Source of the DNA: Perna viridis
Lineage: Eukaryota
DNA length: 64,000 bases
Direction: 5' to 3'
Assembly: GCA_037379345.1 (NCBI GenBank)
Contig: CM074512.1
Location: forward strand, 61,897,597-61,961,596
Positions within the stretch are counted from its first letter, which is position 1. Each line of letters starts with the position of its first letter. Of this stretch, positions 1-64,000 are shown one piece after another. Position numbers and translations under genes: made by a program. The notes under the pieces are model-generated. The model had not been told where the DNA came from and made no database searches. It was given only the letters and a program-made list of their open reading frames with translations.

Positions 1-299
1 TTTACCACGGTATTACATTTTGAGTGCAATGTGGTGAAAGGCGGTCTGGTTTATTTCCCAATCGGAACTACTCGGTCATCTCGAAAGGCTGGGTAGTTCT
101 GATTGACTTCTTTCTTTGTCTTTCCGATGTTGGACAGAAAGAGAAGTTGTCTCCCTTCTTGTTCGTTATTTTCCTGAATTACTTCGGTTTTTTTTGCCCA
201 GCTCGATGGAATGTCACTTGAAATCATTGAAAAAAAAAGCGAAAGACGAAATCCATCATGTTTGTTTTAGCTTTTTTGCGACCTTGCAATATGCAGATA

Positions 300-1460
300 C
301 TATAATTCTAGCGTAAAGTCAAGACGATGTGCAAATCTCTCTAAATATTTTTCAAGCTTACTGCAAATGTAGGAAACTTGAAGTTAATGTCAATAAGGCA
401 AAAGCCATGATTTTTGTTGACGAAAGTACAGACAAAATGCTGAATTTTATTTTAGAGGTAAGGAAATTGTAATAGTAGATTCACATGCATACATTGGTGG
501 TATTTTTAAGTACAGCGGATGTTTTATAGATACTCGTTCGTAGGAAACGTGTAGAACAGGCCCTTATTTAGCATGTATGAACTCGTGTGATAACATACCT
601 ACACATTTGCAAATTAAAATGCTTTATTGTATGATTAAACCTATATTGTTATACGGCTCTGAAATCTTAGCTTTGAAAATATTAAGTGTAATTGAACAAA
701 TTCATTTGAAATTTTGTGAAAGAATTCTTGGTGTTAGAAATACTAGCTCAAAGTATATGGTATATGGAGAGCTTGGAAAATTTCTTCTGCAAATTCGTGT
801 TTAAGTACGCAATTTTTCGTTTTTTGTTTTGTTTTTTTTTGGCAAAGGTGGTTCAAATGAGAGCAAATTATGTAATTCTCTTTATCGACTGATGTTTAAA
901 ATTATAAGCTGCATGACACTGAAGTATTTTGGATTAAATAATTAAAAAAAACATTTGCGATGATATGGGTAAGAGTGAAATTTTTGCGAATCAGTTACTC
1001 TTTTTAATGTTAACTTTTAACTTGGCAAGTTTTGCATGATTAATTTATTTAATATTGGTATAGTCTTATTTCTGGTTCATCCAGATGTGAATTCTACTCT
1101 TTTTTCAAAGCATCTTTCGGTATTGAAAACTATATAGTCATGTTATCCAAGTATGACAGGATTTGGATCACAAAATTACACACTTCTAATCTCCACTTAC
1201 CAGATGAAAAAGGAAGGTGGTATAACATTCCAAAACCCGAGAGATTATGCTCTTTTTGCAACGAGAATATTGGCGACGAATTCCATGTAATTTTTATTTG
1301 TGAAAATGTCACTGTAAAAATATCTAAGACAAGTACTTGGCAAAGTATTATCATGAGTATCCAAATCGCAACAAAATGGATGGTTTACTCTCTTTTTGAA
1401 GTTCGAATGTATTGAAAAGACTTTCTGTGTTCATTAAAAGGGTATCTGCTATGTTATGAT
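300..1460 (+). mobile_element. Degenerate non-LTR retrotransposon (RTE-X-like) ORF2 C-terminal fragment
   Basis: Frameshifted pieces: KLEVNVNKAKAMIF, IKPILLYGSEI...KFCERILGV...VYGELG, and a C-terminal CCHC region GRWYNIPKPERLCSFC...DEFHVIFIC. Confidence 0.8.
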
Positions 1461-2575
1461 AGACTCTCTATATGTATTTAACTCTGTATTTTTTATTGCT
1501 CATTTCTGTGTCGTTTTCTGTATGTAATACTGATTGACCTTAGGTAACATATTAATGTAGGAGTCGGAGCGTATATAATGAAATTTGAAGTCTGTATTAC
1601 CTTCAAACTCCAGACAAATTTATCAGACGTTGCCAATCGTCATATAACAACTATCTCGGTCACAATCTAAAGCCAAGATAAATGGCTATTCCAGATTACA
1701 CAAATCAAAATGAGTATTATTAAAAGTCCAATATAAGGAGGAATTCAGAATTTGAAAAATTACAAGACACAATCATATTTTTATCTTTTCGGGTTTCAAA
1801 CCTTGTTTTATACTGAACAATAATCCGAAAATTTTATGTTCAAAAAATTGATTCGTCAATGAAAGGTACAGAGGCACACTGAAATCATCTGAAGATTTAT
1901 TCTTTGAAATTTGTAACCAGTATAAAATTAGTAAAAACTATTCATTATGACTCTGTAAGAACTTACAAATACATTGATACTATGGCTTTTACATTATCTT
2001 TCCTTAATAGGTCAAAACAGATATAAACAGGTCATTCAAAATCACCCGGGAAAAACCCGTTGCTTCCAAAGCGATGCTTATTGCAAATGCGATTGATAAA
2101 CAAGTTCACGAAAATTGACATTTTGAGTAAAATAATGAATCCTTAGGAAAACTGGTGACTGATTTTCAAGTACGCCTTACACCATTTCCCCGTTTTAAGG
2201 TTATCTCATTAGCTAATGATTCGAATATTGAAATAATTCTTGTAGATTGAGAGAATTTGTAGTTCAAAGTAAACAAATATCCCTTTTTCATATGAACGTT
2301 TCACATTTTTTTTTATTGTAAACGAGCAAGTCTAAACATAAAAGGACTTTTTTGTATCCTATTTCTAAAAACAATTCATAGAAATTGTATCAATTCCAGG
2401 TTTGTAATAATTATGAAATAAACAATAATTTATTAAAGCACCTAAGCCGACAATGTGTAGCTTTTAATACGGTTGATGCGGTCTACAGCGGTTGAGAGCA
2501 CAAAAATGTGTCGCAAATGCGGTTATTATAATTATACGACATTAATAACAATAAAAAGTCATGGCTGTGTTTAAG

Positions 2576-3112
2576 AACTAGAGTGACCACGGCAAACGCT
2601 GAGCCGCCAGTTAAGCATTTGTAGAGGAAATTTAGGCCATTCATCCTTTCAAGTTTCGAAGTATTGACACTTGTGGTTTCAGACCTTCTCTTTAAATTGA
2701 CAAAAAAGACTTAAATAGCCTCTGGGGACCATCTTGTTTAATTAAGCAGAACTTAATTCTTTATCACATGCAAGTTAAAGTTGCCACTTGTATTATTTCT
2801 GCCAAGTTTATAGTAATTATTGGCTGAATAGAAGCAAAATAGGACCAAAATAGGTTTCCACATATGGTTCCAATGGCAACTTTGAGTGGCCTCATGAGCA
2901 CACATAAACTGGATCATTTGTAGAAGGCATTGAGGCAATTTTAACTATCAAGTTTCAAAACATTGGCATTTGTGGTTTCAGAGGACTTGATCTTGGAAAA
3001 ATGACCAACCAGAAACTTAGAGGCTGCAATCTTGTTTGATCAAATGGAACCTCAAGTGGATCTTCTGTAGAAGCTCTTGCATGCATCATACTTCATTTAG
3101 GTGAGCTAAAAA
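2576..3112 (+). mobile_element. Helentron-associated (HINE-like) non-autonomous element
   Basis: Begins AACTAGAG and ends TTCATTTAGGTGAGCTAAAA, with internal imperfect repeats (tcaagtttc...cacttgtggtttcaga...catcttgttt). Confidence 0.55.
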
Positions 3113-5861
3113 ATGGGAACAAGGCTATAATTTGCTCTGTAAGTCTAAATTTTGCACTAAATTAACAAAATTTCTGACAAAATGTGGGAGCATTCCCCAG
3201 AACCTTCCATGTTATTCAATTCTGACGTTAGTAACCTGTTAATTTTCTAACAATGACCAGACAATGAAACTCTTGTGCAACAAAATTCATTTCAACCACA
3301 TGTTTTTTTTCTTAATATAATAAATGAAGAGAAATAAAGCAAATAGAAAAGAGGTGTTCTTATATGTTTTATTGGCAAAGCAAATGAAAATCATTACTCT
3401 TACTACTCATCATTGGGTTCTGTATTGTTTTTATCATAGAAAAAATTGGTGATACATCGAAGTTCTAATATCAAGCATCATATACAGTAAAATGCATACA
3501 GAAAAATTATATGATGCTTGGTATCGATAAATCTTAATTCAATTAAAGTTATGCAATACTAGTAATACAAATCTAATTACTGAAATAGAACAGTTGGTAC
3601 CCCAAAAAAATATTTTTACCGAGCGTAGCTGAGGTCCATTGAATTTTTTGGGGTGATCAATTGGTCCATATATTGCCATCTGACCCAAAGTTGCATGAGC
3701 TGTTTGCTATATTATGCTTTTTATATATAGTTTACTCTAGCTAGATCATTAGTGCTGTAGAAAAGAGATAACATAAACAACTTTTTAAATTATGACCTCA
3801 TGTTGCAGTTATATCCAAATTGAAGAAAGTAAACAAATAAAATTTGTTAAAGTATAATATTAAACAATATTCTTGAGATTAAAGATCTTGAGACACTATA
3901 CATATTTTTAACAACAAGGTTCATAGGGAACAGACACGGCATATGCCCTACCTTTGAAATTGGGAAAATTATTCTTTTTTGCATGAAATCTTGAAATTTC
4001 ACTAATTCTATCCTGAAAAAAAAAAATCCTGGCTTTGTTTTGTCTTTAATTCTATTTACAACCCTTAACCTGAAATTCTGAAATCCATCCCTGATAATGA
4101 TAACATTGGAAAACATTTCAAGTATTAGTCATCCATCCTAGCTTTCAAAATCCAAGTGTGTTGACACTTTAACAAAAGTTGCAAGCTCATACACAAGAAA
4201 ATCTAAAATTGGATAAAAGGTAATTTAAAGATAAAATTCTGAAGTGAGATTTGAAAAAATTACTGAAGTAATATTTTATATACTAAACAGCAATAACACA
4301 AAAATTATCTGACATTCATATATATATTTATCACCTCTATTTAACAGTCCCAGAACAAATCCATGCAAATATTTGTGGATTGATGACCGCTGATTGATGA
4401 CAGCTGATAGAATGATTGCTGTTGGATCAAGAACTGGTGATAAGTGACCAATCTGCTTGCAGTATTGTTATGTAAAATGATGGATATCAGTTCTTGTAAA
4501 TTTCAAATTTTTCATTGAAATAAATCCAATATAATGTCATCTTAAATTCATTAAAAAAACACAAATGTGCAAAAAAATTAATTAAATTGATGTCTAAATT
4601 TATATCATTAGGTAAATATGTGTTATATTGAAAAATGAAACAAAAGATTCAATAAAATATATTAACCGTTAAACGGTCATGTCATGGAAAATGGAAGGGA
4701 TCACCAGTTCAACTAAATTTTTGCAAACAATATACTATTGTTATACACTGTACAGTACCTGTACCAATCTGTGCAACTATAACTGTGATTATTGCAGTCT
4801 TCACTTTCCAGTTCAGAGGCCAAAAATACATTTTTCAGAAATTTTTATGTGGTGACTGTAGTAGTTAATTTTACAGGTCCACCTCCATTTTGACAAGCTG
4901 TGGGTCTGGGACTACTGCTTAACCACAAAGACTGTTTACTGATCAGTTTCCAATCAGTCATCAATCTATCAAATAGATCCATAAAACAGTTGATCGCTTC
5001 TATTTAACGACATGTGACCACTGACTGGTGCCATATATTTTCAGAACGGTTTGTTTGGTTTTTTCAATGTTACAAAATAATATAGATTCAATTACTTTTC
5101 TTTATACAATTGTTTTCTGCTTTTTTTAATGAAATACAGAAAGTGAATCTAATATTCTACATTCAAAGTAGAATTACAATTACATCATAATAGGTTCATT
5201 GAAATGAAAATTTTGGAATTTTTTATAATTGATCATACATGTGCTATGCTATTTTACATAACAAAACCACAAGAAGATCTGTATCCAGTCATCAATTATA
5301 AATCCATCAGCGATCAGTAAACAATAAGTCATAGTTGCGAAGATCGGTTCATGGACTGTACCATACAACCAAAATTTAATAAATGGGTTCAAACTTTCCA
5401 CATGAAAGTCCAGTAGACCAACATATATAAAACCAATACCCCTTTAAATGTTGCTGGAGAGATCTTAAATTAAGATTCAAATAGGCCAGGAGACATAAAT
5501 TCAACTCTTGTTATATATGCACATAGTGTAAGAATATTAATATTATAATGTGATAACAATTTTATGGGATTTGTTTTATGATTGCAGCTAATTACTTAAT
5601 TCAAACCTTTACAAACCAACATCACTTCACCAACAGCTAAAATTCTATACCATTAACAGTAATTCATTTATGTATGGGTAATTAAGGCATGGTGCTATAC
5701 TGATACTAACACACAATAGATCTAATTTGTAATGCCTGGATTTACATGCCTACTTTGTAATTAAGATACAACTTTTCAGAAGTTATACATCACAAGCATT
5801 TCATGTCAGTGTAAAAACATAAATATGCCCTCATTTTGCATGAAAGTCCCAGAGATTCAGA

Positions 5862-8800
5862 TCACAGTCCTGCAAAAGCCCTGAATAATAACATTCCTTG
5901 AGAATGAACTTCTATATTAACCGTTTGATTGGCTGAAATAAATATTGTAGTGCCTGCCCTGACATTTAGTGGTGAGGACAAAGTAGAATTAGTAGCTGTT
6001 CCTTCACCACTTTGGACTATCACTATACTAGCACTGTCCATTGATTTCAAGGTGACCTTTTCACATCCACTAGATACCTGTTAAATAAAGAAAAATATAG
6101 ACATCACAACTTACATCATAAGTTAATACATAAATTTATAAAATGATTGTTTTTGGCTCCTGTTGACTCTAATTTTCTAGCCACAACCATAAGCCTTCCT
6201 TTCCTGGCATGGAACCTTGTGGTATTATTTCATGCAGATCCCATAGGTGTTAAATGGGAGATCTACTTCTCAAAAAAAAATTTCAAAGCAGATTTCCTGA
6301 GGCTTTGTTTTCATGACATATTTTGTTAGCAACAGTACTTATTTGAACTTAAAATTCAATTTTACTGAAACAATTTCTTATAACTGCCCATCCCCTTAAA
6401 GATGACATGCAATGTTTCACTTTATTACAAAAATAGTGATGGTCTTTCTCACAGCTAGGTTTGAGATTAGTTTTGACAATAATTGAAATAATTCATAATT
6501 GACCTGTCTTCAGTAATCTTTTTTAGATTTACAAGGTAAAATGGGTTTTATGCTTTTCATTAAAGTGAAAACAAAATTTCTAATTTATCAAGTGTGCTTG
6601 TAGTAAATATGACGAAAATAATGTACTTAGTTTATTGAAGTCTTACAAAGAAATAAATATTAAGCCTTGTGAGCAAGAAAAAGTATGAGAAACTACTGCA
6701 AGCAACTTAACCTAGTGTGTTTTATTTTTGTTATTGAATTGTCTTCACATATTGTGAAATATCTGCAGATACAATATGAATGAGTTACCAAATACTTTAA
6801 ATTCAGATGAATAATTTTTTTTTTGATATTGCCAAAAAAGCCCTGAAATTACCTTTGGTTTATAATGACTATATCACAATAATAAATCCACAAAACTTTC
6901 CTAAATTTACAACATACTATCAAAATTAATTATTACAGAATACTATCAATATTAATTAAATAAACCTTACTTCTAAAACATCAACTGCAAAATCATTGAT
7001 GGGAGGAGTGAAAAATATTTCTGTGACCCCGTGCTGGGATGTTGAATCCTCCTTTGAGGGACGTAACTTTGTTTTGATGATTTGGCGGCCAGTATAATCT
7101 AGCATCTCACACAAAGTATGGACATCACGGAACTTTGGTGTTAAACCAGCTCTTACAACATTATCAGAACAGGCCATACATTCCATGCAATCTGTAACAT
7201 ATTGATGAAGTTTTCTACTTCAGCACAAATACTACTTCATTAATAAAATGATATTATTAATTATACTGGAGTTTATCCAACCCTTAACTTTGTTTACGTG
7301 GGAGGATTCTAAAAATCTTTGAAAGAAACTTTAAGGTTTCAAACACTTCTCATCTTCTCCTTGAAATTTGACTCCAGATGTGAAAAACCTTCAACTTTAC
7401 TCACTGTTAACAGGTTAATGTGACTTCTGATCTGAATTCTTTCTAATTCTACTCACAATCAATAAACTAATATGAATTCTGATCTGAAATCAATTCAACT
7501 TAGCTTACAATTAACAAATTTATAATTTAAACTTAAATAACAATTAACAAATTTATATGGATGCTGATCTGAAATCAATGCAACTTAACCCGCTGTAAAC
7601 AGGTTAATGTGACTTTAGATCAGAAATAATTTCAACTTAACTCACAATTAACAAATATATGTGAATGCTGATATGAATTCAACGTAACTTAACTTGCTGT
7701 TAACAGATTAATGTGACTTCTGATCAGAAATCAATTCAACTTGACTTACAGTTAACAAATTAATATGACTTCTGGGTTTCACAAATCACTCATAAGACTT
7801 TCGTACATGTAATTCCTTAACAAACCAATGGGACTTATGTGCACTAAAGTTTTACATAAGCTTTGTGAAATGATGCCCTGATCTGAAATCAGTTCAAATT
7901 TAATAACTTGAAGTTAACATATAACATCATTCTACCTCCTTTTAGAAAACTTACCTCCAGAGAGGTAAGCATGAGGATAATCAGCCTCTAGGAACATGGC
8001 CTCTCCTGGCTTCAGAGTAATAATATTAAGAAAGTAGATGGCAAATATCCCCACATCACCAGGGAATTCTAAGTTCAGTTTGTTCAACATTTCTGGTAAC
8101 AATAAGCTAGTGTCCTTCCCTTCACTTCCTGAAATAAAGCCATGATGTACATTAGATAAGGCTAAAATAAATTGTGTGTTTCAGTTTCAAGACCCTATCT
8201 CTGATTCTGATGCTGACCCTAAACAATTAATTGCGGATTTAAAAAAAAAAGATTTTTTTGTCATTCAGGTTATGATTTCTATTTTTCTTCGAAACATTTG
8301 AAAAATTAAATGATTTGTAACACTGTTTTACCTACTTACACTACAAATTTTTTTTAGATGAAATAGGAAACACATAATTAATTCATTTTGGCCTTATAAA
8401 ACCGTAAGTCAATGAATCAATTCATGTTTCAATGACTGTACTTTCTCTATAGAATAACAATTCTTTCTCACCCTTCACTATATATGTTCTCATCCTGATC
8501 ACATGTGTAAACTGTCTCTCAATACTACTCATATATTGGTTTACTTTAGCATATTAATCAATGACACCAAACGAACCAAAATTAAAAATTAAACTACAAC
8601 CATATACAGCAGGCCATTCACATAAAGCATGAGAAATTCTACAGATCAGATGTTTTTTCCTGAATTCTATTTGTTATTTGGTCAGTAGTCAATGGAAATC
8701 TCTATGCTCATGACATATTCATTTACAGACTGTTGCACATGAACATTTAAAATTAAATTTGTGACCATATTGTGTAAAAAAGTTTTTCCTCTTCTCCCCA

Positions 8801-11800
8801 TTTCGGTAAGTAACTTTCTATTTAAGCTTGGCAAAATGAAATTTCACTAGCAAGCTCAATTTCGATAACATGAAGTACAATTTGTTTCAAGTTGTCAGAA
8901 TATTTTAGGGTAAATAAAACTTTTATTCAGGGTCATTCAAATCCATGTACTTGTTATGAAGTTATTATTTGCCACCTTTGCAGATACCGGTACTCAATAT
9001 TAACCACTAGCCAAATGCAACTTTAATCTGCCTGTGGTGAGTTGACCAATGCAGGCTTCACACATTGTAACATGTATTTAAATACAGGGAAACTTCTGAT
9101 AACACAAGACAGATATACTACTGGTACTATAGTTTGAAGGAGAACATCAACTTACTGTGAGAAAGACACACCATAGTGTTGTAGTAAATGGACCCAGCTT
9201 TTTTTCAAATTCATTATTAAAATCACCATATTAATGAAGCAAATGGAATAACTTTGTAAGCTCTCCCTAAACAACATTTAAAAATCCCCATATTGTTGAA
9301 GCAGGCAGAATAACTTCATAAGCTCTCCCTAGATCACTTTAATAATAAACTCACCATATTGTGTACATGGAATAACTTTGTAAGTACTTATTTAAATCAA
9401 TTATTAAGTAAAACCAACCATATTGTTGAAGCAGATGGAAGAACTAAGTAAAGTCTCCCTGTACAACATTATAAACTAGAAATACTGTAAGCAAGATTGC
9501 AAAGAAGATGCCCTGTCTTTAAATTAAGTTACATATATAACCTGAAAGTTCAATTATCTCCCTTCAAGGTCCTCTGACAGTAACTTTATACCTTCATGCA
9601 CATCCGGACAGATGACCAACCGTTTTCAAAAATAGCATCAATATCCTTTGATCGAATTAGGAGAAGTCTACGCGAAACCTTTTTTTTACTGGTCATTCGG
9701 ACCTGAAAAGCTTACTTTTTTACTGGACTGTATGAAGTTTTTCTGGTCCAAAAAAACTTTTATTCATTTAAGTGATAAGATATTGGTTATTTCATGGTTA
9801 TTAAATATTCTCCTTTAACAGTGTTTAAGGTTTTGTTTAAGCTTTTGTGGTGATTAGTAAAAAATTGAAAAGATATATTCCAATATGTGTGTTTTATTTT
9901 TAAGCCTTTGACATGTACATTTTTTGTACTAGTAGTGTCTGTGATGTCCGATCATGAGATGAAGTTCCACAGAAAGTTTTAAGCTGAACTGTTCTAGTCT
10001 ATATGTAATGATTCATGGGGATGAGAGAAGGAACGTCCGAACACATTTTTCCTCATACTGTTTCTGCTTGTCAGTCAATTTTCTTTTAATCTTAACTGCT
10101 TTGCTGGGTACTGCACCCTCCGTATACCTTAAAAAGGACATTTTTCAACAGTTTTGTACACGACCAGCCATTTGTATTTTTCAGGGGAAACAACTCGATG
10201 ACGAATGTACAATAAAACTCGAAAAGGATGTCAGACTTTTGGTCCGGATATCGGAGCGATCTTTATCAAACCAGCAGCAATTTTATCGGATTTGACCGAA
10301 GGTCCGACGAGTTTCGTATAGACTGTTTCAGAGGAGTTGTGCTGACTAGGTTTTAAAATAAAAAAACCCTTAAGTTGGATTATCTCCCTTTGGAGTCTAC
10401 CCACAGTAACTACATTCCTCTATGCACATCAAAGTATGATGCCCAACCTTCCTATAAAATTTCATCAAAATCCTTTAAGCAGCTTAGGATGAGTCACTCT
10501 GACAAGGTTTAAACATGCAAAATTTTTTAAAACCCATAAGTTTGATTATCTCCCTTTGGAGTAGTTAAAAAGAAGCAATTCCTTCATGAACACCTACATT
10601 TGATGCCCAACCTTTCTATAAATTTCATCAAAATCATCTGTGATGTCACTGACAAACTGAATAATGTCAGTTTATCCTTTGAATGGTTTGGGAGGAGTTA
10701 CACCAACAAGCATTTAACTTGTAAATCCCTTTAAAACCCTTACCTTCAATTACCTTATTTTCTGGACTATAAGTCGATGTGTTTGTTTGTTTGTTTGTTG
10801 GGGTTTAATGTCTGAGCAGCAATATTTCAGCTATATTCAGACGATGTGGAGTATAAGTCAAAAATTGCCTAATTTTGACAAAAACTCGACAAAAAAAACA
10901 TAGATAAGTCGAAGATCAGACGTGTGTATTTATATCGTACGTGTCAGCGGAGATCTGAGTTGAGCGGTTTGTTTTCAGCAGCATATTATACCAGCAATGT
11001 TACTAAATATAAGATTCCAGAATTAAATAAATATCTGTGTTTTTGTTAAAGTGTACTTTGTCCACGAGTTCAATTATTTTTATTGAATGGCATGTCAATG
11101 GCTCTGAAGCCATAGATCATCAGGAGTACAAAATCGTAAACATGTCTAACATGGGCAACCATGTGTGAAATAAGCGGGAAATTCATTTGATGAATAGGTC
11201 ATAATTACGAGCGGTAATTAGTAAACAATATTACCTGGTATTTAAAAATACAATAAAAAATAACTGTGACCACAAATTTGGATGCAGTTGGCCATTCAGA
11301 TAAAACCTTAATTGATTTATAATTTAAGCCACGTGCGAATGTGTTACGACATACTGTAAATAGGTATAAATTTGTATATTAAAGGACCGATAACTCCAAA
11401 ACACTGGATAATGTTTTCCAATTTAACAAAAGAGTTTTGTAAACGTATCTTCTAGAGTTTACTTATATTTTAACGGTATCAAAGTCTCAGAGTTTTTATT
11501 AACATCATCGTATTCATTCATAAAGGATAGCAGCAATAATCAATACTATTCGAAATCAATCGCCGGTTTGTCTGTTCGTTGATTGCAGTTTACCAAAAAT
11601 TTCGAATTAAAGCAATCAGAAGTGAATTGAACAAATCTAATGAAAAGCCTTGTTGATGAACATTTTTCTTGAAAAATCCTTAGATATGTTGAAATGGACG
11701 GTAAGTTGAGGCCGACACTCAGCTGAAAAAAAATATCGACTTATAGTCTGGAAAATACGGTATCTTCCTTTGAAGTTATCCAACAGTAACTATACTTCTT

Positions 11801-14800
11801 CATGCATATCTACATATGATGCCAAAACTTGCTTTAAAATAACATCAAAATCCTTAAGTTGGATTATCTCCCTTTAGAGTTGTCTGACAGTAACTATATT
11901 CCTTAATTCACATCTATATACGATGCCCAACCTATAAAATTTCATCAAAATCCTGTGAGCGTTTAAGGAGGATTTACACTAACAAGAAATGTGGACATAT
12001 CGTCAGACAGACAGACAGACAGGGAGATTCCTATATACCTCCCCCACAAACTTAGTTTGCGTGCGGTATAATAAACTCACCATATTGTTGAAGCAGATGG
12101 AACAACTTTGTAAGCTCTCTCTGGACCACATTCTTATCCTGCTCCATCAGACCTGTGAAACATGCCTTCATAGCCTCTCGATGTAATGGCATATCATTGC
12201 TTTTACTGGCAGTGATTAACTTTACAGCATTTTTGGATCCTACAGCATTCCTCAAGGGTTCTAGTTCTGATATAAAAAGTGCTTTTTATATATATAACTA
12301 CTTATCATATAGGCAATATTGAATATCAATACACTGAATTGACATTTACTTCTGAGGTTTATTAGAACAGCTATATCAGTTAACACTCCCACATTATGGG
12401 AGAAACTCTCATTGAAAAATCAATGAAAATTAAGAATCTCCTAAGTGTATATGAAAGATTTGGGGGAGGTTTTTGGTTAAAATTTTTATACTTCTCTTTG
12501 AAAAATACTTAACAATTGAATTTTTACATGAAAAATTTTGCTTTTACTCATAAATCAGCCTCATGGGACAGTGGCAAAGGGGGGAGGTTAACAGGTATGG
12601 AACAACAAGAAAATATCAGACTGTGCCAAGCATTCTCAACCAAGTTTGTATTCTTTCAAAAACTTTTTTTTTGTCAGTGCACTGTTATTGCCTTTGTACT
12701 GCAACAAGAATTTATCAGAAAAATAATGTTTTAAGCAAGAAACAAAGTTTCTCATTTGAAGCAGTAACATTCTGATAACTACAACACAATATGACATTTG
12801 TGATGTTACAACAGTAAGTCATATTCAGTCAGTGGATTAAGGATTAACAACTTGTTTCAAACATCTTAGTACATTAACAGAAATCTGGATACCAAAAAAT
12901 ACAACTCTTCATGTAAGATCCACATATTTTAGACATAAATTAGTGGATGAATAAATACATGTGAATAAAAAAATAGCCCATTTTTTAAGCAGGTGCCTAA
13001 TTAATTAAAATGAAATAATTGTATACCAAGATTAGAATATGAAGCAAAACTCAGAAACTTAACCAAAAATGAACATCTAATTAAAAAGATTTTCTTGATA
13101 TATTTCTCATTAAAAGGATATTCAGTAAATTGCCTTTAATCAACAAATACTTCATGGTTTGACCAAATTATTCACTTCATAGACAACAATATAACAGCTA
13201 ACTCCCTACTTGTAATAAACTCAGCCACCTCCCTAATTGGTCGAAATCCACACATAGCTTTGAATGGTGTCAGTGCTATGGCCATTTCAGGTTTATGGTT
13301 TGGATCTTTGTAGATATCAGGTTTCTCCCTGTGAAGTTTTTCTGCATGAACCTGAGGTATATACAGAATTAGGAAATTAAGTACTGTAAATTGGGAAATT
13401 TTCATGCCATTTTTATTCATGGTTTCTGCTATAAATCTGCTTTTGCACAGTTTTAAATTTGTGATCGCTCATCAAATTGTACTGTAATATTCTTTGAAGA
13501 AAATATTTGCAACAGTTTAATTTTTGCATTATGGATCTTGGCACGAAAAATAGAACTGCCGCAAAAATAAAACTGCCATGAAAATTTCACTGTTTTACAG
13601 TAACAAGTCTAACACATGTAAAGTTTTTTTCTAGTTCATATGCATATCTTTTAGTTGATTTTCCCTTGTTAAAGAGCAAGTCAATATATCTGGAAACCTT
13701 ACATGAAATTTCCCTACTGTCAAATGTAGACATTTTTCCCTTTACAATACAAACTTTACACTTTTTACATAAAATTTTTTCTCATCAAAGGGACTGAAAA
13801 ATTCCTATTTTCGGTCATGTGAGATTTCTTTACAGCACACATTTGAGACTTCACAATGAATTGTTCTTTGAAGTCTTACAGAAATAAATGATTTACAGCA
13901 AGAAGTGAGTTCTGAATTGGTGTACTTTTATGGAACCAAGACATTTACATTACCTTATTAGGATGTGCCTGTATAGATAAGGATTTTTGGACAGATAAAA
14001 CCTTGAAGAGAAAAGGCAGACGACCTTCAAAGTACTCTTTGACCTTAGACCCAAGGCAATCAGGATTTTGATTGATCCAGTCTTTTAGTTTTCCTTTACT
14101 CTCTCCATCCATACATATCTCAGATGGTCCATTAGGATGAGTTCCCATCCAAAGCTGAAAAAAAGTCTTAATTTATCAGATTGTCTGGAAAAGAACATCA
14201 TATACACTGTAGACTTATAAAAAACTAAAAGAAAAATAAGTCTACATGTAATTTGTAAATGCAAATGTACTATGAGCTAAAATCATCTTAAACTGAAACA
14301 GCACAGTGGAAAATTAGTTACTTGCATCTACTTTTTTATTAATCTACTATGGCATGGCAAATTAATCCAAACTTATTAAAATTATGACAGTATCTACGCA
14401 CACCCAGATTCCCCAATGTAAAGTTAATTAAAGTCTGTATATATAGGTGTGAGAGCACTTAAAAGATTGAGGGACACTAAATCAGCTTAGAATCATGGTT
14501 AAGTGGTCAAATTCATACTTGATTCTCCCACATTCTTTGTAATTATGTTCTGACATGCTAATCATGTACAGATGGACAGACATTTATATACCATTATCTC
14601 TCAATCTTGTAAACTTAAACATTGCATGGCTTTTGCTTTCCCACTTTCTAGAATGAACATCTTTGCACATTATATCAAATTTTAAACTTTTCATCATTAG
14701 TTCTTATTTTTACGCATTGATTTATCATTTTTTTAAAATAAAAACAAAGCAAAATTTATTTTTCAATTGTGTCTTTTATAAAAGTTGCCAAAATAAAATT

Positions 14801-17800
14801 CCTAACAATATGCACATCTCAAAATCTCTACATAATGATCTCACAATTGTATTAAGTTTCATGAAGATCTAGCAAGTAATAATGAAGGAGTTACAGACAA
14901 ACTATGACATATACTCCACCTAACTTCATTTTCAGTGGGTATACATGTAATTCCCCAGGTAGGATAAATTACAGCTAAAGTTAACAGTATTAATTCATGT
15001 ATTTAACTATTCTTATTCAATACCTCAGCATAAGGTTGATTTTCCTCAATTTTAAAACTTTTATTGGCTGATGCAGCCAATTGGGCCACAGCACTTGAAG
15101 ATCCATTCTTCCCCCAGGCATAGTTCTGTACAGCACATTTCAGCTCAAATACTGAAAATAAGAATAGAAATCACATGAACATTCATGGTTGTTACCCAAC
15201 TCAAAAATTCACAACTTAATGTGGTATAATGAGTTGGGACATGAATGTCAATATATAAGTACATGCAGAATACAGATTCTTGTGGTAAGGGAAGTGAAAT
15301 GGTAGCTCCCTCTAACAGGTACAAGAGTACTACTAAATTTAAATACAACCTGAATAATATCAGTTGCTATATTTCTCTGATATCTGAATGCTCCATTAGT
15401 AAGGACACTGAATTATTCCAGTTCATTCAAATACCACAATCTATTAGCTAAGAACATGTATGCTTGGGAAATACTAAATAAGTTTTATTGGTAGAGCATT
15501 GGTTTACAAGAGTAATCAAGGGAACCAAGGTTATAGCGGTAATCAAAAGAATGTAATCCAGGGACAAAGACCAGACATGGAAAACAGACATACACAACAA
15601 AGAACATAAAGTAACTAAAATCATACATACAAAGTAACAAAAGTAAATGAGCAACTCGGACTCCACTAAAAACTGGGAGCATGGACCAGGTGCACCGGTA
15701 GGGTAAGCGTCCTCTGCTTTTCTAGAAACACCCACTGAGTTGCTCATAAGAAGTCAAGTCCGGGGTAGACAAACGAGGAAAGGAAAACTATGACCCGTTG
15801 AATAAATCAGTTTTCATGGTGTTAATGGATACACCATAACGATCCACGAGTTCATGATGACGACCATAAAACTTCTGTAGTGACTTCAATCTTGTAGCAA
15901 CATAACCCTGTTCCAGAAGCCTATTTGTTAGAGTTCTAGCGTGATACAAAAAGTCTGTGTAGTTTCGGCAAGCTCTGGCATAATGTATGAGTTGTGATAT
16001 GAACACTCCATACGCAGGAGCCGAAGGGATGTTGCCACAGATGAAAGGAAAGTTGACAATTCTGAATGAAAAGTCATCATGTTTGTTGTGAAGTTTGGTC
16101 AATAGTTTTCCTTTACCATCGATTTCTAAGTGTAGGTCAAGATATGAGGCTGACTTCACAGTGTCTGTAGTATCCTTTATCTCAAGTTCTTTTGGGTAGA
16201 TGCGATGTATCAAATCCCCGAAATTAGGATTGTTTAAAGATAACCCATCATCTATACAGCGGAAACTGAGATTGAAGGATCTAGCTAAACAATATTCTTT
16301 CTTTCTGATCAGATCAGCTATAAAGTCAGCCTCATAAGAGTGAAGGTATAGAGCAGCTAGTAAAGGGGCACAATTTGTTTCCATTGGAATGCCGACCATT
16401 TGTTGAAAAACACGTCCACCACACTGGACAAATATGTTGTCGATTAAAAATTCCAGCATTTTGTAAACATCTTCCTCTGTATATTTGGAAGATGATTTGG
16501 AATTATTTCTTACAAAGTATGAGGAATCTCTACCAAGAACTATATATTTGTATCTAGGTGTACCATCCTTTTTGGAAAAACAACGATGTATAATGTTTTT
16601 AAGTCGGGATTTTAACTGAGTGTGGGGAATAGAAGTATACAGTGTTGAAAAATCATAGGTTTTAATGCTATTATATTCAGATAATAGACAAAGCTTGAGA
16701 TCAGGACTAGATTTTCATTTCCAGCTGGTACTGTTCAAATCTATTTTGTCAAGTTGAATTATACCTATCTTTATATATATAGTGCATTAGTATCCCAAAT
16801 TTGAATTCATACTGTTACTAACTTTACATTTTCATAAAAATACAAAATTGTTGAAACTGATATGAGAGCAATTTTGGCTGAAGCTGCACATGCCTCTTAC
16901 TAGCGAAGAGAATACAGTGAATATAAATAAAAATAATATATGGGTAGTCTAAGACTCAAAAGGTTTGCAATGTTCCAGTCTGGGGCATTTTTTCCCAACA
17001 GTTGCAGGGTAGTTTTTTTTTAAAGATCAATGTCATTTCTGATGAAGGTATCAAATGTGAAGTACCACAAGGGTCTGTATTGGGACCTTTATTCTTCTTC
17101 ATATACATTTATGATTTAGTTGATGATACAAAAAGTCTGTATAGACTTTTTTGCTGATGATACTTCTCTTTTTTGTTCTTCATATGATAAAAAAAAAAAC
17201 AAGCATCTTAATGCTTTAGACTGGACTAAAACTTGGTTAATTTATATTAATCCTACAAAATCAAAAAGTATAGTATTAACTTCAAGAACTAATGTTTACA
17301 AACCTGAATTGAAATTTAATAATGTAAATATTAACTATGTGAAAATCACCAACACCAATGATCATGGGTTTACCTGCCTAGTAATTGTAAATGAAATTTT
17401 CATATTGTATCAATTATATGAAGTGTAACCAATAAACTGTCATTGCTTCGTAGTTAAAATTTATATTGAATGGAAAAAATCTTGAAAAGATAAGTTTTTT
17501 CTTTTATAAGAAAAGTTTTAGAATACAGGTGCAGTTTTCATTCTAGACCGGGCCCTTGTGCCATTGGCACAAATATTTTGTGCATGGCGCACAAAAAGAG
17601 CATGTGGGTCCAGTGCGCTCACAGTATTGTGTCGGTAGATCTCCGAATTTCTGGATTTTTTTTGGGTTCTGTGTTAGGACACGTATCGCAAGTCAAAAAC
17701 GATTTAATGAAACTGCAGGTGGTGTGCAGGGAACAAGATCATTTCCCCTGAACCTAATGACGGGACCCAGAAAATTTCAGATCAGCCGACTGACTGAAAA

Positions 17801-20800
17801 CAAATGGACATGGCTGGCAAACCTACAGTCAAAAATTTCAAATGACGATGTTCATTGTCCGTGGGCCTGGTTGGATACGATCCCAAAAGAACAGAAAAAT
17901 TCCAAGTGGCGCTGTAACATCATATTGAAATTACAATTTGAATCAACACAATGCCATAATAAAACAACAACATATACTATATAGTACTTCTTTTTATCTA
18001 TTCAGAGTTTATGTACATGTATCTCTGTTACCTCTCACCTAAAATGAAACTATAAAGTGCATACAAACATAACCTGAAGTAAACTTATTTGTTGGTTGAA
18101 TCTTTCCTGCTACGGAAAAATGAACCCTTATAATACTGCCATTTTGGCACCCTTTATTCTGAAAATGACCCACTGTTTTGCTGTCTAGGGGCACACTGGC
18201 CCCCTTTTACAATTTTCTGGAATACTGCAGGTGTGAACTTACTAGCTTTATTCCACAAGATAAATGAATGCTCTTTGCGTGCATATAAATAAATGATGGA
18301 GGAATGCTAAAAGCTTGATTTAAACACATGATAAATGAATGATGATAAAAAATTATAAGAGCAATTAATGAAGAAAGAAAAGATGGAAAATAATTATTAA
18401 ACAAAATAGTAATAGTAAAAATATAAAAATAATAGCTGAAAAAAAAAAGCAAATGATGAATTTACAAAAATAAACAAATGTATGTGCATTTGCATGAATG
18501 CTTGTTTCATGCATTTCAACAAACGCTCCAATCATGTCACATGTATTGAAACAAATGCTCCTATTGCGTGTTTAAACGAATGCCTCTAATATGCATTTGA
18601 ATGCAAAAAAGCAAAATGATGTGTAATCCAAGATTAAAGAAGCAAAACATGCAATAAAAAAAGCATGAATGCTTCTATGGGAAACATAAATGTATCAAGG
18701 AGTTCATGTAACTCTAAAGCAACTGAAATGATTGAGGGCAGTTGAACAAAAAAAGTTTTTTTTATTTTTACATGATCATGTCAACTCCTGACTAAGTACT
18801 AAATTTCTAAATTTTCCAGAATAAAAAATCAATAAAAATATGAGATGAAAAAAAAATATGTATAATCTGGTACCTCAAATAAATGAAATTGAGTTTTCTT
18901 TTTTTTTTTTTAACAGAAGCCACCAAAACCATATGTGTATATCCAATAAAATACATTTTTACATTTTGTGGAGTATAATAGCTACTTATGTTATTTAAAT
19001 AAATATTAAATAAGTTTTGTCATGGAAAAAGTTTTTTATGCATATTACAACACTTTCTACATGTAGCTACCAAATGAAAGTCTGTAATAATCAATATGGC
19101 ATCAGAAAGACATGTAACTAATTTCAAAGTACTGACACCATATTGATTATTACAGATTTTCCAAGGGTATCTAGAAAGTGTTGGAATAGGAAAAAATTAT
19201 TTCAAGTATGTTTTAACAGGGACTTTATATTAAAGGGATTGGTCACTCCTAACAAAGTCTATACAATGTATAAAAATAACTGTGCCTCCCCAGTCATTAT
19301 ATTGAGTAAACTTAAAGCCTAAATGATTCACATTTGACTTATGTATATGGGGGAAAGAGAAATTATTCAAGATTTCAGTTACATAAGCTATCAAATTAAC
19401 AATGTGATAATGACAAAGTCATGATGAAAATATTGAGGAAGGGTGTGTTCTCAAAACACTAAAATAAAATAAATACGTCATAACTTAACTATAAAAATCC
19501 ATTATTACTTATTATTTATCAGTAATTGTCCCAAGGAAAATTGATGAATTTGGTCAACTTTTAACCGTTAATTAAATATTTCAAACTCATTATTATGTAA
19601 TAAATATCATATCATTTTAGAGAAATTTCTTCAATCTTTTAATTGGTAGTAAATTTGTATGTTTAAATAAACAGGAAGACACAATGATTAACAGCTTACT
19701 GAGTATTCTTTATGAAAATGAAAACTTCGAAATTTCTCTCTGAAGACAAAGGTACATTCATTTATTCATTATTTTATTGTTATTCAGAGCACTTTCATTA
19801 AGAACAGCCATTGCCATTCAGCAGATTTACTCTTTAATTTGTTGTTAATTGCATTTTAATAAATGCAATAGTTTTCACATTCAATGAAATATCGTCCTTT
19901 AAAAAGTGATTTTTTGCTTATTTGTCTAAAAAGACCTAATTTTGAAGCAAAAAATTTTAAAAAATTTACATTCCTTTTATTTAAAGCTGCATTAGCTGTC
20001 ATTTTTGTATTTTTTTCTGTTGAAATATGTCTTAACTTAATTATTACCACTAAATTGTACTTTTCTTGTACAATTTCATTTGATATCCACAAATAAAATG
20101 CATTAAATACATAAAATTGGTGTCTACATATTTAATGTCTTAATCAACCTAGATAAGTTTGTATGCATGTGACTTCTGGTGACCTAAATTCGCGCATGTG
20201 CTGTAAGGGTCACTTCTTTAATAGCAAATTTTATTGCAAAGTGAAAGTGGTTCTTCAATGGCAAGGAAGACCGACGGACTCAAGCCGTAAAAGAAAAAAG
20301 TTCAAATATAACGCAAGGATTCTTTTAAAATTTACGTATTGTGATATAATGCGGCTCAAATATGATCATTATTTATTTGACAACTAATAAAAAAATAGAT
20401 GAAATGAAAACAAGATAAATGCTTACCTGTGTATCCGTTACTGTTATTTTTTACAAAGGTTAAAGTATTTTTAACCCTGGTGAATGTACTGTCAGCAATC
20501 TTCGGAAGTAATGGCGAAAAATAATTAGACTACAATATTCTGTAGGTATTATCAACATTAACTGCTTCAATTGCATTACTACAAACTTATTTCATTGAAT
20601 CAGGAAAATTCAATAGAATCAAAACTGAACAAATTTGGCAGCTAATGCAGCTTTAAGATAAATAAAAAAAATACATGTTGCCATTCTCAGATCTTTTATA
20701 TACAACTTGGTACATCATTTTTCAAAAGCCATACAGTGGTTTTTACAAACACCCTTAGCAAAGTTATCCTATTTTCAAAAGAGAAATTTGAGAAAATTGG

Positions 20801-21813
20801 TTAATAAACAGCAAAATAACAAAAGAAGAGTTTGATATAGATTATTACAAGTGACTTCTCTAATATACACTCCCTGGTTTATATAACATAGTTAGCAGCT
20901 TCACCACCCAAAAATGTATTTTATTGAGATTTCAGGATATAAACACCTGGTTTTCGGTTATTTGAACAACCCAATATAATCTGCATTAAAATATTTATAG
21001 CGCCCCGTGCAGGTCTGGGTGTTAAAAGAATAGGCCTGCAGCAGTGCCTAGCTTGTCGTAAAAGGCAACTAAATAGTGCTCAGAACCCTAGCCGGGGGCT
21101 AGGGCACTTTGCCCACAGAGCAACTGAGATATGTGTCCCAGGTGGTGGAATGGGGTACCCCTGGCGTTACATGCTAGGGTTGTCAGGCTATAATACGGAA
21201 AACCTGACCGCAAACCATAGTGGTGCACCATGTTGGGAAAGATGCCACGTTCCTCCCAAGTTAAAGAACCCTACTCGGCTACTGTGGTATTCTACCGGAG
21301 TAGGAACCATAGGGCTCCGCCACAGGAGGCTAAATTGCCGGACCCCACCCACCTCTCCCTATTTTCAGTGGCAATCAAAATTTGTCGACCCCATAGTCCT
21401 TGTGTCCCATCCCTTTTTCATTTCATCATCATTTCATGTTCATCGTCTGAATATAGATGAAATATTGCTGCTCGGACGTTAAACCCCAACAAAAATATTT
21501 ATAGCAGCCAGGTGATGGCTGCATAACTATAATGAAAATTTAAAATCGTCCCCAGGCAAATCCTTCTGGGTCTTAGCACCTAGACTCCACTGAGGGTCGA
21601 TGAGACTCCCAGACCTGGCCTTAATTTGAAGGGCCTATAGGCTTTCATGTCGATAGGCACCAAGATGAAATCCATGGATAGTTCCGCATAATAGCATAAA
21701 CGACTTTGCATCATGTCTAACTCAAAGGAATTATGTTTTACTCATCACCGTATCCACTACACGTCCATTCATTACATATAACAGTAGTTTTAACCTTGTT
21801 GGACAGCTTCCAT
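5862..21813 (-). CDS. MPI: Mannose-6-phosphate isomerase (type I phosphomannose isomerase), canonical copy, 8 coding exons, 428 aa
   Basis: Exons (minus strand, all GT-AG, phases consistent): 21813-21795 (MEAVQQ, Kozak-like cgccacgATGG), 15151-15024 ([15 protein letters not shown]...PYAE), 14154-13954 (LWMGTHP...[22 protein letters not shown]), 13351-13210 ([17 protein letters not shown]), 12266-12081, 8128-7955 (FPGDVG...[18 protein letters not shown]), 7191-6971 ([20 protein letters not shown]), 6077-5862 (TGA). Total 1287 nt. All PMI type I signature motifs are present. The 19-nt exon 1 is the least certain part. Confidence 0.95.
7385..7920. repeat. Degenerate minisatellite, ~45-50 bp unit (aacttaactcactgttaacaggttaatgtgacttctgatctgaaatcaattc), in MPI intron 6
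   Basis: Several recognisable copies of the ttcaactta..ttaaca..tgatctgaaat pattern. Confidence 0.75.
9219..9473 (-). repeat. Four degenerate tandem copies (~64 bp) of the 3' end and splice donor of MPI exon 5
   Basis: Each unit matches ataaactcaccatattgttgaagcagatggaacaactttgtaagctctc at 12071-12120. Confidence 0.85.
9665..10324. mobile_element. Non-autonomous TIR element nested in the HINE
   Basis: Terminal inverted repeat AGTCTACGCGAAAC / GTTTCGTATAGACT. Confidence 0.6.
10753..11760. mobile_element. Tc1/mariner (pogo/Tc2-like) non-autonomous element with TA TSD, nested in the HINE
   Basis: TIR CCTTATTTTCTGGACTATAAGTCGA / TCGACTTATAGTCTGGAAAATACGG flanked by TA on both sides. Removing it restores the host repeat ttcaat-ta-tcttccttt. 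Confidence 0.8.
10779..10846 (-). mobile_element. 3' tail fragment of family A SINE (antisense) inside the Tc1/mariner element
   Basis: Reverse complement of catcgtctgaatatagctgaaatattgctgctc.gac.ttaaaccccaac followed by (AAAC)n. Confidence 0.7.
13384..13600. mobile_element. Tc1/mariner-type MITE with TA TSD
   Basis: TA|CTGTAAATTGGGAAATTTTCATG ... CATGAAAATTTCACTGTTTTACAG|TA. Confidence 0.7.
15508..16700 (-). mobile_element. Penelope-like retroelement (Naiad-type), 5'-truncated, RT C-terminal half plus 3' UTR; in MPI intron 1
   Basis: ORF 15788-16459 has decayed PLE RT motifs: GIPM(E)TNCAPLLA, R(C)[43 protein letters not shown]. Upstream [14 protein letters not shown] at ~16620-16665. No C-terminal GIY-YIG domain. 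Confidence 0.85.
17040..17530 (+). mobile_element. CR1/L2-group LINE RT fragment
   Basis: [37 protein letters not shown]. Confidence 0.75.
19985..20652. mobile_element. Kolobok-like non-autonomous DNA transposon with TTAA TSD
   Basis: TTAA|AGCTGCATTAGCTG ... CAGCTAATGCAGCT|TTAA. An RR-start with a TTAA target fits Kolobok. Confidence 0.75.
21002..21491 (+). mobile_element. SINE-like non-autonomous retroposon (family A), full length
   Basis: 14-bp TSD AAAATATTTATAGC (20988-21001 / 21492-21505). Tail gacgttaaaccccaac. Homologous to 23486-23980 and 53246-53741. Confidence 0.85.
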
Positions 21814-21819
21814 CGTGGC

Positions 21820-21880
21820 GAGAGTCTGAGGAAAACAACCGGATACAATTTCTATTTCCGGATTCACTCGGACTTTATCA
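21820..21880 (-). promoter_or_regulatory. Probable MPI core promoter / 5' UTR with ETS-type CCGGAA site
   Basis: CCGGAAA (ttccgg at ~21856-21861) and a second CCGG-core site at ~21839 lie just upstream of the inferred start codon, as in TATA-less housekeeping promoters. Confidence 0.4.
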
Positions 21881-23485
21881 TACCGTGCTTATGTATGTCA
21901 ATGGAAGTCTGATAGATGTGATACACTTATAATTTCAGATTTTTTTTCTTAATTTGCTGAGATGTATCCACCACACATTGCATTTTAGACACAAATAATA
22001 GTACAGAGATAGTATGAATAAAATAGATAATATTTGACTGGTTATTAATGTACAAATAGCGGGAAACTTTTGCAATAGGTGGTGCAATTTGTACAAAAAT
22101 GTATATTGAACATTTTTCAGGTCTCTTTGAAATATCTTAAAATTATTGATTATTCTCATGTTAATATCATATGGCAAAATATAGAAATGACCATTTCACT
22201 CTTATTGATACTTCTACAACGTTAGTGATTGGAATTCCGTTCCTCCATACCCCAAGGATTGCAAGTCCGAAAATAGCTTGCCATACAACCTCTAGCACTG
22301 CTGGAGTATCTTATGGATAGATCCCCATTTGGAAAAGGCACTTGTGATTTTGTAAGCATCTCCTAGGAACATAAAAGACCTGCGAATATTGGAGTAAGAA
22401 TTAACAGAATTGTGAAAAGTTATATGAATACGCAAGCAATCATATATCTTGTCAGACTATGCACGGTAACAGCAGACAACACCAACTAATTGTAAAACTA
22501 AAGAGTCTTTTGAACTCGCCAATAACTCTCAATTGATTCACAAGGGGTTTATTTCGCACACATGTGTAAAAGGACAATGCTAAAAAATAAAATTGACAGT
22601 TACAAGAATATAAAGGATGTAAAACAATAAAATTCTGATATTAAAAGTGGAATATCTGAAATATATATTTAAAAAATATTAAAAACAAATTGGACAAACT
22701 TGATGAGAGCAGCAAGCGTAATTTTCATTTATGAAAAATATAATCTTCATTAGAAAGTAACTTCTATTTACTGTTTAATGACTTCTCAATCAAGAGTATA
22801 TGTTATAAAATAAAGTCTTGAATTAGAAAAGGTCGATATAATAAAACTCCATGCACTGAAATATGTAAAATTGTGGAGTTATTGAAGATTATATTAAAAT
22901 GTAATGTAAATCGAATTCTCACTAAGAAAGAAGAAACTAAATGGCTTCCTTGCCTATTTTTAAACTGTTTACTTTCATATTTTATTTTTTTTTTATTCAA
23001 TTACTTTTTATTGATTTTTTTAAATTCACCTTTTCAGACATTAATATGCAAAATGTAATATAAAATTATTTGATTCCAGTATTAAATGATATAAAATAAA
23101 TGATAGAATTTTAAAAAAAAATATTATTTTTCCGTAAAAACTCTACATATGTATAAACTGTGACTATATATCCTGCGCCTTTTTATCCGTGAATTTTTCC
23201 CCACATTCAATATTATTTAAGGACTTTATTCGTTTATTTACATATTAATAATTATGTTTCCATCGTTTTGTCTTTACAATCATTTATTTATTAAGTTTAA
23301 TTTAAGATAGTAAGTGTAAAATATATAAGAAAATTATTATTTCTTTTATGAAGTAATTGCTAATGGCTGCCACTTTGTTAAATATTTATTGACATTTCAT
23401 ACGTATACTCAGTCCTTTGATGCGTGGTTCCTTTCGAATATTGTTAACTTTAAACGAATAGCAATATCTATTTCCTATTAAAATA

Positions 23486-23980
23486 GCCCCGGATGTCAAA
23501 AGAATGGGCCCGAGGCAGCGCAAAGCTTGTCGTCAAAGGGGCTAAATATTGCTCAGAACCCTGGCCGGGGGCCAGGGTGCTCTTCCCCAGGTGGTGGAAT
23601 GGGGTACCTCTGACGTGTTACATGCTAGGGCCGTCAGGATATAATACGGAAAACCTGACCGCAAATTTAACCATAGTGGTGCACTGTGTTGGGAAAGATG
23701 CCACGTTCCTCGCACGTTCAAGAATCCTGCTGTGGTATTCGATAGGAGTAGGAACCTTTGCTCTCGCCACAGCAGGCTAAATTGCCCGACCCTAACCTCC
23801 CTATTTCTAGTGGCAATCAAAATTTGTCGACCCTATTTTCCCTGTGTCCCATTCCATTTTTTCATTTCATCATCATCATCATTTCATGTTCATTTTATCA
23901 TACATTTTATGTTCATCGCCTGAATATAGCTGAAATTTTGCTGCTCGGGCGTGAAACTCCAACAATCAATCAATCATCCA
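23486..23980 (+). mobile_element. SINE-like non-autonomous retroposon (family A)
   Basis: Colinear with 21002-21491, with a (CAAT)n tail. Confidence 0.8.
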
Positions 23981-25819
23981 ATTAATACATTGCCATGCAA
24001 CCACACATTTTTACACATAGCCCTTTCCCATGCAGTTCCACATTTCTACACATTACATTGAAAAGCTTTTAACTCTGCGATAAGTCCGTTTTGAGAACAA
24101 AAAATAAAATAAATGTGTGATTGGGTATTTTCGCAATATTTTCTAGTACTGGAATCACGCTAAAAACATTTGAACGGTACTTTTAACAGCAGACGACTAC
24201 CGGTGCAGTAATTTTGGATAAAATGGCTGCCGTCGTAAACACTTAGGACGTCATGTCGGATTTCTCGTAAATTGAGCAAGATCCTGAGCAAGTTTTGATC
24301 ACAGAAGTAGTATCGCACACTATTGGTGTATGCAACAACACAAGAATGAAAGGTAGAGCACTACGAGTGTTCATCAAATGGCTTTCTGCGACGGATTTAT
24401 CTGGTTGTTTCATTCTATTGACTTTTGAAATATTTAAATGACAGCAATGTACCTTTAACTCCGAGATATTCGGTATCTTGGTCACGTTGTGTCGCTTTCG
24501 ACTTGTACTTTCCTCGAAGGTATATGATACTGAGGAAAACCACTCAAGAGAATGCTTTAACCTCTACAAACTATTGAAAATGATGTCTTCTACGTTAGTT
24601 TTGCTGTCTGTATTTATACTGTATCTGTACCTTTCATTGTATAACTTTGCACAAATGAAATTATGGTACCAAGACTACTATAATCTATGTTGATTGCAAA
24701 TAATTGTACAGCAAAATTTAATGTTGATGATGTGGTCTAAAGGGTGATCGTTATTCAAGAAATTATTCACAGAGGCTCCATTTTATCATTGTTTTTCCTC
24801 GGACTGGCCATTTATGTTGCCTTATTTTACTCCAAGCACCATTTTGCGACTCATGAGGTTATTTATACATGTATTTTACTAAACAAGTTGAGAATCCCAC
24901 CATTTACTTCATCAAAGATGACAAATTTTGTCCCAAATTTCGGATATATAAGAAATGTGTCATGTATATACATACACTGATATCATTAATATGTTAAAAT
25001 ATTGTTTACGCAATCACCAATACACATTCAGCAGTTGTAAGCAATTCATTCGAAGAAAACAGACAAAAATCTTTACAATAGCGGGCTCGCTCTTAGTTAA
25101 ACGATGGTGTTCCGTACTCTGAACTTACATTAATGTGTTACTCACAACTGTTCACTTGTTTTCAAGCCCTGAGCATCTGGGTTTGTAAGGTTGGGTTAAT
25201 TTTTTTTAAATTAAGGCAAGATAATGTAGTAATTTAAGTAAAATTAAACGCATTGCAGGGGCATGTAACTCTGTCATATCGGTAGATTGCGGGAGTTTTC
25301 ATGCATGTTTCAGACCACCACTTCTGTCTAATTCTTACAAAGACTGGTACAATACTGATAGAGAAAACAATGCATTAGTAAGAAAATATTTTTTTTATTA
25401 TAACGATATGTAATAATAAAAAAAGAACACGTGTCATATGTTACATTTCTTTACACGATATTTTAACAAGAAGTTAGATCACCTTTTATCTTCCGCATCA
25501 TCGTTCAAGTCAAGAAGTGTCACAATGCTGTGCAGAATAACTGCAATGTACCACACCTAGTCTTACAGCTTGTGAAATATAATATTTCGCATGGCACAGC
25601 TTGATATGACAACAAAGGTCAAACAGTTTTGGCAATCATACGATACGGATGACAATGACACGGGTGACGACGATACCGAGAGCGCCTTACCATTATAGGA
25701 CCACGAAAAATTGCGACGATATAAAAACATTACTCCCATAAATCTACACTACAAGCGACCGTTTTACAAAGCCCTTTTCAAGTGTTGTCACTACCAAAGT
25801 TTTCTTTGACCAAGAAAAC

Positions 25820-26520
25820 TTGGTCCAAGTTTCTGAAGGCCATTGGCCAGATGAGCTATTGCCATCCCTTGGCGTCCGTTGTCATCACCGTACATTAATG
25901 TCGTTACATTTAAAAAAAAAACTCTTCTCCTCTGAAACTACCAGACCAATCAGAACCAAACATGGTTTGAATGTACCTTTTGGTGTTCTGCATAGAACTG
26001 ATGTATGGTTTTTCATTCCGTCAAAAAAAATGGCCGCCGTAACTAAAAATAAAACATGGGTCAGACAGGTGTTTTTCGCAAATATATTTCCAAAACCGTT
26101 AGGTTTCGTCGAATTCTATCAAGTGCCGAAATGATCCTCATTATAAGGCCTACAAAAGTCTGCATTAGGTCAAGGTTGTTAGATGACCCCTTGTTAGATT
26201 TCTTGTCCTTGAAAGATGAAAAATGGTGTTTGTTTTTACAGTTTTCAGCCAATATCTTGAAAGATATGATAGATACAAAAAACATTCAGTTGCTGAAATG
26301 ATCCTTATGATAAGGCCTACAAAAGTGTGCAGAGATCAAAGTTGTCGGACGACTCCTTGTTAAGAGTTATTGCCGTTGAAAGGCGAAAAATATGTTATTA
26401 TCAGTTTTCAGCCACGATATCTTGAAAACTATAATAGATAAAAAGAAACTTTCAATTGATATTGATGAAATGATCCTTATGATAAGTCCTAAATGATTGT
26501 ACAAAAGCCTTCTTTGAGTC
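25820..26520 (+). mobile_element. HINE-like element with ~170-bp satellite-like units
   Basis: Head ggccagatgagctattgccatcccttggcgtccgt. Unit gaaatgatcct.at.ataag.ccta recurs at ~26128, ~26296 and ~26467. Confidence 0.65.
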
Positions 26521-26731
26521 AAAATTATCTTTGTAAACATTGATTCTCGCCTGTTTTCAAACCATTCCCAAGAAAAAATGATAGTGACAACAGATGACTT
26601 CGACCAAGAAAATGATGAAAAACTTTGATAGTAACAACAGGGCTTAAGACTTACTAACACATAAATTCCTAACAAATAATTGACCACAGCTTTATTAAGT
26701 TCATCTTTTATGCTGATTGAGATGCCAGATT

Positions 26732-29700
26732 CTAGTAGGTACAAAAAGCTCTGTATATCACCATGTTGATGGAATGCAGTTTAATAGTGACTATTTCGTC
26801 AGTTACTATAAATAGAACAGTCCCTGGTTTCAACTTTATAGATATATTGTTGGTACTGCTTACAGCTTCCCCTAATCCAGTTAATATTAAGCATATGCTC
26901 GAACTGTTTAGTGGTCGCATAGAGATATCTGTTCCCCCGGTTGCCTAAAAGTAGATTGAAAATTAGTACATCATTAGCCTCGGTTCCCCGAGCAGACATA
27001 TGTAAAAATTTCCTCATAATTTACCGACATATTACCCGGTTGATAGGTTATATGGAACGAAAATGATGGTCTTCATGAGACAACGGTACAACAGACGGAG
27101 CATGTTTATATACTTAAGTTTTTTTGTTTGTTTTTTCTTTCTTTGGATTTGTGTATGCTTTTTGTTGTTGTTGTTTCTCTCCAGTTCCTAGCTTCGTCTG
27201 AATCTCTTGAATTTCGAGTTTTTATATATCAATGTTCCCCTAAATTCACATAATTGATGTCACTTACATGTTGCAGTTTAACTATCAGTCTTTCAAGTTC
27301 AAATCGGTCCATAGTTTTTTTTTTTTTACTTTAATGCCATGTGGTATTTTGGGTGTTTGAAACTGTGTTTCGCTTTTAAAATGCCATGTCGAGGTATTTT
27401 GGGAGTGTTTGATTCTGTATTATCTCTTTCAAACTGTTTTGAGGAATACTAATTGTGATTTAGAGAAGAATTATTGACAGGACTTAAGTGTTAAAAGTGA
27501 CAGTACCACTATTGACATGATGGAATACAATATTACTACTAAAACAGTAAACCAATATGATCAGTTTGAGTTTTAAAAATCTCAAAAAAAAATAGTTTTC
27601 AAAATATTTTAACTTTTCTAAAGCATACCCTTTTCTAAAGTACAACCGAACTCTGGGAAATATTTTCAGAAAACAAATCCTATAAGGCTTAATGTAATTT
27701 CCACTTAATATATTTCTACTACCTATTTTATGGCTTAGTATTGTAAGAGCTATGAATAACTAAATCATGTGCAATCAACTCATTTGAACATCTTAAGATG
27801 GCACTAAAGATATTCGAGTTACTTGCATTATGTAGCCTGAGCACATGGCTTTTTGTTTACAAATACTAGTACATCAAATATTCAAATATACTTGTTCCAA
27901 CATTCAAACAAACAACATTATATTTAAATAACAGGGCGAGTTCAGGTGAGGGCGTAAAGGGCGCACACCCCCTTTTTCAAAGAAAAAAAACAAAAACAAA
28001 ATACTACCGTAATCTGCTAAATATTGTACATGTAATAAATATCCTAAAGTTGGTATTAGGGCGTGACTTCGGACATATCTCAGGATAGCCTCGAGAACCG
28101 CACCCTGGATCGCGCCCCTGAATATTCAAAATTAAAATTGCATTAAGTCTAATGGGAATTTCTTAGGTCTGACAAAATTCTGAAAATGTTTCTCTGAGTT
28201 TGTATGCACTACTGAAAACCAAAAGTAGTTTTTTTCAAAGACTAATAATACTCAAACAGACTTAACAAAATACCTTTAGGAGGGACAAAGTGAAATCCTG
28301 AACTCTTGCATCGTATAAAAATTCCGATACTTCAAACTTTTGTTGGAATAATGTTGGTTGTAGTTTTATGTGGTCTGTTTCGAGTTCAAGAAAATTTGCA
28401 GTCTGGCAAAAGGCCTCCACATCGCACAGTTTATTGGACAAAGCGGCTCTTATTACATTGTGAGAACAAGCCATGCATTCTATACAATCTGAAATCGGAA
28501 ATAAATTATTAAAGCCTTATTCATTGTGTGATTGTTTATAACGAAAATGCGCCTTTTCATGATAGTTGACATATACGAGGAAGGATAATCCCCCACATAT
28601 TATTGTGAATTCTATGTCCATCAAGGTCTACTTATCGCATGTTTTCGTATGTTGCATTTTGTAAAAAAAAGGCTTTTAGGCAGTCAAATCATGTTAAATA
28701 TACATTTTTTTTTATTCTATATATTTTCATCTTACATATTTAACACTAAATCATGCTTCGTGAAGTGTGTTGAAAAAATATTAACGGCAGTGGCCGATCC
28801 AGAAAGGGGGAGGGGCAACATGCCAAAATGGGAGGGGTACTCCAAAGCTCTTCAGTTTTTTTAATGTAATCAAACAACCAACTTATTTTGATAGATGGGC
28901 ACGGTACAAAGAGAATGTAGATCTCGATTATTTATGTAGAAAAAATCAACATATTAAGTGTAAATTTTTGTTGATGAGAGAACCCCGCTCTGCAAAATAC
29001 TAGACCCTTCAGGAGGGCTACTAAATACTTACCACCGGACAAGTATGCATGAGGTACGTTACTGTCGATAAAAATAGCATCTCCGGGATCTAGATCGATA
29101 ACATTCATGAAATATACAACAAAAACACCAACGTCTCCAGGATATTCTATAGAAAGCTTTCTTACAATTTCTGGTAGAAACATAGTCGTGTCTTTACCAA
29201 GCGATTCTGAAAAAAAAAATCATTATTCAGATAACTCAAAACGACTTGTTCCCTAGTCACCGTGTCTGTGCAACAGACTATCAGAGTGAGTGTCATTTGG
29301 CCACTTAATTTCTTGATCGCTGAACTAGTTTGTCATGAAAAAAATTATGCCAATTACGTCTGTATTATATACTGAATTATTTCAACATCTTTGTTCTGTC
29401 CTAAATCAAATCTACGACTTGAGGTGGACGAACCGGCTATTTTTGCAATAAGTTTGGGCGTTTTCGATTGGTAGTCACTTTTTAAAAGAATTTTAACAAC
29501 ATATGAACATGTGAACAGCTGTGTATAGCAACGGAAGGGGAACAGGAGTCCCAAACATGCTATAGATTGCACACATGAGTACGCCATAACACAACTTTGA
29601 ATCAACGATCGAATCGTACATACTTTTAGTGGTTGGGCTAATATAAAAACTGTATAAATATGGATCATACCTAATGTACATATTTCTTGTAACAGTGCAG

Positions 29701-32700
29701 CAATTTCTAGTGCAATCACATCCTTACTCTGTTTCAGCAGCGCCCTGAAGCAATCCCTCATTGCTTTTACACAAATATTCAATTCTGAAGAATCACTTGC
29801 ATTTAAGAGGTTTGAGTAATCAGGTCCAATTGCTCTTCTCAGTGGTCCTATATCTAAATAAATAAACCAGACGTCATAATGCAAGTCTTCGTAATTTTAA
29901 ATGTGAAGAATAGGAAGACACATTACACAAACTATGTAAAGGCAAGATACCCGAAGACATCACGCGTATTATTGCGTACGAATGCGTTTCATTTTCAAGC
30001 AATCGATACACCACTAATAGACGGTATCTATGAATTATTTTTACTGAACTGAGTTAGTAGTCCAAGAAGTTAAAGCCTTTAATACAATTCACAAGGAAAG
30101 ATTTTTAGAGATTCTTTGGCACTATGGAATGCCGTCAATGACGATAGACTCGATAGGAGGTTTTTTAAAGTTGGAATTTATACAAATGTTTACGCACGGT
30201 AGGTAAAATATCAGCTTTAATTACATCGAGAGTCAGGCAATGTTGTGTTCTTTAGCCTTTTGATTTATTACAGCGGTGGCTTTGGGTAAAAAGCAAACAA
30301 CTGTCAGCGAAAATAACATCAATATTACATGTATACTCCAAGTCACCTCAGATTGTTTGCGTTGTTTTGAAAGGAACCGTCGAGTAATTACAAAAATAAA
30401 CGCAAAAAAAACGCAAACAATCTGAGGTTACTTGGATTATAGATGGACAGTTTCAGTCTTAGTGGATGACCTAATGCAATCTCCTGTGCAGAGGAATTTT
30501 AAAACTTTATGTACTTCTGTGCCACACTCAGTGCTGTCGCCCCTTAATGCATATTAGTACAGTACACCAGAAACATTTGTAATGAGTAGTGCAATGGTTA
30601 TTTTGTTCACATCCTGTATAGTAGAGCCTATAGATAAGCTAGCCACAGTAAATCTGGAATTTGTTATACATATTGTATGTCTACGGAGAAGATCGACCTC
30701 AGCAGCTTAACTCTCCCATCTTGAGACAAACATGTAGAATACACCGTGGTAACAAGAAAATGCTTGGTGAAATCAATTCATAGTTTGCCTCAGTGTAATT
30801 TACATTAATTCAAACAGTAATTTTCAATGTTTGATTAAATTTGAAAGTATTAATTCTAAGATCATCTCCAAAAGAATAACTCTTAATATCTCTTAATGCA
30901 GGAACATGAACTTTAAATTGTTACTATTTCATGTACTGTCTACTGATGTAGACGACCAAAACAGGGGCATGAACCAATGGTCGACACAAAAGATACAATT
31001 AAAGACTATTTAAACCAACACATTTTACTCAAAAAAATTGCCCATGTTTTTTCGTTCCTTTAGTCAATGGAGTGACATAATATGATTTAGCTCCTAAGTT
31101 GGCGATATATCAGTACACAGTCATACTTTTGATGAAATTTGCCACTTCCTTAACTGATCTGAATCCACAAAGTGCTTTGAAAGTAGTTAAAGCAACGGCC
31201 ATCTCTGGTTTGTGGTTAGAATCCGTGTATACACTTGGTTCCGCTTTATGTAGTCTCTCAGCTGTAATCTGTTAATAGAGTTAACTGTGGGGTAGTCGAA
31301 AATTAAGCTTAAAACATACACTTCCGCATGGAAAGTTCTGCTGTTCGTCATCAAGCCCTTATAGCAATATATGTTTTGAAAATATTGGTGTTTACTATTT
31401 TTGGAGTTATAAGATCAACTTCGTAACTTTCAGGATTCGAACAGCCGAATTGTTTTCTCTACTGTAACGAATCACACTTTATGGCTAAACTCTTCAAAGA
31501 TCCTTTAAATCATGATCTGTTGCGTGAAATTAATGACACTTTTTATAATCTTGATGATATTTTGGACGTAAAGAACTTCGAAAACTGTGTTCAAGATATC
31601 TACCCAAAAGGACTTAAGTTGACCAAGTCTAACAAATAGCACTAGTAAACATTTTCTTGATTTAGATAATACACCAGAAAACGACACTCCTTCATTAAAA
31701 CATATGAAAAAAAGAGATCAGTTTGATTTTCCATTCTTAGATGGTGATATTCCTGAAACACCCTCCCGCGGTATTTACATTTCACAACTGACCCGTTTGC
31801 CCGTGTTTTTTATATAAATATTTTAATGAACGCAACATGTTCCTGAAAGCTTTTGCACAATCAATATCACAGACCTTGTTTTGATGGTATTGTCATACTT
31901 TAATATATGATCTAAGTAATTGCAAGCAATTATGTGGGTTTCTTCTTTGTCTATATGATTCCATGGACAGAATCGAATGCATTATCAAGTGAATATTGTG
32001 GTGTGTTTGTTGTTTCAGTTCATTTTTGATCTTGCAAGTGGGAATGGCTGAGAAGAAGTGGGAATGGACTTGAAGAGGATATGAAATGAATTTAACAAAG
32101 TAGGGGAATGCTTTAAAGCTTACTGAGGCTAATATTACCTTGTCAGGGTGAACTTGTACAGCAAGTGATTTTTCAATTGACAGAACTTTCATCAAGAAAG
32201 GCAACTGTCCATCGGAACAACTGTTGCTACCAGATCCAATGCATGACGGGTTCCTCTTTAACCAATCTGGTAGAGTTTCTATCCGTCCATTGATATTTAA
32301 AGTTGACGGAGAAGTAGGATGAGTGCCCATCCATAACTGAAAACAGAAAAAAAATATTTATTGTTAAAATCTTACGATTTCGTGTTTTATAGTGAATATG
32401 ATACGCGGATGCCAAATATAAACAACTTCAATTTGAGTGACGTATAAAAGCCGAATATTGGACAAAAATCCATCTTTGAACACGATTTAAAGATAAAATA
32501 GTACGTTTAACAGTATCATTCATCTGATTTTCTGCACATGGTAATGATAACAAATATATCACGGACGTCAGAGAAAAAGTCAAAAGAGTAATCAAGGGAA
32601 CCAAGATTCTAGCGGCAATCAAAAGAATGTAATCCAGGGACAAAGACCAGACATGGAAAACAGACAAACACAACAAATAATGTAAAGTAACTAAAATAAT

Positions 32701-33414
32701 ACATACAAAGTAACAAAAGTAAACGGGCAATTCGGACTCCACTAAAAACTGGGAGCATGGACAAGCTAGGTACACCGGTAGGGTAAGTGTCCTCTGCTTT
32801 TCCAAAAACACCCGCCGAGTTGCTCGTCAAGTCCGGGGTAGACGAAAGCGGAAAGGAAAGCTATGACACGTTGAATAAATCAGTTTTCATGTCGCAGATG
32901 GATACACCGTAACGATCCACGCCAAGTTCATGATGACGACCATAGAACTTCTGTAGTGATGACTTCAATCTTGTAGCAACATATCTCTGTTCCAGAAGCC
33001 TAACTGTAGTCTAGCGCTATACAAAAAGTCTGCATAGTTACGGCGAGCTCCGGCATAACGTATGCGTTTTGATATGAAAACTCCGTATGCAGGTGCTGAA
33101 GGTATGTTGCCACAGATGAAAGGAAAGTTGAAAATTCTGAATGAAAAGTCATCACGTTTAGTCAATAGTTTTCCTTTACCACAATGTCTAAACAAATGAC
33201 GCTAAATTGAAATTCAATAATTCCATTTCATTTTGTTATGAATCAAATCATATTTTTCTTAAGATGTATTTCATGTTTGGTTTACCTCTGCGTAGTGTTG
33301 GTTGCTATCGATTTGAAAGTTTGGATCAGCAGACGATAACAGTTGAGCAACCATACTATTTACCCCTCGTTTTCCCCACTGATTGTTCTGTGCGCTGCAG
33401 TTTATTTCAAACAT
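26732..33414 (-). CDS. Mannose-6-phosphate isomerase-like tandem paralog (diverged), 7 visible coding exons, ~417 aa
   Basis: Exons (minus strand): 33414 (acceptor at 33425)-33286 (MFEINCSAQNNQWGK...HYAE), 32336-32139 (LWMGTHP...LPFLMKVLSIEKSLAVQVHPDK), 31268-31127 (YTDSNHKPEMAVALTTF), 29853-29671, 29206-29033 (YPGDVG...PGDAIFIDSNVPHAYLSG), 28488-28274 (DCIECMACSHNVIRAALSNK), 26944-26732 (TAG). Intron positions and phases match the canonical copy, and there is no internal stop or frameshift. A short upstream first exon may exist but was not located. Confidence 0.9.
27932..28120. mobile_element. Small GC-ended MITE
   Basis: CAGGGCGAGTTCAGG ... CCTGGATCGCGCCCCTG imperfect TIR. Confidence 0.5.
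30335..30439. mobile_element. ~100-bp hairpin MITE
   Basis: TCCAAGTCACCTCAGATTGTTTGCGTT / AACGCAAACAATCTGAGGTTACTTGGA, with TA on both flanks. Confidence 0.7.
31500..31870 (+). mobile_element. Old Penelope-like RT fragment (different subfamily)
   Basis: Remnants VQDIYPK.L.L, FLDLD, YEKRDQFDFP, DGDIP..PSRGIYISQL. Confidence 0.6.
32584..33182 (-). mobile_element. Naiad-type Penelope element, 3' fragment, in an intron of the MPI paralog
   Basis: [27 protein letters not shown] plus the same 3' UTR as 15508-15790. Confidence 0.85.
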
Positions 33415-33846
33415 TCGGTCTTCATCTGTAAGATGCACAAGATAAAGTATATTCACTCTGTTGTGCGAACACGATATGATACAACAATTATCATTCGATA
33501 CCCAAATCCGTAGAAACTTCAAAGATTACGTTACACTACAAACTGTAAATTATGTTCCGAAAATAGTCCATGAGTATATAAGGTTTCATACAAATAGAAA
33601 CTAGATCCGGTTAAACAGTAGTATTGATTGTTTTCTCTCTATAAAACAGTTTTCAATAATTTAATCATTCACTTTTCTATACAAATGCATAAGTCTGAAT
33701 GTAATGCTTAGTATGGCACGCCGTTCACGTCACAAGAATGGGATTAAATTACACACTCAAAATGTTTGTTCTTTCATTTTCTTTGTGCAGTCAGCAATTT
33801 ATGGTGTAGTGTTATTTTATATCACATTTTATACTTTTGACGAGTA

Positions 33847-35381
33847 TCAGTGGCCGTTCATGTCAAAATAGGGATATTTCTATCGGCTTACATATTTCTA
33901 TCGGCTTACTTTTAACAAGTACCGGCTTACTTTTCAAAAGTATCGGCATACTTTTCAAAAGTAAGCCGATACAAAAACTTTATGCATAGTGAAAAAAGTA
34001 ACGGCATACTCTTCAAAAGTATCGGCTTACTTTTCAAAAGTATGCCGATACTTTTGACAGAGTTTACAGAGATGTGTAGCCAATCAAATCGATCGTATCA
34101 AAGGTGTGAACCCATAATTAAACGCGCGCTTTCTTCTATGCAAGAGTTAAGATTAAACAAACCTCATGGTCATATACTTTGGTTTTGTTTTTTTTGTTGC
34201 CATATCAATAACGCACATCTACAGTTTTTTTTCTTTCCCAAAACGACCCCCTATCAACCTTTGGAGTATTTTTTTATTTCCAAATTTCTCACTTGGTTTA
34301 CTGCACCTGGTCTCGCTTTTCCTCGTACTTTAAACATTTATTTTTCTTTAACTTTTTTATGATTTTTGTATATATTGTATTATCACTTAGTTCGTTATAG
34401 TTTCATTAGTATTCATATTTTTTTCTTTCTTTATTTTGTTAGGTTATCAATTTCAATCTTCTAAATTATATAATATATTTAAAATATAAATTACAATATT
34501 AAAGCGGGATAAAGGGTCGACCATACAGAGTCACTGGGGTATATACAGGTCTTTAAACTCCTATCGTCGCCATCTCTGCTACTTGAATTTGAACGAAAGC
34601 CTCACATAGATCATTTGTGTTGGTTTTCAGAGAAAGAAGAAATTTGCGGTGACTAATGACTTTTGGATAAGGATATAAACAGGATAATAGATTAAATAAA
34701 GGAGACAACATTTTATACCATTATGGTTAATTGAATTAATGCAATACATCATACATGTAGGCACCAATTATTATAGCCCTTATTGCTACTAATAAAATGA
34801 GTTAATTATTACATGTCAGCCTTACTTGACTGATTCATAATTATACAATTGATTGTTTATTGTTTGCTATTGCTTCTTTAATTTGATCTTTTTAATTATT
34901 TATAGCTGAATTTTTAACTGTCACATGCCCAAAGTGGCAAGCGATTTTATGTACAATATATAGAGAGATTGTTTATTTAATAAAAGGAAACGCTAATAAT
35001 TTTAAAGTCTTCACTAAGCATCATTAATGACCTCCTGATGGGACAGACATAGTTTATAGGCAGATCCCTGGCGTTCAAGCTATCGCGTGGTTTAGGTGAG
35101 AAAATGCTCAGATGTAACGGAACATTGGATTGGTTAATATCTAAAACAAAATGTAAGCCGTTACTTTTGAAAAGTAAGCCGATACTTTTTTCACTATGCA
35201 TAAAGTTTTTGTATCGGCTTACTTTTGAAAAGTATGCCGATACTTTTGACAAGTATGCCGATACTTTTGATAAGTATGCCGATACTTTTAACAAGTAAGC
35301 CGATACTTTTGAAAAGTAGGCCAGTACTTGTTAAAAGTAAGCCGATAGAAATATCCCTATTTTGACATGAACGGCCACTGA
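33847..35381. mobile_element. Non-autonomous DNA transposon with ~200-bp TIRs built from 21-bp subrepeats
   Basis: TA|TCAGTGGCCGTTCATGTCAAAATAGGGATATTTCTATCGGCTTAC ... mirror image ending CCACTGA|TA. Arrays of AAAAGTATCGGC(A/T)TACTTTT. Confidence 0.85.
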
Positions 35382-36330
35382 TAGACGAGAACAGCATACT
35401 TACTTTTAGAATACTGATTTTTTTTATATACATGTATATGCCTTTAGAGTATGGAGGGCAACCGAAGTCTCAGAAATACATACAATATGACTTAATGTGG
35501 GTGCGTTCCTTTTATGGACAACACCATCCGCGTCCTTATGTCCTGCAGGGCAATGTCCTTTGTATTTTTTAATACCATATATGTAATATGCAATATGATG
35601 ATACGACACTACACAAAATGATATGATTTAAGTCAGTATGTTGTAGGCTTACATGAAAAAAATATTAACTCGTTACAAAAGTCTCGCACCATTTACTGTA
35701 ATTGCGCTACCGAAATATTTAAATAACCTGTATTTTTTGTTGTTCGTGGTTCGATACCATGAAAAATCAATGTCGTGGAAAAAATAATGTTTGCTTAATT
35801 GCTTAAATTCCGATCTAAGTTCTTTACTTTCGCACAAATTCATTTTATCCTGTACAATAATGGGGCTAGATGGTATCAAGTGGTTCTTAACTCGAACCCT
35901 ATCCTTTTTACTACGTCTTCCATGAACGACTCTATTCACTACGCTGCTCCATCGTATCATAATTGATACAGGAAAGATAACGTAAGCATACAAGGGTCTG
36001 AAAAAAATTGTCACACCACGGTTGAGCACCAACAGACTGACGTACGGACAGCAGGGTCAACATAAATACTCGCGTTGTGTTTTAACTTGTTTAATAAGAC
36101 AGGAACAAAACGATACACAAGTACAGTACAGTAAAAAGCCAAAACGTTAAAGTTCTGAGCGAAAGTTCCTGGTGCAAGTCTCCAGCCAAAGTCTCTAGCC
36201 AAAATAATACTGCTGCTTATATAGTTAGAGTTTAGCCAAAAAACAAAGTGTAGTAATTGTTAAAATGAACATTTATGTCTATTAACTGTAATTAACTATA
36301 TCAATTGCTGGTCCTAAGGTTATATATTTA

Positions 36331-36420
36331 AGTTCATGCTAAGTTTAATAGTGTCCGAGAAGTCCATGTAAAGTTTAATAGTGTCCACAGAGTTCGTGTA
36401 AAGTTTAATAGTGTCCAAAG
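36331..36420. repeat. 3 x 30-bp tandem repeat
   Basis: agt.c.tg..aagtttaatagtgtcc.... three times. Confidence 0.9.
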
Positions 36421-36444
36421 TATAGATCGGGTTGACCATGATAG

Positions 36445-36750
36445 GGTTACAAATTCTCAAAGATGTTAGAACTGTCAAATAGACCCTTTTGTGCTAACAT
36501 TGGGGTAGTCGATGAGCATGCGTAGAGCATGCTCAAAATACACTTCCGCGAAGAAAACTCTTTTGTTCTACCCAAGCTCTACCTCGCGGAAGTGTATATT
36601 GAGCATGCTCACCAACTTACCACAAAAGGGTCTATTGGCGAAGCCAATTTTTCCAAATTTTTGGTTGTTCCCTCCGCAGGATTCGAACTCGTACCATTAT
36701 AACGCCTGCACTAATTTCAACGCCGGTCGGATAATGGCTTTCGCTGGCCG
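36445..36750 (-). mobile_element. tRNA-derived SINE (family B), interrupted by a MITE
   Basis: B-box GAGTTCGAATCC followed by ggagggaacaaccaaaaattt...ttgacagttctaacatc, as in 47040-47300. Confidence 0.7.
36481..36633. mobile_element. Hairpin MITE with AT TSD (ISL2EU/Harbinger-like)
   Basis: AT|AGACCCTTTTGTG ... CACAAAAGGGTCT|AT, plus an inner IR GAGCATGCTCAAAATACACTTCCGCG / CGCGGAAGTGTATATTGAGCATGCTC. Confidence 0.8.
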
Positions 36751-37559
36751 TCATTCATCCTCGTAGGATATACCTAGGATTGTTATTTGGTTGTTTAAAG
36801 AACAGTTCATGAAGGTTAGAGGATCTATTATATATAAAAGAATGAACATGGAAAAAAAGTACTTGTGAAAGTTCTTACCTATGCTTAATTTGTTGAATTT
36901 CCCCGATTGCTGGTAATCCGACTTTCTATCCATTGCTATAATACTGCATCTGAATAGCTGTGGCATTAAATCTTATGTCAAACTTTTATAAGTCATCCGA
37001 TAAGTCATATATAATTAAAATGTTTGGAATAAACGCCCATGAACACACCTCCCGGATAGGCTAAAGTACATCAGTTTATTAACTTCTATAAAGGTGAATG
37101 TACGCCATAATCCGTATATTTCTTAGGTATGGATATATTGCTCGCGGGATAAATCTGATTAAAGAATTTGCGGCACAATAACCACATTTACCAGTATTTT
37201 TATTTTATTGATTTTCTCAACTGAAGATTAATCAAAACTATTAACAATCATCACCATCCTTGTTGTTGATTACTTTTGATTATTCTTGATCCTGTGCATG
37301 TTTTCGAATGCTGTGGTGTACGTACATAGTCGCAGGAGCTGAGTATCTCTGGTTGTTTGGCTAATACCTATGCTATTTTAATGGTAGAAATATGTGACGT
37401 ATGGGATCTAACAAATATCGTAAAAAGTCCAATTTGCTTTACAAATATAGCATGCGCACATGCAAGCCGAAATGATGTTACACTGACAAATGGAGCAAAC
37501 TTCAATAGGACACTTAAAATTTCAACAGTGGTCTCAGTGATGTGCGCAACATAATCAAC

Positions 37560-39780
37560 AAGTAAAGAAAATTAACCATCAATAAAAAGTGAAAAAATTA
37601 TAAACGTTTGGAAAACTTTAATCAGCCTGCTTTTATTGAAGATTTAGAAAAGGTCATATTTGTAAACAAAGAAGATGAGAATCAGGGTGACATAAATACT
37701 ACATGTATGTATGTCTATTTTGAAAAAAAAAACAATTTGTTAATGTGGTTGAAAAGCATGCAACAATGATACTCAGAAAATACTGTACAAAAACCTGCTC
37801 CTTTTATAAATAAAGAGTTAAGATCAGCAGTTTATAGAAAAAAGACAACTCAATAACAAATTTATCAAATGTAAAACAAATCTTATTTTGGAAAAATGCA
37901 GCAAAGAAAGAAATCTAGTGACAAAAAAATTAAAAAAAAAAAAAAGAACTCCGTTAAAACACATTTTTATGAAAGATGTTTGGGTGGATCGAAGTCCAAA
38001 GATTTTGGCCAACAAAAGGCAGCAAATTTTCTTAATGAAAATGAAAGTATTTATAAATAAGCATATTAACTGAAGTTGCAAACACATTTAACATTTTTTT
38101 TTCATAAATGCAGCAAGAGACATTGGAAACAATGATCTCATCGAGGAAAAATTATTCGAGCATAATGGAAATTCATGAAAATAAAAACATATAATACGAA
38201 TTACAATTTAAAAATATTGAATAAGATTTTGTTAACAAGAAAATAGTAAAACTAAACACCAAGAATATTACAGGCAATGATGGTATATCTGTCAAATTAT
38301 TAAAATTAGCAAAACCTGTGATTGCAAAACATATCACAGACGCTAGAAAAAAAATCTGTATTTCCAAACTAAAACAGACCCAAGTTACACCATTTCACAA
38401 AAAAAAACACACAAGTGACTACAGGTGTGTGAGCATATCACCCGCTATAACAAAATTCGTTGAAAGAGTCATTAATAACCAACTCATGAAATAGTTTATG
38501 TAACACAACCTTATAAAAATGTCATGAAAGAGTAATCAAGGGAACCAAGGTTATAGCGGTAATCAAAAGAATGTAATCCAGGGACAAAGACCAGACATGG
38601 AAAACAAACATACACAACAAAGATCATAAAGTAACTAAAATCATATATACAAAGTAACAAAAGCAAATGAGCAACTCGGACTCCACTAAAAACTGGGAGC
38701 ATGGACAAGATGCACCGGTAAGGTAAGCGTCCTCTGCTTTTCTATGTATTTAGTTTGGCTGGAAATACAATCTACTGTGAAAATAAAGTAAAACTACTTA
38801 GGGTAAGTATTGACTTTGAACTGAAGTTCAACAGTCACATCTCAAATATTTCCAAAAAGGCATCAAAACAACTTAATATACTAAAAAGAATTGGAAAATA
38901 CATAAACAGATTAGACAACCTTACCATATACCATGCTTACACATTATCAAACTTTAAACTGTTGTCTATTCGGTGTATTTCTGTAGCACAAGTAATACAA
39001 ACAAAATTGAAAAAAATCCAAGAGTGGGCACTCTGATTTATTAATGGTCACTATCAAAGTAACTATGAACAGCTGCTAGAAACATCTAAAATACTACTAA
39101 GAAATTAGACGGATAGATCTACGGCAACCCAAGTATTTAACATCTTACACAAAGGGAATCCATAATACTTATGGCTAATGACTTAATAAACATTAAAAAC
39201 ACCAAATATTATTTTAGGTACCAGAATTTAACTGCAATTTCAACAGTAAGAACAACCACATATGGCATAAAATCATTCAGGTATACTGCGGCCAAACTAT
39301 GGAACGAGCTGCCGAACCATTTTATAACATAGACATTTTTCAGTCAGTTAAAAAGTCTCATATATGCATAGAATGGCAGTTCGTGTAACTGCACTGCATG
39401 CACATAACTCATGCTTTTGTTTAATTAGTGCCTTTTATGTTCTTGTTAAATTACATCGGTCGCTTATAGTGCTATCTGATCTGTTACCATCAATAATGGT
39501 TATGCTTATTGCATGTATTGCCAGCTGTTTATATCTAGCCTAGTTTCATTTCTAGAGTTTGCATGTATGTGTTAAAGGGCAGAACATAGTGTGACATTGC
39601 CACATTGTCTTTTAAGACGTAGCCATGTTCATGCTTAGTTGCTTTGTGGGTATTTAATGCTGTATGTCTTATGTGTAGTATATTATTGTTTCTGTTATTT
39701 ATGTCGGTGTTAAAAGCTCATTAGAGCTTGTACTGTAATGTTTTGCATGCGCCAACTTTAAAGCTTTTGAACTTTGAAAA
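37560..39780 (+). mobile_element. Degenerate CR1/L2-group LINE
   Basis: Remnants: KSDYRCVSISP..TKFVERVI, VKLLRVSIDFELKFNSHISNISKKASKQLNILKRI, YGIKSFRYTAAKLWNELP. 3' ttaaaagctc..agagct hairpin and a (TTGAAC)-type tail. Confidence 0.8.
38528..38744 (-). mobile_element. Naiad-type Penelope 3' UTR fragment inside the CR1-like LINE
   Basis: Near-identical to 15508-15724. Confidence 0.85.
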
Positions 39781-42070
39781 GCCTCGTCTGCTTCCAAATC
39801 CACAGTCTTTGCGCATGAAGTTTTGTGGTAATGGTTCTTTTTGAACCATTCAAAACTAACTGGGCATACCCCAAAGTCAGCCTAGGCCTGTTATGCTCAG
39901 AACCGAGTTAATGTAAAAAGATACGTAATATAAGTGTATTTTAATGATGTACTTCATCCTTCAAAAAACATTTCTTCATTTGTCAAAACCTATTTTATAA
40001 AAGGCAAAGAGAAATGATATACTAGGGTTGTTACAACTTGTCTTAAATATCATCACAGCAAAGAAAAAAGAAGAGTAGGTAAAAAGTTTAAGAATGATAT
40101 TTTTACAAATTAACAAAGCAAAATAAAATTCATTTTGCCATCTGTTTCACGTATTTCCTCAAACTACTGCAATTCAGGAAATAAGTTCGACGAAACAGAA
40201 CTCCAACAAAATTTGAGGGGTCATTTTTTTCCGGAAATATGTCACACATCTTGGGTTCTACATACGCAGTATGTATGAGGTTGAGACGAGTTACGATGAC
40301 AAGATGCTTTAGTCATTAGCAGATCTAAAACCCTGTCAATAACCAATTATATGTTCTGGAAGACAATTTTATTTATCATCATTTTTTCTTAGGTTCTAAT
40401 TTTCCCATAATTCCAAAACCCTGGTCAATATCCATATATTCTGAAAGGCATATAAAACTACCAAGATACATTTGTATCCTTCACAAGGCAAAGACATGTC
40501 TATAGTACATGTAGTCCAACATGTCATATGAAAATTTTATCACTATTAAGATATCCACACAAGGCCCGGACATATTTGTGACAGTCTGGGTTAAATTATT
40601 TAAACTGTAACACCCTTTTTTCAAGTATTTTATAATTGATGTTTGGCACAGTATCGGGACTTGCCTCCCAGGTTTTCAATTCCAGGACAGGTGTGATGAT
40701 ATATTTTTGCATATTTCATATTCGAGAATATTTTATGTCACGCATTTTGTCAATTTTATCAAATCAGTTGTATGGATCAAATTCCACTTAAAGATTATAT
40801 TTTCGTAAGGATTAGAATTAAAAAGTAGTCAAAAGGATGTGTACAAATTAACAAGGTAGAAACAGGATAATACTTAATAACTAGATTTGTTAAGCTATTC
40901 AATAGATTTTATGAAGACGTCCATGAAGGAACAAGATTATCAATTAGTAGATTATAAACGGAACGCAGAGACGGAGATAATTCGGTATGTGAAAAGAATT
41001 TGTAGCCAGTTTAATTACTTCTGGTTTGCAATCAAATATATATCGGATTCTCTTCTCTCTCACTTACAGGTGTATGGATGGACTTTGATGCAAATCGATT
41101 TTTAATTCCTTTTATTAGTAATAAATTCAAATTATTAAATTATATTTTTACGATTTCACAGCAAAGCAAATTTAGATTTCATTCAGTAAATTCATTTAAT
41201 CCTTATTGCTTAGTACATCGTTGGGTTATAAGTAGTTTTACAAATCGAATGTAAATTTATGAATGAAAATATTTTAGTTATTAGGTCATAGGATAAAATA
41301 ATAGTACATCAAATCTAATTTGACCCCCTACCCCTAATATTGAAAAATGTTAGATGAGAATCGAGGATTTTTTTTTAATCATGGCCTAACCAGGGATTTT
41401 CTATCTGCTGATATTTTTGGGGAGTAATGTCCCATTGTATTTTAAAATTCATGAAGCGCACCACTGAAGCAGATTGTAAGTGCAACTCATTGGAAACTAC
41501 TGAACACAATTTATTGATCTTCAGTTACTGCAGTAATTATGACATACTCATCTTTTCATTCTACTGAACATGTATGCATGTAACAAATAACATGACACTT
41601 ACTTCTAAAATATTGTGAAGTTTACAGGGTAAGTCCTCTTTAGGGGACATGATTTTCAACCACCTGTAACCAGTGTAACATTGACCTTTAACCTACATAT
41701 TTGGGCAAATGTATCTTAACACCTACCTATATTAGTGAGCATAAATGTAAATATAAATCAGATCAAAATAATATGGAGTTACAAGGCTAACAAGTTTTTC
41801 AACATTATGACCTTGGGTATGCCCATGCAGCATTTTTTTTACCTTGACCTATGACATATATACCAATTAAGACATTAATGGCAACACAATATCTTATGCT
41901 GCTGCATATTCATACAAGGTATCATGTCTTATTATAACTGACCATAAGGTTTAAAAAGAAACACTATTTAAAACCCTGTGACATAGGTTACATTTATGCA
42001 GCCTAAATTTCTCATCCTTATAAAATTGGGAAAACTGATTTAATTTTCAACATTTAATAGTACTAAACGA

Positions 42071-44631
42071 TCATCTATTCAAGTCATTACCAGTATTCAT
42101 GTCCGTATAAAATTCTAATTCTTCATTTCTCTCAGGATCAAAGTTTCGTCCGAAGTGAGTTTCGTAACTTTCTAGTTCCTTTTCACAAAGAAACATTCCA
42201 AGCATAAAGTTAGCCATCATAAGAACACTTGCTGTCAATCCAATAGAAGAAGTTCTTTTGATCATTTGAACTATTAAAGACCCTTGGGTAGCATTAGGAA
42301 TAATATATGTATGAAACTCTCTTGCCTTTAGAATACAAACTGCACCAGACCACAACATTGGGTAAAGACATCCACTTAATGCCTGTATTGATGCACTACG
42401 TGTTGTCAAGCACAGTCTACAACCAATATAACCTTTCAAAATGTTTTCGTGTACTAGAAAATTGTGTAACATTATTGGTAATAAACATCCTCCAAGACAA
42501 CTGAAGCCATAGGTACTACCCAAGGCTAAGTTTCCTTTTATTTTAAACATACGACGAAATTGTGTGGTGAAAGTTGCTGCCGTTATTAATCCTGCCCCTC
42601 CGTTTATATACATGTGACCATACAATGGCCATCTGAAAGTAAACAAAAGATTCACATAGAGTAGAATTTTCCAATGCATTAGGTAAAATTTATGTAAATT
42701 AAGAAACTTGGACCAAATACTAGTAACATTTCATGGGTCAATGATTAGGTACAATGTAATGTTGGACAAGGTAGCCACTGTACACATACAAATACTGTTC
42801 ATGTTAATTCACTTAACATGAACTTCAAGTGAAAGGCTCACACAAAATTCATGTGAAGGATCATGTTTAAATGAAATCTGTCACAAATTTTAATTGCTCA
42901 ATCAGGGTGAACATCTTGCAAATTTCATGAAAAAAACGTGCAATAATTTTGCCCGTGTAACAATAAGAAGATAAGGGAGGCCCTAGTGAAGTGAAACTTC
43001 AGGCTAGGACTTCAAACTTTTTGAAAAGTAAAACAAGTATATATTATCTTAACCCTAATGTATTGAATTTTTAAAGTAAGTAACTGAGGACAAAAAAAGT
43101 AGCAGAACTAATGATGTAAATAAATTCAAATTTCATACATGTAGTATACATAATGTTGATTGATTGGTTATGGTTTAATATCCTATAGCAGACATTTCAT
43201 TCATTTCAGGACAAGAACGACTAATCAATCAATCAGGTCCTTCTGTGTAATAGTCAACTGCTGAGCAGAATCAGAATTGTACAAGCTCACAGAAGCACCT
43301 TTGATGTTAAACACTATAGTTGGATTATCCACCTTTAGATGATTATTCTTTACGCATGATGTCTAACTTTCCTATGATTTTTCTAAAAGACATTAGTGGT
43401 TTAGAAGGTGTTTCAACATGTAAAACACTTGTTATGATAATGTTCAAGGTGCATACTCTTTACTTTAAGTGGTTGTGGATGACTATGAAGTCATCAGACA
43501 ATAATTGTATTTCTCCATGCACGTCTCCATAATAATGCCTAATCTACCGATAAAATTTCATCAAAATTTAAGTAGTAAAGTAGGTGTGGGAACCACAAAA
43601 TCATATCTGTTTTCAAAGTTTATGCAACAAATGTATGTCAATGTTTTATTCCCAGCCTTATTTAATCTTCTCAATGAATGTTGAGTCAATGCTTCTCCCA
43701 GCTGTTCACAATTTAATTTCTGTGGTACTATCTGGCTGTGTCCTGTGAAGCATTTTTGAGATAAAAAATAATAAAACTTAATCTATATACATTTTTTGTA
43801 CATGCAGAGAGCACTAAACTGTGTTTGACCTACATTTGTAACTAAGTGATATCAGCTACCATCATGTATAACATTTCATGTAAAAACATATCTCCATTAA
43901 CCAGCTTTTGGCAACAGTTTTTCGCTTTATGTACATATTTTCAAGCATGTTTTTCCATATGAATGTCAACAATTCAACATTGGGAAACTCTGGATATTTT
44001 GTGAATGTAAAAAGGTATCCAAATTTTTATTATGGCAGCTAACCAGATAATGTCAATACTGTATATGAATAATACTACTTCTAAGTTAGCAGATTTTTTT
44101 TAAAAATTGCTGTGAAAGTAAAAAATTCAATGTCTCAAATGCCTAAAATGCCTCAATGGTCCATCCCCTCCTACATCTAAAGAACAAAATGTTCACTTTT
44201 ATTAGAAAAATACCATTCATATAAATATGGCAAATTGCAATATGCTGTACACATTTCAAGGAATAGAACCAAATTATATGAAGTTCAAAATTCAAAAGTA
44301 AATTATGAACAAGATGTACATTTGTACTCAAAACCAAAAAAAAAAATACGGAAATAGGAAGCCAAATCCAGCACCAATAAGTTCAACCAGAGTACATGTA
44401 CATTGTTTGTATGTCAAAAGCTTCATTATCGTAAAATGTTTAATATCATTTCATAACTTACATAGACATTTTGTTAGGATAGTCTTTTATTTTCTTTTCC
44501 ATCATTACAACAACATCATTGGGGCTAATCAATACAGCACCAGGAGGCACCTGTGTCATAGACTTGGCTCTAAAAAATGGTCGAGTTTTACCTATGACAT
44601 CTCCATCATAGTAAGAACCCCTGTCAGCCAT
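42071..44631 (-). CDS. TMEM126: TMEM126-family mitochondrial inner-membrane protein (complex I assembly factor-like), 243 aa
   Basis: Exon 44631-44462 (MADRGSYYDG...VPPGAVLISP...YPNKMS; acceptor at 44638, donor GTAAGT) joins in phase 2 to exon 42632-42071 (WPLYG...FRRMFKI...STY...CRLCLTTR...Q..SG.LYP...AREFHTY.IP). Four hydrophobic segments and the CxxC..R motif resemble TMEM126A/B. Family recognised from memory, not from a search. Confidence 0.85.
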
Positions 44632-44839
44632 TCTCTACCTATGAAAAAAAGTAAGTCATCACTAAAGACAGACTGCCATATGGCACAACTATATGGCAAG
44701 CTGTTGTGGCATGTATTCCTTATTTATAGATATCCATAAATTATTTAATGAAATCAATGAATGAATTATTGATATTAAGAATTAATTGTTGATATCATGA
44801 TATCATCATTTATAGATATCAATAAATATGACATATTTA

Positions 44840-45056
44840 CAGGGACTGAATTTCAGAATATTTTCCACTAGATAAATTTAGCAAGTACTGAAAAGTTACA
44901 CTCACTAAATTTAAGTTTTTTAGGCTATTTCTGGATTTTACCTATATTACATACAGAATTCCACTAGCAAATTTTAGCAAGTGGAAATAGTTTCTACTAG
45001 CAAAATTGAATTTCAACTTGTATTTAGCAAGTATTTCCCCTTAAATTTGATCCCTG
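44840..45056. mobile_element. CAGGG-ended MITE with 6-bp TSD (hAT6-like)
   Basis: TATTTA|CAGGGACTGAATTT ... AAATTTGATCCCTG|TATTTA. Confidence 0.6.
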
Positions 45057-46695
45057 TATTTATTCACACATTAAACATTAAAAAATAAATATTATTATCA
45101 ATAAATGAATTATCAACATGTTACTAATTATTTATTGTTATCAATAAATTGAAGAATTTATTAACATGTAATAAAGTCATTTATTGATATTCATAAATAG
45201 ATGAATTATAAACCTGATAAAAATTTTGCCACTGTAGGTGGTTTAATCATGGTCACAATAATGTTTGTAATACTGTTATTACCAAGCATGTAGTCATTTA
45301 GAGAGCGTTGAGTTCAGTGTTAAGTTCAAAAATTTTTCTGAGTAAAAAATACTGATAAATGTGAGGAAAAACCTAACCTAGAAGATTTTGCATTGTTATA
45401 CAGTGTTTCGAGTACCCGGGAGTAAACAATAAAATACCTTCTTCATAGGAAATTCAGGTAAAGAAAATGAAACTAGAACGAGACTTACACACCCTATATA
45501 CATAACACCATACAGTATCCCCACAGTCAATGTAACAGTGGAGAAAACACAATTATGATAACTACTCAAAGGCTATAGTGGTGGATACAGAAGGCATGCA
45601 GAAGGATAACACCCCACCAGCCTTTTCCTGGAAAATTTGTCATTTTTATGTGCTTAACTGATCAAAAACTGGTAAATAATGTCATAGCACCCCCTTTTTT
45701 GTAGGAACCCTGGCTGTCGTCCCTCCTTCTCTAACTGTCTGGATTATGCAATACTATTAACTATAAAAGATTTAAGACTTTAATATTTCGTGAAATTGCG
45801 ATGAGCAGCTGTGACAAATATAGAAGTGACGGGTCGGCGGAAAAGTAAAAAAAAATGTTATAAAATGTGGTGGTGTATAGGCTATACTCATTGTACTGTA
45901 CTGAAGTCGAGTGAAGAGTGTAGTGTAGTCTGTAGAACTATTATTATTAATAATATTTTAATTCGTCTTCTTTCACTTACCTAAGGCGAAAATGAGGACA
46001 GTCCAAACTTTGTAACCCTGCAAAGATATAAATTGCTCTTAAAAACTAAAATTAAAGTTGTTAAAAATATCAAAAAATATATACACATACTTGCGTTTTT
46101 TTTACCACTTTGTGACCTTCAAATACCTACGACAAAACCCAATGATTTCCGATGGTATCCTGGTATCCTGTTCTCACAAATTCGGACCAGTGGAAGATGT
46201 GAACAAATACCACCAACATATATTTAATCCGGATCACCAAGACGGCCCTGATCACCAAGATAACAAGAAAATGTTTAATCCCTCATTGTTGGGAGTTATA
46301 CCTCTTCAAACTTGGAATTCAGGAGTACATGCGTGCGATGCGTACGAGTGAAGCATCATTTGACAAGAATATGTATGGTGTATAGTTCGTTTTAGTTGTT
46401 ATAAAGTCGTGTGTTCTATCAAGTAAAGGGATTGACATAGGCTGGATCTAAATGGTTGGTGTAGCCCCCTTATGCTCGGAAAGTTTAGTTGATATATAAC
46501 AAAATCGCTGGAGTGCCCCACCCTCGGCCCAGTTTCACCCCTTCCATTTTCCCGAAATTGGTCGATCCGCCACTAATCGCTATTCAAAGACTCCATTCGC
46601 TTGGATCGAAACTTGATAGACATTCAGCGCTACTTTCATTTTTCACATTAACAAGACCCAAATTGATACAAAGTTTTTATTGTTAATTTGAAATT

Positions 46696-47300
46696 ACGTA
46701 TAGAAAGGTCTAAAAAATTCCCAACGATGTTAGAAGTGTCAAATTTGCGACGCAGTTCTAACATCGTTGGGAATTTTTCCGACCTTTCTATACGTTTACA
46801 CATCTTCCCTGTATCAATTTGATCGGATAGAGCAGTGTAGCGAATAGAGTCGTCATATTCTGAGACGTTTGTATAATATTGGTTTGTTGTGACATGCATC
46901 ATTAATTTGATCCTCTACCCTACATAATAACACCTAAGTGAACTGTCCCGTACTACCATACATCGTGTACTAAGTTACAGCCATAGATTAATCCTACGAG
47001 GAGGAATAACCCGGCCAGCGAAAGCTATAATTTTATATAGCCTAGCTGGCCGAGTGGTCTAGGGCGCTGGACTTTGTGCAGGCTGTGTTGCCATAGATGT
47101 CACAGCGGTACGAGTTCGAGTCCCTCGGAGGGAACGACTAAAAATTTGCATCGCAAATTCGACAGTTCTTACATCGTTGGGAATTTTTCAGACCTTTCTA
47201 TACGTTTACATTTCTTCCCTGTATCAATTTGATCCGATGGAGCAGTGTAGCGAATAGAATCGTCACATTCTGAGATGTTTGTGTATATATATATATATAA
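46696..47300 (+). mobile_element. tRNA-derived SINE (family B) complex: full copy 47040-47300 plus upstream direct and inverted partial copies
   Basis: A-box TGGCCGAGTGG (~47048), B-box GAGTTCGAGTC (~47112) and a (TA)n end. The 3' body is repeated at 46753-46875 and inverted at 46696-46750. Confidence 0.8.
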
Positions 47301-49379
47301 TTCTTAATTTGCTCACAACTTTAGATAAAGGTAAAACTTTCACTATCAAGTTTAAAATACTTTACTGCTTTTTGCGTTTTCTGAATATATCATACCTAAT
47401 CCAATTACTCATTATAATCCCATCCTTTGCAATTTGTAACCTTTTTGACAGACATACTCGATTTGTTTTTTTTAAAGGTATTGTTGAAAGAAGGGTAGTG
47501 TGGTAGCTAAAGTAAGCGGTTCACGACCCATAACATCCTTCGCCAATGCAATCAACCTGCAATTACCGGAAATAACCTACACGATCTGACATGTACCTAG
47601 TCGGATGATAGCGGCTGCGTAATTATTATTAAAGGTCTAATTTTGATAAGATTATCGTAATTCGTTATCAATAGCTACAATACATGATTTTAGCGTTCAA
47701 TTGTTCAATTTCACAAAATTTCGTAAGTGTAAAACTTAAAATAATTTTGAATTAGTCGAAAATTATAACGTAATCTTAGAAAATAGTATACTTACGACCA
47801 AGTTTACATTGACCATTTTTGTAAAATCTACCACTATTTAAGATCATTGTGTGGGAGCAAAAATGTTTTTGTAGTTCATGTAAATTCCAGAGCTTACTTT
47901 GGTCCCTGTCTTGAATTAAAAGAATTATCTTATCTGTCAATATTGTTGTGTTGCCTAGTATTAAGTATGCCTTGATTATCTTCACTCGAACTTTTTGTTG
48001 TTTTTTGCAAAGTTTGAGACATAATTTTTTTTTAATGAAAATCTTAATTGTTAAGTTATAAATGAAATATTGCATCATATTTCAGTAAAGGATCGTTTTT
48101 GGCTAAAATTTTGTGAATAATTTAAAAAGAACAGTTGCCCCCTCCTCTCTGTTTATAAAAAGGTTTGTGCCTTTGTATAGATATTTTATGTAATGTCATC
48201 TATAATGTGGTGTATTTCACGTTTCCTACATATCGATGGGTATCAATAGCAAAATTGATACAGGGATTTTGAAAAGATTGGGGGAGTTCACGATGTCATA
48301 ACCTCATCATGGTTAGTTTTTGTCCAAATTTTGCAATAAATTAACATTTTTCTTTAAAAACAAAAGTGGGTTCCCGACACTGTTTAATCTGCTTTGTTTA
48401 TTTGTATCCTTCATCATAAATAAGTATTCCTTATACTTTTTTTTTGCTTTAGAGTGCATAACCAGGGACTTAAATTTGCAATATATTCCTCACATATAGG
48501 GATGATTATTGTAAAGTAGTAAAAAAAATGTACACATCTACTGTCCTGCTGATGTATGGATTGTGTGGAATTTAAAAAAGTATCTTGCAGATGAGAGAAA
48601 AGGAGGCGCATATATGGCGCGACGTATATATACATTAATTTAGTCATATTTTAAGATCTCATGTACGAGATATCATAAAATGTAAGAAATGTAATAAAAT
48701 ATATGATCGAGATATATAAGATATGTTTCTCATAAATTTAGACTTTTTATAAGATATCATATGTGAAAGAAATTTAGCTGCAGCCTGTCCTGTGGTATGA
48801 GGGTATCCTCGTCGTCCATTGAGGACAAGGGCTATATAATATAATACTAACATAAAGTCCCTGTCGAAGACCAATTTGTGGTCTTGGGCTAACATTTTCT
48901 TCCCGGTGGGGTTGTTGTCTCTTTGACATATACACCATACTTATTATTGTTATATTAATAATCTTCATATCAATCTAGTCAAAATTAGACCCATCATTTG
49001 TTCCATTCAGACACATGCAGTGATATATAGGTCTTGCTTGATATCCGTCATATAGGTTCAAAGTTCGTATTCTCGAAAAGAAATTTACCACCCAACGAAC
49101 AGTCCCGTTTTATAAGTAAAAACTATCGTAGGGAAAGGGAGGAATACTGAAAAGCAGACTAGGTACTGCAATACCTTAATTAAGGATGCAATGACAACAT
49201 CAAAAGTATAGGAAACCTTTCAAGCCAATATAACAGTAGCATAAATGTGAAGAATTTATTGACAAAAATCCAAGATGGGAATGGTCATGGCCATCGCCAC
49301 TACACGTCACCTAACGGATACATGATATCTTCATAGATGGTCTTCTTCCTTTCATAGAAAAACCTCTCGGACTTCATCA

Positions 49380-50890
49380 CATTTGAACTGAACTCTATTC
49401 TATACCTCTCACTCCATTACATTCCGTTTACAAAACAAGACTTTACACTCCTGTTTCTCGCATCATTTTGGATATTGGTTTCAGCAGACTCTTCAAACCA
49501 GTTTGTATAAAAGGTCTAGATGGATAAAAATGATCATTTCTTCAACTACCGTTTGTCAACAAAGCTATATATGCAATTAATTTGGCTAACATCCCCCATC
49601 ATAAAAACAGTACCAACAAATTTCCCCCATATTTCAAGGGAAAATCTCCACCGATTATTTCATATTCCTATACTTCACCTATTGCATCCAAAATTTTCAA
49701 TTATAAAAGGTTATTGTAGAACTTCGAGATTGAGAACTTCAAGGCTAAACTACCTGACTGTTCTTGCAAAAACTCTTCATTCAAATACGGTCCTTCCGGT
49801 CAAGTCGTTACGGTAGATTTAAGCATCATCGAAAATGAATCTTTGCGTAAGGTCCTGTCTAAAGGTCCCAAGTGCCGTGAACCAAGCTCCATGAAATTGA
49901 ACTATAACTTTGAAGTTTATATGGATGCCGAGCCGTGGAAGACTACGCAAGAAAATGGATAAAACGAGAACAAGAAGACATTGATTCTCTGTCAGAGTAG
50001 GTAAATGCCGTGAGGTCTTTAATTTTGAATGAATTTAAGTAGGTCAATGAGTGTCAATGCTACATCAGTTTTCAAAGACCCCGATGTAGCAAAAACATTG
50101 TCTACTATACATGACAAATGTTGTCATACCAGCAGACAAAGCCCAAAACAACATTGTTTTTGTCTGCAAGACGTGTTACATCCAATGTTTATTATCAGAT
50201 ATTACAAATATATAGTTCTTGGTAGAGAATCCTCATACTTTGTAGAAAATAATTCCAAATCATCTTCCAAATATACAGAAAAAAGATGTTTTCAAAATGC
50301 TGGGATTTTTTATCCCTTCTATACTCAGCTGATATATGCTGATCAGCACCTGCGTATAGAGTTTTCATATCACAACTCATACGTTATACCAGAGATTGCC
50401 GTAGCTACGCAGACATTTTGTATCGCGCTAGACGTCTTACAATTAGGCTTCTGGAACAGGGTTATGTCGCTACAAGATTGAAGTTGTCGCTACAAGATTG
50501 AAGTCATCACTACAAGATTGAAGTCATCACTACAGAAGTTTTATGGTCGTCATCATGAACTCGTGGATCGTTACGGTGTATCCATCTACACCATGAAAAC
50601 TGATTTGTTCCACGTGTCATAATTTTCCTTTCCTCTTTCGTCTACCCTGGACTTGACTTTTCATGAGTAACTTGGAAACTAGAAAAGCAGAGGACATTTA
50701 CCCTACCGGTGCACCTAGCTGTTCCCTGCTCCCAGTTTTTAGTGGAGTTCGAGTTATTCATTTACTTCTGTTAGTTTGTATGCATTATTTTAGTTACTTT
50801 ATGTTCTTTGTTGTAATTGTCTGTTTTCCATGTCTGGTCTATGTCCCTTGATTACATTCTGTTGATTTCCGCTGGAATCTTGGTTCCTTT
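49380..50890 (+). mobile_element. Naiad-type Penelope element, internally deleted
   Basis: CxC linker PDCSCKNSSFKYGPSGQVVTVDLSIIENESLRKVLSKGPKCREP (~49752-49885), PADKA.NN.VFVCK, KYIVLGRESSYFV, KFYGRHH, and the shared 3' UTR. The last 12 nt (tgattactcttt) are displaced to 52381. Confidence 0.85.
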
Positions 50891-52380
50891 TAGACCCGGC
50901 TACAGTTGTCAAGATATTTTGATCAAAATTATTGAAGACTGGCGTAAATTTTTAGATAAATATAAGTTCACTACTGCTATATTGATGGACTGTCAAAAGC
51001 GTTTGATTGTCTACCGCATGATCTGCTCCTGTTGACATTGAAAAGCTATGGTTTGTCTGAAAATGCCCTATCTTTATTAAACAGTTGTCTTAAAAACAGG
51101 AAGCGGTGTATTAAAATTGGTTCTACATGCAGTCCTTTTTTGGACATCTATAAAGTGGTTCCACGTACAGGGGGCAATTTTTTGGACCGGTCCTTTTTAA
51201 TACCTTTATTAACGATATGTTTTCACTTTATTCCGAAACGTGACTTATATAACTATGCTGATGACAATACTTTATCGTATAGCAGCAATGAGCTACAAGA
51301 TATCGTAAACACTCTGAAACAGGAGAGTATTATTTTAATCAAATGGTTCTCAGACAATCATATGAAAGCCAATCCTGACAAGTTTCAGGCTATTGCGATT
51401 GGCAGTAAGACTAAGAAAATCAACATTACTTTTAATTTAGATGGAAATAATATCCTTTTTTTTAGGATGAGGTAAAGCTACTTGGTATAAAATTTGATTT
51501 TAAATTGAACTTTAATAGCCATATTACTCATGTATGTAAAAAGACATCACAACAATTAAATGTATTAAAAAGAATTGGAAATCATCTCAGTAAATTTGGT
51601 AAACTTACAATATATTATTCTCTTATACTAGCAAATTTCAACTATTGTCCATTAGTATGGCATTTTTGTAATGAAAACTGTACAGAAAAGATTCAAGAAA
51701 GAGCTTTACGCTTTATTTACAATGATGATAAAAGTACATATGAAGAGTTCTTAATAAAGTCTAAGATGCCATCCTCAAGAGTAAGACGATTGAGATTTTT
51801 AGCTATACATGTATATAAAATAATAAACAAACTTATTCCTGTATACTTACATGATATGATAACTGTTAAATAAAGTTCTTATACTCTTTTAGGTATACAA
51901 ACTTGGTGAACATACCGAGAGTAAACACAGCCAGGTATGACCGGCACTCTGTCAGTTATAGAACATCGAAACTATGGAACCAACTTCCAAATTAATTAAG
52001 AGGGGACATGGGACTTGATCGATTTAAAAGTTTGATAAACAAATGGGAGGGGAAGGGATGTTCTTGCTCATTTTGCTAATTGTTTGACTTACCCAACTGA
52101 CAGATGCAACATCATCTCCTTAAAATCTTTCATTTATTATTTTAATTTTGCTGACATGTTAATTTTAATGCTTTTAGCTGCTTAGTAGCATCTGCTTTTA
52201 TATATAGTCTGCATTGCTTTTATTTTAGTGCTTTTTGTGTGCTTGATTACTTGCATGCTAATTATAATTTGTATGTCAAGTTTATGTGTATGTCTTGTGT
52301 TTATATATGTCGATTTTAAAAGCTCAACAGAGATTACGTTTTTCTTGTTTGATATATCGACTTTAAATTTGACTTGACTT
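50891..52380 (+). mobile_element. 5'-truncated CR1/L2-group LINE inserted into the 3' end of the Penelope element
   Basis: FRPGYSCQDILIKIIEDW, YNYADDNTLS, WFSDNHMKANPDKFQAI, NYCPLVWHFC, KIQERALR. Ends in (TTGAC)n. Confidence 0.9.
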
Positions 52381-52810
52381 TGATTACTCTTTCATTTAAG
52401 ATATCTTGTACATTTCAATTATACATTTTTATGAGATACCTTGTTTTTTTTTAGACATTTGATTAAAAAAAGAAGATTTTTTTTTCAAAATCGATATTAG
52501 ATATGTTTAAAGCGGGTTTAAATGTAAATACGTCATGTCATACATGGATTCAACAGTTGATTTTCGGCTTGCTATCAATTTTGAATTAATCGCGCGGACC
52601 TGTAAGAAAACACTTTTGGTCTTAGATAGTTGGGAGAAATTATTTTACCGAATTTAATTATGTTTGTTCAAAGGCAGTTGATGAGGATCAGATAAGATAA
52701 TTTTTAAAACATTGTACCAGATTCTTTACTTTAAATATTCTTACGAACTTAAAATAGAATTTATCTACCATTTCTCTTCTTCTTTCAAGGTTTGTGTGCA
52801 ATGATTGACC

Positions 52811-53059
52811 CCTAGTCACGTGATATTTTAGTTTTGAATAGCCGCCATCTTTGCTGTTTCCTGTTTATGGTCGTTTCCTGATTATCCAAAGTGTCAACTT
52901 AATCCTATTGCCTACGACTTGCTGCGTTGATACCTTCAAAATTAGATGCATTAATTCACAAAAAACTAACGCATTATTTTTTACACGAAACAAGAGCGTC
53001 AAGTGGCGCTATCAGGAAGTGGGTGTGATCTTATTAGCAGAGGTGTAAATATTGCAGTC
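52811..53059 (+). promoter_or_regulatory. dlg1 promoter / 5' UTR: E-box GTCACGTGA, YY1-type GCCGCCATCTTT, ETS CAGGAAGT
   Basis: GTCACGTGA at 52815-52823, GCCGCCATCTTTG at 52841-52853 and CAGGAAGT at ~53013 cluster within 250 bp upstream of the ATG. Confidence 0.5.
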
Positions 53060-56000
53060 ATGCCGGTTAGAAAACAAGGTGTGTTTTCTGAAAACATTGC
53101 ACATTTGTTTTATATATATTATTAAGTCTCGGTTTATGCGAGAAAATGTGCAGGAGGATTAGTGGCTAGTGAATTGCATCCTTGACACATTTATTAAGCA
53201 CTTTTTTCACATAAACGCATGTACCTTACTCCTACTCCTTCAAATGTTCCGTGCAGGCCCGGGTGTCTAAAGAATAGGCCTGCAGCAGCACTAAGCTTGT
53301 CATAAAAGGTGATTAAATAGTGCTCAGAAATCTAGCCGGGGGTTAGGCACTCTGCCCACAGAGCAACTGGGTTGTGTGCCCCAGGTGGTGGAATGGGGTA
53401 CTCCTGGCGTGTTCCATGCTGGGAATATCAGGCTATAAAACGGAAAACCTGTCCGCAAACCATTGTGGTGCACTGTGTTGGGAAAATGCCACGTTCCTTG
53501 CACGTTAAAGAACCCTGCTGTGGTATTCGATATGAGTAGGAACCTTTGTGCTCTGCCACAGGAGGCTAAATTGCCCGACCTTACCCATCCCTCCCTTTTT
53601 CTAGTGGCAATCCAAGTTTGTCAACCCTATTGTCCTTGTGTCCCTTCCTATTTTTTATTTCATCAACATTTCATGTTCATCGTCTGAATATAGCTGAAAT
53701 ATTGCGGCTTGAACGTTAAACCCCAACGATCAATCAATCAATACTCCTTCAAATTATACTATAGGTTTGGATTTTTTTTACCTCCACACTCCAACCTCTT
53801 ACTTTTTGAGTGCAAACTGTACCCTTGAGCAGTCATTCCAAAGGTTTTTGTAGTAATGGTTGCGGAATTACTGCACCAAATCAGTTTTTACTGACCAAAA
53901 TATAAAACATTTTTTGTTCAACTTTTATTTTAATAATTGATTGCAAGAATAAACGTGTCAATATCCTATACCAGCAGAACTCAATACCAATGTCTTTAGA
54001 AAAGAGTAATTCTTTTGATTGGATAAGTATTTAGATTCGTCTTTTATTTCTTCCTCTGTGGCTGTCATTTTGTGTTATAGATGAAGTGTTCGATGGAAAC
54101 TAAATGCATTTTTGCCTAGCTTCCAAAAACGCAACTCTGGGACGTTTGGAAAAATCTGTTTACAGTTTATTTACTTGAAAACTAAAAATAGCAAGAAGAT
54201 TTTCCACGAATTTGTCTTGTATTTTTACAGTCATAGTTGCTATCGAAATATGACAAATTGTCAACCGGACATTTGGTCCTATGCTTTGCGCATTTTTACT
54301 GGTCCAAATCAATTTTCATGGGACTTTTGGCAATGTTTGAAGGACCTTTGGAATGACTGCTTGGCCATCCTTTAAACTTTGGAGAATTAAGCTTAATGAA
54401 TTACCCTTTAAAGCTAATTCCACAACCCATTTGTAAAAAACTGGACAAATAAAAAAATTGGCTTACTGGTACCTCTTAAGAAAGTACAGTATTCCTGAAA
54501 ATCCATTGCAAAAGTGGCTTTTATATAAAAAAAAGGCAACATTTAGACAAACATTTTCCCTACTTTTTGAAAAATTAAGGTATTCCTGAAAATCTGTATT
54601 ATCCATTGCAAAAGCAGCTTACACTGTATTGACATGTACATAACTAAACTTTATGTTTTGAGTCCGAATTATAAGTAGATTCTTCTGTGAAAATAATGCA
54701 TATAATTTAAATGTGAAAAAAAACAATTTAATGAACTATTCTGTTATGTATACTTGTACCCTCATCAGTGATAATTTATCATTATAATTTTATTTGGTCA
54801 AAAATTATTTTGCATTTTGGAAAATGAATGGCTTAATCCAAAATTGGTTGTCATTACTAGTACATATACATGTAGGTTAAATTTTCCATATGTAAATAGA
54901 AGACATAAAAAAGAAATAATATAACACTTGTTTAGCATAAACAAATTTGTGGTGACTTCAAACATGTTAGGATAACACCAAGTAAGAACAACCTCTAGCC
55001 ATACTGGAGTATTTGATAATTAGAATGCCTAGTGCCTGTGTACTAACTGAAAGCTTCAGTGTCATTAGTAATGATTACTGGTACAATATTCATATGTACT
55101 ACTGCATTTTTCATTTGATATTATATGTGAATAATGAAAAATATTTAGATATTTCTACGCTACCATTTCTACAAGTGAAAAAAATTCTAGCGTCTTTCAT
55201 TTACATGACAACAAAATGTACACAATTGTGTGTTTGTGCACCATAAATCATTTTGCTTTTTTATTTTGTATTTTAGATGCCCATAGAGCTTTAGAACTTT
55301 TAGAAGATTACCATTCCAGACTGAGCCAGCCACATGATACACAGCTAAAGGTTGCCATTGAGAAAGTTATCAGGATTTTTAAAAGTCGTCTTTTTCAAGC
55401 ACTTCTTGGTAAGCATTGTAAACTTATCAAACTAAGTACATTGTCAAATATGCATATCTTTATTCAACATTTATATATTTAAGTTTACTATATAACATAT
55501 TTGTGGGTATTAGTTAATGAGGTTTTGCAATTAACTTGTAATTAATGTTTCATACATGTACTGTAGTATTAAGAATTTTTTTGGATGCTTAGTTTTTTTT
55601 TTTTGCTTATTTGTCCACAGTGAAAATCTGTACATTTTTGTAGATTTACAAATACACAGTACAATCCAATTCCACATGCAAAAATACAATGAATTTTTAA
55701 CCTGATTTTCCAAGGAAAAAATGGTTATTAGTTAGGGGATGTAGGACTGTTGTCGTGTTTGAACTGCAACCATTACATTTTGCATACATGTATTTTCTAA
55801 CTGGATAAAAGTTTGTTTTAAAGATTATTGAAATTCCATGTCCATTAGAAAAGGAGTCATTACGAGGAAATGCAACGACACCAGCATCTTCAACAAATAG
55901 TGTTTAAATTCAATTAGTTTCAGACTTCTTTTTGGTGCATTTAGAAATGAACATATATCCTCACAAGAACACGCAATAAAACTTCCTGCAATTAATCATT

Positions 56001-58784
56001 CACAGTTCTAATTTCAATGTGGAAAAACATGGTTTGCAGTCAGTTTGACTGACTTTTGTGTACATAGATCTGATGGTATATACAATCAATGTAATCAAAT
56101 TATAATTTGAACTGAGTGTTGTTTTTGGTGCATATAAAAATGTATAGAGCTTCTCACTATGTTTAAGACTTTACTACATGTAAGTGAAACAGCCATTGCA
56201 ATGATTGTCAAAACAGATATTTTGAAATAGAATACATGTAGGAATTAACACAATTATAATATTTGGAGTATGAACATGTATTTTATTTTTTTTTGCAGAT
56301 ATTCAAGAATTTTATGAGTTTACTTTGTTAGATGACACTAAATCTACACAACAGAAAACCTTGGAGACTCTACAGATAGCTAACAAATGGGAGAGAGAAC
56401 CACCTATTACAAATGTTCATCCTAAATTTGAAGTATGCTATTGAAAGTTTTCTTTATATGATCATCATCATTAGAGTTTGTCAAAAATTCAAGAGTTACT
56501 TAGAAATGATTAAGGACTCTTCTTACATCTAAGCTTCAGACTTCAGTTTTCTCTTCTTTTTATACAACCCAAAAAATACTACGGTTTTACAGTGTTATGG
56601 CATTGTCGTTGTTAACATTGTCCATAGACATTTTTGTTCCGAAGCACTGGCTTAAGTATAAGTGTACTTATCTCTATAAAGTTGTACTATAAGGTTTCAT
56701 AGTCATACCAAAAATGAATTGTCTAGTGATTTTGTTCCTTGTTTTAAAAGCAGCCCACCCTTTATTTTTGGGGAAATTTTTGCAGTATTTTTCAACACAT
56801 TGGGAAATATGGTACGGGGGACAGAAACACATCATATGTCAATCAGGAATTAAAAACCAATACAGAAATGACAAATACGTACTTCCAATATTCATTAGGT
56901 TACGACCTGCCAAAAAAAAATTCTCCAGAGGTGAACAAAGTACTGGGCCAAGAAGTCACGTCCTTAGGAATATTTCACTGGCTTCTTTACCTGTTCTTTT
57001 TTTTTTTTTAAATTGTGCCTGACAATTTGGCATTTTCCTTCCTTTGGTGAAAGTATTTTTCAACATTTCGGGAAAAGTCTCAAGGGTAAAAAAGTCACTG
57101 TTGTTTGGATTATTATTATTTTTTTTTTGTTATCACCTTAACCATTTAGGAATTAACATGGGTCAAAACAAGCAGATTGGGATTGATTTTGCGTGTTATT
57201 ATCCTATCTGTTAATTAAGAAGTGCCATGATTATAACCAGGGGCTGCTCTGGCTTCCACAATTCTGTCGCCAGAAAAATCGCCAGCTGCCATATTTTGTC
57301 GCCAGTTTTCGGAAGTTAGAGCCAAAGGGTGCCAAAAAAAATTATACTTTTTTTTTTAAAAAAGACAGTATTAAGTTCACTGATAAATTATCTTTGTCAA
57401 TTCATCATAATAACCTCTCCATTCCTGACATACATGTACCCAAGATTCACTCTTGATGCATGTATAAAGCACATTTTTAGCTCTAGTCTGTCACTTGCAT
57501 ATACATAAAATAATAAAGGACTACTCCAGAAACAGGTATTTTACTTCTATCAAAGACTTTATATTACTAATTCTCTTACAGTCCCTGATTTTAAAACATG
57601 TTCACCTTTGTCCTTTATGGTCTAATTTATCCAATACAATATAATTTATTTTTTTACTATTATTATTTTTAACAAATCTGATTCTTTTTTTTTCAAGTGA
57701 TAAAATTTCTATCAAACTACATGGACCATTAATTGTATCCCTGTTTAATTATCTTGATATCTTAATAGCATTTCCTTTATTAGATTTCGGAAATCCCCAT
57801 TCTATTTGTTTACCAATTTTCCCCGCCAAAAAAGTCACATGGCAAAAGTGTAAACAAATGTCATCCTTTTTCTTTTATCAATTCTTTCATTTCGAAGTAT
57901 TTAGACACTTCCTGGTGGGATAATCATTGATAATTGGATTTAATTTATTCTGTTATTAGATAAGTCTGTTTCGGAATGTATTACATGGTTAATAGGGCTG
58001 TGAAACTTGTGTGTAGCCACGTGCACATGGCCTTAATTGTGTTTACCATTTGACCAGATGATGAGAGTTTTGATTGGCTCAATAATATATTTACATATGA
58101 TAGACACCTCCCATGAGGATATTGTCAGTCACGGTCGTCTGGTCTAATTACCTTTAATTGCCTTCAGCCGTAAATTGGTCAAAGTCAGTTAACTCTGACC
58201 AAGTGTCAACACAAATGTTTAATTAAAGAATATCCGTTGCTGATAAACTTCCCCTCAATTTTAATATACAAAACCTAGGCACCAAGAAAATCGCCAACTG
58301 GCTATTTTTGTCGCCAGATAAAATAAAAATTAACAAATTGCCACATTGCCGAAGCCCAGCGTGACCCCTGATAACATAAAAATTATTCAGGGCATGACTT
58401 AAGGGGTAAACAGTGTCATTTCATACTTCAATGTACATGTACGTAGTGTAAGAATGAAAAAAAGTAAACCAGATATGGTATCAAACTCTATACCATGTTG
58501 ATGTATGACATTAACATACTTTATTGGTACCTTAAATGCATCATATACTTCCTAGATATATAAGCTGATGTGAAGAATTCCACATTCCCTGAGGAATTTT
58601 TGAAAAAATCTATGATGTAAAGTATTCAAATATTTGTTTTCAGAAGACAGTGTCCCCTCCAGATGAAGAGTTACCTCCCCCTCCACCAGAGTTGCGTGAC
58701 AAACAGATGGAGTCAAAGTCAATCCCTCCAGTGAAAGTTCCCTCATTCAACGATGATGATGTTGACAGCAACCTGCCTCCACCA
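53060..58784 (+). CDS. dlg1: Disks large homolog 1 (Dlg/SAP97), 5' partial: L27 domain plus a proline-rich exon; continues beyond the window
   Basis: Exons 53060-53078 (MPVRKQ), 55277-55408 ([16 protein letters not shown]...[21 protein letters not shown]), 56299-56432 ([16 protein letters not shown]...KWE), 58644-58784 ([17 protein letters not shown]...LPPP). GT-AG boundaries with consistent phases. The N-terminus is near-identical to the SAP97-beta/DlgS97 L27 region. Confidence 0.95.
53246..53741 (+). mobile_element. SINE-like non-autonomous retroposon (family A), full length, in dlg1 intron 1
   Basis: 13-bp TSD TACTCCTTCAAAT (53233-53245 / 53742-53754) and a (CAAT)n tail. Confidence 0.85.
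56775..56900 (+). repeat. Dispersed repeat with an inverted partner at 62815-62930
   Basis: tttttgcagtattttcaacaca.tgg.aaatatggta.ggggga...attaaaaaccaatacaga..tgacaaata.gtact.cca matches the reverse complement of 62815-62930. Confidence 0.8.
57238..58370. mobile_element. CAGGGG-ended non-autonomous DNA transposon with 5-bp TSD (hAT5-like)
   Basis: ATAAC|CAGGGGCTGCTCTGGCTTC ... GAAGCCCAGCGTGACCCCTG|ATAAC, with TCGCCA subterminal repeats at both ends. Confidence 0.6.
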
Positions 58785-60305
58785 GTATGTTAATATTTTA
58801 AATTATTGATTCTGTGTATTCCTTTCTTTTTGTCAAGAGTTTAGACATCCAAAGCTGGGAGTCGGTATCAAAATCAAACTGATAATCAGCAAAAGATCAT
58901 GACTACTATTTTATTGTTGACATTTTATTATTTATCTGAATTTTTTAACCAACCTTATCATTGAAGTGTGGAATAAACCATAACACTTGTCAAATGGTTG
59001 TATAACAGTATTGAGTAACTAGCTAATACATCTTAAAATTTTGTAATTTATCTGAGTTGTGTTACGTCAAATTTGAACACCAAATATGAAATGTTGATGT
59101 TCACCTGAATTATTATTTTTTTTACAATTTATATTTATGTGAGGTCTGAGACGGAGGTCATGAAGCGACCTCTGAAAATAGGAAATTTCAACCTTTCAGT
59201 TGGAGGTTCACTTTTTTGTAATTAAGGGATCAAAGCCAGCCTAATTATGATAATAACAGCTTTCAAAGTTTTTGAGAATTAAAGGTTTCCAATGAAGAGA
59301 TCCAAAGCTAATTTTCCATTGTCCCCTTTCTAAGCTTAACAAATTCTTTTGTACATGTATGTACCAAAGGCAAAGTGAAATGTAACCAGTGGCTTCCCTA
59401 ACCAAAATTTTAAATAAATGTCTTATCATGAAATTTGTCACATGGCATCATGTTGGTTGAAACAGCTTTGTGGAAGGAAGCTGGAGGTTAGTGTCAAAAG
59501 ACAACCTACATTAAGTCACTAAATCAGAAAAATAGACAACAGATGTAGAAATATGGTTATCAGATTTGGCATTGACTTCTGAAATCTTCATTTTTGTTAC
59601 AGGATTGTGTTCTGAAATAGGTGCACAAAAATGAGCTTCGTTGGATTATAACCTCTCCCACCTAAAAAAATCTACCAACATTGAGAATAGGGTATATAGG
59701 ATTCTTCCTGTTTGTTCATCTGTCTGTTCATCTCTCCACATATCTCCTAAACCTTTAAATGCAATTTACAGACATTTTATAGGAAGACTAGACATCATTT
59801 AAAATGATAATAGACTTGCATGGCAAAATATTGTTATTGGCCTATACCTACAAAGGGAGCTGAGGTAATGCAACTTAAGGGTTTTACATGTTAATACTTT
59901 GAAACTTCAACTCCTCATAAACTTTTGAATTTATTTTCATGAAATTTATGTGAAGGTTCAGCATCAGTTGTGCATGAAGGAAGATACATGTAACTAATAT
60001 TTGGTTACTGCTAGGGGAGTTTTTTCATCTTAATGGTTTGACATAGTGAAGTATTTCTTTTTTGGGGGGAAATATATACATGTATCACTGATTTGGAAAA
60101 TTAGTATTGTGAGCTTATATGCATAGTACTGAATTGAGATGATTATGTGCATGTAGTATGTTGCATCAGGACTCACTCTATTGGGTAACTTAAGTAAAAT
60201 TGTTGCCGTGATGTTGCCCACAACTAGAAGTAGCCTTATCATTTTCAGACATCATCAAAAGATTGGGACTGTTTTCCATCTTTTATCAATATTTTTGATC
60301 ACAAT

Positions 60306-61054
60306 CAGGGTTCTTGATAAGTGCCGGCAACTGGCGATTTTACCATCTACTTTGACATTAGCGCCAGCTATTTTGTTGCTAAAAAAATGTTTGGTTATTT
60401 CACGTTTCATACCTAAAAAATTGTGTCTTAAACCTTCAATCATGGTGTTCATTGTAATGCAGTTTCCTTGATATATTCATTTTTTTGTCGTGATCGGCAG
60501 TAGGAATAAACTGAATAAACAAACTTTAATCGTGGTTAATTTGGCGCTTTTCTAATGAACGTATTACTTTTTTTCAAACGCAGTACTGATTCCATGTTAT
60601 GGATTCCATACATGGGAAGTTTTCGAATCAATTCATCATTTCTGGCCATCATTGACCAAAGCATGTCGCAGTGCAAGTACAGAAAAATATCATCTTATTT
60701 TACTAAAAAAGTGATAGATGGTGTGTATAAACAAATATCAACATCTTTCAATGACTTTACATTATCGTTTAGGTGCGATCAGGCCGAACTCTTTTGCTTC
60801 ACTAAAAAAAAATAACAAATTTTCAAATTTGAAGAAAATGAGCTTGCAAAAATGAGAATATTTGAATCAAGAATAAGTGACTAAAATTTGCTCAGAACAG
60901 CCTTGAACTCTACATTTTCAAAATTTTCCGGAGGGAACCCCCTCTCCGGCTCTCCCCCCTCATGCCTTTGTCGCTAGATTCGGGCCTAAGGCCCTCAATG
61001 GTGTCACCTACTTTAATTTTTTTCCACCTACTTTTAAACTTATTGAGAACCCTG
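60306..61054. mobile_element. CAGGG-ended non-autonomous DNA transposon with 6-bp TSD (hAT6-like)
   Basis: CACAAT|CAGGGTTCTTGATAAG ... CTTATTGAGAACCCTG|CACAAT. Confidence 0.75.
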
Positions 61055-64000
61055 CACAATAACTTTTAATATCTAATAAAACCTGTAATTGTGCCATGGT
61101 GTACAGAACTGAATAATGAATTCATCTCACAGAATATTTTTTGAGGAATATGCGTCATAACTTTTTATCACATTTGTGAATATTATTTTGTAAACAAAAA
61201 AATTTGGTTTGTTGAATTCTCAAACATTTTATCAAAGGTTTATGGTCTGTCTACCTTGACTGTAAAGCATTTAATTTAGCTTTTTGCAACAATGATATTA
61301 TACAGAGTCACGTTTATTATAAAAAAAAACATAAAATTAAGACTCTATGTAAAGCTAATTTCTGTGAAATACATGTATCCATCAATATGTTCCAATTACA
61401 CAGTTCATAAAATGCGAATCTGAAGGTAAAATTAATTGGGTTTTTTATAAGAAATAGATTACTCCATGATTTGTGAATAATAATTTGTAAATCATTGTTT
61501 TATTTGAAATTACATGAACAAAATACTACACTGACTTGAAATAAAACTGATGAGGCTTAGAACTGTAGGAAACAACATATTGAATTCTGCATTTTCTCCA
61601 TTTAATGTTGTTTTTAAGTTTTTGGTCATCTTTACACTCTTATTCAGTGCTTTAGGATTTCTGAAATCTTAGGTTTTCACAGGCATACTCCAAGTAAAAA
61701 TTTAACTTACCTACAATTAAAGTTCACTTTCTGTATTTACAAATCTTTTTAGAAATCAAGTTTTCTACTTCGCACAGGGAAAGTGGTATGTAACATTCCC
61801 ACACCATTGGGAAAGTGATATGTGACTTTCCCACATCAAAAATTGTACAGTGAAACCAGACTTAACTGAACTTATTGGACTTGAAAAAACAGGTGTTTGA
61901 TTTACCTGGGTTAAAAATAGGTTACAATTTATCAAAAAGAATTTTAAAAGTGTCTTGTTTAGACAGGTTTTGGGATTATTCAGGGTTTGGTTCAGACTAT
62001 TTTCATACATTACATGTAGGTCACATAACAATTAGAAAAAAATTAAAGGTAATATAAAAAACTGAGAAATTGAGAAACCATGGTTTGAAGCTTTGCTGGC
62101 ATGTAATTTTTCCTAAATAAATAGGCACATGTAGCCTGGTACATTCCTGAAGATATGTACATGTAAGTTCAGCTCATAAACCTAATTCTAAAGTCACAGA
62201 GTTGCTTGGTCCCATCAGTTCTTGGTCCAAGGTCTCACTAGTTCTGTTTCGACTTCATAATTTGTTACGCATTCGAACCTCTTTTCTGCCATATAAAACA
62301 ATTTCTATTTTAACCTTATGTCATAGGTTTTTGGTAGGAACTTCCCTACTGTTTCTGAACAATTCACAGAATATAGTCCATATATAATTTCTTTTATATC
62401 AATTAAAATGATTTGTGGTAGGTTTAGGCTGAAAATTCTGTTTTCTGTGCAAAATATGGAGTAATTAACTTTTTACATTAGAAATTTGCTTTTACCTTAA
62501 AATCTCCATCATGAGACAGTGTCAGGAGGGGAGAACCTCCCACATGAACTGTTACAAAGTAACTGAAATAAGTATAACAATTAACATTCAGTTTCAACAT
62601 TTAAGTAAAAAAGTAGTTCTAAATGGGAATTACAGTTTTTTTTTACATCATGTTACCTTTTGGTCTTGTGATATTGTGTGTATAGTACTATTTTCATAAG
62701 AATCAAAAACCTCAAGTGCTAACAGCACTTTGATTTGAATTCTCTACAATAAGGTTCATTTGGGGACTTATACTTGTATCAGTTACATGGTTCTAATAAG
62801 AAAAATGTAGATAAAATAGGATATGGGAGTACATATTTGTCAGCTCTGTATTGGTTTTTAATTACTGATTTATATAATATACGTCCCCCATACCATATTT
62901 TACCAGTGTGTTGAAAAATACTGCAAAAAGTTATCCAAACAAATGGGTTAATGTTTCTTAACTTGATGATATGAATACATGTACTGAGTGCAAGGTAATT
63001 GATCAAATACATGCATGGCCTTCCCGGTAGGAATCAAACTACCCTTTATCTATCTGCCTGTCAGAAGTATTTAATGAATTTTGAAGGAATGCTTTTAGAA
63101 GAATATACCTCATATGTAGATGTGCATGAAGGAAATTTTGAGGACTGCTAACATATATAATCCAAGTTCAGGGTTTAACATGATTAAAATGATTAAATCC
63201 ATTTGAAATGAAGTTTTTTTTTTGTTTTTTTTCTTGTGAGCATGCTTTCTGTACTTACAGTTTACATATTTGAAATCATGTATTTGGTGAAATTTAAAGA
63301 CATTGTAGTAATTTAAAAGTACACATTTTATTTGAAATCACAATGTTTTTAGAAAAAATTTCAGCAATACTTGGTGAAATATTCGATTTTAGCTTTTTTC
63401 TACTTCATTTTTTGGCATTTTGCCTTTATTTTAGGTGTCTTCTATTTCTTCTCTCTTTGAGTTCATGCATAGTACTAAGCTTTACATCCCTGCATGTGGC
63501 AGTTCTCTTTGTAAAGTCTGAAAATTGATTAAATTTACTTGTTTGAATAAAGTTGTATGAACTTGCACAAAAAAAGTAGTATGTCTGCAGCTTGAAACAT
63601 AACATAGGAAATGTTACAATGATAGCATTAAAAGAAATCAATTATAGTATTTCATATTTGATACATATTGTCCCTTTGAATAGCTGGTCTGCTCGTGTAC
63701 AGTGTTCTGCTGTCTTTGATAAAGATGTCTGTAAACAATCAATCCTTCTTTGAATCTGTTTCTATAATATTGTCTACTGACTAATTAGTTGGTACTTCCA
63801 TTTCTTGTGTAAGGAAAATGGGAAGAAATGGTTATCTAAAGATTAGGCCAAAAACAAAATTTATTTCCTGTAACAAAGGCAAAAAACTCAAGGTCTAAAG
63901 GTTGGGATATTTAAAAAAAATTAATTTTTTTGGACAAATATCAGAATGGTTACATTGTTTAAAGAATGATCAGTATAGTCTTGTAGATATAACTGGTTTA

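Follow-up and report, generated by a model that had tools for sequence, protein, structure and literature searches.

The window, a 64,000-nt stretch of the Perna viridis genome, carries on its minus strand two genes resembling mannose-6-phosphate isomerase (MPI), both located by motif scans (Table 1). One is the canonical MPI, and the other, lying upstream of it, is an intact eight-exon type I MPI gene, referred to here as the paralog. Seven of its exons, B to H, run from 33425 to 26732 and are GT-AG joined with an unbroken frame that ends in a TAG at 26732. Because RNA contigs from three of four runs extend beyond exon B into 36879-37026, the start was moved to an additional exon, A; the contig sequence past exon B has a single match in the window, at 36881-36910. 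The ORF encodes 439 aa (ATG at 36933) or 450 aa (in-frame ATG at 36966), all 14 splice sites are canonical, and neither stop nor frameshift occurs across 439 codons. The preliminary description of this locus, all of whose quoted motifs can be located on the minus strand of the window, was right about the intact frame, but the start it gave at 33414 is an internal Met, exon A having been overlooked. In the longest 5' end (36934-37026, minus strand), three short upstream ATGs lie out of frame and one further ATG in frame; the 3' UTR was followed to 26462, where the contigs break at a repeat.

Other features lie around or within the two genes. The last exon of a TMEM126-family gene (42074-42730, minus strand; PF07114, E 1e-11), with RNA contigs at its 3' end, lies upstream of the paralog, and an exon with an L27_1 domain (PF09058), probably of a Dlg-like gene, is found at 55138-55479 on the plus strand. 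Long ORFs at 15788-16714 (minus), within the first intron of the canonical MPI, and at 50029-51873 (plus) resemble retroelement remnants by eye, and the two scanned gave no Pfam match. A shared repeat at about 32580-33190, 15510-16130 and 38520-38750 has very high depth in RNA contigs.

Table 1. Exons and selected residues of the two MPI genes, in window coordinates; substitutions such as Y16N carry Candida numbering, other residues of the paralog its own
Feature	Position	Strand	Content
Paralog exon A	36879..37026	-	5' leader and first 18-29 codons; loose ends of contigs X1, X5, X20
Paralog exon B	33286..33425	-	QNNQWGK; N33 = Y16N at 33384-33382
Paralog exon C	32139..32336	-	PFLMKV...LAVQVHP; M114 (F99M), K115; zinc ligands Q126, H128
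S109A in paralog exon C	32162-32160	-	A124
Paralog exon D	31127..31268	-	YTDSNHKPE; K151, zinc ligand E153; contig span by length
Paralog exon E	29671..29853	-	helical insertion domain
Paralog exon F	29033..29206	-	FIDSNVPHAY; zinc ligand H292
Paralog exon G	28274..28488	-	ECMACSHNVIRAALSNK; E301, R311, N316, K317
D300H in paralog exon G	28462-28460	-	H307
Paralog exon H	26462..26944	-	C-terminal cupin; stop 26734-26732
Canonical MPI	5862..21813	-	428 aa, 8 exons; first exon 21813-21795 inferred from sequence
Canonical MPI exons 2-5	15151-15024, 14154-13954, 13351-13210, 12266-12081	-	
Canonical MPI exons 6-8	8128-7955, 7191-6971, 6077-5862	-	

Over 416 aligned codons the two copies share 44% identity, and their synonymous sites are saturated (pS 0.77; pN 0.35, dN 0.47). 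Intron phases are alike in both (1,0,0,1,1,1,0), except that the acceptor of the first intron is shifted by four codons (140 vs 128 nt). One repeat is the sole intronic similarity found between them. A first exon common to both genes was considered and rejected, each copy having its own exon A. Queried against the 723 Mb genome, exon C has at least two matches, namely the two genes of the window. The canonical window copy is 79-80% identical to Mytilus canonical MPI, and in a 46-row quick tree its end branch measures 0.12 vs 1.04 for the paralog, which is the fast-evolving one.

The expression of the paralog, for which an RNA-seq check had been proposed, is confirmed by spliced contigs in five of the six studies examined. 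In four of four runs, from four studies, contigs cover the paralog exons with sharp ends and the CT..AC joint; exon B is present in contigs of three of four runs, run X6 having no exon B contig. The lengths of the eight-exon model, 1683 and 1596 nt, are exactly those of contigs X1 and X5. Among 24 runs listed, 16 probable RNA runs contained 12-21% of gene-region words, approximately the exonic fraction, and four same-species runs contained next to none; the RNA nature of the runs is inferred from the spliced contigs, which speak to presence and not to tissue or level. At least two coding differences are listed in the RNA contigs, both of the listed ones non-synonymous. An unspliced contig of about 950 nt inside intron 1 of the paralog (34157-35055), whole or partial in several runs, represents a retained intron, a separate RNA or DNA.

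Related bivalves carry the paralog, as the ortholog search suggested earlier has established for four Mytilus species. The best match of exon C is an MPI-like protein of M. galloprovincialis (64% identical), whose cluster has M. edulis and M. trossulus members, and a relative was found in M. coruscus. A homolog search with exon G alone gave 24 candidates, none of which was scored. In three species, M. galloprovincialis, M. edulis and M. coruscus, paralog and canonical copy have neighbouring accession numbers on the same contigs; in M. trossulus the numbers do not adjoin, although both copies are on a chromosome of equal length. The Mytilus proteins (XP_076097254.1, XP_071164840.1, XP_063425959.1, CAC5413183.1), automatically annotated as mannose-6-phosphate isomerase-like, share the derived pocket residues of the window paralog, whereas they are only 49-51% identical to it and retain YKDP and RAGLT. 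The quick tree unites all six paralog rows in one clade (SH-aLRT 100), with mytilid canonical MPI as its sister (83), and with eight trait columns removed these values are 98 and 88. A separate duplication in each genus was rejected (AU p = 0.0006; AU tests here and below used LG+F+G4 with a fast search). By these phylogenies, the duplication is older than the split between Perna and Mytilus. Among the 120 matches listed of 2361, none was such a paralog from an oyster, scallop or clam. Between the two Mytilus copies, P0001 and P0149, exon D is identical at 39 of 47 positions, compared with about 40-60% elsewhere, a likeness that may reflect gene conversion or strong constraint.

Selection on the paralog is evident from two patterns. 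Paralog and Mytilus ortholog are identical in 93 of 106 family-invariant columns vs 67 of 225 variable ones (p = 4e-24), a contrast between site classes that bears out the purifying selection proposed beforehand; in addition, ten invariant columns are changed in both genera, and in nine of them Perna and Mytilus agree on the new residue (p = 1.3e-4). It is therefore very unlikely that the paralog is a redundant copy decaying slowly under relaxed selection in the window lineage, given 439 codons kept intact while synonymous sites relative to the neighbour became saturated, canonical splicing throughout, the strong site-class constraint and spliced transcripts in five studies. Such decay would nonetheless agree with the long end branch, with additional lineage-specific losses (19 of the 106 invariant columns are changed in the window copy vs 13 in the Mytilus ortholog), with the two listed non-synonymous differences and with the lack of an M. 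californianus paralog among the 120 matches listed.

The paralog is assigned to the type I PMI structural family (EC 5.3.1.8; PF20511/PF20512; Candida 1PMI and 5NW7, Salmonella 3H1Y), with which it shares the three-domain cupin and four zinc ligands. Exons C and F match PF20511 (50.8 bits) and PF20512 (26.4 bits), both above cut-off, and the Mytilus ortholog, taken as a proxy, has a predicted fold (pLDDT 93.3, from 69 aligned rows, most of them canonical MPIs) that matches 1PMI with a TM of 0.86. Type I PMIs are also duplicated in other eukaryotes, such as AtPMI1/2 and OsPMI1-3 of plants; the active ones isomerise M6P (PMC4865823), and they are likened to the mussel genes by duplication, not by pocket residues.

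Residues were compared in an alignment of 141 rows, left after six had been dropped (one mis-spliced model, three short isoforms and two fragments). Six of the rows are paralogs, and the 135 others come mainly from vertebrates, molluscs and agarics; numbering follows Candida PMI through alignments to 1PMI. All six paralogs keep Q14, W18, E48, K100, Q111, H113, H135, K136, E138, H285, Y287, E294, S299, N301, R304 and K310. In the window paralog, alignment recovers the four zinc ligands Q126, H128, E153 and H292, confirming that the metal-ligand motifs had been correctly described as retained, together with E301 and the predicted phosphate-binding cations R311 (= R304) and K317 (= K310). With respect to function, E294 is presumably the catalytic base, a role for it and for K100 being implied in part by the titles of PDB mutant entries; Y16 and K310 presumably lie near the phosphate, and D300, presumably the ring-opening residue in the Salmonella enzyme, near the sugar ring. 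The zinc ligands of type I PMI are Q111, H113, E138 and H285 (PMC4865823, PMC3765361), and the family works by a cis-enediol mechanism with minor, latent activity on free or other sugars (PMC4718643, as summarized in its Table 1). Ser95 of the SxQxH motif, equivalent to S109, is called crucial for phosphate binding in a passage of PMC9602691 citing Roux 2011, and human MPI R295, equivalent to R304, is reported to bind the phosphate (PMC13199471).

Against this conserved background, six changes, Y16N, F99M, S109A, L279I, D300H and L317F, occur in six of six paralogs and in none of the 135 others. Position 16 is Y in all 128 other homologues with a residue there, and S109 and D300 are each present in 135 of 135. 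Y16N, S109A, D300H, F99M and P309N/F set the paralogs apart from type I PMI, from which they do not differ at W18, E48, K100, K136, Y287, E294, R304, K310 or YxDxNHKPE. The window copy alone has a longer N-terminus and, confined to its lineage, G306A and T308S; its loop reads SHNVIRAALSNK in place of the SDNxxRAGxTPK motif. Only part of the rewriting that the preliminary description saw in near-invariant motifs is exceptional, namely Y16N, S109A and D300H and, in the window lineage alone, G306A and T308S; two of its four motif changes are wholly or partly ordinary variation. QVH is the wild type of Salmonella and was also seen in 13 of the 149 representatives from the search described below, NVIR is found in 22 of 135 homologues, and YTDSNHKPE, at paralog residue 145, fits the eukaryotic consensus YXDXNHKPE published in PMC4865823.

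Whether the altered pocket could belong to a protein without activity is addressed by what is kept. A catalytically weak or dead sugar-phosphate binder, acting as a sensor, buffer or regulator, would accord with the loss of both S109 and D300, the latter presumed to open the ring, and with the extra changes of the window copy in the RAGLTPK loop. However, the proposed catalytic residues K100, Q111, K136, E138 and E294 are kept in six of six paralog rows over long branches, and likewise in three variants from outside the mussels. As these residues and both phosphate-binding cations persist, the pseudo-enzyme option is weaker than had been allowed, and we regard it as quite unlikely.

The three outside variants were obtained by searching 1.84 billion representatives with a profile; 150 were listed and 149 scored, the Mytilus paralog being omitted. 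Y16 is changed in three of 144-149 representatives, a frequency to be read as an upper bound because the profile is biased toward paralogs, and S109 is altered in these three and in no others (p = 2e-6); the bias inflates the frequency of variants but does not account for neither change occurring alone. They are Elysia marginata GFR57708.1, Aspergillus nanangensis KAF9884608.1 and the cluster P0251 (Logan/ENA). Like the paralog they read NxWGK and L[AC]xQxHP, alter P309 to N or R, and keep R304, K310 and the proposed catalytic residues, P0251 having RAGLSNK where the window paralog has RAALSNK. In contrast to the paralog they lack D300H, which occurs in none of the 149 representatives, and have D, D and A at position 300; the fungal and P0251 proteins moreover group with other lineages. 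MPI variants with D300N (P0186, P0189, P0200 and P0299, including Blastocystis and Steinernema proteins) were also noticed.

A single clade, and thus one origin, for all five Y16N/S109 variants was rejected (AU p = 5e-43). With the trait columns taken out, the fungal and P0251 proteins group with relatives having Y16 and S109 (97, 100). From this grouping and the rejected single clade, Y16N with S109A or S109C appears to have arisen at least three times. Elysia may or may not be a fourth origin (AU p = 0.34), and in FastTree it joins the mussel paralogs at 96 with the trait columns, a placement that does not resolve without them. The joint change of Y16 and S109 among distant representatives is apparently a new observation. 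Searches of the open literature turned up neither an account of an MPI paralog in mussels nor one of the roles of Y16 and D300.

Among bacteria, the degenerate pattern K[VI]L-x5-LA[VI]QxHP returned 50 loci, with the motif match shown in 31, and no protein with the full mussel signature; four are clear type I PMIs with S109A, and Y16 and D300 are kept in all four. Three Vibrionaceae variants (L003:4097-5392, L011:4632-5948 and L046:4632-5960) are type I PMIs with LAIQVHP, RNDKPE and RIGPTKL. They adjoin genes for a TRAP transporter and a PfkB kinase, and two of them also PGI and sulfatase genes, in the part of the neighbours scanned. These S109A loci possibly belong to an anionic-sugar pathway; with a different signature and from one family, they are a lead only.

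It has to be weighed whether the paralog has remained an isomerase of M6P and F6P, as an isozyme of low affinity or altered regulation that serves particular tissues or stages and in which the swaps tune Km or inhibitor sensitivity. The zinc, catalytic and cationic phosphate residues are all kept, and because R304 and K310 remain, M6P may still be turned over. Older mussel allozyme papers reportedly scored an 'Mpi-2' locus, implying two activity zones; a search of the open literature for Mpi-2 with Mytilus and allozyme found none. Inhibition of MPI by F1P shows sugar-phosphate inhibition to be physiologically real (PMC13199471), and MPI kinetics are under selection in intertidal animals (PMC7071928). 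On the other side, PMC3873017 lists a single Mpi locus in its accessible portion, a weak point, and the invariance of Y16, S109 and D300 in 128-135 homologues, with Y16 and S109 changing jointly, exceeds usual tuning. Such an isozyme is conceivable but somewhat unlikely.

We give an even chance to the reading that the paralog is an active aldose-ketose isomerase whose phosphate site has been remodelled and whose substrate is an anionic sugar different from M6P. A different sugar is likely because the pocket swaps recur jointly in unrelated eukaryotes, and the changed specificity suggested earlier gains support from the recurrence of Y16N with S109A/C in at least three origins. That chance divides about evenly between a different sugar phosphate and an anion that is not a phosphate; an algal sugar without phosphate is less likely, since every variant retains R304 and K310. 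In this scheme, zinc binding and cis-enediol chemistry would proceed through the kept Q/H/E/H, K and E residues, and the distal anion would be held by R311 and K317 without the hydroxyls of Ser and, presumably, Tyr. A hydroxyl-poor anion end would fit either a sugar phosphate of another shape or a C6 group with a single charge, for which uronate, sulfate or sulfonate from diet or glycan turnover are candidates. D300H would change how the ring opens or which ring form is preferred, and the housekeeping step between M6P and F6P would remain with the canonical neighbour. The narrower proposal that Y16N and S109A, with or without P309N, form a repeatedly evolved switch to a non-phosphate anionic sugar, such as mannuronate/fructuronate or a 6-sulfo sugar, is speculative and, in our judgment, unlikely to hold; if true, mussels, a sea slug, a fungus and one further eukaryote would share a so far unrecognised pathway for sugar acids derived from algae or glycans.

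Type I PMI is usually treated as a one-substrate housekeeping enzyme, and an animal paralog that is conserved and expressed, and whose phosphate site was rewritten in a coordinated way seen in at least three independent origins, offers a cheap and sharp test of substrate change in the family. The finding also flags a mis-annotation, since all Y16N/S109 variant proteins are labelled MPI, and bears on any attempt to assign the classic Mpi allozyme marker of mussels to a gene. Moreover, the paralog may expose a missing step in the sugar metabolism of filter-feeding mussels.
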